From Asaia bogorensis (GTDB taxonomy: Bacteria; Pseudomonadota; Alphaproteobacteria; CACIAM-22H2), in NCBI GenBank assembly GCA_945901855.1, contig CAMDLT010000020.1, positions 2,066 to 66,065 on the forward strand: 64,000 nt of DNA, written 5' to 3'. Below the pieces are notes generated by a model, which had not been told where the DNA came from, did no database searches, and was given only the letters and a program-made list of their open reading frames with translations. Shown here piece after piece: positions 1-64,000 of the stretch. Positions within the stretch are counted from its first letter, which is position 1, and each line of letters opens with the position of its first letter. Both the position numbers and the translations under genes were made by a program.

Positions 1-410
1 TTTCGGGAACCGTTTTCGACGGCGATGGCGTTGCGGTTGGCGACGCGCTGCTCGAATTCTGGCAGGCGGATTCGGCCGGGCGCATGCAGGCGTCGAGCGC
101 GCCGCTCCAGGGATTTGCGCGCGTCGCGACGTCCGCAGATGGTGTGTATAAATTGCGCACAGTGCTGCCCGGCGCGCTCGCAGATCAGGCGCCGCATCTG
201 AGCTTGAGCGTGCTGGGGCGCGGGCTGCTCAATCGGCTCCACACGCGGGTCTATTTCGCGGGACAAGTCGCCAACGAACGGGACGCGGTGCTCGCGTTGG
301 TGCCGGTCGAACGGCGCGGCACGCTGCTCGCCGCACTCGAAGCGCCGGGAAAATATCGCTTCGATATCCGTCTGCAAGGCGCTGCCGAAACCGTGTTCTT
401 CCAAGTCTAG
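1..410 (+). CDS. pcaG: protocatechuate 3,4-dioxygenase alpha subunit (5' end outside window)
   Basis: The frame is open from the window edge to TAG at 408-410. The translation (..LLEFWQADSAGR..HLSLSVLGRGLLNRLHTRVYF..) fits the intradiol dioxygenase PcaG pattern, and pcaB/pcaL/pobA lie in the same window. Confidence 0.8.
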   Translation, partial: SGTVFDGDGVAVGDALLEFWQADSAGRMQASSAPLQGFARVATSADGVYKLRTVLPGALADQAPHLSLSVLGRGLLNRLHTRVYFAGQVANERDAVLALVPVERRGTLLAALEAPGKYRFDIRLQGAAETVFFQV

Positions 411-411
411 A

Positions 412-1674
412 CTAGAAGCGCGGCCGTTTGGAGCTCCAGTCGGGTCGGTATTTGCGCATCTCCTTCGCATCGTCCCGGATGCGAATGCCGCAATCCAGAT
501 ATTGCCGGTGCAGCGTTGCCAGCGCCGCGCGGTCGAGCGTGACGCCGAGTCCAGGCCCCGGCGGCGGCGCGAGGCTGCCGCCCTCGAATTCCAGCTTGCC
601 GCCCGCGATCACCTCTTCGACCTGCCAAGGATAGTGCGTATCGCAGGCGTAGGCGAGATTGGGGATCGTCACGCCGACATGCGTCATAGCGGCAAGGCTG
701 ATGCCCATATGCGAATTCGAATGCATCGAAATGCCGAGCCCGAACACGCGCCCGATCTGGGCCAAATGCTGGGTCGCCCGCAACCCGCCCCAATAATGGT
801 GGTCGCTGAGGACAACTTGCACGGCGTCGAGCCGCACCGTCTTGGGGATATGGCCGAACGCGATCGTCACCATGTTGGTGGCCAGCGGCATCGTTGCGAA
901 TTTTGCAACTTCGCCCATCTCGTCGAGGCTGCCGACCGGATCTTCCAGATATTCGAGCAGCCCGTCGAGTGCGGGCATCAATCGACGCGTTGTTTCGACC
1001 GACCAGCCGCCGTTGGGATCGATCCGCAGCGGATGGTCGGGGAACGCGGCGCGCAGATGGCGCAGCGTTTCGATTTCAAAATCGGGCTCGAACACGCCGG
1101 CCTTCAGCTTGATCGATCCGAAGCCGCATTCCCGCACCATGCGCTGGGTCTGCGCGACGATCTGCTTGTGGTCGATTGCCTCGCCCCAATCGTCGGCGGG
1201 ATAGCCGGGATCGTCTTTGTGGCGCTCGAACTTGTAGAACAGATAGGCGCTGTAGGGCACGCGCTCGCGCACTTTGCCGCCCAGGATCTGCCAGAGGGGC
1301 AGGCCCGCGATCTGGCCCTGCAAATCCAAAAACGCGACTTCGAAGGCGCCGACGGCACTCGCCAGCGCCTTGTCTCCCGCAGAAGGGTAAGTCTGGCCTT
1401 CGAAGGAAGCGCCGGTCAGCGCCTCGTAGCCGCGCGCGGCAAGCCCATTCAGATCGAACGGACTGAGCCCGATCAATCGCGGCCCGATCTTGGCGAGATT
1501 CGCCAAAGTTTCGAGATCGCCGTAGCTCTCGCCAAGACCGATACGGCCGTCGTCCGTTTCGATCTCAAGGATGCTGCGCAGCGCCCAAGGCTCGTGCACG
1601 CCGACGACGTTTAAAAGCGGCGGATCGCGGAACGCGATCGGCGTGATGCGGAATGCTGCGATGCGCGGGCTCAT
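412..1674 (-). CDS. gudD: glucarate dehydratase (enolase superfamily)
   Basis: 420 aa. Motifs line up with E. coli GudD as I remember it: IDPNGGW, LEDPVG, ATNM, SDHHYW, HSNSHMGISLAAMTHV, DTHYPWQ and a C-terminal IRDDAKEMRKYRPDW. There is a 4-nt overlap with udh upstream. Confidence 0.85.
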   Translation of the reverse strand: MSPRIAAFRITPIAFRDPPLLNVVGVHEPWALRSILEIETDDGRIGLGESYGDLETLANLAKIGPRLIGLSPFDLNGLAARGYEALTGASFEGQTYPSAGDKALASAVGAFEVAFLDLQGQIAGLPLWQILGGKVRERVPYSAYLFYKFERHKDDPGYPADDWGEAIDHKQIVAQTQRMVRECGFGSIKLKAGVFEPDFEIETLRHLRAAFPDHPLRIDPNGGWSVETTRRLMPALDGLLEYLEDPVGSLDEMGEVAKFATMPLATNMVTIAFGHIPKTVRLDAVQVVLSDHHYWGGLRATQHLAQIGRVFGLGISMHSNSHMGISLAAMTHVGVTIPNLAYACDTHYPWQVEEVIAGGKLEFEGGSLAPPPGPGLGVTLDRAALATLHRQYLDCGIRIRDDAKEMRKYRPDWSSKRPRF

Positions 1675-2483
1675 CGGGCGCGCGCCGGACGCAAGGGGGT
1701 GGCATATTCGGCCGAGCAGAAGGGGCCGCCCTGGTAAAGCAGCGAAACCTCGTCTTGATTCGCCTTCTTCTCGCCTTCTTCGGCGGCTGCGACGTGGTCG
1801 TCAGACGTGTCTTGGGGCTTGTAGCCTAGGCGAAACGCGTTCGAATTGTCGTACCAGGCGCGTGCGTTGTTTGAAATTCCGTAGACGATTTCGCAGCGAA
1901 TCTCGGGATGTTCGAGGCCGATCGCGATCAGCTGGGCCAAATCGCGGCCGCTGATCCACAGCGACAAGGCACGCCTCGTTTCGGGAACAAACGCGGCATT
2001 GCCGATACGGACATTCAGCGTCTCGACGCCGAATTTGTCGGCGTAGAGCGCCGAAAGCGCCTCGCCCCAGCATTTGCTGAGTCCGTAGCGCGAGTCGGGG
2101 CGGATGTCGGCGCGATGGTCGATCTTTTCGCTGCGCGCATGGAACCCGACCGCGTGGTTCGAGCTGCCAAAGACGATCCGCTTGGTGCCCTGGCGACGCG
2201 CGGCTTCGTAAACATTGTAGGTGCCGACGATGTTTGCCTGAAGAATTTTGTCGAAATCGTATTCGACCGACAGCGCGCCCAAGTGGATGACCCTATCCAT
2301 ACCCGTCATCGCTTTTTCGACCGCAGCCATATCGGAAAGATCGCACGGCATGCTCTCTTCGCCGGGCGCAAGATCGCCGATCGGATTGAGGTCGCTCAAG
2401 CGGAGGGTTTCGAACCGTCCTGCAAACTCGCGGCGCAATCGTCCGCCGATATGGCCCGCTGCGCCGGTCATCAATACCTTCAT
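1671..2483 (-). CDS. udh: uronate dehydrogenase (NAD-dependent, SDR/epimerase fold)
   Basis: 270 aa. N-terminal TGAAGHIGG Rossmann motif and YGLSKCWGE (YxxxK). It is collinear with Pseudomonas/Agrobacterium Udh (..LRLSDL.., ..VHLGA.SVE..F..IL..NI.G.YN.YEAAR..). Confidence 0.85.
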   Translation of the reverse strand: MKVLMTGAAGHIGGRLRREFAGRFETLRLSDLNPIGDLAPGEESMPCDLSDMAAVEKAMTGMDRVIHLGALSVEYDFDKILQANIVGTYNVYEAARRQGTKRIVFGSSNHAVGFHARSEKIDHRADIRPDSRYGLSKCWGEALSALYADKFGVETLNVRIGNAAFVPETRRALSLWISGRDLAQLIAIGLEHPEIRCEIVYGISNNARAWYDNSNAFRLGYKPQDTSDDHVAAAEEGEKKANQDEVSLLYQGGPFCSAEYATPLRPARAR

Positions 2484-2537
2484 GCCGTTCCTCCCCGTGT
2501 TTGCGCGAAACTTTAGCCGGGATCCGAGCGGGGCGGA

Positions 2538-2557
2538 AGCGCTAATATATTAGCGCT
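2538..2557. promoter_or_regulatory. perfect 20-bp palindrome AGCGCTAATATATTAGCGCT in the udh/gntR divergent spacer; candidate GntR-family operator
   Basis: Read directly from the sequence. The reverse complement is identical. It sits midway between the udh start (2483, minus) and the regulator start (2583/2592, plus). It is an AT core within a GC-rich genome. Confidence 0.6.
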
Positions 2558-2582
2558 CGACGATACGGCCCGATCTGCTAGA

Positions 2583-3305
2583 GTGCGCGTCATGGCCGAA
2601 GCCCTCGTCCGCCCGCGCAGCGCCAGATTGCGTTCGCTCCGAAAAGCCGCAGTACCGCGCGCGTTCGAGCAATTGCGCGAAGCGATCGTATCGCTGACTT
2701 TGGCGCCGGGCACGGTACTGTCGCGGACAAAGCTCGCGCGCCAGCTCGGCGTGAGCCAGACGCCCGTCCGCGACGCGCTGATGCGGCTTGCTGCCGAAGG
2801 GCTTGTGGAGGTGTATCCCCAGCATGCCACGGTCGTCAGTCTCATCGACCTGACGGCGGCGCGTGCGGCCCATTTTCTGCGCCGCGCGATCGAGCTCGAA
2901 ATCGTTCGCGAACTTGCGATGTCGCCCGATTCCAAGGTCGTTGCCGAACTGCGCGCGTCGCTTGATCGCCAGCGGCGCATCGCAAAGGCCGGCGAGCTCG
3001 GCGCTTTCGCGCACGAAGACCAGGCATTCCATCGCCGCATGTACGAAGCGCGCCAAGTTTTAGACTTGTGGCATTTGGCACGCCGCCAAAGCGGCCAGAT
3101 CGACCGACTGCGGCGCTTGCATTTGCCGGCCCTTGGCAAGGTGCAGATCATTCTCGACGACCACCAGGCGATCGTCGACGCGATCGCCGAACGCCAGCCC
3201 GAAGTAGCGCAGGCATTCTTGCGAAAGCATCTTTCGGGCACGCTTGCCAAGATCGAAAGCCTGAGCGCGCGCTTTCCCGAGTACATCCGCAAAACGCCCG
3301 ATTGA
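2583..3305 (+). CDS. GntR-family transcriptional regulator (FadR/FCD-type C-terminal domain)
   Basis: 240 aa. The N-terminal winged-HTH pattern (..LREAIVSLTLAPGTVLSRTKLARQLGVSQTPVRDALMRLAAEGLV..) is followed by a helical effector domain. The start could be ATG 2592. Confidence 0.85.
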   Translation: MRVMAEALVRPRSARLRSLRKAAVPRAFEQLREAIVSLTLAPGTVLSRTKLARQLGVSQTPVRDALMRLAAEGLVEVYPQHATVVSLIDLTAARAAHFLRRAIELEIVRELAMSPDSKVVAELRASLDRQRRIAKAGELGAFAHEDQAFHRRMYEARQVLDLWHLARRQSGQIDRLRRLHLPALGKVQIILDDHQAIVDAIAERQPEVAQAFLRKHLSGTLAKIESLSARFPEYIRKTPD

Positions 3306-3379
3306 CACACTGATATATTACAGCCTAAATACAGTTCATTCGAAGCGTCGGAAAGGCGCTCGAGCAACGGGAGGAAACC

Positions 3380-5335
3380 ATGGCCGATATCGAAGACACC
3401 TCTTTCGAAAGCGCCGTTTCACGCCGCCATTTGCTGCAAGGTGCGGCAAGCGTCGCGGTACTGGCGGCCGCGCCGACGCTCGTCGCGGCACAGGCTGCGC
3501 CCAAGGAAGCGCCTGAACTCGCGCGCATGGTTGCCGAGGGACGCCTGCCGCCGCTCGCCCAGCGCCTGCCGCAAAGTCCGCTCGTGATCACGCCGCACGA
3601 AACCGTCGGCCGCTACGGCGGCACGCTTCGCCGCGGTCTGCGCGGTTCGGCAGACCATAATGGCATTCTGCGCATGGTCGGCAACCAGGGCCTGGTGCGC
3701 TGGAACTTGGAATTCACGCAAGTGATGCCGAACGTTGCCGAACGCTGGGAAGTCAATGCGGCCGCGACCGAATTCGTCTTCCATCTGCGCGCGGGCATGA
3801 AATGGTCGGACGGCAAGCCTTTCACCGCCGACGACATCGTTTTCGCCATCGAAGACTGCACCAAAAACTCCGAGCTTTATCGCTCGGTGCCCTCGGTGCT
3901 GACGATTGGCGGCAAGCCCGTCGTGGCTTCGAAGGTCAGCGACACGGCCGTCAAATTCACGTTTGAAGCGCCCTATGCGATGTTCCTTGAGAACCTCGCG
4001 ACGCCGCTTGGCCAGCATCCCACGCTGTTCGCTAAGCATTATTGCAGCCAGTTCCATCCTAAGTACAACACCGGGCTCGACGCGCAAGTGCGCGCCGCCA
4101 ACATGTCGGACTGGCCGACGCTGTTCCGCGCGCGCTGCGGGGACATCGAAATTCCTTCGCGCTGGAGCAACGCCGAAAAGCCCACGCTCGACCCGTGGAC
4201 GATCGCAGAGGCCTACACGGGCGGCGCCACCCGCGTGACGATGCGCCGCAATCCTTATTTCTGGCAGGTCGATACTTCGGGCGCGCAGTTGCCCTATGTT
4301 GACCAGCTGACGATGAACATCTCCCAGGACGTCGAGTCGCTGATGCTCGATACGATTTCGGGCCGTATCGACATCCAGGACCGCCACATCGACTCGCTGC
4401 AGAACAAGCCGACGCTGTCGCAGAACATGCAGCGCGGCGCTTACCGGCTCGTCGAACTGGTCGCCTCCGGCGCGCAGCAATGCATGATCTATCTGAACAT
4501 GACGCACAAAGATCCCGCGATGCGCGCCATGTTCGCCAACAAGGAATTCCGGCAGGCGCTGTCGCTCGGCATCGACCGCAAGGAAATCATCGAGCTGGTC
4601 TATCTGGGCCAGTCGGAGCCCTATCAGACTGGGCCGCGTCCGGGCCATCCCTGGTACCATGAAAAGCTCGCGCGCCAGTTCACGGCCCACGATCCGGCCC
4701 AGGCCAACGCAATCCTCGACCGGCTCGGCTATCGGCGCGGACCCGACGGCATGCGCGTGCGTCCCGACGGACAAAAAGTATTTTTCGGCATCGACGTGAT
4801 CCCGACGCTCTATCCCGACGCGGTCGATACGCTCGAACTCGTCAAGCGTCACTGGAACGTTCTTGGCGTCGATATCAAGGTCAACACGATCGAACGGGCG
4901 CTCTACTACACGCGCGGCGACAACAACGACCACGACGCCGCAACGTGGCCCGGTCCGGGCGGTCTCGATCCGATCCTCGACGCGCGCGACTATTTGGCCC
5001 AGCATCCGCAAGGCTCGCGCTACGCCATTCCGTGGACCCAGTGGTACGTTTCGGGCGGCAAAGAGGGCATCGAACCTCCCGAAAGCCAGAAGCGTCGCAT
5101 GAAGCTGTTTGACGATGCGCGCGCAACACCCGACATCGCCAAGCGCGGCGCCGTCGTCAAGGAACTGCTGGACCTTACTGCCGATGCGTTCGAGACGATC
5201 GGCGTGTGCCTGGCTGTGAATTCGTTCGGCATCGCCAAAAACAACTTGCGCAACGTGCCGCTGAAGATGCCGCAATCCTGGAGCTGGCCCAATCCCGGCC
5301 CGGCCTTGCCGCAGCAGTTCTTCTTCTCGAGCTAG
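3380..5335 (+). CDS. ABC transporter substrate-binding protein, family 5 (Dpp/Opp-type), Tat signal
   Basis: 651 aa. Twin-arginine leader SRRHLLQGAASVAVLAAAP..AQA. Typical family-5 SBP length and motifs, and it precedes two permeases and an ATPase. Confidence 0.85.
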   Translation: MADIEDTSFESAVSRRHLLQGAASVAVLAAAPTLVAAQAAPKEAPELARMVAEGRLPPLAQRLPQSPLVITPHETVGRYGGTLRRGLRGSADHNGILRMVGNQGLVRWNLEFTQVMPNVAERWEVNAAATEFVFHLRAGMKWSDGKPFTADDIVFAIEDCTKNSELYRSVPSVLTIGGKPVVASKVSDTAVKFTFEAPYAMFLENLATPLGQHPTLFAKHYCSQFHPKYNTGLDAQVRAANMSDWPTLFRARCGDIEIPSRWSNAEKPTLDPWTIAEAYTGGATRVTMRRNPYFWQVDTSGAQLPYVDQLTMNISQDVESLMLDTISGRIDIQDRHIDSLQNKPTLSQNMQRGAYRLVELVASGAQQCMIYLNMTHKDPAMRAMFANKEFRQALSLGIDRKEIIELVYLGQSEPYQTGPRPGHPWYHEKLARQFTAHDPAQANAILDRLGYRRGPDGMRVRPDGQKVFFGIDVIPTLYPDAVDTLELVKRHWNVLGVDIKVNTIERALYYTRGDNNDHDAATWPGPGGLDPILDARDYLAQHPQGSRYAIPWTQWYVSGGKEGIEPPESQKRRMKLFDDARATPDIAKRGAVVKELLDLTADAFETIGVCLAVNSFGIAKNNLRNVPLKMPQSWSWPNPGPALPQQFFFSS

Positions 5336-5409
5336 CGCCGACGATCGCGGCCGACTCTCGTGTGCGAGGGTCGGCCGCCTTTCCCCAGGAAAAGGAAACA
5401 GACGCGCCC

Positions 5410-6396
5410 ATGCTGCGTTTCATCGTGTCGCGCCTTTTGTGGATGATCCCGTCGCTTGTGGCGTTGAGCTTTCTATCGTTCGTTCTCATCCAACTGCCGC
5501 CGGGCGATTACGTGACGACCTATATCGCCACGCTCGCCGCGTCGAACGAAGTCGTCGACCAGAACACGGCAGCCGATTTGCGCTCGCGCTTCGGGCTCGA
5601 CCAGCCGATCTATGTCCAGTACTGGAAATGGATCTACGGAATTGTCACGGAAGGAAATTTCGGCCTGAGCTTCGAGTGGCAGCAGCCGGTGTCGGAGCTT
5701 ATTTGGGAGCGCATGACGCTCACGCTGTTGCTGACCGTCTCGACGCTGATTTTGACCTGGGGAATTGCACTGCCGATCGGCGTGTTTTCAGCCGTCAAAA
5801 AATATTCGATCGGCGACTACGTCGCCACTTTTTTCAGTTTTCTGGGCCTTGCCGTTCCGAGCTTCCTGCTCGCGCTCGTGCTGATGTACGTAGCGGCCGT
5901 CCAATTCGGCCAGGAAGTCGGCGGGCTGTTCTCGGAGCCGTACAAGACCGCCCCTTGGAGCTTCGGCAAAGTTGTCGATTTGGCGGCGCATTTGTGGGTG
6001 CCGGTCGTGATCCTGGCGGTGTCGGGCACCGCGAGCCTCATCCGCGTGATGCGGGCAAATATGCTCGACGAACTCAACAAGCCCTATGTGACGACCGCGC
6101 GGGCCAAAGGGCTTTCGGAGTTTGCTTTGTTGGTCAAATACCCGCTGCGCGTCGCGCTCAACCCTTTCATCTCGACGATCGCATGGCTACTGCCCAACCT
6201 CGTGTCGGGGTCGATCATCGTGGCGATCGTCCTCAGCCTGCCAACGGCGGGGCCGATGCTGCTGCAATCGCTGATGAGCCAGGACATGTATCTGGCGGGC
6301 GCGTTCGTGCTGCTGATTTGCGCGTTGACGCTGATGGGTTCGCTTGTCAGCGACATTTTGTTGGCCCTCGTCGATCCGCGCATTCGGTTGGAGTAG
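5410..6396 (+). CDS. ABC transporter permease (DppB/OppB-like)
   Basis: Trimmed from ORF 5206-6396 to ATG 5410 (MLRFIVSRLLWMIPSLVALSFLSF..), the typical N-terminus of this family. It is multi-TM and ends ..LVDPRIRLE. Confidence 0.85.
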   Translation: MLRFIVSRLLWMIPSLVALSFLSFVLIQLPPGDYVTTYIATLAASNEVVDQNTAADLRSRFGLDQPIYVQYWKWIYGIVTEGNFGLSFEWQQPVSELIWERMTLTLLLTVSTLILTWGIALPIGVFSAVKKYSIGDYVATFFSFLGLAVPSFLLALVLMYVAAVQFGQEVGGLFSEPYKTAPWSFGKVVDLAAHLWVPVVILAVSGTASLIRVMRANMLDELNKPYVTTARAKGLSEFALLVKYPLRVALNPFISTIAWLLPNLVSGSIIVAIVLSLPTAGPMLLQSLMSQDMYLAGAFVLLICALTLMGSLVSDILLALVDPRIRLE

Positions 6397-6399
6397 CCA

Positions 6400-7523
6400 A
6401 TGGCAGCGCTTGCAGAAGGTTCGGTCGATACCAAGCAGCTTGCGGTCGCCTCGCAATGGCAGCTTTTGTGGTGGGCGTTCCGTCGTCACCATCTGGCGAT
6501 GATTGGGCTGGTGGTGGTTGCCTTCCTGTATCTGATTGCCGCTATCCCGGGGTTTTTTACGACGAACGATCCGGCGCTCCAAAACGCGCGCGCCGCTTTC
6601 CATCCGCCGCAGTCGATTCACTTCTTCGATACAAGTGCGGACGGCAGTTTCGCGATTCGACCCTATATCCATCCCTACACGCTGCGCCGCGACCCAACGA
6701 CCTTGGCGGCGAACTATATCGAAGACCGCGAACGCAAAATCTATCTGGAGTTTTTCGGCAGAGGCTACGAATACAAATTGTTTGGTCTGTTCACGGCCGA
6801 CCGGCATCTGTTTGCGTCGAGCGATCCTCGCCAGCCTTTGTTTCTGCTCGGCGCAGACCGGCTTGGACGGTGCGTGTTCAGTCGTATCATGCAGGGCGCG
6901 CAGATATCGCTGTCGCTGGGTCTTGTCGGCGTATTTCTGTCGCTCGTGATCGGCGTGGTGCTGGGCGGAATTTCGGGCTATTTCGGCGGCAGATCGGATT
7001 TCGTGATCCAGCGGGTCATCGAATTCATTCTTTCGCTGCCCACGATTCCGATCTGGCTTGCCCTTGCCGCAGCGCTGCCGCAGGACTGGCCCGCGACGAC
7101 GCAGTATTTCATGATCACGCTGATCCTGTCGTTGACGAGCTGGGCGCAACTCGCGCGCGTCGTGCGCGGACGCTTCTTGAGCCTGCGCACCGAAGAGTTC
7201 GTGGTCGCGGCACGCCTGGACGGCGCTTCGGAAGGTCGCGTGATCTTCCGGCACATGCTGCCAAGTTTCATGAGCCACATCATCGCGAGCATTACGCTCG
7301 CGGTTCCTGCCATGATCCTGGCCGAAACTTCGCTCTCGTTTTTGGGTCTGGGGCTGCAGCCGCCGACAATTTCGTGGGGCGTGCTACTGCGCGAGGCGCA
7401 GAATATCCGTTCGATCGCGACGGCGCCGTGGCTGTTTGCGCCGGGCTTTGCCGTCGTCGTCGCGGTAATGGCGCTCAATTTTCTGGGCGACGGCTTGCGC
7501 GATGCGGCGGATCCTTACAACAA

Positions 7524-7527
<4 letters not shown>
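6400..7527 (+). CDS. ABC transporter permease (DppC/OppC-like)
   Basis: 375 aa. It has a long N-terminal periplasmic loop, then the EAA-type region (..AARLDGASEGRVIFRHMLP..) and the ending ..GDGLRDAADPY. Confidence 0.85.
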
Positions 7528-9218
<1,691 letters not shown>

Positions 9219-9234
9219 ACCGGGAGAACGAGAC

Positions 9235-10458
9235 GTGCGCATTGTCGATATCGAGACGTTTTTGATGCAAGTCGACGCGCCCAATCTGCGCGGCTGGGCA
9301 TCCGACGGGTCTTTCGGCACGGGCAAAATGAAGGCGGGCCTGGTCGGCACGCGCAATTGGCTGTTCGTCAAAATCCACACCGACGAAGGCATCACGGGCA
9401 TCGGCGAATGCAGCGGCTGGCCGCGCGTAATCCAGACGGCCGTGCAGGACCTGAAATCGATTTTGGTGGGCGAAGACCCGACGCATATCGAACGGCTGTG
9501 GCAGAAGATGATGAGCGCCATCATGGGTCACGGCATGACCGGTACCGTCGGCGCGGGGGCCATGACCGGCATCGACATGGCGCTGTGGGACATCAAGGGC
9601 AAGGCGCTGAACACGCCTGTATGGAATCTTCTTGGCGGAAAAATTCGCGACAAGATCCGCATCTATGCGCACGCCAACGCGCCTGAGGTCGCACTCGATC
9701 TCAAACGGCGCGGCATCAGCGCGATCAAATGCGGCGGCGTATCGGATCCCGTGCGCAAAGTTGCTGCGCTGCGCGAAGCCATCGGGGACGAGATGGATTT
9801 GATGATCGATCTGCATGGGCCGCCGTGGTTGACGCCTGCCGACGCAGCGCAAGTGGCGCGGGCGCTGGAACCCTACCGTCTGATGTTCGTTGAAGATCCG
9901 ATCGCGCCCGAAAATCTCGACGGCTTCCGGCGCATACGCGATGCCGCCAACGTGACTCTGGCAGCGGGAGAGCGTATGGCAACCGTCTACGGGCTGCGCG
10001 ATCTGATCGAAAAAGATCTGGTCGATATCGTGCAGCCCGATACGGGCCGGGCGGGCGGCATCACGCAGATGAAAAAGATCGCCGCAATGGCCGAAGCGCA
10101 TCACATCATGATGGCCCCGCATTCGGGATCGCTCGGGCCCGTCGCGGAATATGCGGCCCTCCATGTGATGGCGGCCATTCCCAACGCGTTGATTTTGGAA
10201 CGTATCGAAGACGATTGGGCGGGGCGTGCGCAAACCGTGGTTCCCCATCCGGTGCAGGAAAACGGCTTCCTCAAAGTGCCGGACGCGCCCGGTCTGGGCG
10301 TGGACATCAACGAGGAATTCGTCAAGCGCTTCCCCAGCGAATGCAACGTGTCGATTCCGGGCGCAATGAAAAGCGGCGCCTATGCCGAGGGCACTTATGA
10401 CGAGAGCGTCTATGTCCAGACGCGTCTCAAACGCGGCGTCTATTTTCCGAAAGGCTAG
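9235..10458 (+). CDS. enolase-superfamily enzyme (mandelate racemase/acid-sugar dehydratase subgroup), substrate unknown
   Basis: 407 aa with a GTG start after GGGAGA. Motifs GIGEC.., ..IDMALWDIKGKALNTPVWNLLGG.., ..DLHG.., ..FVEDP.., ..GER.., ..DIVQPD...GGIT. Confidence 0.85.
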   Translation: MRIVDIETFLMQVDAPNLRGWASDGSFGTGKMKAGLVGTRNWLFVKIHTDEGITGIGECSGWPRVIQTAVQDLKSILVGEDPTHIERLWQKMMSAIMGHGMTGTVGAGAMTGIDMALWDIKGKALNTPVWNLLGGKIRDKIRIYAHANAPEVALDLKRRGISAIKCGGVSDPVRKVAALREAIGDEMDLMIDLHGPPWLTPADAAQVARALEPYRLMFVEDPIAPENLDGFRRIRDAANVTLAAGERMATVYGLRDLIEKDLVDIVQPDTGRAGGITQMKKIAAMAEAHHIMMAPHSGSLGPVAEYAALHVMAAIPNALILERIEDDWAGRAQTVVPHPVQENGFLKVPDAPGLGVDINEEFVKRFPSECNVSIPGAMKSGAYAEGTYDESVYVQTRLKRGVYFPKG

Positions 10459-10461
10459 GCC

Positions 10462-11184
10462 ATGGCATCCACATATTCGGACGCGGTGCGCGAACAGCTG
10501 TTGGGCGTAAGCACCGCGACCTTGTGCACGGCCTTGTTCAAGCGCGGTCTGCGCAACCAGTTTGTCCAGGATGTGCGCCCGCTCGCATCCGATTTGCCCA
10601 ATATGGTCGGGCCTGCCTACACGCTGCGCTACATCCCCGCGCGCGAAGACTTGAACACCATCGCCGTGTTCCAGGATCGCGCGCACCCGCAGCGCAAGGC
10701 GGTCGAAGAATGTCCGCCCGGTTCCGTGCTGGTTATCGACAGTCGCAAGGATGCGCGCGCAGCGTCGGCGGGCGGAATTCTGGTCTCGCGCTTGATGAAG
10801 CGCGGCGTTGCCGGCGTCGTGACCGATGGCGGCTTTCGCGATTCGCCCGAGATCGCGGCGCTGCCTTTTCCTGCCTACCACCATCGTCCGTCCGCGCCGA
10901 CGAACCTGACGCTGCACCAGGCCGTCGATATCGGCCTGCCGATCGCCTGCGGCGATGCGGCCGTGTGGCCAGGCGACATAATTGTCGGCGATCGCGAGGG
11001 CGTGATCGTGATCCCCGCGCACCTCGCAGCGGAGATCGCCGCCGAGGCTGTCGAGATGACGGCGTTCGAGGATTTTGTGTTCGAAAAGATTCTCGAAGGC
11101 CGCTCGATTATCGGTCTCTATCCGCCGACCGACGACATTTCGAAAACCGATTTTGCGGCCTGGCGCATCGCCAAGAACCGCTAG
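10462..11184 (+). CDS. RraA-like / HMG-CHA aldolase family protein
   Basis: 240 aa. The family pattern ..TATLCTAL.., ..GSVLVID.., ..AGGILVSRLMKRGVAGVVTDGGFRD.., ..GDIIVGDREGVIVIP is recognised by eye. It starts 3 nt after the enolase gene stop. Confidence 0.75.
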   Translation: MASTYSDAVREQLLGVSTATLCTALFKRGLRNQFVQDVRPLASDLPNMVGPAYTLRYIPAREDLNTIAVFQDRAHPQRKAVEECPPGSVLVIDSRKDARAASAGGILVSRLMKRGVAGVVTDGGFRDSPEIAALPFPAYHHRPSAPTNLTLHQAVDIGLPIACGDAAVWPGDIIVGDREGVIVIPAHLAAEIAAEAVEMTAFEDFVFEKILEGRSIIGLYPPTDDISKTDFAAWRIAKNR

Positions 11185-12356
11185 ACGTAGCCCGTGCTGC
11201 CGTCGGGTTTGGTCGGTACCTTGCGCTCCCAGTGGACATATCCGTCGCTCTTCAGCACATCTTCGTCGATTTCGACGCCCCAGCCCGGCCGCGCGGGCCG
11301 CAATTCCAGGTGACCGTCTTTGGGCAGATACGGATCGCGAACATAGGGCGCGCCCGCGGAAGGATCGGCGACTTTGTCGTAGTTCGAGCCATGCGGCAGG
11401 CGGTATTCCAGAATTTTGAAATTCGGCAAAGCCGCGCAGAAATGCAGGTTGACCGCAGTGGCAAGCGGACCCATCGGATTGTGGGGGGCTACCGTCACGT
11501 AGTGCGCTTCGGCCAGGGCTGCGATCTTGCGCATCTCCGACAAGCCGCCGACCACGCAGATATCGGGCTGCACGATGTCGGCGCCGCGCACCTGCAGCAG
11601 GCGCAGAAACTCGAAGCGATTATAGAGGCATTCGCCCGTGGCAAGCGGGCAATCGAGCCGCGCTTTCAGAGCACCCCATGCGTCGATGTTTTCCGGCCGG
11701 ATCGGTTCCTCGAAAAACAGCGGATCGTAGGGAGCGAGCGCGTTGCCAAGCTGCACGGCCTGGATCGGTTCGAAGATTTTGGCGTGCGCGTCGAACGCTA
11801 TTTCGTAGTCGGCGCGAACGGTCTCGCGCAGTTTCGAGAAATAAGCCGCGCTTTCGCGCACGACATCGCCCCAGCGCTGGCGGTGAATGTCGCCGCGATA
11901 GGGGCTGAGCTTGAATGCGGTGAGCCCCCAATCGCCGGCAAGCTGGTCGAACGTGTCGCGCGCGATCAGCGGGTCCGGGGCGGTATAGACCCCCGCATAG
12001 ACGCGTACGCGGTCGCGGACATGGCCGCCCAGCAGCTGGTAGACGGGCACACCCAGCGCCTTGGCCGAAACATCCCACAAGCAATGATCGATCGCCGAAA
12101 TCGCCGCCAGGCCCAAGGCGCCGGGCGGAAACCGGCTCTGTTGCAACAAATAGAGGTTCAGATACTCGATACGTCGCGGGTCTTGGCCCGCCAAAAAGAG
12201 CGCCAGATACTCAAGCAGCGGGATCAAGGCGCGATCGGGGCCGTGATTGTAGCACTCCCCCCATCCGGTGATGCCCTCGTCGGTGTCGATCGCAACCAGT
12301 ACGCGCGGCCGATCCTTGTCGCGTGTCATGAAGGCCCTGAGGCGTTGAATTTTCAT
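11181..12356 (-). CDS. enolase-superfamily enzyme (galactonate-dehydratase-like), substrate unknown
   Basis: Trimmed from the 821-aa ORF to ATG 12356 (MKIQRLRAFMTRDKDRPRVLVAIDTDEGITGWGEC..). Motifs ..AIDHCLWDVSAKALGVPVYQLLGG.., ..FDAH.., ..FFEEP.., ..GE.., ..DIVQPD. Confidence 0.85.
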   Translation of the reverse strand: MKIQRLRAFMTRDKDRPRVLVAIDTDEGITGWGECYNHGPDRALIPLLEYLALFLAGQDPRRIEYLNLYLLQQSRFPPGALGLAAISAIDHCLWDVSAKALGVPVYQLLGGHVRDRVRVYAGVYTAPDPLIARDTFDQLAGDWGLTAFKLSPYRGDIHRQRWGDVVRESAAYFSKLRETVRADYEIAFDAHAKIFEPIQAVQLGNALAPYDPLFFEEPIRPENIDAWGALKARLDCPLATGECLYNRFEFLRLLQVRGADIVQPDICVVGGLSEMRKIAALAEAHYVTVAPHNPMGPLATAVNLHFCAALPNFKILEYRLPHGSNYDKVADPSAGAPYVRDPYLPKDGHLELRPARPGWGVEIDEDVLKSDGYVHWERKVPTKPDGSTGYV

Positions 12357-12431
12357 AAATCGATTTTGCACCGCGCGCGGGCGGAAGGCAACTTCCCGCG
12401 CGCACAGGAACGGGATAATCTTTCTGCAGTC

Positions 12432-13796
12432 ATGCCGTTCTCGCCGCTCGATTCCCAGATCTTTGGCCCGCTTTTTGTGCCCGATGCGATGGTTGCCGTT
12501 TTCGGCGACGACGCTTTGCTGGCAGCGATGCTGCGCGCCGAAGCCGCGCTGGCAAAATGCCAGGCGCGTTTGGGACTTGTCCCGCCAAGTTTGGCAACCG
12601 CGATCGAGGCAATCGCGCCCGCCGCCTTTGACAAGGCGGCGCTGGGGGCCGCGACGGCGCTGGCGGGTGTGCCGACAATCCCCTTCGTGAAGGCGCTGCA
12701 AAAACTGCTGCCTGCCGACCTCGAACCCCATCTTCATCTTGGCGCAACTTCGCAGGACATTCTCGATACCGGCCTTGCGCTGCAGATGACGGTTGCGTTC
12801 GATCTGCTGGCGGCCGATCTGGCGGATTTGCTTGCGGCACTCGTGCGCCGCGCGCGCCGCCATGCGGATATGCCGTGCATCGCGCGCACCTACGGCCAAC
12901 ACGCCGCGCCGATCTCGTTCGGCTTCAAGGTTGCCGTGTGGCTCGACGGCATTTGCGATGCAGCCGCCGAGCTTGCGCATCGCCGCGAGATCACGTGCCG
13001 AGCTCAGCTCGGCGGGCCGGTCGGCACGCTTGCGGCTTTTGGCGACAAAGGTCCTGCGCTGTTGGCCGACTTCGCGGCCGAGCTTGGACTTGGCGTGCCG
13101 ACGATCGCGTGGCACGCCAGCCGCGTCAATTTGGTCGGGACCGCCCAGTGGCTTGCAGTTCTCGCGGGCACATGCGCCAAAATGGCGGGCGATGTCGTGG
13201 CGCTCGCCTCGAGCGAGGTCGGCGAGGCAAGTGAACCGCATGTGCCTGGGCGTGGCGGATCGTCGGCGATGCCGCACAAGCGCAACCCGATCGCTGCCGT
13301 TGCTATTTTGGCGAATGCGCAGGCGGCCGCTGGACTGGCTGCGGGATTGAGCGGCAGCTTGGTCGCGGCGCACGAGCGTCCGGCAGGCGCGTGGCATGCT
13401 GAGTGGCATGCGATCGCATCGCTTTTCGGGTGCGCTGCGGGTGCGCTTGCGCATGCGCGCGCGCTGGCCGAAGGGCTTGCCATCGATCCAGCAGCGATGG
13501 CCCGCAATGTGGATCTGACGCGCGGGCTCGTTTATGCCGACGCGGCAGCCGCGGCGCTGGCGCCGACGCTCGGTCGCAGCGCCGCACATGCTTGCGTCGA
13601 AGCAGCGGCAGACAGCGTTCGGCGGACGGGCACGACGCTGCAGCACGCATTGGCAGCCTCCCAGACGGTGCTTTCGTCCGCGGAACTTGCCGCGATTTTC
13701 GATCCGTCGGCAGCGGTAGCTGCTGCTGCCCGTTGGGTCGAGCCAGTCGCACGACGCGCTGATGCGCTTGCAGCCCGGCTGTGCGTGCGGGCATAG
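12432..13796 (+). CDS. pcaB: 3-carboxy-cis,cis-muconate cycloisomerase
   Basis: Trimmed from the 1090-aa ORF to ATG 12432. It carries the fumarate-lyase superfamily signature GSSAMPHKRNP and a PcaB-like N-terminus (..LHLGATSQDILDT..). It is followed by pcaL and pobA. Confidence 0.85.
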   Translation: MPFSPLDSQIFGPLFVPDAMVAVFGDDALLAAMLRAEAALAKCQARLGLVPPSLATAIEAIAPAAFDKAALGAATALAGVPTIPFVKALQKLLPADLEPHLHLGATSQDILDTGLALQMTVAFDLLAADLADLLAALVRRARRHADMPCIARTYGQHAAPISFGFKVAVWLDGICDAAAELAHRREITCRAQLGGPVGTLAAFGDKGPALLADFAAELGLGVPTIAWHASRVNLVGTAQWLAVLAGTCAKMAGDVVALASSEVGEASEPHVPGRGGSSAMPHKRNPIAAVAILANAQAAAGLAAGLSGSLVAAHERPAGAWHAEWHAIASLFGCAAGALAHARALAEGLAIDPAAMARNVDLTRGLVYADAAAAALAPTLGRSAAHACVEAAADSVRRTGTTLQHALAASQTVLSSAELAAIFDPSAAVAAAARWVEPVARRADALAARLCVRA

Positions 13797-13804
13797 TGCA
13801 AGCC

Positions 13805-14959
13805 ATGCCGATCTTGAAAATCGTCGCGCGTGAAATGTTTTACGACCTGACAGGTCCCGCTCAAGCGCCTGTCATTTTGTTTTCCAACTCTTTGGGCGCT
13901 ACCGTCGAAATGTGGGATGGGGTGGTTCGCCTCCTGGCGCCATTTTATCGCTGCCTGCGTTACGACACGCGCGGTCACGGGCGCTCGCCTGTGCAGCCGG
14001 GGGCTGCGACCATCGCCGATCTTGCCGACGATGTCATAGAACTGCTGGATGCGCTTGGAATCGACCGGGCGCATGTCGTCGGGCTGTCGATGGGCGGCAT
14101 GATCGCGCAATCGCTTGCCGGGCGTTATCCTGCGCGCGTCGATCATGTAGCGTTGCTGGCGACTGCGCCTTCGTTGCCGCCACCGGAGAATTGGTTCGCC
14201 CGCGCGCAGACGGTACGGGCGCAGGGTATTGGCGCCATTGTCGACGCCACGATGCTGCGCTGGTTTTCGCCAGATGCGGACCCGGCACTTGTTGCGATAT
14301 CGGCCGCACAATTCTCAAAAATCGACGGCGAGGGGTACGCGATCGCTTGCGAGGCGATTGCGCGCCTCGATCTGCATGCCAATTTGCCGGCCATCAAGGC
14401 GCCGACGCTTGTTGTGGCAGCGTCGTCCGATCCCGTCACGACCGTCGCGATGGGCCGGGAGATGGCAGCTTCGATTTCCAGTGCACGATTTGCCGAAATC
14501 GACAATGCCGCGCATCTTTTTGCGATCGAGCGGCCAGACGAGACGGCTGCAGTATTGCGCGAATTTCTGCCCGCCGCATCGCGCGCGGAAGATTCCGATT
14601 ACGCCGAAGGCCTTGCCAATCGCAAGGCCGTGCTGGGCGTCGATCACGTGCAACGCTCGCTCCAAAAAGCGGGCGCATTTGGCCAGCCCTGGCAGGAATT
14701 CATCACGCGTCTTGCATGGGGCGAAACTTGGGGCGATGCGACGTTACCGTTCAAAACGCGCTCGCTCGTCACGCTGGCGATGATGATCGCGCTCGGCCGC
14801 GAGGCCGAGTTCAAGCTGCATCTGCGCCCGGCGCTCAAAAATGGCGTAACGCCTGCGGAATTGCGCGCCTTGATGATGCATGCGGCCGTCTATGCGGGCG
14901 TGCCGGCCGTCAACGGTGCGTTTGCGGCCGTGCGCGAAGAATTGGGCGATCTCGTATGA
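13805..14959 (+). CDS. pcaL: bifunctional 3-oxoadipate enol-lactonase / 4-carboxymuconolactone decarboxylase (PcaD-PcaC fusion)
   Basis: The N-terminal alpha/beta hydrolase domain (..VILFSNSLG.., GLSMGG nucleophile elbow) is fused to a C-terminal carboxymuconolactone decarboxylase domain (..FKTRSLVTLAMMIALGREAEFKLHLRPALKNGVTPAELRALMMHAAVYAGVP..). The start could instead be 13781. Confidence 0.85.
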   Translation: MPILKIVAREMFYDLTGPAQAPVILFSNSLGATVEMWDGVVRLLAPFYRCLRYDTRGHGRSPVQPGAATIADLADDVIELLDALGIDRAHVVGLSMGGMIAQSLAGRYPARVDHVALLATAPSLPPPENWFARAQTVRAQGIGAIVDATMLRWFSPDADPALVAISAAQFSKIDGEGYAIACEAIARLDLHANLPAIKAPTLVVAASSDPVTTVAMGREMAASISSARFAEIDNAAHLFAIERPDETAAVLREFLPAASRAEDSDYAEGLANRKAVLGVDHVQRSLQKAGAFGQPWQEFITRLAWGETWGDATLPFKTRSLVTLAMMIALGREAEFKLHLRPALKNGVTPAELRALMMHAAVYAGVPAVNGAFAAVREELGDLV

Positions 14960-16143
14960 GCGTCCAACGCACCCAGGTCGGCATTGTCGGTGCCGGGCCT
15001 GCCGGCTTGCTGCTGTCGCATCTGCTGCATTTGAACGGGATCGCTTCGGTCGTGCTCGAAGACCGGTCGCGTAAATATGCCGAAGAACGCATCCGCGCGG
15101 GCGTGATCGAACAGGGTGTTGCCGATCTACTGGTCGATGCGGGCATCGGTGCGCGCCTGCAGCGCGAGGGGCTGCGCCATACTGGCGTCAAACTTCACTT
15201 CAAGGGTGCAAGCCACCGCATCGATCTGGCCGATCTGACGGGCGGCAAGGCGGTTACGGTCTATGGCCAGCACGAAGTCGTCAAAGACCTGATTGCGGCG
15301 CGCCTCGCAGTCGGCGGCGAAATCCGCTTCGAGGCCAAGGTGACGGCCGTGCGGGAATTTAAAACCGACGCGCCGCAGATCGACTATGTCGAAAACGGTA
15401 CCGCCCAAACGCTGCTTTGCGACTATGTCGCGGGCTGCGACGGTTTTCATGGGCTGTGCCGTCCGGCCGTGCCTGCGGGCGAGTTGCAATTCTTCGATCG
15501 GCAATATCCGTTCGGATGGCTGGGGATTCTGGCCAAAGTGCGGCCTGCGTCCGAGGAACTGGTTTATGCCCGCCACGAAGACGGCTTTGCGCTGCTCTCG
15601 ATGCGATCGAGCGAGATCAGTCGGCTCTATCTGCAGTGCGAACCCGACGACGAAATTGCCAACTGGCCCGAAGCGCGTATCTGGAGCGAGTTGCACCGGC
15701 GCTTGGGAAATGCGGGCGAGCACGCATTGGCGGAGGGGCCGACGCTGCAAAAAGGCATTACGGCGATGCGAAGCTTCGTGACCGAACCGATGCAAAGCGG
15801 GCGTCTGTTCCTGGCCGGCGATGCGGCCCATATCGTGCCGCCGACCGGTGCCAAAGGCATGAATCTGGCGATTTCCGACGTGCGCTTGTTGGCACGCGCG
15901 ATCGAAACGCATGCCAAACGGGGCGATGCGCAACGCCTCGAAGCCTATTCGCAGACGGCGTTGCGGCGTATCTGGAAAGCGCAGCGTTTTTCGTGGTGGA
16001 TGACGTCGCTCTTGCACAAATTCGGCGACGAGACCCCGTTCGACGAACGCCGTCAGTTTGCCGATCTCGACTATCTGGTGGCATCGAAAGCAGCTTTGAC
16101 CAGTTTGGCTGAAAATTATGTCGGTTTGCCTTTCGACGATTGA
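14956..16143 (+). CDS. pobA: 4-hydroxybenzoate 3-monooxygenase
   Basis: ATG 14956 overlaps the pcaL stop (ATGA). FAD motif VGIVGAGPAGLLLSHLL. It has a PobA-like length (395 aa) and is collinear with PobA (..LAGDAAHIVPPTGAKGMNLA..). Confidence 0.9.
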   Translation: MSVQRTQVGIVGAGPAGLLLSHLLHLNGIASVVLEDRSRKYAEERIRAGVIEQGVADLLVDAGIGARLQREGLRHTGVKLHFKGASHRIDLADLTGGKAVTVYGQHEVVKDLIAARLAVGGEIRFEAKVTAVREFKTDAPQIDYVENGTAQTLLCDYVAGCDGFHGLCRPAVPAGELQFFDRQYPFGWLGILAKVRPASEELVYARHEDGFALLSMRSSEISRLYLQCEPDDEIANWPEARIWSELHRRLGNAGEHALAEGPTLQKGITAMRSFVTEPMQSGRLFLAGDAAHIVPPTGAKGMNLAISDVRLLARAIETHAKRGDAQRLEAYSQTALRRIWKAQRFSWWMTSLLHKFGDETPFDERRQFADLDYLVASKAALTSLAENYVGLPFDD

Positions 16144-16996
16144 GCGTCTGCTAGTAGGGGCGGCCATGTGCATGCTTGCGGCGGGGGCGCACGCAAGCGA
16201 GATCACGGTCGATGTCCAATACGAAAGCGCGGCGCTCAAGCGCACGGCACAGTATTCGGTGGTACGGCCGGACAGCTCGAGCGACCCGCTGCCGGTCGTC
16301 TATCTTCTGCACGGACGCGACAGTTCCGCTGCCGAGTGGCTGCGATTGGGCAATGTTGCCGCCACGTTGGACCGGCTGATTGCCGAGCGCCGCATTCCCC
16401 CGCTGATGGTGGTGCTGCCCGATGCGGGCAATGGTTGGTATGTCGACGGCCCTGCGATGGCGATGGAGACGGCCGTTGTGCGCGATCTGGTCGCCGACGT
16501 CGAGCATCGCTACCGTGTGCGAGCGGACCGCGCTGGACGCGCGATCGCTGGCAATTCGATGGGCGGGTTCGGGGCCGTGCGCATCGCCCTTGGTTATCCC
16601 GAGCGCTATGCGGCTGCCGCATCGATGAGCGGCGCCTTCTGGATCCGAATCACGCGCGAAATGGCGATCGACGAGGCGATGGCGGGGCGCTTGACGCGCG
16701 TGTTTTCGGAATCGTTCGGCCAGCCCTTCGATCCGAACTTCTTCGTGTCGCAGTCGCCCGAAGAAATGGCACGAAAGAAGCCGCCGGACGCGCCGCATCC
16801 CGCGCTTTACCTGACCGCGAGCCGCGGCGACCGATTTCGTCTCAACGAAGAGCAGGATACGATGGCGGCCTTGCTGCGCAACCACGGGATCAAGGTTGCC
16901 ACCGAGACAACCGAAGGCGACCACGACTGGGGCACCTGGGCGGCGGCGCTGCCAGACGTGCTTGCATTTTTGGGGCGCAGCTTGGCGTCCAAATAG
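16118..16996 (+). CDS. secreted esterase (esterase D / putative-esterase family alpha/beta hydrolase)
   Basis: 292 aa. Signal-peptide-like N-terminus (..LLVGAAMCMLAAGAHA/SE) and a GNSMGG nucleophile elbow. It overlaps the pobA 3' end by 26 nt if the start is 16118. An alternative start is ATG 16166. Confidence 0.7.
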   Translation: MSVCLSTIERLLVGAAMCMLAAGAHASEITVDVQYESAALKRTAQYSVVRPDSSSDPLPVVYLLHGRDSSAAEWLRLGNVAATLDRLIAERRIPPLMVVLPDAGNGWYVDGPAMAMETAVVRDLVADVEHRYRVRADRAGRAIAGNSMGGFGAVRIALGYPERYAAAASMSGAFWIRITREMAIDEAMAGRLTRVFSESFGQPFDPNFFVSQSPEEMARKKPPDAPHPALYLTASRGDRFRLNEEQDTMAALLRNHGIKVATETTEGDHDWGTWAAALPDVLAFLGRSLASK

Positions 16997-17006
16997 CCCA
17001 ATCGGC

Positions 17007-17759
17007 TCAGTAAGTGCTGCGTCCGCCGGTGATGTCGAATACGCCCCCGGTCGTGAACGAGCAGTCGGCCGAGGCGAGCCACGCGACGAGGGCCGCGATC
17101 TCGTCGATTTTAACGAAGCGGCCCATCGGTATTTTGCCGAGCATGAAGGCGACGTGGGCCTCGCTCATTTGCTTCAGAATGTCGGTGTCGGCAACGGCAG
17201 GCGTCACGCAATTGACCAGCACGTTCGATTTTGCGAGCTCCTTGCCCAACGACTTGGTCAGCGCAATCAGACCCGCTTTGGCAGCCGAATAGGCGGGCGC
17301 GTTGGGGTTACCCTCTTTGCCAGCCACGGACGCGACATTGACGATGCGCCCGTAGCCGCCTTTGAGCATCGTGGGCACGACGGCGCGGCTGCACAAAAAC
17401 GGTCCGTTGAGATCGACATCGATAACGCGCTTCCAGTCCGCAACCGGGTACTCCCACGTCGTCGCATTGGGCCCGGTGATGCCCGCGTTGTTGACCAAAA
17501 TATCGATGCCGCCCATCGTCCCCAGCGTTGCCGAAACGCCGGTCGCGACATTGTTTTCGTCGGTCACATCGACGGCGACGCCGTGGACGCGCTTGCCCGC
17601 TGCAAGGCGTTTGGTGGCCGCATCGATCGCGCCTGGATCGCGGTCCCAGAGGGAGACTTCGGCGCCCGAGGCCAAAAATCGTTCGGCGACGGCAAGACCG
17701 ATGCCGCGTGCCGCGCCCGTAATGACGGCACGTTTTCCCTCAAGATCGATCTTGTTCAT
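17007..17759 (-). CDS. short-chain dehydrogenase/reductase (3-oxoacyl-ACP reductase-like)
   Basis: Trimmed to ATG 17759 (MNKIDLEGKRAVITGAARGIGLA..) after GGGAGGGG. Catalytic YSAAKAG (YxxxK) is present. 250 aa. Confidence 0.85.
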   Translation of the reverse strand: MNKIDLEGKRAVITGAARGIGLAVAERFLASGAEVSLWDRDPGAIDAATKRLAAGKRVHGVAVDVTDENNVATGVSATLGTMGGIDILVNNAGITGPNATTWEYPVADWKRVIDVDLNGPFLCSRAVVPTMLKGGYGRIVNVASVAGKEGNPNAPAYSAAKAGLIALTKSLGKELAKSNVLVNCVTPAVADTDILKQMSEAHVAFMLGKIPMGRFVKIDEIAALVAWLASADCSFTTGGVFDITGGRSTY

Positions 17760-18040
17760 GGCCCGCCCCTCCCGCTTGTTATATGTGGTGCCCCACTGAA
17801 GCAGGCGAGGGCATTGGCGCCAAGCGAAAAAGCACAACGATCTGTTTTGGCGGCTTGGATATCGGTTGCTAGGATCCGCGGGCTTGCCCCCGCGAAGGCG
17901 GGTGGTCGACGGTCGAGAAGAGCTTGTAAGGACCCTTGAGGTTCGGCACGTGCAGTTTGAAGCAGGGTTCGTGCGTTGTCGCTAAAGTGCGTTACGGCGC
18001 CGCCCAGCGCGATGGTATGCGGCGATTGAGGTGTGGGGCT

Positions 18041-19030
18041 CTATGTGTCCTTCGCAAAGTCCTTGCAGCCGGGATCAAAGTCATTCGCCTTATGCGGCCA
18101 GATCCGGTCGCTAGGTTTGTGTTTCTGCGGTGGGCGGTCGAGACCGTCGAAAAAAACCAAACCTGTCTGCGCCTCGATCCAGGCAACGCTTTCCAGGAAC
18201 CGCTCGGGGTTCTGCGCGCGTTTGGGATCGAGATAGCTATTGTCTTTTTGCGGAAATACAAAGGCGAGCGCTTGGTGGCTATTGCCGTCGTACCGCACGA
18301 CGACCTTGAACAGATAGTCGGGGATGGCGACAAGTGGCTGGCGCGCGCGTCCTTCGGCGGCGGTGCCGTTGTCCGCCCGATCGATCGGCGCAGCAAGTCG
18401 TTCGCGTGGAGCCCGGTTCGAAAAAATTGGTCCTGCGATCACCCAGAGATCGCCCGACTGGTTGGCCCAAGCTCCCGTCCGGCACTCGAGATCGAGCCAG
18501 CCGATACGATTGAACCGGCGACGTTGCGGAACCGCATTCACCGTATTATGCGTGAATTCGGCCGGTTCGGCGCCGGTCCGTTCGATTAGATTCTTGGCCG
18601 CCAGATGGCCGCGTTCGTACCAATCCGCGCGCGCGTGCGCGGCTTCGTCCTTGTCGGTGCGATAGCTGCCATGCGTCGCTGCCAAGCCCTCGCGGTAGAG
18701 CGTTTCGACGGTGTACCAATTGCGCGGGCGCTGATTGCCCAGGACGTGGTTCTCGTTCGAGGCGACGATACGGTGGGCAACAAAGGTTGGGATACGCCAC
18801 GGCTCTCCCGCAGGCGGCGCGCTTTTGAGGCTGACGACAAACGAGTCAAAACAGATTTGGATGTCGTAGGGCGCCACAAGTTTTGGATTATGGCTTTCGG
18901 GGTCCGCTGTATTGCAGTCACGCACGCCCGCTTTTTGATCGGCTTCGGCTGGTTTGAACACCCGCGTCTGGGCTTGGCCAGCCGACACCGCCCAGAAAAG
19001 AACCAGGGCTAAGCATAATTTCGAAACCAT
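18041..19030 (-). CDS. secreted DNA/RNA non-specific endonuclease (Serratia NucA-type beta-beta-alpha-Me)
   Basis: 329 aa. Signal peptide MVSKLCLALVLFWAVSAGQA/Q. Active-site-like ..YERGHLAAKN.. (xRGH) followed by ..HNTVNAVPQ...FN.., the family pattern. Confidence 0.75.
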   Translation of the reverse strand: MVSKLCLALVLFWAVSAGQAQTRVFKPAEADQKAGVRDCNTADPESHNPKLVAPYDIQICFDSFVVSLKSAPPAGEPWRIPTFVAHRIVASNENHVLGNQRPRNWYTVETLYREGLAATHGSYRTDKDEAAHARADWYERGHLAAKNLIERTGAEPAEFTHNTVNAVPQRRRFNRIGWLDLECRTGAWANQSGDLWVIAGPIFSNRAPRERLAAPIDRADNGTAAEGRARQPLVAIPDYLFKVVVRYDGNSHQALAFVFPQKDNSYLDPKRAQNPERFLESVAWIEAQTGLVFFDGLDRPPQKHKPSDRIWPHKANDFDPGCKDFAKDT

Positions 19031-19094
19031 AAATAAATAAAAACATACTTTTTTTAGATAGTCAAATTACGCGATTTATTATATCATTTTTCAA

Positions 19095-19132
19095 TAAAAA
19101 AGGGCACGACGCTCGCTGCGACCGTGCCCTTT
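19095..19132 (-). terminator. rho-independent terminator downstream of fccB
   Basis: On the minus strand the sequence reads GGGCACG-(14 nt loop)-CGTGCCC followed by TTTTTTATT. The stems lie at 19102-19108 and 19123-19129, and the T tract is the complement of the A run 19095-19101. Confidence 0.8.
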
Positions 19133-19163
19133 ATCTCGGGATAATCGGGATCTGAGGGTTGGG

Positions 19164-20468
19164 TTAGCTGCCCCAAGTCTCGGCGGTCGTCGAGGCGTAC
19201 CAGCCTTCGGCATAGTGGGCTTCCTGCAAGCGGAACTGTACGGCATTGGCGGGCGCACGCGGGCTCACGCCGCCGGCCCCTTGCACAGCGACGATGCCTT
19301 GGATTGTTGGACGATATACGTCTGCAACCGAAATTCCATAGTCCGGCGCGATCAGCGAGTAGCAGGTATTGGCAAAAACAGCTCCCGGCGTCGGCTGGCC
19401 GTTGAGAGCGGCGGCGATCGCTTTGGCGACGAACTTGCCTTGGCTGGAGGCGGCAAAACCGGATTTGGGCATCGCGCCTGCGATCGCCGCATCGCCGATG
19501 ACGTACACGTCTTTGGCGCGTGTCGATTCGAACGTGAAAGGATCGACCGGGCACCAGCCGGCCATTGCGCCCTCGGTGGCAGCGAGCCCAGCATCGCGCG
19601 CGATGCTGCCCGCATATTGCGGCGGTACGATATTGGCGACCGACGCCTTGTGAACCTCGCCGAACTCGGAGGTTAGCGTGAGTTCGGCGGGATCGACGCG
19701 CACGACCTTGCCGTCTTTGCCAAGCGGAACCCATTCGATCATGGCGCCGTATTGGCTTTGCCAGCCGTCCTGGAACAGGCCCTGTTTGGAGAACGCGTCC
19801 TTGGAGTCGAGCGCCAGGATCTTGGAGCGCGGTTTATTTTGTTTCAGATAGTGCGCCACCATCGCGATGCGCTCGTAAGGGCCGGGCGGGCACCTGAACG
19901 GGTTGTTGGGAATCGACATCACGAATGTGCCGCCGTCGGGCATCGCTTCCAACTGGCGACGCAGCAGCACGGTTTGGGTACCTGCCTGCCAGGCGTGTGG
20001 CATGCGCTCAACTGCGGATTGCGTGTACCCTTCGAGGGCACCGAAGCGGATATCGATGCCCGGCGAAAGTACGAGCCGGTCGTAGCGCACGACATTGCCG
20101 CCGCTGGTACGGACGGTTTTCGCGCTCGTATCGATAGCGACCGCGCTTTCGCGGATATGGCGCACGCCATGTTTGCCCGTCAGGGCCGCATAATTGTGCG
20201 TGATATCGGTCATCTGTTTGAAGCCCGATAGCACATAGTTGGAAAATGGGCAGGTCTGGAACTCTGATTTGGGCTCGATCAAGGTAACGGAGAGGCTTGG
20301 GTCTTCGAGGCGCAAAAATTTAGCGGTCGTGGCTCCGCCAAAGCCGCCGCCGACGACAACAACGCGCGCTTTGCCTGCCGGCTCCGATTGGATGGCGCAG
20401 GCCGACAGAGCCGTCGTGGCGAGTACGGAACCTGCAAAGGCGCGACGCGAGAGCATTAATTTGGCCAT
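19164..20468 (-). CDS. fccB: flavocytochrome c sulfide dehydrogenase, flavoprotein subunit (FccB/SoxF-like)
   Basis: Trimmed to ATG 20468 (MAKLMLSRRAFAGSVLATTALSA.., Tat-type leader) after GGGGAGA. FAD motif VVVVGGGFGGATTAKFL, and FccB-like throughout (..NPFRCPPGPYERI..). Confidence 0.85.
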   Translation of the reverse strand: MAKLMLSRRAFAGSVLATTALSACAIQSEPAGKARVVVVGGGFGGATTAKFLRLEDPSLSVTLIEPKSEFQTCPFSNYVLSGFKQMTDITHNYAALTGKHGVRHIRESAVAIDTSAKTVRTSGGNVVRYDRLVLSPGIDIRFGALEGYTQSAVERMPHAWQAGTQTVLLRRQLEAMPDGGTFVMSIPNNPFRCPPGPYERIAMVAHYLKQNKPRSKILALDSKDAFSKQGLFQDGWQSQYGAMIEWVPLGKDGKVVRVDPAELTLTSEFGEVHKASVANIVPPQYAGSIARDAGLAATEGAMAGWCPVDPFTFESTRAKDVYVIGDAAIAGAMPKSGFAASSQGKFVAKAIAAALNGQPTPGAVFANTCYSLIAPDYGISVADVYRPTIQGIVAVQGAGGVSPRAPANAVQFRLQEAHYAEGWYASTTAETWGS

Positions 20469-20482
20469 TTGATTGTCTCCCC

Positions 20483-20803
20483 TCAGCGCCACTTTGCGGC
20501 GATTTCGCGCGCCATGGCTGCAATTTCGTCGTCGCCAAAACCCTTGGCATGGCGATTCATGATTGTGCCCATGCGCCGGTCATTTTTGAAATCGAGCATC
20601 GCTTGGCGCAACGTCGCTTCGTCCTGACCCGCGAGGGCAGGGATGGCGCCTGTTGACCGGCCATTTTGGCCATGGCAGCCCGAACAAGTGGCAATCAACA
20701 CATCGGGCGCAACGGACGATGCGGTTTGAGCAGCGGCCGGGAGCGCGAGGTTCGAGCCAGTCAAAGCGACAAAAAGCGTTGCAATTTTGAGCGCGTGTTT
20801 CAT
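20483..20803 (-). CDS. fccA: monoheme cytochrome c subunit (FccA/SoxE-like)
   Basis: 106 aa with a signal peptide and a single CSGCH heme-binding motif. It lies immediately upstream of fccB, with a 14-nt gap. Confidence 0.8.
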   Translation of the reverse strand: MKHALKIATLFVALTGSNLALPAAAQTASSVAPDVLIATCSGCHGQNGRSTGAIPALAGQDEATLRQAMLDFKNDRRMGTIMNRHAKGFGDDEIAAMAREIAAKWR

Positions 20804-20878
20804 GGGGGGACCCTATCGCATTGGTTTTGTTATTGGGTAAAAGGGTACACTATGCCGACATTGCAGGGCAAGTACGCC

Positions 20879-21385
20879 TTAACTGAACCATTCGACCAGC
20901 CAAAAACCCAAACCTGCATAGCTTCCGTTTGCCACGAGCGCGCCTGCGATCAAAAGCAAAATTCCATCGACAGGGTGTTTAGAAAAACTTAACCGGACGA
21001 AATACACGACCAGGGCAAGCGCCAAGGCTGCCGGCGTCGCAAGCGCCATCGCAACGCCGTTTGGAATTGGCGCTGCGCCGAATGCAGCGCAAAATCCGAG
21101 GACCAGGGCAACCCATAGCGGCCGCAGGCGCCGTGGCCCGAATGCGCCAGTTGCGAGCAGCCCTGCACCGGCCAAGCACATTCCCGCTGCCAGCGTGATC
21201 CAGCCGGACGCTCGCGGCCAGTGCGCGCCGACAGTATCGAGAACGACAAAGGCTGCGCCGAAGCCAAAGGCAAGTGTCCCTGCAGTAACGGCCAATCGTC
21301 GGCTGCCTTGCGGATCAAGCGCCTGCAAGATCAAAAAAAAGAGCGGAACAAGTGGCAACGAGATTATGCCGAAATGCATCGACAA
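20879..21385 (-). CDS. hypothetical polytopic membrane protein
   Basis: 168 aa, almost entirely hydrophobic with about 5 predicted helices and no recognisable family. It is on the same strand as fccAB and upstream of it. Confidence 0.5.
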   Translation of the reverse strand: MSMHFGIISLPLVPLFFLILQALDPQGSRRLAVTAGTLAFGFGAAFVVLDTVGAHWPRASGWITLAAGMCLAGAGLLATGAFGPRRLRPLWVALVLGFCAAFGAAPIPNGVAMALATPAALALALVVYFVRLSFSKHPVDGILLLIAGALVANGSYAGLGFWLVEWFS

Positions 21386-21496
21386 GCACTAGCCGGTGCC
21401 AGCGCAGGGCGCAAGACCGGTTCCGCGCGTTGACGGGTTGCCTGCGCAATGCCAGTGTCGCAACGTCAGTTTTTTGCTCACGAAGGGAGTCTTGAA

Positions 21497-22519
21497 ATGA
21501 TTAGAGTTGCACATTTGGCCGTGGCCGCGGCTTCGTTTGCGATGTTCGCGTCGAGTGCGGTTGCACAAGCGCCGACACCCGTCAAATTTGCGCTCGATTG
21601 GGCTCTTCAGGGCAACCATGCGGTTTTCACGATGGCGCTCGACAAAGGCCACTATAGCCGCGAAGGGCTCGCCGTTACGATGGATCGCGGCTTCGGTTCG
21701 GGCGATACGGTTACCAAGGTCGCGTCCGGGGCCTACGATATCGGTTATGCCGACCTCAACACCGTCATTCCGTTCAATGCCAATCCCGCCAATACGAACA
21801 AGATTACAGGCGTGCTGTTGGTGATGGACCAGTCGCTGGCCGCCGTCATTCTGCGCAAAGGCACGGTTGCCAATCCCAAAGGGCTCGAGGGGCTGAAGCT
21901 TGCGGCACCCGAAGCCGATGCCGGGCGCATGCTGTTTCCGGCATTTGCGCGCGCGCAGGGCATCGATCCCGCGCGCATCAATTGGCAGACCGTTACGCCG
22001 CAATTGCGCGAAACGCTGCTCGTCCAGCGCCAGGTCGATGGCGTGACCGGGTTCATCTCCACCAGCGTGTTCAACATCAAGATGGCGGGCGTGCAGCCGT
22101 CGGATCTGATGGTCTATCGCTACAACGATTTTGGCGTCGATCTGCTGGGCTCGGCGCTGATCGTCAGCCAATCCTTCGCCGAGCGCAATCCCGAGACGGT
22201 TCGCCGTTTTGTGCGCGCGTCGCTTGCGGGTGTCCGCGACGCGTTGGCCGACCCAAAAGGCGGCATGGCGCAGTTGAAGCAGCGCGACCCGCTGTTCAAT
22301 GAAGCCATTGAACTCGAGCGCTTCGAAATGGTGCGCGATCTGACGATGCTGACCGACAACGTGAAGCGCAATGGTCTGTCGGCCGTGCCGGCCGCGCGCT
22401 TGGCGGCGTCGGTGGCCACGGTCGCGGAAGCCTACAACGTCGCGGGCCGCGTCAAGCCGGAAGAGGTCTATACCGAGCGTTTCTTGCCGTCGGCGCCCGA
22501 ACGTCGCATCTCACCCTGA
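21497..22519 (+). CDS. periplasmic substrate-binding protein, NMT1/THI5 (nitrate/sulfonate/bicarbonate) type, orphan
   Basis: Trimmed to ATG 21497 after GGGAG. The signal peptide is MIRVAHLAVAAASFAMFASSAVAQA. The pattern ..VKFALDW.LQGNHA.F..A..KG.Y..EGL.V.. is typical of this SBP family. There is no adjacent permease or ATPase. Confidence 0.75.
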   Translation: MIRVAHLAVAAASFAMFASSAVAQAPTPVKFALDWALQGNHAVFTMALDKGHYSREGLAVTMDRGFGSGDTVTKVASGAYDIGYADLNTVIPFNANPANTNKITGVLLVMDQSLAAVILRKGTVANPKGLEGLKLAAPEADAGRMLFPAFARAQGIDPARINWQTVTPQLRETLLVQRQVDGVTGFISTSVFNIKMAGVQPSDLMVYRYNDFGVDLLGSALIVSQSFAERNPETVRRFVRASLAGVRDALADPKGGMAQLKQRDPLFNEAIELERFEMVRDLTMLTDNVKRNGLSAVPAARLAASVATVAEAYNVAGRVKPEEVYTERFLPSAPERRISP

Positions 22520-22563
22520 TCGGTTGGGCGGTTCCCCAAGATACTGCCGGATCGAACTGTTGT

Positions 22564-22602
22564 AACCCTGCGGCGTCGCAAGTGCGGCGATGTCGCAGGG
22601 TT
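22564..22602. terminator. 9-bp-stem hairpin between convergent genes (possible bidirectional terminator)
   Basis: AACCCTGCG (22564-22572) pairs with CGCAGGGTT (22594-22602) across a 21-nt loop. There is no clear U-tract on either strand, so the call is weak. Confidence 0.3.
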
Positions 22603-22645
22603 CGAGCGGACCAGTCGCCGCCGCCGTAGATAGCTGCCGCATATT

Positions 22646-23749
22646 TCACGTGCGTGCGGCAAGTGCCTTGAAGGCGGGAACGAATGCGCCGTGTTCGAGA
22701 TACTTCATCCCGAACAAGCCGCCGCAGACGATCGATCCAAACGCCAGCAGCGAGCCCAGCGCCAGCGTGGAGAGGCCGGTGACGCCTTGGCCAATCGTGC
22801 AGCCAAGGGCCAGTACGCCGCCCGTTCCCATCAAGGCTGCACCCGCCAGATGGCGCAGCATATCGTCGGTACCGGCAAAACTCTCGATCCGAAATTCGCG
22901 TGCCGTCTTGGCGGCGACAAATGCGCCGAACACGACACCAAATACGCTAGCCACGCCAAACCCGATTTTGGCCCCGGTCCAGGTCATCAGATAGATTAGC
23001 GTATCGCCGATCGGCGCGACAAAGGTGAACGAGGCAAGGGGTGACGGTTCGAAATCGTCGTTGCCCGCAATGCCGGTCGCGTACCAGCCCGCGACAGTCA
23101 GCAGACCGATGCCGATTCCGGCCGCAATGTTGCGCGGGCTCTTGCAAAAACTTGAATCCTTGAAGCAAACCCAAGCGAGGAAGGCGATGACAAGAACGCT
23201 TGCCGTGCGTTGTGCAAATTGAGTTTCCAGGCCGGTCGCGGTTACGATCAGCGCGGGCAAGAGTTGGGTCTGGGCACCCAGCGTTCGGAGATCGAGATTG
23301 GTCGGCTCGATCGTCGCAATTCGGCCCGCCGCGATCAAACCGCGTAAGGTCATGTAGGCGAAGAGCCCGAGCACGATCATCACCAGCAGACTTTTGAGAT
23401 TCCCCGCCCCCAATCGGACGAGCGTCTTGCTGCCGCAACCGCCTGCCAGCGTCATGCCGAAGCCGAACATGAGGCCGCCGACAATGGCGCCAAGCCAGCC
23501 GAAATTCGGCGTGGCATAGATCGTCTTGCCAAGATCGACAAGGCCAAGGGCGCCGAACGTTTGCGTGCCTGCGACGGCGACGGCGATCGCCAGCAGCCAG
23601 GCACGAAAGCGCCTGAAATCTCCCAAGAGGGCGATGTCGGAAATTGCGCCCATGGTGCAGAAGTTTGTCCGATGGGCAAGAACGCCAAACCCGATCCCGA
23701 GCCCGAAGCCCCACATCGCAACAATTTGGTGGACAGGAAGGTCGGACAT
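22646..23749 (-). CDS. YeeE/YedE-family sulfur-compound (thiosulfate) transporter
   Basis: 367 aa and polytopic. The three conserved Cys-containing motifs of the family are present (NFCTMGA, LAGGCGSK, LGCTIGQG). Confidence 0.85.
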   Translation of the reverse strand: MSDLPVHQIVAMWGFGLGIGFGVLAHRTNFCTMGAISDIALLGDFRRFRAWLLAIAVAVAGTQTFGALGLVDLGKTIYATPNFGWLGAIVGGLMFGFGMTLAGGCGSKTLVRLGAGNLKSLLVMIVLGLFAYMTLRGLIAAGRIATIEPTNLDLRTLGAQTQLLPALIVTATGLETQFAQRTASVLVIAFLAWVCFKDSSFCKSPRNIAAGIGIGLLTVAGWYATGIAGNDDFEPSPLASFTFVAPIGDTLIYLMTWTGAKIGFGVASVFGVVFGAFVAAKTAREFRIESFAGTDDMLRHLAGAALMGTGGVLALGCTIGQGVTGLSTLALGSLLAFGSIVCGGLFGMKYLEHGAFVPAFKALAART

Positions 23750-23875
23750 TTGGGGTTTTCCAGCTTGGGTTCGACGGGTCTTTAGAAAAGCTCAGGGGTA
23801 TCCTGAAAATGTAGCGCTTGCTTGGTCGAGGGCTCAACTCGTAGGGTCTGCTCCTTCAACAAGGATGCATCACAT

Positions 23876-24103
23876 ATGTCGGTTACCGTTCTCGATCTCA
23901 AGGGTCTCAATTGTCCGCTGCCGGTTTTGCGGACGAAAAAAGCGATGGCGAGCCTGCCTGCGGGCGCGGCGCTGCAAGTGCTGGCAACAGACCCTGGCGC
24001 CGTCAAGGATTTTGAAGCCCTGTGCCTGACGATCGGTGCTAAACTTTCGAATGTCGCTGAACAGGACGGCGTCTACGTGTTCGATATTCAAAAGAGCGCC
24101 TGA
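23876..24103 (+). CDS. tusA: TusA-family sulfurtransferase (YeeD-like)
   Basis: Trimmed to ATG 23876. 75 aa with the LKGLNCPLPVLRTKKAM motif (CPxP active-site Cys). It is divergent from the YeeE gene. Confidence 0.85.
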   Translation: MSVTVLDLKGLNCPLPVLRTKKAMASLPAGAALQVLATDPGAVKDFEALCLTIGAKLSNVAEQDGVYVFDIQKSA

Positions 24104-24117
24104 AACCGGTTCGTGGA

Positions 24118-25020
24118 TTGATCGACAGGAAATCGCACAACGAAGGCATCTGGTTGCTCGCTGCGTTGGCGCTCCTTTGGGGCGCCAATTGGCCTGCGAT
24201 GAAACTTGCCGTTGGCGAGATCGGCCCGTGGACCTTTCGTACAATTTGTCTTTATGTCGGCGCTGGCGGCCTATTTGCCGTGGCGCTTGTCCGACGCATT
24301 CCCATGGGATTGCCGCGGGGGCGTATCGCGGTTTTTGCCGCGACGTCGTTTTTGAACGTGACGGTGTGGCATGTGACATCGGCTTATGGCCTTACGTTGC
24401 TCGCGGCAGGGCGCGCTGTTTTGGTGGCATTCACAATGCCGCTTTGGGCCGCCTTGTTCGGCGCGTTGTTCTTCGGCGACAAGTTTACACAGCGCAAGGT
24501 CGTGGCCTTGAGCTTGGGGCTCGTGGGGTTAGGTTTTTTGGCGCTGCCCGCAAGCGATACGCTGGGCAGTTCGCCTGCCGGACTGGGGCTGATGCTGGCG
24601 GCTGCGGTCGGCTGGGGCGCGGGAACCGTGTGGCTCAAGGCCTCGCGCTTTGAAATGTCGGCCGTGACGCTGACTGCCTGGCAACTGGCCCTCGGCGGCG
24701 TACCGGTCATCGTTGGCATGCTGGCGCTCGAGGTTGCGGGTATCGGCGGCGGAACCGTGCTTAAAAACGACTCTCCGTCGCTGGCGGGCTTGGTTGGTTT
24801 GATCTATGCCGCGACTGTGCCCATGGTTTTCTGCAATTGGGCATGGTTCCGGGCACTGGAGATTTTGCCGGCGTCTCTGGCCTCGATCGGCACGCTGGCG
24901 GTCCCGGTCGTCGGCGTTCTGGCGTCGGCGCTGTTGCTGGGGGAGACGGTCGGCTGGTCGGAAATGATGGCGCTTGTGTGCGTCGTTGCAGCCCTTGCTT
25001 TGGCGTTGCTGCAGTTCTGA
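24118..25020 (+). CDS. EamA/DMT-family transporter
   Basis: 300 aa with about 10 TM helices and duplicated EamA-like halves. The TTG start at 24118 is uncertain. Confidence 0.75.
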   Translation: MIDRKSHNEGIWLLAALALLWGANWPAMKLAVGEIGPWTFRTICLYVGAGGLFAVALVRRIPMGLPRGRIAVFAATSFLNVTVWHVTSAYGLTLLAAGRAVLVAFTMPLWAALFGALFFGDKFTQRKVVALSLGLVGLGFLALPASDTLGSSPAGLGLMLAAAVGWGAGTVWLKASRFEMSAVTLTAWQLALGGVPVIVGMLALEVAGIGGGTVLKNDSPSLAGLVGLIYAATVPMVFCNWAWFRALEILPASLASIGTLAVPVVGVLASALLLGETVGWSEMMALVCVVAALALALLQF

Positions 25021-25022
25021 CC

Positions 25023-25631
25023 TTAGTCGGCGACCACGGCAGCTTTGCGGGCGGCTTTCCGGGTTTGGTGCCGATGCACGAGGAAAACCAAGCCCGTTGA
25101 AACCACGAAGACGCCCAACATGACATAGAGGAAGGAATGGACGATATCGCCGATCATGGCGTCGAGCGCGCGTCCAAACAGATAACCGAAACCCGCAAAC
25201 GTGGATGCCCAGACGAATGCCGCGACGAAATTGAGGGCGGCAAATCGCAGCGGGTTGATGCGCGCGACGCCCATCGCAAATGACGCAAGGTTCCGTACGC
25301 CATAAATGAACCGGAACGACAGGATGAACCACGTATCGTAGCGCTTGAGCAGGTCGAGTGCGCCGTCAACGCCCGCGCGCCATTTGGGACGCTTTTCGAG
25401 CAGAGCGCTGCCGTATCGCCGACCGATCCAGAACCACATTTGGTCGCCGGAGAAACTTCCGAACCAAGCCGTGAGCAGCAAAACCCAAATATTCAGCGTA
25501 TCTTGGGCGGCAGCCGCACCGGCAAAAATGACGAAGGTTTCGCCTTCCAAAAACGTCCAAACAAAAATTACCGCGTAAATCAGGACGCCGTATTGTGCAA
25601 CGAGGCTTTGAACATCGGTCGAGGGTTCCAA
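25023..25631 (-). CDS. DedA-family (VTT domain) membrane protein
   Basis: 202 aa. Family pattern ..FLEGETFVIFAG......W..GSFSGDQMWFWIGRRYG.. Confidence 0.8.
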   Translation of the reverse strand: MEPSTDVQSLVAQYGVLIYAVIFVWTFLEGETFVIFAGAAAAQDTLNIWVLLLTAWFGSFSGDQMWFWIGRRYGSALLEKRPKWRAGVDGALDLLKRYDTWFILSFRFIYGVRNLASFAMGVARINPLRFAALNFVAAFVWASTFAGFGYLFGRALDAMIGDIVHSFLYVMLGVFVVSTGLVFLVHRHQTRKAARKAAVVAD

Positions 25632-25745
25632 GCGACTGTCCTTACATCGAGATTGTCGGTCGTTTTTATGCTACAAATGGGCTATGACGCTATCATGTTC
25701 CGGTCTCGAAAAAAGATGCACGAACGCGATTTTCGGAGATTTGCG

Positions 25746-25994
25746 ATGAACGGTTATTCGGTTTTTGTTGCAATAGTGGCGCTTGGCTTGGGTATCGGAA
25801 TAGGTGCGCCGCCCGCACTGGCGGCCGACGATCCGCGCTCCAACAATGCGCCGCCAAAGGTCAATAAAGAGGCCGAAGAGCTCAATACCCGCAATCCGCG
25901 CGTGTTTCATGCGGGTCCCGGAAAGCCAATGGCAGGTGGAGTATGGGTTGCGCCGTCAAGCATACCCAAGAAACCCGCGGCTGACGCCAAATAA
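25746..25994 (+). CDS. hypothetical small secreted protein
   Basis: 82 aa from ATG 25746. The signal peptide is MNGYSVFVAIVALGLGIGIGAPPALA/ADD and the mature part is Pro/Lys-rich. The start is uncertain because the ORF is open from 25440. Confidence 0.45.
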   Translation: MNGYSVFVAIVALGLGIGIGAPPALAADDPRSNNAPPKVNKEAEELNTRNPRVFHAGPGKPMAGGVWVAPSSIPKKPAADAK

Positions 25995-25999
25995 TAGGC

Positions 26000-26413
26000 T
26001 TACGGCGAAGATTTAACCGGTACGGCGCTGAATGCAGGCGCCTCGGAGCACTCGGTCACGCCGCCCAGCGTGCGGATGCATCGATAGCGCGCATTGGGAT
26101 CGATTTTGGCGACCGGAAACTCGGGTTCGTTGAAGCGCGCCATTTGTTCGCAGATCAGACGTCGGTCGCCGGTTAAGAACATACCGTCGCAGCGTCCCGG
26201 CAAAAAATTCGGTCCGACTAAAATCGCGGCGCCAACCACGCCCGGCGTCACGATGCTTTGCACGTAAGGGGCAGCAAACGTGCTGACTTTGTCAGGTACC
26301 TTCGATAGCGGAGGGCTGCCGTGAACCGAAGGCAGTTTGGTGCAAGCCGCCGCGAATAGGGCAGCGCCAGCGACTAAACAAACGATCCGAATGGAGCGAT
26401 TTATCTTCAACAT
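26000..26413 (-). CDS. hypothetical lipoprotein
   Basis: 137 aa. Lipobox-like LFAAAC after a hydrophobic leader, with four further Cys in the mature part. No recognisable family. Confidence 0.55.
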   Translation of the reverse strand: MLKINRSIRIVCLVAGAALFAAACTKLPSVHGSPPLSKVPDKVSTFAAPYVQSIVTPGVVGAAILVGPNFLPGRCDGMFLTGDRRLICEQMARFNEPEFPVAKIDPNARYRCIRTLGGVTECSEAPAFSAVPVKSSP

Positions 26414-26466
26414 TTCTAAAATTTATCCCAAATATATTAATGAATGATGAACATACGCTTGAGATT

Positions 26467-27246
26467 TCAAGATTCCCGTCGATAATCATCCAAATCTCTG
26501 AAGAATCTGGAAAAAGCCGATGCCGGTGTCACACCGGTAGCAGCCTCGAAGCGCACAACTTCTTGGAGCGTAAGCCGCTTCACGGGGGCAAAAAGCGTAT
26601 CGAAGATCGCCAAGAAATCGCTTTTGGCGAACTGAGCAACATCGAGACCATCGCCGATTTGGACATATTTGTTGGGGGCAAGGCCGATCGATGTCTGCTT
26701 GTGCTGCATGATGCGAAAGAACCATTCGCGGCGCGTGTCGAAGCGCTGGAACGATTGCGCAATCCGCACGAGCGTCAACCAGAAAATCGTCTGGGCGCGC
26801 GGATCCGAATAAAACGCGTCCCAACCAAAATCGTCGCCGCCTTTGTCGCGCGTTTCCTCCAGCACTTGCGCACAGGCGGCGTTCCATTCGCCTTCTCTCT
26901 CGCCGACCAATGCCTGGACGAAGAAAAAGAAATTGTGGAGCAGACTGCGGTCGAGCTGCGCGGACGCAAAAAAATCGTCAAGCGGATGCACGATCAAACG
27001 GCCGAACGCATTGACGCGACGATGCTGGTTCTGCGACTGGGCAATTGCCGCAACGATTTGGACGAAGACGGCGCGGTAGAAATTTTCGACTTCGCCGGCG
27101 TTTTTCATCGCATCGCCGATACGCGCGAGCTCGTCGTGGCCGACAGTACCGCCGTTTTTTGCGGCGGTTTCCTGGGCGGTCTTCACGAATGCGTCGAGCA
27201 TCGTGGTTGCCGCATGTCGGATCAGTTGGGGGCCTTTTGAAAACAT
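26467..27246 (-). CDS. hypothetical cytoplasmic protein (259 aa), no recognisable domain
   Basis: Codon third positions on the minus frame are strongly G/C-biased when read by hand, unlike the antisense 266-aa ORF. There is no signal peptide or TM segment. It is aromatic-rich (..HNFFFFVQALVGEREGEW..). Confidence 0.6.
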   Translation of the reverse strand: MFSKGPQLIRHAATTMLDAFVKTAQETAAKNGGTVGHDELARIGDAMKNAGEVENFYRAVFVQIVAAIAQSQNQHRRVNAFGRLIVHPLDDFFASAQLDRSLLHNFFFFVQALVGEREGEWNAACAQVLEETRDKGGDDFGWDAFYSDPRAQTIFWLTLVRIAQSFQRFDTRREWFFRIMQHKQTSIGLAPNKYVQIGDGLDVAQFAKSDFLAIFDTLFAPVKRLTLQEVVRFEAATGVTPASAFSRFFRDLDDYRRES

Positions 27247-27351
27247 TCGGACAAGTCTAGACCACTTGGCGCCTCGGGGGGAAATGCTGCGAGGCTTCTA
27301 TCGGACGGATTTCTTGGCTAACATAAGGTTATCTCGGACGAGGATCAAAAA

Positions 27352-28026
27352 ATGTTGGAAATCAAACCAGTCGAAACGTCGGGTGGAATCGCTGTTCTGG
27401 ATGTCGGCGGCGACAAAGCGGGCCAAGCGACTCTTATTTGGGCCGACGACAATTTCTGCGAGGCGTTCGAAGGCGCGACCGTCGGCGCCGCCCCGTTCGG
27501 TGCGGACGCTGACCCGCAAGTGACGGCGGCCTTGGAGGGGTTGAAGCAGGGGGCTGTGGCACGTTTCGATGCGCCGACGGGCACGCTGTTTGGGCATCGT
27601 CTGGAAAGCGCCATCGGCATTGTCGGGCTGGGCGGCAAGCGTGTGCTGCTGGCGCTGGCAACCGCCCCGCAGATGCTGGGCCACACGGCCGATGCGCGTC
27701 TGGCCGAAACGCTCGACGCCGTGCCGGTCGCCGCGAGCATGATCAAAACGAGCGACGGGACGATTTTGTGGCTCAACGAAAATTTTCGGGAGTTGCTGGA
27801 CGGCAGCGAGTTCGATCTTCTGGGAACGTCGTTGGCCGACCATTTTGTGCTGCCCGGCGTATTTGCAACGCTGATGTCGGCAACAGACGCGATTGCGCCC
27901 TCCACGCCTGTCCCAACGCCCCTAAAGACGCTGTCCGGCATCATGACGCCGGTCGTTGCGACTGCAAAACGTATACGGTTTCGCGGTCACGACGCGGCGC
28001 TGGTGTGCCTGGCCAGCGGGTTTTAG
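27352..28026 (+). CDS. hypothetical protein with two PAS-like repeats, no output domain
   Basis: 224 aa. Two internally similar segments (..ATLIWADDNFCEAFEG.. and ..GTILWLNENFRELLDGSEFDLLGTSLADH..) resemble the N-terminal strands of PAS folds. The G/C third-position bias supports coding. Confidence 0.55.
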   Translation: MLEIKPVETSGGIAVLDVGGDKAGQATLIWADDNFCEAFEGATVGAAPFGADADPQVTAALEGLKQGAVARFDAPTGTLFGHRLESAIGIVGLGGKRVLLALATAPQMLGHTADARLAETLDAVPVAASMIKTSDGTILWLNENFRELLDGSEFDLLGTSLADHFVLPGVFATLMSATDAIAPSTPVPTPLKTLSGIMTPVVATAKRIRFRGHDAALVCLASGF

Positions 28027-28034
28027 CGCGGGTT

Positions 28035-29105
28035 CTAGATCCCGGATTTGCGCGCGGCTTCTTCGAGTTCGTCGATCATCTGCATGCCCGGGACGACCTC
28101 CGAGCGCACGAACTCGAGGCGCTTGTTGGGGCCGCCGCTGGCGGTTGGAAACCGGTCGCGCCATAGCTGCATTTTGACCGACAGCCCGCAGAGCACGCCG
28201 CCGATCGAGCGGTGGTTCGAGAACACCATATCCTTCATGCGGCTGAAGCTGTCGGCGTTGATATCTTTCCAGAAATCGGCGCTCTTGCGGTTAAAAGCTT
28301 CGAACCGGCCCGTCAACGAGATGATCACGCCCGACATCGAATCTCGGGTCTTGTCCAGCATCTGCTTGGACATGCGATCGCCCTTGATCATCTGGTTGTC
28401 GTCGAGCGGCTTGACCCAGTCGAGAAAACTTTGGACCTGGGGCACGACCTTGTCGAGGCACGAGCGGAAATAGGCCAGCGACAAAAACGTATCGCCGTAA
28501 TCTTCGAGGAAGCGCGGAATTTCGGTCAGCGGCACGTTCAGCTTTTGGGACATCATGCGCAGATTCTTGAGCGCATCGTCGCGATTGGGCGCGGTGAGCA
28601 GCTTCATGATGTCCGAAACGTCGTTCACCTCGAAATCCGCCGTGCCGTAGATCTGCTGTATCAACGGATGGGTAAACACCTTCATGTGTTGCGTAAGTTC
28701 TTGGCGTTTGCCTTCCGAAAGCTGCAATTCCTTGTTGACGTCGATATTGAGAGAGAGCGAACGCAGCGCAACGCGCAGCGTGTAGACGTCGAAAGACGGA
28801 ATGGCGCTCAGATTTTGCAGCAGCGGCATGTCCTTGCGCAGTTCGGTCGCACAGCTTTGGAAAACGCTGTGCAATGCGTCGAGGGGAACTTGCGCCGATT
28901 TGTGGCCTTGGTATTTGTAGAGTTCGACAACCGAATCGAGCCGCACGTTCTTTATGAGACGCAGCCTGCGCAACCCCGGCGTTTCGAGCGGGATAATGCT
29001 GAGGGGCAAGATATGAAGCGCATCTTGACCCTCCGCATCGTATTCGGCATTGGCAGCTTCGCCTGAAGCAGGCGTCGGACCATCGATCTTGGTGCTTTGT
29101 TCCAT
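28035..29105 (-). CDS. hypothetical cytoplasmic protein (356 aa), no recognisable domain
   Basis: Long protein-like ORF 77 nt downstream of the CheZ-like gene on the same strand. It has an acidic N-terminus, no TM segment or signal peptide, and is largely helical-looking. Confidence 0.6.
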   Translation of the reverse strand: MEQSTKIDGPTPASGEAANAEYDAEGQDALHILPLSIIPLETPGLRRLRLIKNVRLDSVVELYKYQGHKSAQVPLDALHSVFQSCATELRKDMPLLQNLSAIPSFDVYTLRVALRSLSLNIDVNKELQLSEGKRQELTQHMKVFTHPLIQQIYGTADFEVNDVSDIMKLLTAPNRDDALKNLRMMSQKLNVPLTEIPRFLEDYGDTFLSLAYFRSCLDKVVPQVQSFLDWVKPLDDNQMIKGDRMSKQMLDKTRDSMSGVIISLTGRFEAFNRKSADFWKDINADSFSRMKDMVFSNHRSIGGVLCGLSVKMQLWRDRFPTASGGPNKRLEFVRSEVVPGMQMIDELEEAARKSGI

Positions 29106-29182
29106 GTTGAGCGCTTTTTACGCCGTAAGAGCCGTCAATACCAGCCCCGATCTTGGTCTGCGGTTGTTGGCGCGTCCGCGCA

Positions 29183-30076
29183 TCAGTCGAAAAGCTTGTC
29201 AATATCCGCCTGCGACGCCGTCGCGCCAGCAGTGGCGGGCGCGGGAGAGGGCGGCGCTGGCGGCGGCGTAGCTTGTTTGGCAGCTGCCGGGGGCGGGGCG
29301 GGCGCTGGGGCGGGTGTCGGCGGTGCTATGGGTGCGGGTGCGTCAAACCCTGCACCGGCCAACAGCGCGTCGATCTCATCTTGCGTGCGGCCTTGGCCGG
29401 GCATAGCCGGTCCATTCAACAGATGCGCATCGCCGCGGGTGTCGGCATTTGCATCGCGTTTTGCAACGCCGCCCGGCAGATTCTCGGCGCCCCAAATTTC
29501 GACCATCGCGTTGACGCGCTGGTCGATATAGCGAAGCGTGCTGACGACTTTGGAGATGCGCTGGCCGGTAATATCTTGGAACGAGCAGGCCGTAAAAATC
29601 TCGGTTGCTTGGTCGCTCAGCACCTGGCCTGCTTCGGCGCATTCGGTCGGAAGATTTCCGGCAACTTCCATAATGCGCTCGGCTGCATTGAGAATATCCG
29701 AGGTCGCGCGCTCGGTCGAAGCCACGATCATGTCGAGCTCGCTGGTCGCGCTGTTGATGCGGTTGTCGGTAACGGCGAGTTTCGGGTCCTTGTTGTAGAT
29801 CGAAGCGATTTCGGATTTTGCGGCCTGGATATGGGCGGCCATGCTTTGCAATTCGGCACGCAGCACATCGATGCTCTGGGTTTCCTTGGCACTCGACATT
29901 TGCTTGATCGTCCACTCGCGGAACGAGGCGGCGATGCGCCGCGCTTCGTCGAGCGCCACTACGCGCGAGCGCACGTCGCGGGCGCGCAAGAAGGCGCGGC
30001 CGCGCGTGCTGTTCAACAGCGCGTCCTCGATGGCGAAATATTCTTCGTCCGAAAGTTCGATCTTCGTCATTGGCAA
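29183..30076 (-). CDS. cheZ: CheZ-family phospho-aspartate phosphatase with C-terminal Pro/Ala-rich extension
   Basis: 297 aa. ..ACSFQDITGQRISKV.. matches the CheZ catalytic signature (E. coli AQDFQDLTGQVIKRM). ..LLNGP.. is also conserved. ..QDEIDALLAGAGFD resembles the E. coli C-terminal CheY-binding peptide QDQVDDLLDSLGF. Confidence 0.8.
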   Translation of the reverse strand: MPMTKIELSDEEYFAIEDALLNSTRGRAFLRARDVRSRVVALDEARRIAASFREWTIKQMSSAKETQSIDVLRAELQSMAAHIQAAKSEIASIYNKDPKLAVTDNRINSATSELDMIVASTERATSDILNAAERIMEVAGNLPTECAEAGQVLSDQATEIFTACSFQDITGQRISKVVSTLRYIDQRVNAMVEIWGAENLPGGVAKRDANADTRGDAHLLNGPAMPGQGRTQDEIDALLAGAGFDAPAPIAPPTPAPAPAPPPAAAKQATPPPAPPSPAPATAGATASQADIDKLFD

Positions 30077-30134
30077 CCTGCAGATAAAAGATGTGGCGTG
30101 ACGCGCAAGCTAGTCGGAATTGGCTAAGAACGGG

Positions 30135-31277
30135 TTAAAGTTTGCCCTCGATGGCGGCTCTGAAAATTCGCTCAAGGTCGCCATGCTCGACTTTGCAGGG
30201 ATTGCCGCCTGCCGACGGATCGGCCGCCGCCATCGCCCCGATTTCGGCCGCCCGCGACGTATCGATCCCCAGCATGGCGAGCGTGGGGGGAATTTTCAAC
30301 AGGTCGCGAAACTGCAAGACCCAAGCAAAGACCGTATCGAAATCGGCGCGCGGCAAATCGAGGGAACGCGACAAGTTCGGCATACGCGCGGCGATCGCAG
30401 CGCGATTGTGGCGCATGACATAAGGCAGCAAAATAGCGTTGGTCAGACCGTGATGCGTGTCGTAGACGGCACCGATCGGATGGGCAAGCGCGTGGACGGC
30501 GCCAAGCCCCTTTTGGAAGGCGACGGCACCCATGCTGGCGGCGGCCAGCATCTGCGCGCGCGCTTCGATGTCGGCGCCGTTGGCGACAGCGCGTGGCAGA
30601 AACTCTTTCACCAGGCGCATGCCTTCGAGCGCGATGCCATCGGCCATGGGATGGAATCCGGGCGCGCAATAGGCCTCGAAGCAATGCACGAACGCGTCGA
30701 CGCCCGTCGCGGCCGTCATATGCGCAGGCAGGCCAATGCTCAGTTCCGGATCGGCGATCACGATGCCGGGCATCATTTGTGGGTGAAAAATGATTTTTTT
30801 GACGTGCGCCGCCTCGTCGGTAATGACCGAAGCACGTCCGACTTCGGAGCCCGTGCCGGCGGTTGTCGGCACCGCGACGACCGGCACCATCGCGGCCGGA
30901 TCGACGCGCTTGAAATTATCGCCGACATCCTCGAAGTCCCAGAGCGGCCGCGTCTGGCGGGCCATCAGCGCGATGGCCTTCGCCGCATCGAGGCCCGATC
31001 CGCCGCCAAACGCGATAACGCCGTCATGCGCGCCCGCGCGCAAGGCCGCGACGCCGTCGGCAACGTTGGTACCCGTCGGGTTGCCGCGGACTTTGGCAAA
31101 AAGCGTCGCGCCCGAGAGGGCCAGCGCTTTTGCTACCATCGGCGTCGATGCAAGTCCTGCATCCGTGACCAGCAGCGCATTGGCAATGTGCAGGCGCTTG
31201 AGCGCTGCGGGCAATTCGTCCAACCGACCTGGCCCCGACCAGATTGTCGTGGGGTAGTTCCAATTGCCCTTTACCAT
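30135..31277 (-). CDS. iron-containing (group III) alcohol dehydrogenase
   Basis: 380 aa. Motif GGGSGLDAAKAI and metal-ligand His pattern (..AHPIGAVYDTHHG..). Confidence 0.85.
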   Translation of the reverse strand: MVKGNWNYPTTIWSGPGRLDELPAALKRLHIANALLVTDAGLASTPMVAKALALSGATLFAKVRGNPTGTNVADGVAALRAGAHDGVIAFGGGSGLDAAKAIALMARQTRPLWDFEDVGDNFKRVDPAAMVPVVAVPTTAGTGSEVGRASVITDEAAHVKKIIFHPQMMPGIVIADPELSIGLPAHMTAATGVDAFVHCFEAYCAPGFHPMADGIALEGMRLVKEFLPRAVANGADIEARAQMLAAASMGAVAFQKGLGAVHALAHPIGAVYDTHHGLTNAILLPYVMRHNRAAIAARMPNLSRSLDLPRADFDTVFAWVLQFRDLLKIPPTLAMLGIDTSRAAEIGAMAAADPSAGGNPCKVEHGDLERIFRAAIEGKL

Positions 31278-31291
31278 CGCAGCCGCCCGCC

Positions 31292-32722
31292 TCAGATGAT
31301 TTCGAAATAGCGCTGCAGCTGCCAGTCGCTGATCGCTTTATTCGCCTCACGCTGTTCCCAGTCGCGGCTGGCGGCATAATGCGCGACGAATGGTTCGCCG
31401 AACAGGTCTTTGGCGACCGACGAGGCGGCCAATCGCGTCGCAGCTTCGCCCAACGTGCGCGGCAACTGCAATTCGGGCGGCGGAACCAGATCGTAGGCGT
31501 TGCCGACGACCGGGGCCGTCGGTTCGATCTTGTGCTCGATACCCCACAGTCCGGACCCAAGGGCCGCAGCAAGTGCGATGTAGGGATTGATATCGGCCGC
31601 GGCGACCCGGTATTCGACGCGCTGCGACTTCGGCGCGCCGGGGATTGCGCGTAGCGCCGTGGTGCGATTGTCGATGCCCCACAGCGCCGCTGTCGGGGCC
31701 CAGAAACCGGGGACAAGTCGCGTGTAGGAATTTACCGTGCAGGCCACCATGGCGAGCAACTCGGGCATCAGCTTTTGCTGGCCGCCGATGAAGTGGCGCA
31801 TCGTATCTGAAATGCCATGCGGCTTGGTTTCGTCGTGAAAGACGGGCCCACCGGCCGCGTTCTGCAGCGACAAATGCAGATGGCCCGACTGGCCCGGCCA
31901 GTCGTGCGACCATTTCGCCATGAATGTTGCCATACGATTTTGGCGTTGGGCGAAAACCTTGGCGAAGGTTTTGAACAAAGCGGCTTTGTCTGCGGCGGCG
32001 ACGATATCGTCGTAGAGCAGCGCCGCCTCGAGCACGCCCGCGCCCGTCTCGGTGTGCAGGCCTTCGATCGGCACGTCCATCGCGCGCATCGTGTCGAGCA
32101 GCGCGTGATAGAATTCCGCATGCACGGAACTGCGCAGCATCGAATAGCCAAAAGACCCGGGCGTAAGAGTCTTCAGGCCGCGATAGTTTTTCTCGCGCAC
32201 CGATACGGGCGTTTCCTCGAACACAAAGAATTCGAATTCCGCGGCTGCTTTGGCAGCAAGCCCCATGTCGGCCGCGCGCTGGACGACGCGCCGCAACGTG
32301 CCGCGCGGACAAACGGTTTCAGCCCGACCCGCAAATTCGGCCAGAAAAAGCAAGGTTGACGGCTCGAACGGGACCGCGCGGCAAGTCTCGGGCAGCACGC
32401 GAACCGGCGCGTCGGGATAGGCGGTGTGCCAGCCCGTGTATGTCGCGCAATCGTAAAGCTGGTCGTTCGAATCCCAGCCAAGCACAACGTCGCAAAATCC
32501 GAATCCGGTCTGCAGCACGGAGCGGAATTTCTCGCGCGACAGATATTTGCCGCGCATGACTCCGTCGATATCGAACAGACCGACTTTCACATTGTCGATT
32601 TTGCGCGCGTCCAGCAGGGCGGCGGCTTGTTCGGCAGTTTTGACGTCGCGGGGTCCGGTTGCGGGCTCCCGGTCGCCGGCCAGATCAGGCGGCACGGCGC
32701 AGATCCAGTCGGCTCCAGACAT
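31292..32722 (-). CDS. glutamine synthetase-family ligase (gamma-glutamyl-amine synthetase, PuuA/IpuC-like)
   Basis: About 476 aa. GS catalytic-domain collinearity (..[13 protein letters not shown].., ..[17 protein letters not shown].., ..NSYTRL.., ..WG.DNRT.ALR.., ..R.EYR....D.NPY..). The start is uncertain (32740, 32722 or GTG 32695), and all three options overlap the hemA 3' end. Confidence 0.8.
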
Positions 32723-33902
32723 CAACCAGCGCCTCGACAAGCTGATCCATCAGCCCATCGTCGTGGAAGGGGGTGGCGGTCAAACGCAGCCGTTGCGTGC
32801 CGCGCGGCACGGTCGGGAAATTGATCGGCTGGACATAGATCGATTTTCGCATCAGCAGTTCGTCGCTCGCCTGTTTGGCGAGGCGCGCGTCGCCGACGAG
32901 CAACGGCACGATGTGCGTGGCCGACGGCATCACCGGCAGTCCTGCTTGGACCAGCAACCGCTTGAGGCGTTCGGCGCGTTCGGCCAGTTTGGCGCGCGCG
33001 GCTTGGTCGCTTTTGAGATGGCGGATGGCGGCACGCGCACCGGCTGCCACGACCGGCGGCATCGAGCTCGAGAAAATGAAGCCGGGGGCCGTGCTGCGGA
33101 CAGCATCGCACAAAGCCGTCGAAGCCGCGATATAGCCGCCGACCACGCCAAAGCCCTTGGCGAGCGTGCCTTGCACAATGTCGAGGCGCGCTTGCGCGCC
33201 ATCGCGTTCGGCAATGCCGGCGCCGCGCGCGCCGTAAAGACCGACCGCATGCACTTCGTCGAGATACGTCATCGCATCGTATTTTTCGGCGAGGTCGCAA
33301 AACGCGTGGATCGGCGAAACGTCGCCGTCCATCGAATAGACGCTCTCGAACGCGATCAGCTTTGGGCGCGACGGTTCGATCGATTGGAGCTGGGCTTCGA
33401 GATCGGCCGCATCGTTGTGGCGAAAGACGAGTTTGTCCGCGCCCGAATGGCGAATGCCTTCGATCATCGAGGCGTGGTTGAGCGCATCGGACAAGATCAC
33501 GACGCCTGGCAGCAGCCGCCCGATCGCCGACAAAGCCGCCTCGTTGGCGTTGTAGCCGGAACTGAACACCAAGGCCGCCGGCTTGGCATGCAGATCGGCC
33601 AGTTCGCGCTCGAGCAAAACATGCTGGTGGTTGGTACCGGAGATGTTGCGCGTTCCGCCCGCACCGGCCCCGTTCGCGACGAGCGCCGCCTGCATGGCGG
33701 CAAGCGTGTCGGGATGCTGGCCCATGCCCAGATAGTCGTTCGAGCACCATACGACGATGTCGCGCGGTCCCTCCGGCGAATGCCAAGTCGCATGCGGAAA
33801 GGCGCCGCATTTGCGCTCGAGATCCGCAAACACGCGGTAGCGGCCTTCGGCCTTCAAAGCGCCGATGGTGTCGGAAAAATAGCGTTCATAGTCGCGTCGC
33901 AT
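32685..33902 (-). CDS. hemA: 5-aminolevulinate synthase
   Basis: 405 aa. Classic ALAS N-terminus (..[17 protein letters not shown]......[15 protein letters not shown]..) and PLP-Lys region ..[13 protein letters not shown].., collinear with alphaproteobacterial HemA. Confidence 0.9.
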
Positions 33903-33922
33903 CGCCCCAGTCCCCCGAAATG

Positions 33923-35320
33923 TCAGTCAAAAAAACCTTTGGCGCGCGCAACTTCTGCACCCTCGGCAAGGCCCTTGGCAAAGCGCGCGAACAATTCATC
34001 TATCCCCGCCTCGTCGATAATCAATGGCGGGCACACCGCCACGCGATTGTCGAAGAGGCCGCGCACCATCAGCCCGTTGGCTTCGCAGGCTTTGGCGATC
34101 AAGGGGGCGACGGCTTGGCTTGGCTCGAACATCGTCTTGGTCGTTTTGTCTTTGGCAAGCTGCAGGCTGCCAATCAGCCCCACACCCGTGGCATGACCGA
34201 CGATCGGATGGTCGGCGAGTTTTTGGAGCGCGGCTTGGAAGCGCGGCGCTACGCGCCGGACATGGCCGACGATGTCGCGCTCTTCGTAGATGGCCAGCGT
34301 TTCGAGCGCGACAGCGGCAGGCACAGGGTGAGCCGTATAGGTGTAACCGTGCCCGAAAGTACCGATCTTCGCGCTGTTGGCCTGCATGGCCGCATAGATC
34401 GGCTCTGAAATCAGCACGGCCGAGATCGGCAAGTACGCCGACGACAGCGCTTTGGCGCAGGTCAAAATATCGGGCACGATGCCGTAAGTCTGGCTGCCCC
34501 ACATGTTGCCAGTGCGCCCGAAGCCGCAAATGACCTCGTCGGCGACCAGCAAGATGCCGTATTTTTTGAGTACGGCTTGGATCTTCGGGAAATAGCCCGC
34601 GGGCGGCACGATGACGCCGCCGGCCCCCATGACGGGCTCGGCAAACATCGCAATGATGGTTTCGGGATCTTCGGCCAAAATCAGTTTTTCGAGATTTTCG
34701 GCGAGCCGCGTCGAATACTGTTCCTCGGTTTCGCCCGGCAATCCGCCGCGATAGAAATCCGGCGTTTCCGCGTAAGCGACCGGGAAGATTGGTAGGTCAA
34801 AGTCTTTTTGATTTGCCGGAAGTTTGGTGAGCGATGCGGCCGCGATCGTCACGCCGTGATATGCCTTCTCTCGGCTCAAGATTTTTTTGCGCCTGGGCGT
34901 GCCCGCCGCGTTCGCGATGTACCAAAGAATCTTGATTGCCGTGTCGTTGGCTTCCGATCCCGAGTTGGCGAAGAAGACCTTCGACATGGGCACGGGCGCA
35001 AGTTCTTTGAGCTTTTCGGCAAGTGCGATGCCCGGCTCGTGCGACTTGCCGGCGAAGATATGGTAAAACGGCAATTGCCGCATTTGCTTGTGCGCAGCAT
35101 CCGCCAGGCGCGCCTCGTCGAAGCCAAGAGAAGCGCACCACAGGCCCGCCAAGCCCTCGATATAGGTCTTGCCATTGTCGTCGACGACATAGATGCCATG
35201 GCCCTTCGCCATGATGACTGGCCCATCGCTCTCGTGGGCGCGGAGATTCGTGTAGGGATGCACGAGCGCTGCAATGTCGCGCGCTGCCAGCGAGTTGCCG
35301 CGTGGGCGTAAGTCGTTCAT
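33923..35320 (-). CDS. class-III (omega) aminotransferase
   Basis: 465 aa. Motifs ..[13 protein letters not shown].., ..[11 protein letters not shown].., ..[10 protein letters not shown].. (PLP Lys). It resembles beta-alanine/putrescine-pyruvate transaminases. Confidence 0.85.
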
Positions 35321-35586
35321 CGGTTTGATCCCCCTTGGATACCAACTCTAGCGCAGCGAATACGAAGCTGTCGCGCGTAACAATGTTCTGATATTGTTCT
35401 ATCTATTGCCTATTTGATCGGCAAATATCGTTTGATTTGCCGGCCGAACACGCTACGTAGGACGTAATCCGGCGCTCCGACTTGGCACGAAAGGTGCGTG
35501 GTCAAAGACCGGTGTTCTCCGGTTTTCGGCCGGAGAGCCTTTGGACAGACCCCCTCCCGCATTCGCGGGTGTTCACTGGAGGAAAA

Positions 35587-37194
35587 ATGAAAACCAAATC
35601 TCGTCTCGCGCAGGTAGCGTTCGCTGCCGCTGCGACCGGCGCCGTCGCCTTGGGCCTGCTGCCCGCTGCGGCCGACGCAAAAACCTTCCGCATGTCGGTT
35701 TCGGGCGACGCCAACACGATGGACCCGCATTCGCAGAATGCCGGCAACGTCACGCTGGTGCTGCGCCAAATCTACGAACCGCTCGTGCAGCGCGGCAAGA
35801 CGATGGAACTCCAGCCATCCTTGGCCGTGCGCTGGACCTTGATGGAGCCCACGCGCTGGCGCTTCAATTTGCGCCCGGACGTCAAATTCTCGAACGGCAA
35901 CGCCTTCGATGCGGACGACGTCGTCTTCTCGATCCAGCGGTCGCTGCACGAATTCTCGAACTACGGCATCTTCACCGACACGATCGCCGAGGCGCGCAAG
36001 ATCGATGCGCTGACGGTCGACATCATCACGAAGGTTCCCGATCCGGTGCTGATCGACAAGCTCACCCAAGTCTACATGATGGACAAGGAGTGGAGCGAAG
36101 CCAACAACGCCACGCGACCGCAGAACGTGCGCGGACGCGAAGACAGCTTCACCGGCCGCAACACGATGGGCACGGGTCCGTTCGTGCAGCGCAGCCGCGA
36201 GCCCGACGTTCGCACGGTGATGGTGCAGAACCCGACCTGGTGGAACAACGCAGCGCGCGAAGGCAACGTGACCGAACTCGTGTTCCAGCCGATCGCGTCG
36301 GCTGCGACGCGCACGGCCGCACTGCGTTCGGGCGAGATCGACTTCGTGCTCGACCCGCCGGTGCAGGACATCGCCCAGCTTGGCGCCGCGCCCGGCCTCA
36401 AGATCGTCTCGGGGCCCGAAGTGCGCACCATCTTCATCGCGTTCGACACCAGCCGCGACGAGCTGCTCTATTCGTCGGTCAAGGGCCGCAATCCGTTCAA
36501 GGACGTGCGCGTGCGCCTGGCCATGTACCACGCGATGAACATCGACGCGATCCACACGCGCGTGATGCGCGGCCAGTCGGTCAATACGGGTGCCCTCTAT
36601 CCCGATACGGTCACCGGCTACACCAAGACTTGGGACAAGCGCTATCCGTTCAACGTCGCCGAAGCGCGCAATCTGATGCGCCAGGCGGGATATCCGGACG
36701 GTTTCGAAATCACCTTCGACTGCCCGAACAACCGCTACATCAACGACGAGGCGATCTGCCAAGCGCTCGTCGCGATGTGGGTGCAGATCGGCGTCAAGGC
36801 GAACCTGAACGCGATGCCGCTTGCCACCTACTTCCCCAAGGTCCAGCGCGACGACACGTCGCTCTATCTGCTGGGCTGGGGCGTGCCCACGCTCGATGCG
36901 CTCTATTCGCTGCAGTCGCTGATCCGCACGCGCGACGGCCAGCCGGGCAACGGCATCTGGAACCATGGCCGCTTCTCGGATCCGGATTTCGACCGCGTCA
37001 TCGACGCGGTGAAGCTCGAAACGAACGTCGCCGCGCGCAACAAGCTTATCGACGAGTTCAACAAACTCTACCACGAGCGCGTGCCGCATCTGCCGCTGCA
37101 TCACCAGGTGATTCCGTGGGCGATGCGCTCGAACGTCGATCTCGTGCACAGCCCGCTCAACCAGCTCGAAGTCAAGTGGGTCAAGGTCAACTAG
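35587..37194 (+). CDS. ABC transporter substrate-binding protein, family 5
   Basis: Trimmed to ATG 35587 after GGAGG. It has a signal peptide (MKTKSRLAQVAFAAAATGAVALGLLPAAADA) and is collinear with family-5 SBPs. Confidence 0.85.
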   Translation: MKTKSRLAQVAFAAAATGAVALGLLPAAADAKTFRMSVSGDANTMDPHSQNAGNVTLVLRQIYEPLVQRGKTMELQPSLAVRWTLMEPTRWRFNLRPDVKFSNGNAFDADDVVFSIQRSLHEFSNYGIFTDTIAEARKIDALTVDIITKVPDPVLIDKLTQVYMMDKEWSEANNATRPQNVRGREDSFTGRNTMGTGPFVQRSREPDVRTVMVQNPTWWNNAAREGNVTELVFQPIASAATRTAALRSGEIDFVLDPPVQDIAQLGAAPGLKIVSGPEVRTIFIAFDTSRDELLYSSVKGRNPFKDVRVRLAMYHAMNIDAIHTRVMRGQSVNTGALYPDTVTGYTKTWDKRYPFNVAEARNLMRQAGYPDGFEITFDCPNNRYINDEAICQALVAMWVQIGVKANLNAMPLATYFPKVQRDDTSLYLLGWGVPTLDALYSLQSLIRTRDGQPGNGIWNHGRFSDPDFDRVIDAVKLETNVAARNKLIDEFNKLYHERVPHLPLHHQVIPWAMRSNVDLVHSPLNQLEVKWVKVN

Positions 37195-37272
37195 GATGAT
37201 CCGACCCGCCTCGGGCGCCAAGCGCGGCGCTCGAGGCGTCGTCGCCCTCGAACGCAAAACGGCATCTTCGAC

Positions 37273-38259
37273 ATGATCGCATTCATCATCCAACGTTTGC
37301 TGCAGGCCGTACTGGTCATGATGGCGGTCGGCTTCGTAGCTTTTTCGTTGTTCGCCTATGTCGGCGATCCCGTGTCAATCATGTTGGGCCAGGATTTCAC
37401 CGAAGAGGCGCGCATCCGCCTCGTGCGCGATCTTGGCCTCGATCAGCCGTTTTTCGTCCAGTATTTCAATTTTCTCGGCAAGGCGGTGCAGGGCGAATTC
37501 GGCATTTCGTACCGCTTGGCGCGCCCGGTCTCGGATTTGCTGATGGAACGCCTGCCGGCCACGCTCGAACTGTCGCTTTGCGCTGCGGTTCTGGCCTTGG
37601 CGGTCGGCGTGCCGATGGGCGTCTATACCGGCCTCAACCGCGACACTTGGTTGTCGCGGCTGATGCTGACGGTGAGCCTGGTGGGCGTGTCGTTGCCCAC
37701 CTTTCTGATCGGTATTTTGCTGATTCTGGTCTTCTCGGTGCTGCTCGGGTGGCTGCCGTCGTTCGGGCGCGGGACGACCGTGGCACTCGGCTGGTGGACA
37801 ACGGGCTTCCTGACGCCCACCGGGATCCGCGCCCTGATCCTGCCGTCGATTACGCTCGCCTTGTTCCAGATGACGCTGATCATGCGGCTGGTGCGCTCGG
37901 AGATGCTCGAGGTGCTGCGAACGGATTACATCAAATTCGCGCGGGCGCGCGGGCTATCGAACCGCGCCATCAATTTCGGCCACGCGCTCAAGAACACGCT
38001 GGTGCCTGTCATCACGATCACGGGCTTGCAGCTCGGCGGCATCATCGCCTTCGCGATCGTGACCGAAACCGTGTTCCAGTGGCCCGGCATGGGCTTCTTG
38101 TTCATCCAGTCGGTGTCGGCCGCCGACGTGCCTGTGATGGCTGCCTATCTGATTCTGATCGCGTTCTTCTTCGTTCTTATCAACCTGATTGTCGATCTGC
38201 TGTACTACGCCGTCGATCCGCGCTTGCGCATCGATCGCGGAACGGCGGGCGGCCATTGA
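37273..38259 (+). CDS. ABC transporter permease (DppB-like)
   Basis: 328 aa. Typical N-terminus MIAFIIQRLLQAVLVMMAV.. and ending ..AVDPRLRI. Confidence 0.85.
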   Translation: MIAFIIQRLLQAVLVMMAVGFVAFSLFAYVGDPVSIMLGQDFTEEARIRLVRDLGLDQPFFVQYFNFLGKAVQGEFGISYRLARPVSDLLMERLPATLELSLCAAVLALAVGVPMGVYTGLNRDTWLSRLMLTVSLVGVSLPTFLIGILLILVFSVLLGWLPSFGRGTTVALGWWTTGFLTPTGIRALILPSITLALFQMTLIMRLVRSEMLEVLRTDYIKFARARGLSNRAINFGHALKNTLVPVITITGLQLGGIIAFAIVTETVFQWPGMGFLFIQSVSAADVPVMAAYLILIAFFFVLINLIVDLLYYAVDPRLRIDRGTAGGH

Positions 38260-38276
38260 TCGGGAAGGAACCTGCA

Positions 38277-39188
38277 ATGGACGCCATTCGCCGCTTGGTC
38301 GACAGCGACATCTTCTACAGCTTCAGCAAATCGCCTGTCATCATCGTGGCGGCGATCGTGACGGTCGTCTTTTTTGCAGGCGCCGTGTTTGCGCCCTTTT
38401 TGGCGCCTCAAAACCCTTTCGATCTGCGTCAGCTCAATTTGATGGACTCCTCGCTGCCGCCCGCGTGGACCGCCGAGGGTGTCGCCAAATATCCGCTCGG
38501 CACCGACACCCAAGGGCGCGATGTTTTCTCCACCATCCTGTTCGGCAGCCGCATATCTTTGCTGGTTGGCATTCTGTCGGTCGTATTTGCGATGGTGCTT
38601 GGCATCGCGCTTGGACTGCTCGCGGGCTACATGGGCGGCACGGTTGATGCCCTGATCATGCGGGTGGCCGACGTGCAACTCTCGTTTCCCGCCATTCTGA
38701 TCGCGTTGTTGATCGACGGCGTGGCGCGCGTGGTTATCCCGCGCGAGATGCACCACGAGATAGCAATCTACGTGCTGATTTTGGCGATCGGATTTTCGGG
38801 CTGGGTTCAGTACGCGCGCACGGTGCGCGGTTCCTGCATGGTCGAGAAAAGCAAGGAATACGTGCAAGCCGCGCGCGTGATCGGCCGCCATCCGGTGGCG
38901 ATCATGCTCAAACACGTGCTGCCCAACGTGCTGGGGCCCGTGCTGGTCATTGCCACGATCCATCTGGCGCTTGCGATCATCACGGAAGCAACGCTCTCGT
39001 TCCTGGGCGTGGGCGTGCCGCCGACGGAGCCGTCGCTCGGAACGCTGATCCGCATCGGTAACAACTATCTGTTTTCGGGCGAATGGTGGATCACCGTTTT
39101 TCCGGGTCTTGCCCTCGTGATTATGGTTCTTGCGGTGAATCTGCTGGGCGACTGGCTGCGCGACGCTCTCAACCCGAAACTGCGCTAG
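38277..39188 (+). CDS. ABC transporter permease (DppC-like)
   Basis: Trimmed from ORF 37578-39188 to ATG 38277. Motifs ..PLGTDTQGRDVFS.. and the ending ..GDWLRDALNPKLR. Confidence 0.85.
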   Translation: MDAIRRLVDSDIFYSFSKSPVIIVAAIVTVVFFAGAVFAPFLAPQNPFDLRQLNLMDSSLPPAWTAEGVAKYPLGTDTQGRDVFSTILFGSRISLLVGILSVVFAMVLGIALGLLAGYMGGTVDALIMRVADVQLSFPAILIALLIDGVARVVIPREMHHEIAIYVLILAIGFSGWVQYARTVRGSCMVEKSKEYVQAARVIGRHPVAIMLKHVLPNVLGPVLVIATIHLALAIITEATLSFLGVGVPPTEPSLGTLIRIGNNYLFSGEWWITVFPGLALVIMVLAVNLLGDWLRDALNPKLR

Positions 39189-39196
39189 AGGTGGGC

Positions 39197-40195
39197 ATGC
39201 AAACGCGTTCCGATAGGCCGCTGCTGGAAGTCAAAAATCTGCGCGTCGAGTTCCCGACGCGCCGCGGCACGCTCGTGGCAGTCGACGATATCTCGTTTTC
39301 GATCGCGCCCGGCGAAGTGCTCGGCGTTGTCGGCGAATCGGGTGCCGGCAAGTCGCTGACCGGTGCCGCAATCATCGGCTTGCTCGAGCCGCCGGGCCGG
39401 ATTGCGGGCGGAGAAATTCTGCTCGACGGCCAGCGTATCGACAATCTGCCGTACGAGAAGATGCGCCGCATTCGCGGAAAAGAGATCGGTGCGGTGTTCC
39501 AGGACCCGCTGACATCGCTCAATCCGCTTTACACGGTCGGCCGCCAGATCGTCGAAACGATCATGACGCATCTCGATATGTCGGAATCTCAGGCGCGCGA
39601 TCGCGCGATCGGCCTGTTGCAAGACGTCGGCATTCCGGCCCCCGATCGCCGCATCGACCACTATCCGCATCAGTTTTCGGGCGGCATGCGCCAGCGCGTG
39701 GTGATTGCGCTGGCGTTGTGCGCCAATCCGCGCTTGATCGTCGCCGACGAGCCCACCACGGCGCTCGACGTGTCCATCCAGGCGCAGATCATCACGCTGA
39801 TCAAGCGGCTGTGCCGCGAAAACGGCACGGCGGTGATGCTGGTCACGCACGACATGGGTGTAATTGCCGAAACGGCGGACCGCGTGGCAGTCATGTATGC
39901 GGGCCGTATCGCCGAAATTGGCCCGGTGCGCGACGTGATCCAGCGCGCCAAGCATCCCTATACCGACGGGCTTATGGGCTCCATCCCGAAGCTTGGCAAT
40001 GCGCCTGCGCGCCTCGCGCAGATTGACGGCGCCATGCCGCGTTTGACGGCGATCCCCAAAGGCTGCGCGTTCAATCCGCGCTGCGCGAAAAAATTCGAAC
40101 CCTGCACGCAACTGCGCCCTGATCCGATCTCGGTCGAGGGCACCGATGTTGCGTGCTGGCTTTACGACCGGACCAAAAAGGCGGCTGCCGAATGA
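39197..40195 (+). CDS. ABC transporter ATP-binding protein (DppD/OppD-like)
   Basis: Trimmed to ATG 39197. Walker A GESGAGKS, signature FSGGMRQR, and a C-terminal oligopeptide-type extension with a Cys pattern. Confidence 0.9.
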   Translation: MQTRSDRPLLEVKNLRVEFPTRRGTLVAVDDISFSIAPGEVLGVVGESGAGKSLTGAAIIGLLEPPGRIAGGEILLDGQRIDNLPYEKMRRIRGKEIGAVFQDPLTSLNPLYTVGRQIVETIMTHLDMSESQARDRAIGLLQDVGIPAPDRRIDHYPHQFSGGMRQRVVIALALCANPRLIVADEPTTALDVSIQAQIITLIKRLCRENGTAVMLVTHDMGVIAETADRVAVMYAGRIAEIGPVRDVIQRAKHPYTDGLMGSIPKLGNAPARLAQIDGAMPRLTAIPKGCAFNPRCAKKFEPCTQLRPDPISVEGTDVACWLYDRTKKAAAE

Positions 40196-41256
40196 ACGAC
40201 CAATCCGCAAAGTCGTCGCAGACGTTGGTCGTCGCCAAGGGGCTGGCGCGCTATTTCGACGTCTCGAAGCCGTTATTGAATCGCCTGCTTGAAAAATTGC
40301 CGCGCCAGACGCTGCGCGCGGTCGACGGTGTGGATTTCACGATCGACAAAGGCGAAACGCTGTCTTTCGTGGGCGAGTCTGGCTGCGGGAAATCCACGCT
40401 GGCGCGCCTTGTCGTCGGGCTTTATCCGCCGTCGCGCGGCACGATGGAGTTCGACGGCACGGACATGGCGAAGCTCGGTTCGGCGGCGGATGCTGGCCTC
40501 ATCCGCAAGCGCTTCCAGATGATCTTTCAGGACCCCTATGCCAGCCTCAATCCGCGCTGGCGCGTCGGAAAAATTATCGCCGAACCCATCGTCGTGCACG
40601 GGCTGATGCGCGATCGGACGGAGATCCGCAAGCGTGTGGACGAGCTGTTGCGTCAGGTCGGTCTGGCGCCGGCCGACCAGGAGAAATTTCCGCACGAATT
40701 TTCCGGCGGCCAGCGCCAACGCATTTCCATCGCGCGCGCTTTGTCGTCGAACCCCGAATTCTTGGTCTGCGATGAGCCGACCTCGGCGCTCGACGTGTCG
40801 GTACAGGCGCAGATTCTGAATTTGATGAAGGATCTGCAGCGCGAGTTGGGCCTGACCTACTTGTTCATCAGCCACAATCTGGCGGTCGTCTATTACATCT
40901 CCGACCGCGTGGGCGTCATGTATCTTGGCAAGCTTGTCGAGATCGCAGACGTCAAGACGCTGTTCTCGCGCCCGGTACATCCCTACACGCGCATGCTGCT
41001 GGACGCGATTCCCGATCTCGACATGTCGGGGCGGCCGCGCACGCCGGTGGCAGGCGAAGTGCCCAACCCGATCAATCCGCCATCGGGTTGCACGTTCCAT
41101 CCGCGCTGTCCGCACGCAAACGACCGTTGCCGCGCGGAAGCGCCGGTTGCCAAACGCGTCATGACCGGTGCGGTTGTGGCGTGCCACGCGGCCGAAGAAG
41201 GGCGTTTGCCGGACGTCGTGCGCAGCGCCGCAGCGCCGCCAAACCCGCTGCAATAA
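40192..41256 (+). CDS. ABC transporter ATP-binding protein (DppF/OppF-like)
   Basis: ATG 40192 overlaps the upstream stop (ATGA). Walker A GESGCGKST and signature FSGGQRQR. Confidence 0.9.
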   Translation: MNDQSAKSSQTLVVAKGLARYFDVSKPLLNRLLEKLPRQTLRAVDGVDFTIDKGETLSFVGESGCGKSTLARLVVGLYPPSRGTMEFDGTDMAKLGSAADAGLIRKRFQMIFQDPYASLNPRWRVGKIIAEPIVVHGLMRDRTEIRKRVDELLRQVGLAPADQEKFPHEFSGGQRQRISIARALSSNPEFLVCDEPTSALDVSVQAQILNLMKDLQRELGLTYLFISHNLAVVYYISDRVGVMYLGKLVEIADVKTLFSRPVHPYTRMLLDAIPDLDMSGRPRTPVAGEVPNPINPPSGCTFHPRCPHANDRCRAEAPVAKRVMTGAVVACHAAEEGRLPDVVRSAAAPPNPLQ

Positions 41257-41294
41257 AGCTGTCGCGTTTTGCAGTTGCTGCGCAGCGGCGACGC

Positions 41295-42497
41295 TCAGAC
41301 GGGGCGGGTCGGAAAGCCTGCTCCGTTGAGCGCTTCGATCAGCCGCGTGCCGTGCGTGCGCTCGATGACTTCGACCGTCGTTTCGATCACGACGCTTTTG
41401 GCGGATTTTTCGTTGAAGATCCGCTGATGCTCGATTTCGATGATGTTGCCCCCGCCGTCGCCGATCCGGCGTGCCACTTCCGCCAAAGCGCCAGGACGGT
41501 CGGCAATGTCGACTTCCAGGCGCAGCAAACGCCCGTCGCGCGCAAGGCCGCGCAGCAGTACGCTTGAGAGCACGCGCGTGTCGATATTGCCGCCGCAGAG
41601 CACCATGCCGATGCGTCGGCCCTTGAAGCGGTCGCGATGCGCCAAAATTGCCGCCAAGCCGGCGGCGCCCGCCCCTTCGGCAACGGTTTTTTCGATTTCA
41701 ATCAGCAGCACGATCGCGCGCTCGACCTCAAGTTCGTCGACGACGAGCACTTCGCGAACGTCGCGTTCGATCGTGGGCCAGCATTCGGCGCCGATTTCGG
41801 CAACCGCAATCCCTTCGGCAATGGTTGTCCCGCCGGTGCGCGCGGGTTGGCCCGCTTTGCGCTGGGCCGCCGCCGCAAATGACGCGACCTCGACGCCGTA
41901 GATATCGATGCTCGGCTTGATCGACTTGGCGGCAATGGTACAGCCCGCGATCATGCCGCCGCCGCCGACCGGGATCACCAAAGCGTCGAGATCGGGCCAG
42001 TCGGCGAGCATTTCCAAAGCGAGCGTTCCTTGGCCCGCGATGATGGCTGCATCGTCGTACGGATGGACAAAGACGAGCCCTTCGCGTTTGGCGAGGTCGC
42101 GGGCAAAGGCGGCGGCTTCGGCTAATGTCTCGCCCTCGAGCACGACTTTGGCGCCGTGATGGCGCGTTGCGGCGATCTTCGCGTTGGGCGTTATCTTGGG
42201 CATCACGATCGTGGCCGCAATGCCGAGACGCTTGGCATGGTACGCGACCGCTTGCGCGTGGTTTCCTGCCGACATGGCGATAACGCCGCGCTCGCGTTCG
42301 CCCGCATCGAGCTGCAGCAGTTTGTTGAGCGCACCCCGTTCTTTGAAGGACGAAATGAACTGCAGATTTTCGAATTTGATCCAGAGCTCGCAACCCGCGA
42401 TCTTCGACAGCGTGCCGCTATAGATCGTGGGCGTGCGCAGCACTTGGCCTTCGATGCGGGCCGCAGCTGTACGAATGTCGGCAGCGCTCACGGACAT
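41295..42497 (-). CDS. threonine ammonia-lyase (PLP-dependent, single ACT-like C-terminal domain)
   Basis: 400 aa. PLP-Lys motif ..FISSFKERGA.. and ..SAGNHAQAVA... The C-terminal regulatory domain is about 80 aa. Confidence 0.8.
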   Translation of the reverse strand: MSVSAADIRTAAARIEGQVLRTPTIYSGTLSKIAGCELWIKFENLQFISSFKERGALNKLLQLDAGERERGVIAMSAGNHAQAVAYHAKRLGIAATIVMPKITPNAKIAATRHHGAKVVLEGETLAEAAAFARDLAKREGLVFVHPYDDAAIIAGQGTLALEMLADWPDLDALVIPVGGGGMIAGCTIAAKSIKPSIDIYGVEVASFAAAAQRKAGQPARTGGTTIAEGIAVAEIGAECWPTIERDVREVLVVDELEVERAIVLLIEIEKTVAEGAGAAGLAAILAHRDRFKGRRIGMVLCGGNIDTRVLSSVLLRGLARDGRLLRLEVDIADRPGALAEVARRIGDGGGNIIEIEHQRIFNEKSAKSVVIETTVEVIERTHGTRLIEALNGAGFPTRPV

Positions 42498-42499
42498 GG

Positions 42500-43933
42500 C
42501 TATTTGCGCCCGTAGCTGTCTTCAAGGCGCACGATATCGTCCTCGCCCAAATAGCCGCCCGACTGCACTTCGATGATATGCAGTATTTCGGTACCCGGGT
42601 TCTCCAGCCGGTGCACGCAGCCGACCGGAATGTAGGTGGACATGTTCTCGCGCAGGACAAGCGTATCGTCGTCGCGCGTGACGCGCGCAACGCCGCTTAC
42701 CACCACCCAGTGTTCCGCGCGCTGGGCATGCTTCTGCAGCGAAATTTTGGCGCCCGGTTTTACGGTCAGGCGCTTGACCTGGAAGCGCGGTCCCATGTCG
42801 ATGCTTTGGTAGCTGCCCCAGGGGCGGTGGACCACGACATGCGATGTCGCTTCGCTGCGCTGGTCGGCCTTCAGCCGATCGACGATCTTTTTGACGTCTT
42901 GGGCGCGGTCGCGGTTGGCGACCATGACGACGTCGCGCGTCGCGATCACGACCAGATCCTCGACCCCGACGGCCGTCAGCAGTTTGTATTCGCTGCGCAG
43001 ATAGGAATTGCGCGTGTCGTTGGCAACGACGTCGCCGACCAGCACGTTGCCGTCGGAATCGCGCGGGCCCAAATCCCACAGCGCATTCCAAGCGCCCACG
43101 TCCGACCAGCCCAGCGCTGCCGGAACGACCGCCGACAGGCGCGTGCGTTCCATGACGGCATAGTCGATCGACTTGGACGGAGCGGCCGCAAAAATCTCCT
43201 TGTCCAGCCGCACGAAATCCAAATCGCGCGCGGCTTGTTCCACCGACTTTGCGGCGGCGGCGGCGATGGCGGGTTCGAACTGGGCAAGTTCGGTAAGGAA
43301 CGTGCGCGCCGAAAACAGAAACATGCCCGAATTCCAGCTCCATCCGCCTTCCGCGAGATAGGCTTTGGCCGTTGCCAGGTCGGGCTTTTCAACGAAGCGC
43401 GCGACGGCGTATGCGCCGACCGGTGCGGCCATTGCAGCGCCCCGTTTGATGTAGCCATACCCTGTTTCGGGAGCGGACGGATCGATCCCGAAGGTCACCA
43501 AGCGGCCCGCAGCGACAGCCTGCTGCGCGGTCGCTACGGCCGCCGCGAACGCCGCGACATCGCCGACAACGTGGTCCGAGGGCAGCAGCATCATCGTCTC
43601 GTCCGGCTGCAGCAAGGCGGCCGCCGCGGCTGCCGCCGGTGCCGTGTTGCGGCCGACAGGTTCGAGGACGATCGCGCGCGGCACGATGCCAATCTCGCGC
43701 AGCTGTTCGGCGATGATAAATCGATGCTCTTCGTTGCACACCACGATGGGCGCGCCGAATGGACCCCCGCTGGCGCGCAGGGCCGTTTCCTGGATCATCG
43801 TCTTGGTGCCAGTCAGCGGCAGTAGCTGCTTGGGGTAAAGTTCGCGCGACAAAGGCCACAGGCGCGTTCCGGCACCGCCCGAAAGGATAATGGGAACGAT
43901 CGGTTGGAACATCGATAAAACCTCTTGCTGCAA
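42500..43933 (-). CDS. manC: mannose-1-phosphate guanylyltransferase / mannose-6-phosphate isomerase (type II PMI-GMP)
   Basis: The N-terminal nucleotidyltransferase motif ILSGGAGTRLWPLSR is combined with a C-terminal cupin (..KPGAKISLQKHAQRAEHWVVVSG..). The start could be ATG 43912. Confidence 0.85.
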   Translation of the reverse strand: MQQEVLSMFQPIVPIILSGGAGTRLWPLSRELYPKQLLPLTGTKTMIQETALRASGGPFGAPIVVCNEEHRFIIAEQLREIGIVPRAIVLEPVGRNTAPAAAAAAALLQPDETMMLLPSDHVVGDVAAFAAAVATAQQAVAAGRLVTFGIDPSAPETGYGYIKRGAAMAAPVGAYAVARFVEKPDLATAKAYLAEGGWSWNSGMFLFSARTFLTELAQFEPAIAAAAAKSVEQAARDLDFVRLDKEIFAAAPSKSIDYAVMERTRLSAVVPAALGWSDVGAWNALWDLGPRDSDGNVLVGDVVANDTRNSYLRSEYKLLTAVGVEDLVVIATRDVVMVANRDRAQDVKKIVDRLKADQRSEATSHVVVHRPWGSYQSIDMGPRFQVKRLTVKPGAKISLQKHAQRAEHWVVVSGVARVTRDDDTLVLRENMSTYIPVGCVHRLENPGTEILHIIEVQSGGYLGEDDIVRLEDSYGRK

Positions 43934-43966
43934 GATTGCCTAGCTAGCGCATTTGGGCGGCGCGGG

Positions 43967-44791
43967 CTAGGGGCGCCGTGCCAACCGTGTCTGCAAGGCG
44001 TCGGCGAGCAAGTTTATTGCCGAAACCGTAATCAAGATGGCCAAGCCCGGCCATAGCGCCAGCCAAGGCGCCTGCCAGATCGTCTCCTGGGCATTGGTCA
44101 GCATATTGCCCCAACTGGCCGCGGGCGGCTGAGTTCCGAGTCCGAGGAACGATAGCACGCTCTCGTACAGGATGGTGCCGCCTGCCGACAGGGCCGTTGC
44201 AACCAGCAGCGGCCCGGCACAACTGGGCAAAATATGAAGCACCATGATACGCGTAGGCCGTGCGCCAAGTGCCGTGGCGGCGCGCACAAAATCGCGATTG
44301 ACGAGTGCCAGCGCCGTTGCGCGCACAAGGCGCGCGACCTTTGGCCAGCCAAATAGGGCCACGATCGCGACAATTCGCCATATACCGCCTTCGCCCGCCG
44401 ATACGATGCCGAGTTTGCCAAGATCGATGGCCGCGAGCACAATCAGCACCGGCAAAACAGGCAACGACAGTACCGCGTCGGTTGCGCGCATCAAGACGTC
44501 GTCGACCGCGCCGCCCAACGTGCCTGCGACCAGCCCGACCAGCGTGCCAACGGCCGCCGCCGCGAGGGCTGCCGCAATGCCGACCAGCAGCGAGACCCGC
44601 GCGCCATAGACCAGCCGCAGCGCCACGTCGCGGCCAAGCTCGTCGGTGCCAAGCGGATGCAGGAGGCTCGGTGCCGCATAGCGTTTGGCAAGATCGATCG
44701 CATCCGGGTCGGCATCGGCGAGCGGCACCAAGGCGGCTGCGGCGACCAGCATCGCCAGCAGGATTGCAGCGACGGCCGTTTGGACCTTCAT
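43967..44791 (-). CDS. ABC transporter permease (DppC-like)
   Basis: Trimmed from the 613-aa ORF to ATG 44791, which overlaps the upstream stop. Motif ..PLGTDELGRDV.. and the EAA-like region ..AATALGARPTRIMVLHILP.. Confidence 0.85.
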   Translation of the reverse strand: MKVQTAVAAILLAMLVAAAALVPLADADPDAIDLAKRYAAPSLLHPLGTDELGRDVALRLVYGARVSLLVGIAAALAAAAVGTLVGLVAGTLGGAVDDVLMRATDAVLSLPVLPVLIVLAAIDLGKLGIVSAGEGGIWRIVAIVALFGWPKVARLVRATALALVNRDFVRAATALGARPTRIMVLHILPSCAGPLLVATALSAGGTILYESVLSFLGLGTQPPAASWGNMLTNAQETIWQAPWLALWPGLAILITVSAINLLADALQTRLARRP

Positions 44792-45741
44792 CGCAGACTG
44801 ACGCGCGGATCGAGGAGCGCACAGACAAGATCGGCCGCAAAATTCGCGACCACGACAAGGGCGGCGGCCATCAACAAGCAGACGAGCGCGAGGTTGAAAT
44901 CGCTGCCTAGAATGGCGTCGTAGATCAGCTTGCCCATGCCGGGATACGCAAAGATCGTCTCCGTCACCAGAGCGCCCGAAAACAGCCCGCCAAAGCCGAG
45001 GGCCGCAACGGTTGCGACTGGAATCGTGGCGTTGCGAAACACATGCCCCCACAGCACGCGGGCGGGCGAAGCGCCTTTTGCCCGTGCGGTGCGCACCCAA
45101 TCCTGGGCAAGCGCCTCGCTGGCCGCTGCGCGCATATGGCGCGCATATTCGCCGACTTCCACCAGGGCCAAGGTCGCGACCGGCAAAATCAGTCCGAGCG
45201 CGCGTGCCGCAAACCCGGATTCGCCGGGCGGCGGAAGCGCGCTCGCCGGCAGCCAGCCAAGCACTACGGCAAACACGATAATCAGCATCAGTCCGAGCCA
45301 AAAAGACGGGGTTGCAGCCGATACGAACGCAAAGCTGTTGATGGCGCTGTCGATTGCGGTGCCGCGGCGGGCCGCCGCCGCGAGACCCAATGGAATGCCG
45401 AGCAGCAAGGCGAATGCGAATGCGACGAGCATCAGCAAGGCCGTGTTTGCAAATGCCGACGCAAGTGCCGCCAAAACGGGCTTCGAGTAAAGGCGGCTGT
45501 AGCCAAAATCGCCCTGCATTGCCGCCAGCGCCCAATCGGCATAGCGCGACAGGATCGGCCGGTCGATGCCGTAGAGTTCGCGCAGGCGCTTGATGTCGTC
45601 CGGCGTGATCTGCGGATTGCCGGACGCCATCAGATCGATCGGATCGCCCGGCATCAGACCCAACAAAACATAGATTGCAAAACTCGCGGCAACCAGCACG
45701 AGCAGTCCTTGCAGTGCGCGCGCGAGCGCAAAACGCATCAT
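44788..45741 (-). CDS. ABC transporter permease (DppB-like)
   Basis: Trimmed from the 641-aa ORF to ATG 45741 (MMRFALARALQGLLVLVAASF..), which overlaps the SBP stop. It ends ..LLDPRVSLR. Confidence 0.85.
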   Translation of the reverse strand: MMRFALARALQGLLVLVAASFAIYVLLGLMPGDPIDLMASGNPQITPDDIKRLRELYGIDRPILSRYADWALAAMQGDFGYSRLYSKPVLAALASAFANTALLMLVAFAFALLLGIPLGLAAAARRGTAIDSAINSFAFVSAATPSFWLGLMLIIVFAVVLGWLPASALPPPGESGFAARALGLILPVATLALVEVGEYARHMRAAASEALAQDWVRTARAKGASPARVLWGHVFRNATIPVATVAALGFGGLFSGALVTETIFAYPGMGKLIYDAILGSDFNLALVCLLMAAALVVVANFAADLVCALLDPRVSLR

Positions 45742-47390
45742 TTCGAATGCCAGTGCTCGACGCGCATGCTGGACTGGTACTGGTGCCCGGTCGGCTCGAT
45801 ACCGCCAAGCCATTTGGGAATCACGAACGCGTCGGCGCGGAAGAACAGCGGCATGACCCAGGCTTCGGCCGCATAAATCTCTTGCATGCGCGCCCACATG
45901 CCGACGCGTTTTGCCGGATCGAGCTCGCGCTCGATCGCGTCGATCAGCCGGTCCATCTCGTCGCTGCGAATGCCGGGCTGATTCTGCCCGGCCCAATTGT
46001 TTGCGGCTGTCGGAATGCTTTCCGAGTGCAGTGTGGTGCGCGGCACCGATTGGGGGGCGGATATCCAAGCATACATCGCCAGCTGGAACTTCCGCTGGCG
46101 AATCGTTTCGCCGAAGAATACGCGCGCCGGCTCGTTTTTGATGCGCACTTCGATGCCCGCGCGACGCCATTGCGCCTGCAGCACTTGCTGGACGGTCTCG
46201 CGGATTCGGTTGCCCGAAGTCGTGCCGAATTCGAACGACAGGCGCTCGCCCGCCGCATTTTGGCGCACGCCGTTGACGATGCGGTCGTAGCCTGCCGCCG
46301 CCAGCAGCGCTTGCGCTTGGGCAAGATCGAACGGGTAGGCGGCGATGCTTGCGGCATAGCCCGCGTCTTTGGGGTTGAGGAAGGAGGCGGCAACCGGCTG
46401 CTTCCCCTCGAAAAGCTGGCGCACCAGCGTTTCGCGGTCGCTTGCAAGAATGAGGGCGCGACGGACGCGCCGGTCTTTGAAGGGCGGCAGATCGAGATTG
46501 AGATCGATATGCTCGTAGATCAGGCTCGGCAGATACTGAAAATCGTAGCGCGCCGCATGGCGTTTTTCGAGCGCTAGCGCCTGGTCGAGCGTGAAGCCGA
46601 GTTCGCCAGCGACATAGTCGACGCTGCCCGACAGGAGATTCGCTTCGAGAGCGGCCGTATTTTCGATCGTGCGGACGACGATACGTTTGAAGTGCGGCGC
46701 CTTGCCATGCCACTGCCCGTTGGGCACCAGCATGACCGCAGCCCCTTGCTGCACCTCGGCAATGCGGTAGGGGCCATTGAACAAGGCGGGGTTGGTCGGC
46801 TCCGTATCGAACAGCGTGCGGCGCCGGTAGGTTTCGGGATCGCTGTCGAAGAGCGCGCGTTCGAGATGGTCGGGCAGGAATTCGAACTGGTTGAATTCGT
46901 TGTAGTTGAAGGCGACGCGGTCCTGGGTAAACACGGCCGTGCGTTCGTCGCGCGCTTCGACCTTCAAGATGCGCCGATAGGCTTCACCCGACGCGGCACC
47001 CGAGCGCGGATGTTTGCCCACATCCCACGCCAGGATCGCGTCGCGCGGCGTGACGGGCATGCCGTCGCCCCATTTGACGCCTTCGACAAGCCGAAACGCG
47101 ATCTCGACGCCTTCTTTGCCGTCGGGCAGCGGCACGCGTTTGGCTCCGCCATTTTCGAATGTCGGCAGCGTCTCGCACAAAACGCAGACGAGCCGCCAAT
47201 CCTTGTCGTAGGTCGTCAAGGGCCGCCTCGCCATGTTCAGCACATAGGATTTGGCGGCCATCGAATCGAACATCGGATGCAGCGTGGAGGGGAACTGCGT
47301 GATGCCAATATTGAGCGTGTCGCGCGGCTGGGCGCCAACTTGGCCCATCGCCGCCAGCGCCAAAACGGCTCCCAGCAGGAGTCCCCGCAT
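45738..47390 (-). CDS. ABC transporter substrate-binding protein, family 5
   Basis: Trimmed from the 653-aa ORF to ATG 47390. It has a signal peptide (MRGLLLGAVLALAAMGQVGAQ) and is collinear with family-5 SBPs. Confidence 0.85.
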   Translation of the reverse strand: MRGLLLGAVLALAAMGQVGAQPRDTLNIGITQFPSTLHPMFDSMAAKSYVLNMARRPLTTYDKDWRLVCVLCETLPTFENGGAKRVPLPDGKEGVEIAFRLVEGVKWGDGMPVTPRDAILAWDVGKHPRSGAASGEAYRRILKVEARDERTAVFTQDRVAFNYNEFNQFEFLPDHLERALFDSDPETYRRRTLFDTEPTNPALFNGPYRIAEVQQGAAVMLVPNGQWHGKAPHFKRIVVRTIENTAALEANLLSGSVDYVAGELGFTLDQALALEKRHAARYDFQYLPSLIYEHIDLNLDLPPFKDRRVRRALILASDRETLVRQLFEGKQPVAASFLNPKDAGYAASIAAYPFDLAQAQALLAAAGYDRIVNGVRQNAAGERLSFEFGTTSGNRIRETVQQVLQAQWRRAGIEVRIKNEPARVFFGETIRQRKFQLAMYAWISAPQSVPRTTLHSESIPTAANNWAGQNQPGIRSDEMDRLIDAIERELDPAKRVGMWARMQEIYAAEAWVMPLFFRADAFVIPKWLGGIEPTGHQYQSSMRVEHWHSK

Positions 47391-47394
47391 GGCG

Positions 47395-48084
47395 TTAACT
47401 GTCTTTCTTGGTGCCGTCGGGACCGATGCCGCCATGGGCATAGGACCACACGGCAGGCGCTTCGAGGAACTTGCGGACCTCGGCCAAGTCGGCATCGCTG
47501 TAGGCCTGTTGGGCTTGGGCTTCTTTGAGAACGTCCCACCACGTGGCGAGCGCGTGCAGATCGACGCCCTCGGCTTTGAGCGTTGCGACGCTTTCGGGAA
47601 AAATGCCGTAGTGGAAGACGACGAAGCTGTGCGCGACTTTGGCGCCCGCTTCGCGCAGGCCGTTGACGAAATGCATTTTGGATTTGCCGTCGGTCGCAAG
47701 ATCCTCGACCAGCAGCACGCGCTGGCCTTCGCGCAAATCGCCTTCGATCAGGGCGTTTCGCCCGAACCCTTTGGGCTTTTTGCGCACGTACAGCATGGGC
47801 AGTTCCAGTCGCTCGGCAATCCATGCGGCATAGGGAATGCCGGCCGTCTCGCCGCCCGCGACCGCATCGATTCCCGCAAACCCGATTTTGTTTTCGATGA
47901 CCGTTACGGCCATGTCCATCAGCTTGTTGCGCGCGCGCGGAAAGCCGATCAGCTTGCGGCAATCGCAATAGGTCGGGCTCGCCCAGCCCGACGTGAAGAT
48001 GTAGGGCGTTGCCGGGTTGAAGTGGATCGCCTTGGTCTCGATCAGAATGCGGGCGGTCGTCTGGGCGATCTCGTCTGGCGTCAT
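47395..48084 (-). CDS. pyrE: orotate phosphoribosyltransferase
   Basis: Trimmed to ATG 48084. 229 aa with the PRPP-binding motif VLLVEDLATDGKS and a PyrE-like N-terminus (..IHFNPATPYIFTSGWASPTYCDCR..). Confidence 0.85.
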   Translation of the reverse strand: MTPDEIAQTTARILIETKAIHFNPATPYIFTSGWASPTYCDCRKLIGFPRARNKLMDMAVTVIENKIGFAGIDAVAGGETAGIPYAAWIAERLELPMLYVRKKPKGFGRNALIEGDLREGQRVLLVEDLATDGKSKMHFVNGLREAGAKVAHSFVVFHYGIFPESVATLKAEGVDLHALATWWDVLKEAQAQQAYSDADLAEVRKFLEAPAVWSYAHGGIGPDGTKKDS

Positions 48085-48235
48085 GTCGGGTCCTTTGCCG
48101 ATGCGGGAGAGCGTCTTTTTTAGGCCTGCCTGCGCACTGCCCGCAAGGGGAACGCCGCGAAAACGGTCCATTTTGGGGCTTTGCAAGACTTGGCCCGCAT
48201 CGCCTAAGCTCCTGATCCCACGAGGAGGGAACGCG

Positions 48236-49063
48236 ATGGCTGCCAAACGCTCGAAACTTTACCAATCCGCCGCGAACGATCCAGTTTTGGTCGACCGGGC
48301 GGTCGCTGGGGATCCGCGCATTGTGACCGTAATTTTGAATCGCCCGGAAAAGCTCAACGCGATTTCCTCGGCGATGTGGGCGAAGTTGGGCGAAACGATG
48401 CGGGCCCTGAATGCCGAGCCGGACATCGGCTGCATCGTGCTGCGCGGTGCGGGCGACAAGGCTTTCGGCCCCGGAGCGGACATCTCCGAATTCGAGAAGA
48501 CGCGCAAAACGACCAAGCTTGCGATCGCGTACGGACGCACGATGCACGCGACGCTCGCGGCGGTCGGCGAATGCCGTCACCCTGTCGTGGCGCTGATCAA
48601 GGGGCTTTGCGTCGGCGGGTCGCTCGAAATTGCGAGCATGTGCGATCTGCGCATTGCGGGCGAAAGCGCGCGCTTCGGCGTGCCGATCAACCGCATCGGC
48701 GTGATCATGGCCTATCCCGAACTTTCCGCCCTGGTCGGTTTGGTGGGCGAGGCGGTCGCCAAAGAAATCCTGCTCGAGGCGCGCGTATTCGGCGCTGCGG
48801 AAGCCAAAGACAAGGGCCTGGTCACGCGCGTGGTCGCGGATGCGAATGTCGAGGAAGAAGCGTATCTGGCGGCCGGGCGGATCGCTGCGGGCGCGCCGCT
48901 GTCGAACCGCTGGCACAAAAAATTTGCGCGTCGGCTGCGCTCGCCCAAACCCCTGACGCGCGCCGAGTATCTCGAAGGATTCGCGAACTGCGATACCAAG
49001 GACTATCTCGAAGGCTACCGCGCGTTCCTTGAGAAGCGGCGCCCGAAGTTCGAGGGCCGCTAG
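48236..49063 (+). CDS. enoyl-CoA hydratase/isomerase (crotonase) family protein
   Basis: Trimmed to ATG 48236 after GGAGGGA. Motifs ..RPEKLNA.., ..LRGAGDKAFGPGADISEF.., ..G.C.GGSLE.A..CD.R.A. Confidence 0.85.
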   Translation: MAAKRSKLYQSAANDPVLVDRAVAGDPRIVTVILNRPEKLNAISSAMWAKLGETMRALNAEPDIGCIVLRGAGDKAFGPGADISEFEKTRKTTKLAIAYGRTMHATLAAVGECRHPVVALIKGLCVGGSLEIASMCDLRIAGESARFGVPINRIGVIMAYPELSALVGLVGEAVAKEILLEARVFGAAEAKDKGLVTRVVADANVEEEAYLAAGRIAAGAPLSNRWHKKFARRLRSPKPLTRAEYLEGFANCDTKDYLEGYRAFLEKRRPKFEGR

Positions 49064-49064
49064 G

Positions 49065-50258
49065 GTGCCGGGCGCGCTTGCAGGTCTGCGCATCGTCGAG
49101 CTTGCGCATATCATGGCCGGACCCGTCGCAGGCTTGATGCTGGCCGACATGGGGGCCGAAATCGTCAAGGTTGAAAAGCTGCCGGGCGGCGACGACACGC
49201 GCCGCATGGTGCCGCCGCGCGTCGGCGCGGAAAGCGCCGCCTATCTGATGATGAATCGCAACAAGCGCGGTATTGCTCTCGATCTCAAAACGCCGGGCGG
49301 CAAAGCGGCGTTGCGCCGTCTGATCGAGCGCGCCGACGTGCTGATCGAAAACTACCGTGCGGGCACGCTCGAAAAACTCGGGTTCGGCTATGCGCAGGTG
49401 CGCGCATGGGCTCCGCGGCTTGTTTATTGTTCGCTGTCCGGCTTCGGGCGCACGGGACCGTACGCTGGACGCGGCGGGTTCGATTTGGTCGCGCAGGGAA
49501 TGTCGGGCTTGATGAGCGTTACCGGCGAGGGGCCGGGACGCGCGCCCGTTAAAGTTGGCGCGCCGGTCACCGACATCACATCCGGGATTCTCGCCGCGAT
49601 GGGAATCCTTGGGGCCCTGCAGGCGCGCGCGCGGACGGGGCAGGGGCAGCTTGTCGAAACCTCGCTGTTTGAAGCGGGGATCGTGCAGACATATTGGCAG
49701 TCGGCTATCGCCCTTGCGACGGGCACGTCGCCCGGACCCCTTGGTTCCGCGCATCCGTTGAACGCGCCCTACCAAGCCTTCGAAACGGCCGACGGGTGGA
49801 TCAATGTGGGCGCCTCGAACCAAGCGACGTGGTTGAAATTGGTCGCAGCGCTCGAGGCTCCCGCGTTGGACGACGATCCGCGCTTTGCGAGCAATGCCGC
49901 GCGCATGGCCAATCTGCCGGCCCTTGTCGAAATTCTAGCGCCGCTATTCAAAGGGCGGACGACATCCGCGTGGCTGGATATCTTCGACGCCGTCAACATG
50001 CCGGCCGGTCCGGTGCTGTCGATCGGCGAGATGCTGGCCGATCCGCAGACCCTCGCGCGTGCGATGGTCGTGGAAACCGACCATGCAACGCTCGGCCCTG
50101 TCAAAACGCTGGGCGCACCCGTCAAGTTTTCGGATACGCCCAGTGCGATAACGCGCGCCGCCCCCGTGCTGGGCCAGCATACAAACGACGTGCTGGTGGA
50201 GCTTGGCTATTCCAACGCGGAAATCGAGGACTTGCGCGCGAGCGGTGCGGTGGGTTAG
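49065..50258 (+). CDS. class III CoA-transferase (CaiB/BaiF/Frc family)
   Basis: The N-terminus ..LAGLRIVELAHIMAGPVAGLMLADMGAEIVKVE.. is typical of the family. The start is assigned to GTG 49065, just after the upstream stop, and is uncertain (the ORF is open from 49029). Confidence 0.8.
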   Translation: MPGALAGLRIVELAHIMAGPVAGLMLADMGAEIVKVEKLPGGDDTRRMVPPRVGAESAAYLMMNRNKRGIALDLKTPGGKAALRRLIERADVLIENYRAGTLEKLGFGYAQVRAWAPRLVYCSLSGFGRTGPYAGRGGFDLVAQGMSGLMSVTGEGPGRAPVKVGAPVTDITSGILAAMGILGALQARARTGQGQLVETSLFEAGIVQTYWQSAIALATGTSPGPLGSAHPLNAPYQAFETADGWINVGASNQATWLKLVAALEAPALDDDPRFASNAARMANLPALVEILAPLFKGRTTSAWLDIFDAVNMPAGPVLSIGEMLADPQTLARAMVVETDHATLGPVKTLGAPVKFSDTPSAITRAAPVLGQHTNDVLVELGYSNAEIEDLRASGAVG

Positions 50259-51406
50259 CGCACGACCAGATCGATCGGGCGCGACGAAATCCGCTCGTTT
50301 CCGGTTTGCGTGACAATCACCGACTCGCCGGGGCACATCGCCGTGCCGGTCTCGCTGTCCATCAAGATCATGTGCAGGAAAAACACCATGTTCGGAGCCA
50401 CGATCGCCGGATTGCCCGCATAGAACATCGGCCAGTCCATCCAGTTTGGCGCGAATGTGGTGCCGAGCGAATATCCGCACGCATTCAAACGATGGGCCGA
50501 CATGCCCGCTTTGTCGCACACGCGCGCATACGCGTCGAACACCGCACCGACGGGCTCGCCTGGCCGCAGCGCTTCCCGGCAGGCCGCAAGGGCGTCCACG
50601 CATATCGCGTGCATGCGTCGATGGAGATCGCTGGCCTTCCCGACCGGGATCGTGCGCATCAAGCACGCATGGTAGTGCCGATACGCGCCTGCAAATTCCA
50701 GCGTGATCTGGTCCTGCGGTCCCAGGCTTTTGCGGCCGCTGAAATAGCGGCAGAGCAGCGCGTCTTTTCCCGATCCGATGATGAATTCGTTGGCCGGATC
50801 GTCGCCGCCGCCGCGATAGATGGCGCTGTGCATCGCTGCCAGAACGTCGCCTTCGAACGCGCCGGGGGCTATTGTCGCATGCGCCGCGTCGAGTGCGGCA
50901 TCGGCCAGTTCGCCAGCCTTGCGAACGTAAACAAGCTCGGCCGGGCTTTTGACGACGCGCAAGCGCGTGACCAAATCCGAGGCCTCAACGAGCGTAGCAA
51001 AGCCGTCCAGCGCAGCCTCAAGCTTGCGCCCGTTGGCGTGGGTCAGGCCGTAGGCATCAAACTCCGCCCCGAAGGTTTTTCCTGCAAGACCGAACTCGGC
51101 CAGGATTTGGCGCAGTTCCAAGGCCGGGTCGGCGCCGTCGCGATCGGTCCAAACGCGGATATCGTCGAGAATCGATGTATGCCGCGCTTGGCGCAAATCG
51201 GGCGCGCGCGTGAGCAGCATCGTGCGCCCGTCCGCGCCCAGATACAGGCATTGGAAGAACACGTACCCGAACGTGTCGTAGCCGGTCAGGTAGTACATGC
51301 TTTCTTGACGGAAAATCAGAATCCCGTCGAGGCCGCGCGACGCCATTGCGGCGACCGCAGCGCTGCGACGGGCTTCAAACTCGCTTCGTTCGAAATGCAG
51401 CGCCAT
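50255..51406 (-). CDS. M24-family hydrolase (creatinase / Xaa-Pro peptidase / ectoine-hydrolase-like)
   Basis: Trimmed to ATG 51406, a 1-nt overlap with the upstream stop. 383 aa with a creatinase-N-like N-terminus (..GLDGILIFRQESMYYLTGYDT..) and a pita-bread C-terminal domain. Confidence 0.7.
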   Translation of the reverse strand: MALHFERSEFEARRSAAVAAMASRGLDGILIFRQESMYYLTGYDTFGYVFFQCLYLGADGRTMLLTRAPDLRQARHTSILDDIRVWTDRDGADPALELRQILAEFGLAGKTFGAEFDAYGLTHANGRKLEAALDGFATLVEASDLVTRLRVVKSPAELVYVRKAGELADAALDAAHATIAPGAFEGDVLAAMHSAIYRGGGDDPANEFIIGSGKDALLCRYFSGRKSLGPQDQITLEFAGAYRHYHACLMRTIPVGKASDLHRRMHAICVDALAACREALRPGEPVGAVFDAYARVCDKAGMSAHRLNACGYSLGTTFAPNWMDWPMFYAGNPAIVAPNMVFFLHMILMDSETGTAMCPGESVIVTQTGNERISSRPIDLVVR

Positions 51407-53148
51407 CAGTGGCTTTCGCGGCCCACGGGCGCGCCCGAATTGCCGACCAAGAAGTCCAGATCCACGCCCTTGTCGGCTTGGTTGACCGTTTCGACATAGA
51501 GTTTGGCATAGCCGCGCGTTTCGTGCTGCGGCGGGCCTTTCCACTTCTTGCGGCGCTCGGCTAACACGGCATCGCTGACATCGAGGTGCAGCTTGCGCTT
51601 GGATACATCGAGTTCGATCACGTCGCCGGTTTGCACGAGCGCCAAAGGCCCGCCGGCCGCAGCTTCAGGCGCTGTGTGCAGCACGACTGTGCCATAGGCG
51701 GTACCGGACATGCGTGCGTCGGAAATGCGCACCATGTCCTTGATGCCTTTTTTCAGCAGCTTGGCGGGCAGCGCGAAATTGCCGACCTCGGGGAATCCCG
51801 GATAGCCTTTGGGCCCGCAATTCTTGAGTACCAAGATGCAGTTCGCGTCGACATCGAGCTTTGGATCGTCGACGCGTTTGTTGTAGTCGTCGATATCCTC
51901 GAATGCGACCGCGCGTCCTTTGTGTTTCATCAAGGACGGCGTTGCGGCCGAAGGCTTCAGCACGGCGCCGTCGGGCGCCAGATTGCCGCGCAAGACAGCG
52001 ATGCCGCCTTGTTTCTTGAACGGTTTGGCGAGCGGCGTGATGACCGCCTGGTTCCAGTTTTTGGCGTCCTTGACGTTGTCCCAGATCGTCCGGCCGTTCA
52101 CGGTCAACGCATTCTTGTGCAGCATGCTGCCGACTTCCTTCAGCACCGTCGGCAACCCGCCCGCGTAGTAGAAATCTTCCATCAGATACTTGCCCGACGG
52201 CATCAGATTGACGAGGCAAGGGACCTTGCGTCCCAAGCGGTCCCAGTCGTCGAGCGTGAGTTCCACGCCCATGCGCCCGGCGATCGCGAGCAGATGCACG
52301 ACCGCATTGGTCGAGCCGCCGATGGCGCCGTTGGCGACGATCGCGTTCTTGAAAGCCTGCTTTGTGAGGATCTTCGACATTTTAAGATTTTCGCGCACCA
52401 TCTCGACCGCGCGCTTGCCGGCCATGTAGGCGAGGGTCTTGCGGCGGCTGTCGGCGGCGGGGATGGCAGCGTTGGTCGGCAGCCCCATGCCAAGCGCTTC
52501 CACCATCGATGCCATCGTGGAGGCAGTACCCATGGTCATGCAATGGCCGATCGAGCGCGACATGCAAGCTTCGGCCTCGTTGACGTCGGCTTGCGTAAGC
52601 TCGCCGGTCTTGAGCATTTCCGTGAATTTCCACACATGCGTGCCCGAGCCGATTTCCTGATCGCGCCAGCGTCCGTTGAGCATCGGGCCGCCCGACACGG
52701 CGATGGTCGGCAAGTCGCAGCTGGCAGCGCCCATCAGCAAGGCGGGCGTGGTCTTGTCGCAGCCCACCAGCAGGACGACGCCGTCCATCGGATTGGCGCG
52801 GATCGATTCTTCGACATCCATGCTGGCCAAATTGCGGAAAAGCATGGTGGTCGGCCGCATCAAGGATTCGCCAAGGCTCATGACCGGAAATTCGAGCGGG
52901 AATCCGCCCATTTCGATCACGCCTTTTTTGACCATCTCGGCCAACTCGCGAAAATGGCCGTTGCAGGGGGTCAGTTCCGACCAAGTATTGCAAATGCCGA
53001 CGACGGGGCGGCCGTCGAACATATGGGCGGGCGTGCCTTGATTTTTCATCCACGAGCGGTGCACCAGACCGTCGCGGTCCTGGCGTCCGAACCACTGCTT
53101 GGAACGCAGTTCGCCCTTTTTGAAATGGCGCTTCTTTTTGTTGGCCAT
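51406..53148 (-). CDS. IlvD/Edd-family dehydratase (sugar-acid dehydratase-like)
   Basis: 580 aa. Motifs ..GICNTWSELTPCN.., ..VGCDKTTPALLMGA.., ..GTASTM... The long-form N-terminus (..SKQWFG..D...HRSW.KNQG) resembles arabonate/xylonate dehydratases more than IlvD. Confidence 0.8.
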   Translation of the reverse strand: MANKKKRHFKKGELRSKQWFGRQDRDGLVHRSWMKNQGTPAHMFDGRPVVGICNTWSELTPCNGHFRELAEMVKKGVIEMGGFPLEFPVMSLGESLMRPTTMLFRNLASMDVEESIRANPMDGVVLLVGCDKTTPALLMGAASCDLPTIAVSGGPMLNGRWRDQEIGSGTHVWKFTEMLKTGELTQADVNEAEACMSRSIGHCMTMGTASTMASMVEALGMGLPTNAAIPAADSRRKTLAYMAGKRAVEMVRENLKMSKILTKQAFKNAIVANGAIGGSTNAVVHLLAIAGRMGVELTLDDWDRLGRKVPCLVNLMPSGKYLMEDFYYAGGLPTVLKEVGSMLHKNALTVNGRTIWDNVKDAKNWNQAVITPLAKPFKKQGGIAVLRGNLAPDGAVLKPSAATPSLMKHKGRAVAFEDIDDYNKRVDDPKLDVDANCILVLKNCGPKGYPGFPEVGNFALPAKLLKKGIKDMVRISDARMSGTAYGTVVLHTAPEAAAGGPLALVQTGDVIELDVSKRKLHLDVSDAVLAERRKKWKGPPQHETRGYAKLYVETVNQADKGVDLDFLVGNSGAPVGRESH

Positions 53149-53226
53149 CGCTTCTTTTTCCTCGATTTGGACAAAACCTTACAATCGAGCTATTTCAATT
53201 GCCATGGCCATTTTGTGCAACATCCC

Positions 53227-54360
53227 ATGAAGCTCGCCTTCGTCAATCCGAACTTGGCGCACGACTACAACGTCGAGACGCCGTTTGCCGCCCCTTTGCC
53301 GGGATCGGAATCCGCGCAAGTTTATCTGGCGCTGGCAATGGCGCGGCGCGGGCACGAAGTTGGGCTCTTCACGGGCACGACGCGCACGGCAGGCCGCCTG
53401 CGCGGCGTGGCCCAAGCGCGCTGGTCCGGCGCGCTCGAGGGCGAGTTCGACGCGGTATTCGTAACCTCGGCCGTCGATCTTTTGGCGCCGCTGCGCGCGC
53501 AAGGTTTTGCGGGACCGATCTATGCCTGGCAGCACAATGTCATCGTCCCGGGCACCGAAGAAGCCGCATTGCTGGCAGAACTTACGCACCCGCGCGACCG
53601 CATCTTGTGCGTGAGCGACTGGCACAAGGCGAACTACGCCGCCAACGGCGTTGCTGCGGCGCGCATCGATGTTTTGCGCAACGCGATCGGCCCGCGTTTC
53701 GAAACGTTGTTCGCAGCCGGCGAATCCATCCTTGCCGCCAAAGCGCCGCGTGCGGCATTCACGTCCGTGCCGTACAAGGGCCTCAAACAGGCGCTGGCCT
53801 TTTTCAAGGATCTGCATGCGTTGCGGCCCGAACTGACGCTCGACGTGTTCTCCAGTTTCGATTTTTATCCGGCCAACAATCTCTTTCGCCGCCAGCCGAG
53901 TTGGCTGTTGCTGGCGGCGGAGGCCAAGTCAGCGGCCGGAGTCGCCTATCACGGCAACGTGGCGCAACCGGCGTTGGCCGAGGCCCTCAAGCGGGCCGTG
54001 CTGCTGTTCTATCCGAACGTCGCGGCGGAAACCTCGTCGATCGCGGTCATGGAGGCGATGGCGGCGGGGTGCGTCGTGGTGACGACGGCACTGGGAGCGT
54101 TGCCCGAAACAGTCGGCGATTTTGGTATTCTTGCCCCGGTTGTTGGGGGCAATATCGATCCGCAAGCCTATGTTTCGTCCGCCGCCGCCATAGCGGAGGC
54201 CTTTGCCGCAGGCAATTCGGCGCTGGAAGCGCGGTTGCAGATGCAGGTCGCGCACGTTACCGCAACGTGCCGCTGGGACATCCGCGCTGTGGAAGCCGAG
54301 CGGCTGCTGGCGGGACAGTTCGGTACGGACCGAAGTATCGGCACGTCTTCTCGGCTATAA
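53227..54360 (+). CDS. glycosyltransferase (GT-B fold, GT4-like)
   Basis: Trimmed from the 924-aa ORF to ATG 53227. 377 aa with a C-terminal E-x7-E motif (ETSSIAVMEAMAAG). Confidence 0.7.
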   Translation: MKLAFVNPNLAHDYNVETPFAAPLPGSESAQVYLALAMARRGHEVGLFTGTTRTAGRLRGVAQARWSGALEGEFDAVFVTSAVDLLAPLRAQGFAGPIYAWQHNVIVPGTEEAALLAELTHPRDRILCVSDWHKANYAANGVAAARIDVLRNAIGPRFETLFAAGESILAAKAPRAAFTSVPYKGLKQALAFFKDLHALRPELTLDVFSSFDFYPANNLFRRQPSWLLLAAEAKSAAGVAYHGNVAQPALAEALKRAVLLFYPNVAAETSSIAVMEAMAAGCVVVTTALGALPETVGDFGILAPVVGGNIDPQAYVSSAAAIAEAFAAGNSALEARLQMQVAHVTATCRWDIRAVEAERLLAGQFGTDRSIGTSSRL

Positions 54361-54368
54361 TCTCGGAC

Positions 54369-55100
54369 ATGAAAAACGGTCCGACGATCGCGGGCGTGGC
54401 GTCGTTGCTGGGCGATCCTGCGCGCGCCAACATGATGGCGGCGCTGATGGCAGGCAAAGCGCTTACGGCAGGCGAACTGGCGCAGGAAGCCCGCGTGACG
54501 CCGCAGACCGCAAGCGGCCATCTGGCCCGGCTGGTCGATGCAGGGCTGCTTTTGGTCGAGGTGCAGGGGCGCCATCGCTATTTTCGTATCGCCGGGGCGG
54601 AGGTTGCCGAAGCGATCGAGACGCTGGAGGTATTGGCTGCGCGCACCGGCCATCTGCGCACGCGGCCGGGGCCGCGCGATCCGTCGCTGCGTGCCGCCCG
54701 ACGCTGCTACGACCATCTTGCCGGGGCGGCGGGCGTCGAACTCTTCGACGCGCTGCTCGAACAAGCGGTGCTGACGGTCGGCCCCGATGGGCTTGCCCTC
54801 AGCGTTGCGGGCCGCGCGCGTTTTTGCGTCGCAGGCATCGACCTTGCCGCGATGGACAAGCGCAGCCGTCCGCTTTGTCGGGCCTGCCTCGATTGGTCGG
54901 AGCGGCGCCCGCATCTTGCCGGATCGCTCGGCGCGGCGTTGCTTTCAATGTTTTTGGCGCGCAAATGGCTGCGCCGCGATCCGGGCAGCCGCGCGCTTTT
55001 GTTTTCGCCGGACGGACGCAAAGCGTTCGAGGCATTTTTGGGCCGGACGCCGGTTCATGCCGCGTTGTCTGGCCAGCTTTCGGCCGTCAACGAAACATAG
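54369..55100 (+). CDS. ArsR/SmtB-family HTH transcriptional regulator with long C-terminal domain
   Basis: Trimmed to ATG 54369. The N-terminal ..LGDPARANMMAALMAGKALTAGELAQEARVTPQTASGHLARLVDAGLL.. is a winged HTH. A Cys-containing C-terminal extension follows (..RCYDHLAG.., ..CRACLDW..). Confidence 0.8.
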   Translation: MKNGPTIAGVASLLGDPARANMMAALMAGKALTAGELAQEARVTPQTASGHLARLVDAGLLLVEVQGRHRYFRIAGAEVAEAIETLEVLAARTGHLRTRPGPRDPSLRAARRCYDHLAGAAGVELFDALLEQAVLTVGPDGLALSVAGRARFCVAGIDLAAMDKRSRPLCRACLDWSERRPHLAGSLGAALLSMFLARKWLRRDPGSRALLFSPDGRKAFEAFLGRTPVHAALSGQLSAVNET

Positions 55101-55153
55101 CGCACCTTCGCAGAGCTACCGTCTTGCCTTTCCCGGTTCGGAGGATTGGCGCG

Positions 55154-55318
55154 ATGAAAGCGGTTTTGCGAGGTTTGATGCAGTTGCTGTATGTTTGGCA
55201 CGCGCGCGTGCGTTCGCGTGCGCACCTGGCCGAACTCGACGCATATCTGCTTGCCGACATGGGGCTTTCGCAAGCCGATATTCGCTGCGAATGCGCCAAA
55301 CCCTTCTGGAGACCGTGA
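55154..55318 (+). CDS. DUF1127-family small protein
   Basis: 54 aa. The sequence ..ARVRSRAHLAELDAYLLADMGLSQADIRCECAKPFWRP matches the DUF1127 pattern (Arg-rich, LxDIGLSR-like, KPFW ending). Confidence 0.7.
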   Translation: MKAVLRGLMQLLYVWHARVRSRAHLAELDAYLLADMGLSQADIRCECAKPFWRP

Positions 55319-55678
55319 ATGATCGCCGTGATTTTCGAGGTTCGCCCGGCCGAGGGCCGCAAATCGGCCTATCTCGAACATGCGGCGGCCTTGCGCGCCG
55401 AATTGGAGACCGTCGACGGGTTCGTGTCGGTCGAACGGTTCCAGAGCCTTTCCGACGACGGCAAAATGCTGTCGCTGTCGTTTTGGCGCGACGAGGCGTC
55501 GATCTTCAATTGGCGCAACCGTCCCTGCCATCGCGACGCGCAAAGCGCCGGACGGGGCGGTGTTTTTGCCGATTACCGGCTGCGCGTGGTTGGCGTGATC
55601 CGCGATTACGGCATGTTCGAGCGCACGCAAGCGCCAGCCGACAGTCGCGTGCAGCACGATCCGGGTTTTACGATCTAG
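55319..55678 (+). CDS. antibiotic-biosynthesis-monooxygenase (ABM) domain protein
   Basis: 119 aa. ABM-like ferredoxin-fold pattern (MIAVIFEVRP....YLE.A..L...L...DGF.S.ERF.S....GK.LSLSFW.DE.S...WRN). It starts directly after the DUF1127 stop. Confidence 0.7.
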   Translation: MIAVIFEVRPAEGRKSAYLEHAAALRAELETVDGFVSVERFQSLSDDGKMLSLSFWRDEASIFNWRNRPCHRDAQSAGRGGVFADYRLRVVGVIRDYGMFERTQAPADSRVQHDPGFTI

Positions 55679-56519
55679 CGGCCCGACGCATCGAAACGAT
55701 GCCGCACGCCACCACCACGGCGGCCCCCAGCCACGTCCATAGACCGGGGACATCGCCGAAGAAAATCATGCCGAACAAGGTCGCAAACAGCAGCAGCGTA
55801 TAATTGTAAGGCTGTAGCGCGCTGGCAGGGGCGAGCGCGATGGCGCGGACGATCAAAATATGCGCGCCCGCCCCGCTAATGCCGCCGACAATCAGCCAGA
55901 ACCAGCCCGATGGATCCGGCGGATGCCAGTCGAACGAAGCGATCGTCCCGAGCACGATCAGGCCGACCAGCGGCGTGTGCAGCGTCGTGATGTCGGTGCT
56001 GTCTTTGGCCGACACGATGCGCGTGACCACTTGGTAGAGCGCCCAAAGCAGGGTGGCCGCGACCGCAATCCACATGGCGGCGCCAAGTTGCTCGAAGGAC
56101 GGGCCAACGATCATCGTCGCGCCGGCCATTCCGGCGGCGACGAGCATCCAGCCGAGCGCATCGACCTTTTCGCGCAAAAAGAAAAACGATAGGGCCGTCA
56201 CCAGCAACGGCGCGGCCGCCGCGACGGCATGCACGTCGGCCAACGGCAATGTGCGGAACGCCGTGACAAAGCACAGCATTTCGAGCAGCAAGATCGCCGT
56301 CCGCGCGGCTTGCCACCACGGCGCCTTTGTCTTGAGCACGATCCAGGGACCGGCACCCGCAAGCCAGCAGCCGATCGCGACGAACAGCGCGAAGCGGATC
56401 GCCATGATTTGCGGGATCGGATAAATCTGCGTGAGCGACTTGTTGATCGCGTCCATCGATGCGAACAGCGCCATGGACGCGACGGCCATCAAAATGGGCT
56501 TGAGCCCGATTTTCTCCAC
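55668..56519 (-). CDS. EamA/DMT-family transporter
   Basis: 283 aa with 10 predicted TM helices and duplicated EamA halves. Confidence 0.75.
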   Translation of the reverse strand: MEKIGLKPILMAVASMALFASMDAINKSLTQIYPIPQIMAIRFALFVAIGCWLAGAGPWIVLKTKAPWWQAARTAILLLEMLCFVTAFRTLPLADVHAVAAAAPLLVTALSFFFLREKVDALGWMLVAAGMAGATMIVGPSFEQLGAAMWIAVAATLLWALYQVVTRIVSAKDSTDITTLHTPLVGLIVLGTIASFDWHPPDPSGWFWLIVGGISGAGAHILIVRAIALAPASALQPYNYTLLLFATLFGMIFFGDVPGLWTWLGAAVVVACGIVSMRRAARS

Positions 56520-56520
56520 G

Positions 56521-58179
56521 TCAAAAAATTCCGTCGATTTCGCCCGCTGGCGTCAGGCCGATGGCTTCGGCGGCGGGGATGCGCGGCAGGCCCGGCATGG
56601 TCATCACATCGCCTGCAAGCGCCACGATGAATCCCGCACCGGCCGATAGACGGATTTCGCGTACCGGCAAATCGTGGCCGGTGGGAGCGCCCTTCAACTC
56701 GGGATCGGCGGCAAACGAGTACTGGGTCTTGGCCATGCAGATAGGCAGATGCCCGAAACCCGCTTTTTCGAGCGCGGCCAGACGCTTTGCCGCAGCACCC
56801 GAAAAACTGACGGTGCCGGCACGATAGATCTCGCGTGCGATCGTCTCGATTTTTGCCTTCAGCGGCATCGCATCGGGATAGAGCGGCGCGTATTTTCCTG
56901 CACCTGCGTCGATCGCGGCGACGGCTGCGCGCGCGAGATCTTCCGCACCCGCGCCGCCCTTCGCCCAATGCTGCGCGCGAATGGCTTTTGTGCCGACTGT
57001 TGCGCACGCGGCTTCGATGGCGCGCCATTCGGCATCGGTATCGCTTGTGAAGGCGTTGATCGCGACCAAAACCGGCAAGCCGAATTTCTTCAAGTTTTCG
57101 ACGTGGCGCAAAAGATTGCCGAGGCCCCGTTCGACGGCCGCGACATCTTCGACGCCGAGCGCTTTTGAATCCGCGCCGCCCTGGAGCTTGAGCGCGCGCA
57201 CGGTCGCCACGACGACGGCCAGATCCGGCGACAGCCCGGCCTGACGGCATTTGATGTCGAGGAACTTCTCGGCGCCCAAATCGGCGCCGAAGCCCGCCTC
57301 GGTGACCGTGTAATCGGCGAGCCCGAGCGCCATTGTCGTTGCAATGGCGGAGTTGCAGCCGTGCGCGATGTTCGCAAACGGCCCGCCATGCACGAACACG
57401 GGATTGTTTTCGAGCGTTTGGACGAGATTGGGTTTGATCGCGTCTTTCAGCAACGCAGCCATTGCGCCCGCAGCTTTGAGGTCTGCGACCGTCACGAAGC
57501 TGCCGTCTTTGTTGTCGGCCACGACGATCCTGGCGAGACGCGCTTCAAGGTCCGCGGCGTCTTTGGCCAAGCACAAGATCGCCATCACTTCGGAGGCCGT
57601 CGTGATGTCGAAGCGCGTTTGGCGCGCGGCCCCGTTGCCGGTCCCGAGCCCTGCGACGATATCGCGCAAGGCGCGGTCGTTCATGTCCAGCACGCGCGGC
57701 CACGTCACGCGCTTGGGATCGATAGCTGGCGCCTTCGCCCAGTAGACATGGTTGTCGATCAACGCCGCGAGCAGATTGTGCGCCGAGCCGATTGCGTGGA
57801 TGTCGCCGGTGAAATGCAAGTTGATGTCGGCCATCGGCACGATCTGCGCGTAGCCGCCGCCGGTGGCTCCGCCTTTTTGGCCAAAGCAAGGGCCCAGCGA
57901 CGGTTCGCGCAGACAGATCGCGGTGCGCTTGCCGAGCCGGTTGAGCGCGTCGCCAAGCCCGATGGTCGTCGTCGTTTTGCCTTCCCCGGCTTTGGTGGGG
58001 TTGATCGCGGTGACGAGGATCAGCTTGCCGCGTTTTTTGGCGGCGGGAAGCGCCGCCAAATCGATTTTGGCTTTTGTCTTGCCGTAAAATTCGAGCGCCG
58101 CCTCGGGGATATCGAGTTTGGCGGCGACTGTTGCGAGCGGTGCGAGGGCGGCTTTGCGGGCAATCTCGATATCCGACAT
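56521..58179 (-). CDS. fhs: formate--tetrahydrofolate ligase
   Basis: 552 aa. Motif ..[20 protein letters not shown].. and collinear with FTHFS throughout. Confidence 0.9.
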
Positions 58180-58180
58180 G

Positions 58181-59869
58181 TCAGCTTCCTTTGGCGGCCT
58201 GCCGCTTCAATGCGGCTTCGCGAATGGCGGTGATGGTCGTACGCGTCGTGATCATTTCGGGGTCGGTCTTGAGCTCGATGACGGCGGGAAGGTTGGACGC
58301 GAGCGCGCGCCGAAAGGCGGGCAAAAACGCTTCGCTCGTCTCGACCGTTTCGCCGTGGCATCCAAGCGCGCGTGCGAACGCGGCAAAGTCCGGGTTGACG
58401 AGGTCGGTGCCCACCACGCGGCCCGGATGTTCGCGTTCCTGGTGCATGCGGATGGTGCCGTAGGTGCGGTTGTTGAACACCAGCACGATGGGCGTTCCGC
58501 CGTGCTGACGCGCGGTCGCGATTTCCTGGCCCGCCATCATGAAGCCGCCGTCGCCCACGCATGCGACGACGATACGCCCCGGATGCACAAGCGAGGCTGC
58601 AACGGCGGCAGGCACCGAATAGCCCATCGCCCCCGAGGTGGGGCCGACGAGCCGCGCAGGGCGTTTGAACGTCAAATAGCGCTGCGGCCAGCCCGTGTGG
58701 TTGCCGGCATCGACAGTCACCGTGAAAGCCTCGGGCAATTCGCCCGCCAGGGCGCGCATGGCACGCCCCATATCGAGTGCGCCGTTATAGGGCGTGGGCT
58801 CGAGCGTGGCGACATAGTCGGCACGCGCCTGCGCGGTCCATGCGCTCCAAACCGGATTGGCGATCGGCTTGGCTGCGGCAGCGGCAAGCGCAAACGCCGA
58901 GCCGCTGGCCTGGATCGCCATGTCGGCATTGTAGACGCGACCGGTTTCTTCAGCCGATGGGTGGATATGGATCAGCTTCTGGCGCGTGCGGGGCGCATCG
59001 ACGATCGAATAGCCTTGCGTCGTCATTTCGCCGAGCCTCGCGCCGATGACAAGCAGCAGATCGGCATCCTTCGCGCGTTTGGCAAGCGCAGGCGAGGTGA
59101 CGGTGCCGTATTCGCCGACATAGGAGGCGCTGTCGTTGGCGCACGCATCCATGCGCCGGAAGCTGACGGCAACGGGCAGGGCGTTGGCCTCGGCGAATTT
59201 CTGCAAGGCAAGGCACCCTTCGTCGCTCCAGCACGAGCCGCCCGCGATAATCATCGGCCGCTCGGCGGTTGCCAGCAGCTTGAGCGCGTCTTGCACGGCC
59301 AATGTCGTCGGCGCGGCTTGCAGCGGGCGGTAGCGTGCGGCATCGGGCACGCTCGCGATTTCCGTCAGCATGTCTTCGGGCAAGGCCAGCACGACGGGGC
59401 CCGGCCTGCCCGAGGTCGCGACATGGAAGGCGCGCGCCATGTATTCGGGGATGCGGTCGGTGCGGTCGATCTGGGCCGCCCATTTTGCGACGGGGCCGAA
59501 CATCTGGCGGTAGTCGATTTCCTGGAAGGCCTCGCGGTCGGTTGCATCGCGCCCAACTTGGCCGACCAGCAAGATCATCGGCGTCGAATCTTGGAAGGCC
59601 GTGTGGACGCCAACGGCGGCGTGGCAGGCACCGGGACCGCGCGTCACCATCGCGATGCCGGGGCGGCCCGTAAGCTTGCCGTAGGCGTCGGCCATGTTGG
59701 CCGCGCCTGCCTCGTGGCGCGCATTGACGAGTTTGACTTGGCGGCTGTCGTGCAGCGCGTCGAGAACATCGAGGTAGCTTTCGCCGGGCACGCAAAACGC
59801 CATGTCTGTGCCGTGCAAAAGCAGTTGGTCGACCAAAATCCGGCCGCCGGAGCGCGCAACCAATTTCAT
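58181..59869 (-). CDS. thiamine-diphosphate-dependent enzyme (acetolactate-synthase-like large subunit family), specificity unknown
   Basis: 562 aa. The N-terminal Pyr domain (..[27 protein letters not shown]..) is combined with the C-terminal TPP motif GDGGFMM...NN. It ends 1 nt before the fhs start. Confidence 0.8.
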
Positions 59870-59935
59870 TTTTGTATCCCTACCGCCTTGGACGTTTCCT
59901 CGTGCGCAGTTAACGGCGGTACGGCGTTTGCGTCA

Positions 59936-60424
59936 ATGGACGAAGCCCGCGCCAAGGGCTATTCTTCGGGCATGAGCGATGTCCCGGACTGGATGTGGAA
60001 CGACGATCACAGCGCCTTTCGCGATTTGGTCGGTTACGGACCCATCGCATGGCGCGAGTTTTACGTCGAATTGGCGCTGACATTGGACGAGCGGCATCGC
60101 AATCGCTCGGGCGTGGCGCATGGGGGCGTCATCGCGACCTTGGCCGATGCGGCGGGCGGGTTTGCAGGCTGTTGGTGCCCGCATCCCGGGCGCATCCGGC
60201 GCGCGTCGACTTTGTCGCTGACCACGCATTTCGTGTCGGTTGCGCGCATGGGTCGGCGCTTGATCGCCAAGGGCTCGGCCAACCGCGGCGGCAAATCGAT
60301 TTTCTTCGCGACGATCGAGATGATCGACGATACGGGGCAACTTATCGCGACAGGCACGGGCGTCTACAAATACCGGCCCGGCAGCGAGTCCGCCGAAGGC
60401 GTGCCGCGCGATACGCCGGTCTAG
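59936..60424 (+). CDS. PaaI-family hotdog-fold thioesterase
   Basis: Trimmed from the 768-aa ORF to ATG 59936 (an alternative is 59972). Motif ..NRSGVAHGGVIATLADAAGG.. Confidence 0.7.
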   Translation: MDEARAKGYSSGMSDVPDWMWNDDHSAFRDLVGYGPIAWREFYVELALTLDERHRNRSGVAHGGVIATLADAAGGFAGCWCPHPGRIRRASTLSLTTHFVSVARMGRRLIAKGSANRGGKSIFFATIEMIDDTGQLIATGTGVYKYRPGSESAEGVPRDTPV

Positions 60425-60490
60425 CTGGCGTCTGGCGGGCGGGCGTATTTGCCCCTATAACGGTGTCGAATTTTGCCTCTTGGAGTGACC

Positions 60491-61648
60491 ATGGCCTTGC
60501 CGCTTGCGTTGCGCGAAAACTCGAAAAATCTGCTGGGTTCTTTGATCCGCGAAGTCTCCAAAGACGCGATGGAAAAACCGGGGCTGATCCCGCTATGGTT
60601 CGGCGAAGGCATCCGCACGGCTCCTGCGGCCGTCGTGGCGGCGGCCCACCAGGCGATCGACGCGGGCTACCAGCATTACGCCTCCAGCCTGGGCCGCCAG
60701 GAACTGCGCGTGGCGATCGCAAAATACGTCTCGCGCTTGCGTGGGGTTGCCGTCGATGCCGATCGCATCTGCGTGACCGCATCGGGCAATTCGGCGATCC
60801 AAATGGCGATGCAGCTGATCGTCGATCCGGGCGACAACGTCGTGTTTGCCGTGCCGCTGTGGCCCAATGCTGCCGACATGGTCCAGCATTTGAACGGCGA
60901 GGTTCGGCGCGTGGCGTTGGCGCACGACGATCGCGGATGGTCGCTCGATCTTGACCGACTGTTTGCCGCTTGCGACGCGCGCACGAAAGCTATCTTCCTC
61001 AACTCGCCCGGCAACCCGACCGGTTGGCTCGCGACGGCAGACGAACTCAAGGCCGTGGTCGAATTCTGCCGCAAGCGCGGCATTTGGGCGATCGGCGACG
61101 ACGTTTACGAGCGCATCGTTTATGATGGCGAAAAATCGCCCTCGTTGCTCGATTTTGCCGGCCCCGAAGACCCGGTGATGATCGTCAATTCGTTTTCGAA
61201 GGGCTGGTGCATGACCGGCTGGCGTTTGGGCTGGCTCGTCGCGCCGGCATCGGTCGTCGATACGCTCGGCAAGATCGTCGAATTCAATACGTCGGGTGCG
61301 ACGACCTTCGTGCAGCGCGCAGGGCTCGTCGCGCTCGAACAAGAAGACTTCGTGAAGACCATCAGAGCCGAATATGCGCAAGCCCGCGATATCGCGTTCC
61401 AGCGTTTGTCGGCGATGGGCCGCGTGCGGTTGACGCGCCCGAAGGCCGCATTCTATGCGTTCTTCTCGGTCGACGGCATGACCGACTCGGTCGCGATGTG
61501 CAAACGCTTCGTGCATGAAGCAAATGTTGGCTTGGCGCCCGGCCGTGCCTTTGGTGCCGAGGGCGAGGGCTATATCCGTCTGTGTTTTGCAACCGATCCG
61601 GGCAAGCTCAGCGAAGCCCTCGATCGAATCGAACCGATGCTGCGTTGA
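60491..61648 (+). CDS. class I/II PLP-dependent aminotransferase (aspartate aminotransferase-like)
   Basis: About 385 aa. Motifs ..Y....G...LR.AIA.., ..NSPGNPTG.., ..SFSKGWCMTGWRLG.. (PLP Lys). The start could be 60473. Confidence 0.85.
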   Translation: MALPLALRENSKNLLGSLIREVSKDAMEKPGLIPLWFGEGIRTAPAAVVAAAHQAIDAGYQHYASSLGRQELRVAIAKYVSRLRGVAVDADRICVTASGNSAIQMAMQLIVDPGDNVVFAVPLWPNAADMVQHLNGEVRRVALAHDDRGWSLDLDRLFAACDARTKAIFLNSPGNPTGWLATADELKAVVEFCRKRGIWAIGDDVYERIVYDGEKSPSLLDFAGPEDPVMIVNSFSKGWCMTGWRLGWLVAPASVVDTLGKIVEFNTSGATTFVQRAGLVALEQEDFVKTIRAEYAQARDIAFQRLSAMGRVRLTRPKAAFYAFFSVDGMTDSVAMCKRFVHEANVGLAPGRAFGAEGEGYIRLCFATDPGKLSEALDRIEPMLR

Positions 61649-61652
61649 GGGA

Positions 61653-62558
61653 ATGGCCATGACGGCGTTTGTCGGAATCGATTGGGGCACGACCAACTGC
61701 CGTGCCTACCGGTTGGACCAGGCCGGCTTCGTGCTGGAGCGGCGCACCGACGGCGCCGGCATCCTGACCGTGCGGAACAGCGATTTTTCGGCCGCCCTCA
61801 CGCGCATTGCGGGCGACTGGATCGAGGCAGCCGGCGATGCTGCCATTCTGATGTGCGGCATGATCGGGTCCGCGCAAGGCTGGGTCGAGGCGCCGTATTT
61901 GCCGGTGCCGACGACCGCTAAAGACATCGCGTCAAAACTTGCGGCAGTTGCCGACCCGCGGCGCCGCATCCTAATCGTGCCGGGTTTGCACGGGCGCGGC
62001 CCGGCCGGGCCGGATGTGATGCGGGGCGAGGAAACCCAGATCCTGGGCAGCGGCATTGCGGACGGCATCGTGTGTCTGCCCGGCACCCATTCGAAATGGG
62101 CCGTGATCGAGGGGGGGCGCATCGTGCGCTTCGCCACGTTCATGACCGGCGAAGTGTTCGGCGTCATGCGCCGCAATTCGATTTTGGGCCGTTTGATGAA
62201 CGACGCGCCGCACGATGCGGCAGCCTTTGCGGGCGGACTTGTGCGCGCGCAGACACCCGGCGGGCTGCTGCACCAGCTTTTTACGGTGCGCACGGCCGGG
62301 CTGTTGGAAGGTCTTGATCGCGATGCGGGCGCCAGTTTTCTGTCGGGCGTGCTCGTGGGCCAGGAAATCGAGGCTGCCAAGGCGCAGTTTGCTCCGGCCA
62401 GCGTGACGGTTGTCGGCAGCCACCCGCTGGCGCAGCATTACACGATCGCTCTCAATATCGCGGGCATTGCGGCGCATGCGGTGTCGGGCGACGACGCCGC
62501 CGCGCGCGGCCTCTACATTATTGCGCGCGAAGCCGGACTGGTGTCGTGCGGGTCCTGA
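61653..62558 (+). CDS. dgoK: 2-dehydro-3-deoxygalactonokinase
   Basis: Trimmed to ATG 61653. The N-terminal FVGIDWGTTNCRAY and PGTHSKW motifs are characteristic of DgoK. Confidence 0.8.
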   Translation: MAMTAFVGIDWGTTNCRAYRLDQAGFVLERRTDGAGILTVRNSDFSAALTRIAGDWIEAAGDAAILMCGMIGSAQGWVEAPYLPVPTTAKDIASKLAAVADPRRRILIVPGLHGRGPAGPDVMRGEETQILGSGIADGIVCLPGTHSKWAVIEGGRIVRFATFMTGEVFGVMRRNSILGRLMNDAPHDAAAFAGGLVRAQTPGGLLHQLFTVRTAGLLEGLDRDAGASFLSGVLVGQEIEAAKAQFAPASVTVVGSHPLAQHYTIALNIAGIAAHAVSGDDAAARGLYIIAREAGLVSCGS

Positions 62559-63586
62559 TCCCCGACGCGCAGTATCCGGGCTTGCCGGATATCGAAGCCG
62601 AAGCGCTGCCGGATGCGGAGTTCGTCGTGCATCGCGCGCGCGATCCCTTGCAGATACCCGACAGCGTTTGGTCGCGCGCCGACGGCGTGCTGCTGTGGCA
62701 GGACATGCCGATCGACCGCGCGGTCGTGGAGAAGCTCGCGCGCGCGCGCATCGTCGTGCGCCACGGCGTGGGTTTCGATCGCGTCGATCTGGCCGCGTGC
62801 GCGGATCGCGGCATTGTCGTGTGCAACACGCCCGACTACGGGACCGAAGAAGTGGCCAACCACGCAATGGCATTCGCGCTTGCGCTGCGCCGTGGCCTTG
62901 CAACGTATGGCGAGATGCTCGGCCTCGATCCGCAAGCGGGCTGGCGGTGGGACGCGCCGCCTTTGATGCGTCGGCTGTCGGGGCAAACCTTCGGCATCGT
63001 CGGCATGGGGCGCATCGGACGGGCCTGTGCCGCGCGGGCCGCCGCATTCGGCTTCAAGGTCGTCTATGTCGATCCGCTGCTGCGCGCGGACGCAGCCGCC
63101 AAGATTCCCTATCGCCGGGTCGAGGCGCTGTTCGACATGCTGGGCGAGGCCGACATCGTATCGATCCACTGCCCGCTGACCGCCGACACGCACGGTCTAT
63201 TCGGGCAGGGCGCTTTCGCGCGCATCAAAAAAGGTGCGATCCTGATCAACACGGCGCGCGGACCCATTGTCGATACGTCCGCGTTGCTTGCGGCCATCGA
63301 AGCGGGCCAGGTCGGCGGGGCGGGGCTCGATGTGCTGCCGCAAGAGCCGCCCGACCCCGACGATCCCTTGATCGCCGCCTATCGGTTGGCGCCGTCGTGG
63401 CTTGCGGGGCGGCTGCTGCTGAGCCCGCATGCGGCGTTCTACAGTCCCGAAAGCTGGCGCGATCTGCGTTTCAAGGCGGCGAGGACATTGGGCGAATATC
63501 TCAAGGAAAACCGGCTGCGAAATTGCGTGAACCGCCATTTTTTCGCGCAAGGCGCGTTGCCGGACGAAGCAGAAACCGAGATCTGA
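62546..63586 (+). CDS. D-isomer-specific 2-hydroxyacid dehydrogenase (CtBP-like)
   Basis: 346 aa with a GTG start that overlaps the dgoK 3' end by 13 nt. NAD motif GIVGMGRIGRA, then ..NTARGPIVD.. and ..SPHAAFYS.. (catalytic His). Confidence 0.85.
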   Translation: MRVLIPDAQYPGLPDIEAEALPDAEFVVHRARDPLQIPDSVWSRADGVLLWQDMPIDRAVVEKLARARIVVRHGVGFDRVDLAACADRGIVVCNTPDYGTEEVANHAMAFALALRRGLATYGEMLGLDPQAGWRWDAPPLMRRLSGQTFGIVGMGRIGRACAARAAAFGFKVVYVDPLLRADAAAKIPYRRVEALFDMLGEADIVSIHCPLTADTHGLFGQGAFARIKKGAILINTARGPIVDTSALLAAIEAGQVGGAGLDVLPQEPPDPDDPLIAAYRLAPSWLAGRLLLSPHAAFYSPESWRDLRFKAARTLGEYLKENRLRNCVNRHFFAQGALPDEAETEI

Positions 63587-63599
63587 GGGAGAAGTCTTC

Positions 63600-64000
63600 A
63601 TGCGAGTCGTGATTACGGGCGGAACAGGAATGCTCGGCAAAAAGCTTGCGGCGGCGCTTTTGAAGCGCGGCACGCTGATCGATCGCGCCGGGCAACCGCG
63701 CGACATTTCGAAGATCGTCTTGTTCGACGTGGCCGAGGCGCCGGGCATTCCGGTCGACAAGCGTATCGAGGTCGTCCTCGGCGCGGTGGACGACCGCAAA
63801 CAGATCGACGCGCTGATTGCGCCCGACACGGGCGCCGTCTTCCATCTGGCCGGCGTGGTGAGTTCGGGCGCCGAACGCGATTTCGATTTGGGCTACCGCG
63901 TCAATCTCGACGGCACGCGCGAAGTGCTCGAAGCCGCGCGGCGACTGCCGCAACCGATCAAACTTGTGTTCGCATCGTCGCTCGCATGCTACGGCGGCGA
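63600..64000 (+). CDS. NAD-dependent epimerase/dehydratase family protein (3' end outside window)
   Basis: ATG 63600. The N-terminus is MRVVITGGTGMLGKKLAAALLKRG.. (Rossmann). The frame is open to the window end and is absent from the ORF track because it has no stop. Confidence 0.75.
   Translation, partial: MRVVITGGTGMLGKKLAAALLKRGTLIDRAGQPRDISKIVLFDVAEAPGIPVDKRIEVVLGAVDDRKQIDALIAPDTGAVFHLAGVVSSGAERDFDLGYRVNLDGTREVLEAARRLPQPIKLVFASSLACYGG

Follow-up and report, generated by a model that had tools for sequence, protein, structure and literature searches.

Operons for ethanolamine gamma-glutamylation (Eto) are the closest known systems to the locus described here: MED193_10021-10056 in Phaeobacter sp. 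MED193, the Csal_0678 neighborhood in Chromohalobacter salexigens and the GlnA4 cluster in Streptomyces coelicolor. The end products of the Eto route are glycine and glutamate (PMC9397018, PMC6529630). The Puu pathway of E. coli (PuuA gamma-glutamylputrescine synthetase, PuuC aldehyde dehydrogenase (ALDH), PuuD hydrolase and PuuE transaminase) and the Ipu isopropylamine pathway of Pseudomonas share a chemical logic with it, in which an amine is gamma-glutamylated, oxidized and hydrolyzed, and the product is transaminated. The second point of reference is alphaproteobacterial housekeeping hemA, encoding 5-aminolevulinate (ALA) synthase (ALAS). Duplicated or specialized ALAS genes are also known, for example hemA/hemT of Rhodobacter sphaeroides. 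Others are cALAS of C5N-unit clusters and AlmA (alaremycin) (PMC9356726). The locus has in common with this class that an ALAS-family gene lies within a cluster of several genes.

We analyzed a stretch of 64,000 nucleotides (the window), in which a hemA-type gene lies in a minus-strand block of four genes, ordered class-III omega-transaminase, ALAS, glutamine synthetase (GS)-like ligase and iron alcohol dehydrogenase (Fe-ADH). The features of the locus are as follows.

29183..30070, minus strand: CheZ-like gene, 64 nt 3' of the ADH gene (Pfam CheZ, 59 bits)
30135..31277, minus strand: group-III iron alcohol dehydrogenase, putative gamma-glutamylethanolamide dehydrogenase orthologue (Fe-ADH and ADH_Fe_C)
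31292..32722 (ORF 31292-32740), minus strand: GS-like gamma-glutamyl-amine ligase, putative ethanolamine gamma-glutamylase orthologue (Gln-synt_C); start at ATG 32722 (public gene caller) or GTG 32695
32685..33902, minus strand: 5-aminolevulinate synthase, hemA-type, 405 aa (TIGR01821)
33923..35320, minus strand: class-III omega-amine:pyruvate-type transaminase, 465 aa, first gene of the operon (Pfam Aminotran_3; NCBIfam PRK06105)
35321..35586, no strand: divergent intergenic region between the transaminase and ABC substrate-binding genes (gene calls on the source contig)
35587..41256, plus strand: divergent Opp/Dpp-type ABC importer (Pfam, NCBIfam, gene calls), comprising the next three entries
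35587-37194, plus strand: ABC family-5 binding protein
37273-38259 and 38277-39188, plus strand: ABC permeases
39197-40195 and 40192-41256, plus strand: ABC ATPases

The initial annotation had described four minus-strand genes separated by 20 nt, an overlap and 14 nt, and the open reading frames lie at exactly these positions: 20 nt separate transaminase and ALAS, 14 nt separate GS and ADH, and the GS frame overlaps the ALAS stop codon by 11 nt (GTG 32695 start) or 38 nt (ATG 32722 start). Its four gene identities were likewise right, as judged by Pfam and NCBIfam profile matches and scores to structural relatives. All four genes have a GC3 of 0.73-0.77, in support of real coding sequence. The minus strand of the block showed no promoter-like or terminator-like sites, so none that would be hemA's own was found. 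Judging from the spacing, a single transcript probably runs from the 266-nt divergent region through all four genes.

By every test run, the ALAS appears canonical. It scores 629 bits with TIGR01821 (cutoff 338) and matches ALAS 7x98 (553 bits) and 2bwn, the R. capsulatus ALAS (490 bits). Its motifs hold Thr84, Ser88, Lys249, His143, Asp215 and His218, including the PLP lysine and the Thr84/Ser88 glycine signature. Thr84/Ser88 is the ALAS state at two specificity residues (PMC9356726). In the tree, its branch length is unremarkable, and the cluster-linked ALAS proteins form one group, sister to L092/L002 (ABC-transaminase-ALAS without GS; loci compared here carry L numbers). The protein thus resembles housekeeping HemA over its full length, with high scores and all catalytic and specificity motifs; the gene, however, is not stand-alone but close-packed between a transaminase gene and amine-catabolic genes. 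The expectation that hemA normally stands alone does not hold in many Rhodospirillales-like genomes, where the transaminase-hemA pair is widespread. Most likely, the gene is the ordinary hemA of this lineage and shares a transcript with amine-salvage genes; of the three options initially considered, the best fit is housekeeping hemA within an amine operon, perhaps with glycine as a link.

The GS-like ligase had been labeled PuuA/IpuC-like, but it is of neither type. Its PuuA score is 190 bits against a cutoff of 650, and it also stays below the cutoffs for GlnA (217 versus 429) and GS III (190 versus 470). The Fe-ADH reaches no cutoff among the NCBIfam equivalog models. Both proteins find their counterparts in Eto-type clusters. 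The GS is 71.5% identical to that of a canonical Eto operon, L088, and the ADH is 66%, 68% and 60% identical to those of L088, L089 and L090. L088 encodes RpiR, TRAP DctQMP, GS, ALDH, Fe-ADH and Peptidase_C26, and its DctP matches structure 4UAB, that of the ethanolamine-binding Csal_0678 (PMC12410723), at 548 bits. Its gene order is that of the ethanolamine-induced operon in Phaeobacter MED193 (PMC10132767). Sequence comparison thus identifies the ligase and Fe-ADH as orthologues of the first and last Eto genes, with ethanolamine as the substrate predicted from orthology. This upholds the gamma-glutamylation route for an amino-alcohol that had been suggested initially, and sharpens it to ethanolamine.

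The two genes keep the relative order of Eto operons, and sister genomes retain ALDH between them. In contrast to those operons, the window has no ALDH, gamma-glutamylglycine amidohydrolase, transporter (TRAP EtoVWX or permease) or RpiR. A search of the whole 64 kb revealed no ALDH, Peptidase_C26 or FGase-type amidohydrolase, TRAP or Eat transporter, or RpiR regulator, and no amidohydrolase was seen in any ALAS-linked cluster examined. Hence, local release of glycine is not encoded. Of the Eto route, only the ligase and Fe-ADH are present in the window, which leaves it incomplete. Compared with Puu and Ipu, oxidation here would fall to an Fe-ADH acting on an alcohol rather than to an oxidase or monooxygenase, and the transaminase has evolved separately, in association with hemA.

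This transaminase scores 696 bits with PRK06105 (NCBIfam cutoff 517). It strongly resembles the pyruvate-dependent class-III omega-transaminases; its best solved relatives are 5ghf (5GHF/5GHG, 531 bits) and 6g4b (6G4B-type 'aspartate aminotransferase family protein', 510 bits), together with the plant GABA transaminase POP2 (449 bits). What sets the window's subfamily apart from this group is gene linkage to hemA and PotA-type ABC transporters. Orthologues with 55-91% identity lie directly 5' of ALAS in many genomes, and ALAS is the next downstream gene in 19 of 57 informative transaminase-centered metagenome loci, which makes it the commonest single neighbor of the subfamily. In 7 metagenome loci, PotA-type ABC genes come directly after the transaminase and ALAS is absent. 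Loci lacking ALAS also combine the transaminase with PotA-type amine transporters, SDRs and AphA-like regulators. The distribution indicates that the transaminase goes with hemA and a polyamine-type ABC transporter, as their older and widespread partner, and not with the GS/ADH pair. The initial grouping of transaminase, ligase and ADH in one route therefore stands for the latter two only.

We also checked, as had been proposed, whether the gene order is conserved in relatives. The transaminase-ALAS-GS-(ALDH)-ADH layout is kept in at least 8 related metagenome genomes from a small group of uncultured Rhodospirillales-like bacteria (L082, L084, L086/L087, L091, L094, L174 and L175, and partly L001), some of which keep ALDH. 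Such recurrence goes beyond chance. Purifying selection acts on all four genes (dN/dS 0.07-0.20, at near-saturated dS). The place of the Eto genes 3' of hemA is taken in sister lineages by a polyamine-type ABC transporter; transaminase-ALAS is followed by PotA-type ABC genes in L092 and Pelagibius. Comparison of these loci shows a composite operon joined from two older units, an ABC-transaminase-hemA block and a GS-ALDH-ADH module that came from an Eto operon. ALDH was subsequently lost in the window's sub-clade. In the window itself, a small lipoprotein gene and the native start codon of GS have gone as well, which gave rise to the GS/ALAS overlap; related GS proteins are 455 aa long with the N-terminus MNPRSVKTAE, whose ATG is lost in the window. 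The layout is unusual yet made of known parts, namely hemA, a transaminase and two Eto enzymes, and we found no literature report of Eto genes joined to a hemA operon.

Overall, we suggest, with a probability of about one half, that the locus is a lineage-specific composite operon around an ordinary hemA, in which amine/ethanolamine salvage is co-expressed with ALA synthesis because Eto delivers glycine, the co-substrate of ALAS. Transcription would start in the 266-nt region shared with the divergent importer. The first gene would provide a pyruvate-type omega-transaminase, and the second an ALAS condensing glycine and succinyl-CoA to ALA for heme. By orthology, the ligase would attach the gamma-carboxyl of glutamate to ethanolamine in an ATP-driven reaction, and the Fe-ADH would oxidize the resulting gamma-glutamylethanolamide, giving the gamma-glutamyl aldehyde; genes elsewhere in the genome would cover the ALDH and amidohydrolase steps. 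Ethanolamine-to-glycine supply as the physiological link is plausible and is the least certain part of this proposal. The glycine-supply logic gives the transaminase no role.

The same adjacency may be historical. hemA could have landed in an ancestral amine-catabolic operon of an omega-transaminase and an amine ABC transporter, later swapped for the Eto genes, leaving a shared transcript and no metabolic tie. The PotA-type module exists both without ALAS, in the 7 loci above, and with ALAS inserted (L092, L108, L120, L122, L137, L164 and L017), and a Trx-NHL gene is also syntenic 5' in L060, L004 and L014, pointing to a block inherited as such. Most other transaminase-ALAS pairs are 100-280 nt apart, which leaves room for a separate hemA promoter, and the window's Eto module is incomplete and has no regulator. 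However, linkage in 19 of 57 loci, across ALAS proteins that share only 55-66% identity and loci whose flanks otherwise differ, argues for persistence beyond usual unselected synteny. Moreover, spacing has narrowed to 13-24 nt in the window's sub-clade, and purifying selection on GS and ADH persists after loss of ALDH. We regard mere juxtaposition as possible but doubtful.

Two further readings assign ALA or ALAS a special role. The transaminase might be a bacterial L-alanine:4,5-dioxovalerate (ALA:pyruvate) aminotransferase forming, with ALAS, the core of Shemin's succinate-glycine cycle or an ALA overflow valve fed by ethanolamine-derived glycine. The pair is widespread, ALA is an omega-amino acid and the transaminase falls in the pyruvate-dependent omega-amino-acid/amine group, and AGXT2, the animal enzyme with this activity, is likewise an aminotransferase. 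The cycle was proposed for Rhodospirillum rubrum, and ALA:pyruvate activity with a possible cycle was reported there and in Rhodopseudomonas spheroides, but the same review finds evidence lacking for a significant non-tetrapyrrole fate of ALA (PMC13564367). ALAS and an aminotransferase would give the first two steps, a resemblance only, whereas no dioxovalerate-oxidizing enzyme (dioxovalerate dehydrogenase) was found in the window, and the occurrence of the transaminase without ALAS fits general amine catabolism; we consider such turnover quite unlikely. Still more improbable is a second ALAS paralogue or ALAS-like enzyme, comparable to cALAS or AlmA, whose aminoketone would be transaminated, gamma-glutamylated and reduced to a secondary metabolite. 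The tight packing without a regulator would agree with it, loss of ALDH in the sub-clade would suit a secondary-alcohol/ketone substrate, and ALAS-like enzymes whose specificity has changed can nonetheless score as ALAS (PMC9356726). Yet AlmA and its homologues carry Ser and Gly at the specificity residues and cALAS carries Ser at position 83 (PMC9356726), unlike the Thr/Ser found here. The locus is vertically inherited, syntenic with lineages lacking GS/ADH, and the ALAS branch length is normal; these features together with Thr84/Ser88 already weaken the paralogue option of the initial annotation. The neighborhood contains no amide synthetase, acyl-CoA ligase or exporter of the kinds found in C5N/alaremycin clusters. 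An aminoketone pathway is also disfavored since the GS differs from ordinary Eto-type GS by no substitution specific to its lineage. No alignment column sets ALAS-linked GS apart from 99 other family members, which also supports the Eto assignment.

The intergenic region 35321..35586 is the probable promoter/operator region for both divergent units. It shares the blocks AAATCAA..TTTG and GAAC-N7/8-GAAC with L082, L086, L001, L091 and L084 and contains an imperfect 19-nt inverted repeat (35408-35453); no sigma-70 consensus or Rfam matches were found within it. An Opp/Dpp-type importer adjoins transaminase-ALAS in L082, L084, L086, L091, L092, L094, L098, L174 and L175. The CheZ-like gene probably lies outside the metabolic unit. 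It is syntenic in most relatives, following ADH in L082, L084, L091, L174 and L175, but not in Tagaea MAGs, and is replaced by PfkB/KduI genes in L086/L087.

Four minus-strand genes make up a compact block, and their ORFs lie where the initial annotation had placed them:

33923-35320, minus strand: Aminotran_3 transaminase (AT; NCBIfam PRK06105, 696 bits)
32685-33902, minus strand: 5-aminolevulinate synthase (ALAS, hemA; TIGR01821, 629 bits versus a cutoff of 338)
31292-32740, minus strand: glutamine synthetase-like (GS-like) ORF with a Gln-synt_C domain
30135-31277, minus strand: iron alcohol dehydrogenase (Fe-ADH) with Fe-ADH and ADH_Fe_C Pfam domains

The tight packing claimed for them is borne out as well, with a 20-nt gap between AT and ALAS, an overlap between ALAS and the GS-like gene, and a 14-nt gap between the latter and the Fe-ADH gene. 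Third-position GC is high in all four genes, as in real genes of a 62% GC sequence, and public gene calls for the source (ENA ERZ27280227 k141_2550991; the window is 64 kb out of a 181-kb metagenome contig) agree with our ORFs, starting the GS-like gene at ATG 32722. Promoter and terminator scans gave no match on the operon strand within the block. An Rfam scan of positions 28000-38000 (E ≤ 1) returned two chance-level matches and no glycine or other riboswitch, with no element inside or upstream of the four genes. No second ALAS, AT, GS or ADH paralogue was found within the 64-kb window, and a megablast search of plasmids with the block as query yielded only ∼70–73% matches to hemA genes and no shared cluster.

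Upstream of the transaminase lies a divergent intergenic region of 266 nt. Two blocks, AAATCAA-N..-TTTG and a GAAC-N7/8-GAAC direct repeat, are located there at 35380-35460 (minus-strand reading) and recur upstream of the transaminase in five of the loci from other genomes and metagenomes that we compared with the window (L082, L086, L001, L091 and L084). The region also contains an imperfect 19-nt inverted repeat (35408-35453). These elements are possible operator sites; no regulator gene adjoins the region. The sole transporter adjoining the operon is an Opp/Dpp-type ABC system. Its binding protein has weak non-specific NCBIfam matches (NikA, GsiB and DppA, ∼115–120 bits) and PDB matches to 5u4o and HbpA (115–141 bits), and no substrate was assigned to it.

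Judged by sequence, the window ALAS is canonical, and it would make ALA from glycine and succinyl-CoA. It scores 629.4 bits against TIGR01821 (EC 2.3.1.37; equivalog cutoff 338.55), the next family, BioF, reaching 338 bits, under its own cutoff. Solved ALAS structures align with it over its full length (7x98, 553 bits; R. capsulatus 2bwn, 490 bits), and the alignment to 7x98 is gapless over the PLP lysine (Lys249 in GTLAKGFG) and the PLP contacts His143 (HASMIEG) and Asp215/His218 (DEVHAVG), residues that we take to correspond to the R. capsulatus ALAS residue numbers. Thr84 and Ser88, in GGTRNISG, give the enzyme the glycine signature: positions 83 and 87 (R. capsulatus/R. sphaeroides numbering) are Thr and Ser/Ala in ALAS that use glycine, but Ser and Gly in AlmA and its homologues, which use serine; cALAS shares the Ser at position 83 (PMC9356726). 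A C5N-unit, alaremycin-type ALAS-like cluster was rejected, given Thr84 rather than Ser and no amide synthetase, acyl-CoA ligase or AlmB/C-type partners among the called neighbours. In NJ trees, the cluster-linked ALAS form one group with ordinary branch lengths, and their sister is the ALAS of loci that have the same ManC-ABC-transaminase-ALAS synteny without GS and ADH genes. This combination favours an ordinary hemA passed on by vertical descent over an acquired specialised paralogue. At the deep nodes, a single clade of AT-linked ALAS was neither supported nor rejected, and no conclusion is drawn there.

The GS-like protein scores below the cutoffs of both GlnA type I (TIGR00653, 217 versus 429) and type III GS (TIGR03105, 190 versus 470). 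The identity of a PuuA gamma-glutamylputrescine synthetase was also rejected (NF045547, 190 versus 650). The family is highly conserved, with ∼70% identity across orders and a typical length of 455 aa, and the window member is 71.5% identical to that of L088, a Thalassospira locus. Full-length identity of the window ADH is 66% to L088, 68% to L089 and 60% to L090. L088 is ordered RpiR, TRAP DctQMP, GS, ALDH, Fe-ADH, Peptidase_C26, and the order in Aestuariispira and Rhodomicrobium is RpiR, (permease), GS, ALDH, Fe-ADH, (Peptidase_C26). Gene set and order of L088 are those of the ethanolamine-induced operon of Phaeobacter MED193, which consists of RpiR, gamma-glutamylglycine amidohydrolase, EtoVWX, ethanolamine gamma-glutamylase, gamma-glutamylacetaldehydeamide dehydrogenase and gamma-glutamylethanolamide dehydrogenase (PMC10132767). 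At 548 bits, the binding protein of the L088 TRAP system hits PDB 4UAB, the Csal_0678 structure with bound ethanolamine (PMC12410723). The end products of this ethanolamine gamma-glutamylation (Eto) pathway are glycine and glutamate (PMC9397018, PMC6529630).

A close match to 5DM3, which we take to be the C. salexigens GS structure, was expected and not obtained, either for the window GS (212 bits) or for the canonical L088 GS (199 bits); hence the Eto assignment is based on the L088 operon and its 4UAB-type binding protein. On that basis the window GS-like gene is an orthologue of the Eto ethanolamine gamma-glutamylase gene and the Fe-ADH gene an orthologue of the gamma-glutamylethanolamide dehydrogenase gene, with the corresponding activities predicted for their products. 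An alignment of 108 GS family members contains no column setting the ALAS-linked proteins apart from the rest, and so gives no sign of an altered substrate pocket; the pair from loci lacking ALDH differs at a single N-terminal position. The gamma-glutamylation route of the initial annotation, which joined transaminase, ligase and dehydrogenase, is thus retained in part: GS and ADH fit Eto orthology, but the transaminase belongs with hemA instead.

The Eto pathway is truncated in the window. No ALDH (PF00171) homologue was found anywhere in the window (tblastn, E < 1e–5), where GS and ADH are only 14 nt apart, whereas sister genomes L084, L086, L091 and L094 keep the gene. Homologues of Peptidase_C26 (gamma-glutamylglycine amidohydrolase), DctP and RpiR are likewise absent from the window, and Pfam annotation of its other large ORFs gave no substitute for the missing Eto genes. 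No amidohydrolase of Peptidase_C26 or FGase type was called in any ALAS-linked cluster examined. Four defining Eto features (the ALDH, the amidohydrolase, a dedicated ethanolamine transporter of TRAP EtoVWX or permease type, and the RpiR regulator) were thus looked for in the window and not found, and the locus is therefore not a complete Eto operon.

Conservation of the gene order in relatives had been proposed as a check. The AT-ALAS-GS-ADH layout recurs in several related genomes:

L082: AT, ALAS, GS, ADH, CheZ
L174 and L175: AT, ALAS, small ORF, GS, ADH, CheZ
L084 and L091: AT, ALAS, small ORF, GS, ALDH, ADH, CheZ
L086/L087 and L094: AT, ALAS, GS, ALDH, ADH
L001: partial layout, contig ends

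Among MAGs that carry a name, those closest to the window are labelled Telmatospirillum sp., Magnetospirillum sp. and Tagaea sp. L082 and L174 come from assemblies GCA_020248985.1 and GCA_027532905.1, and L091 from the 4.45-Mb contig ERZ25074234 ctg13298_67x_l. The divergent Opp/Dpp-type ABC system is present in nearly all cluster-bearing relatives. For all four genes, dN/dS between the window and relatives is 0.07–0.20 (dS ∼0.7–1.4), which indicates that GS and ADH are still under selection after ALDH loss in the window's sub-clade. The small ORF in the ALAS-GS interval (L175 9208-9768; L174 9232-9762; L091 10215-10763; L084 7399-7947; L001 8215-8766) encodes 176–186 aa, with 30% identity between L175 and L091; it looks like a lipoprotein, with an LSGC lipobox in L091, and a Pfam search assigned it to no family. 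It often overlaps the ALAS stop; the window and L082 have both lost it through deletion. The relatives' GS begins MNPRSVKTAE; in the window (region 32640-32722) that ATG has become ACC, and the start is GTG 32695 or ATG 32722, within the ALAS 3' end, adding 12–21 N-terminal residues. Given the loss of the small ORF and of the original ATG, with the start now inside ALAS, the overlap is a recent deletion scar, one that probably produces translational coupling.

Downstream of ADH, the window has a CheZ-like gene (29183-30070) followed by two ORFs (27352-29105), one of 356 aa that fits no family and one of 224 aa that matches PAS weakly. This order is kept in L082, L084, L091, L174 and L175, and the set adjoins CheW/CheA genes in L084 and L091. 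In the latter two loci, the binding-protein gene of the Opp/Dpp-type ABC system does not adjoin the permease genes.

The best solved relatives of the transaminase are 5ghf (531 bits), 6g4b (510 bits) and plant GABA-T (449 bits), and by sequence it belongs to the pyruvate-dependent omega-transaminases. In an ALAS-centred scan of species genomes, Pelagibius, Magnetospirillum moscoviense and an uncultured Rhodospirillales MAG had an AT orthologue (55–59% identity) immediately upstream of ALAS; in L004 the orthologue was 3.6 kb upstream. Pelagibius and L092/L093 (ALAS 71% identical) share the order AT-ALAS-PotA-type ABC transporter (TIGR01187, above cutoff). In metagenome contigs, a scan centred on the transaminase sampled at least 80 loci (56–75% identity). 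Among the matches listed, 57 were informative, having at least 1.5 kb downstream of AT, and ALAS was the next same-strand gene in 19 of these 57, making it the commonest AT neighbour there. Also among the matches listed, a PotA-type ABC gene follows AT without an intervening ALAS in seven loci (L125, L143, L147, L149, L152, L154 and L161), an apparent amine-uptake/transamination module, and SDRs, AphA-like proteins and AMP-binding enzymes are further recurrent neighbours. AT-ALAS gaps are mostly 100–280 nt, narrowing to 13–24 nt in the window's closest relatives. By these comparisons, the transaminase goes with hemA, not with GS and ADH.

An AphA_like (PF14557) protein often occurs with ALAS-less AT and PotA-type ABC genes (cf. 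L092 10231-15280). The family-5 binding gene of the Opp/Dpp-type ABC system beside AT-ALAS is fragmented into calls of 101–154 aa in L092 (6008-7009) and L093 (6167-7009) and looks like a pseudogene. A 493–530-aa thioredoxin-like and NHL-repeat protein is encoded upstream of the transaminase or ALAS in L060 (3622-5103), L004 (467-1948) and L014 (4984-6576). As these three Rhodospirillales-type loci otherwise differ, the shared gene suggests that the synteny here is old.

The simplest history starts with an amine module of an omega-transaminase and a Pot-type importer, inside which hemA came to be positioned. The importer was then supplanted, in a single lineage, by a GS-ALDH-ADH module of Eto origin, and reduction came afterwards. 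Starting from the gene identities, Eto orthology, conservation, purifying selection and assembly history established here, we propose the following working. A single transcript would start in the 266-nt divergent region. The GS-like ligase would gamma-glutamylate ethanolamine and the Fe-ADH oxidise the product, with the ALDH and hydrolase steps supplied from elsewhere. The glycine released might then serve as co-substrate of ALAS, which would explain why the genes are expressed together. Of these steps the glycine supply is the weakest: no ALAS-linked cluster examined holds a hydrolase, and the glycine logic assigns nothing to the transaminase. A rival reading is historical juxtaposition alone, with hemA and the amine genes metabolically unconnected.

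Another possibility gives the transaminase a role: it could be an ALA:pyruvate (4,5-dioxovalerate) aminotransferase, the AT-hemA pair marking Shemin's succinate-glycine cycle or an ALA homeostasis/overflow valve, coupled here to ethanolamine-derived glycine via the recruited Eto enzymes. Such an activity has been reported from purple bacteria and the cycle was proposed for R. rubrum; however, the review of this literature finds supporting data lacking (PMC13564367), and we regard this reading as improbable. The Thr84/Ser88 signature, the synteny of the ALAS locus, a GS without changes and a neighbourhood that includes no partner genes all speak against the specialised ALAS paralogue or aminoketone pathway raised by the initial annotation.

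The four-gene arrangement is genuine, and it is conserved; all of its parts are explained by families already known, namely ALAS, an Eto-type GS-like ligase, an Eto-type Fe-ADH and an omega-transaminase. No paper that ties hemA to GS-like, Fe-ADH or transaminase genes turned up in the literature searched. Neither the tight operon of hemA with AT, GS-like and Fe-ADH genes nor the broad transaminase-hemA pairing is described in that literature. If the link is functional, haem-precursor synthesis would be transcriptionally tied to amine/ethanolamine salvage and hence to glycine supply, a control of hemA not previously described. If not, the locus is still a clear case of operon remodelling, in which an incomplete catabolic module took the place of a transporter and genes were then lost step-wise. 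The transaminase-hemA pairing, frequent across diverse alphaproteobacterial metagenome lineages, offers a candidate gene for the old question of an ALA transaminase and the succinate-glycine cycle.

Elsewhere in the window, at 412-13646, another Opp/Dpp-type ABC system, the second, lies amid three mandelate racemase/enolase-superfamily genes; one of these is an 821-aa ORF whose C-terminal half carries the domain. A third family-5 binding protein is encoded at 45738-47699. A sulfur-related set (19164-23749) includes the flavoprotein of a flavocytochrome c sulfide dehydrogenase (19164-20492) and a Sulf_transp membrane protein (22646-23749); gene calls for the source contig add a TusA-like gene. 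A family-III CoA-transferase (49029-50258), a formate-tetrahydrofolate ligase (FTHFS; 56521-58179) and an adjoining TPP enzyme (58181-59869) resemble an oxalate/formate set (frc/oxc-like plus FTHFS).
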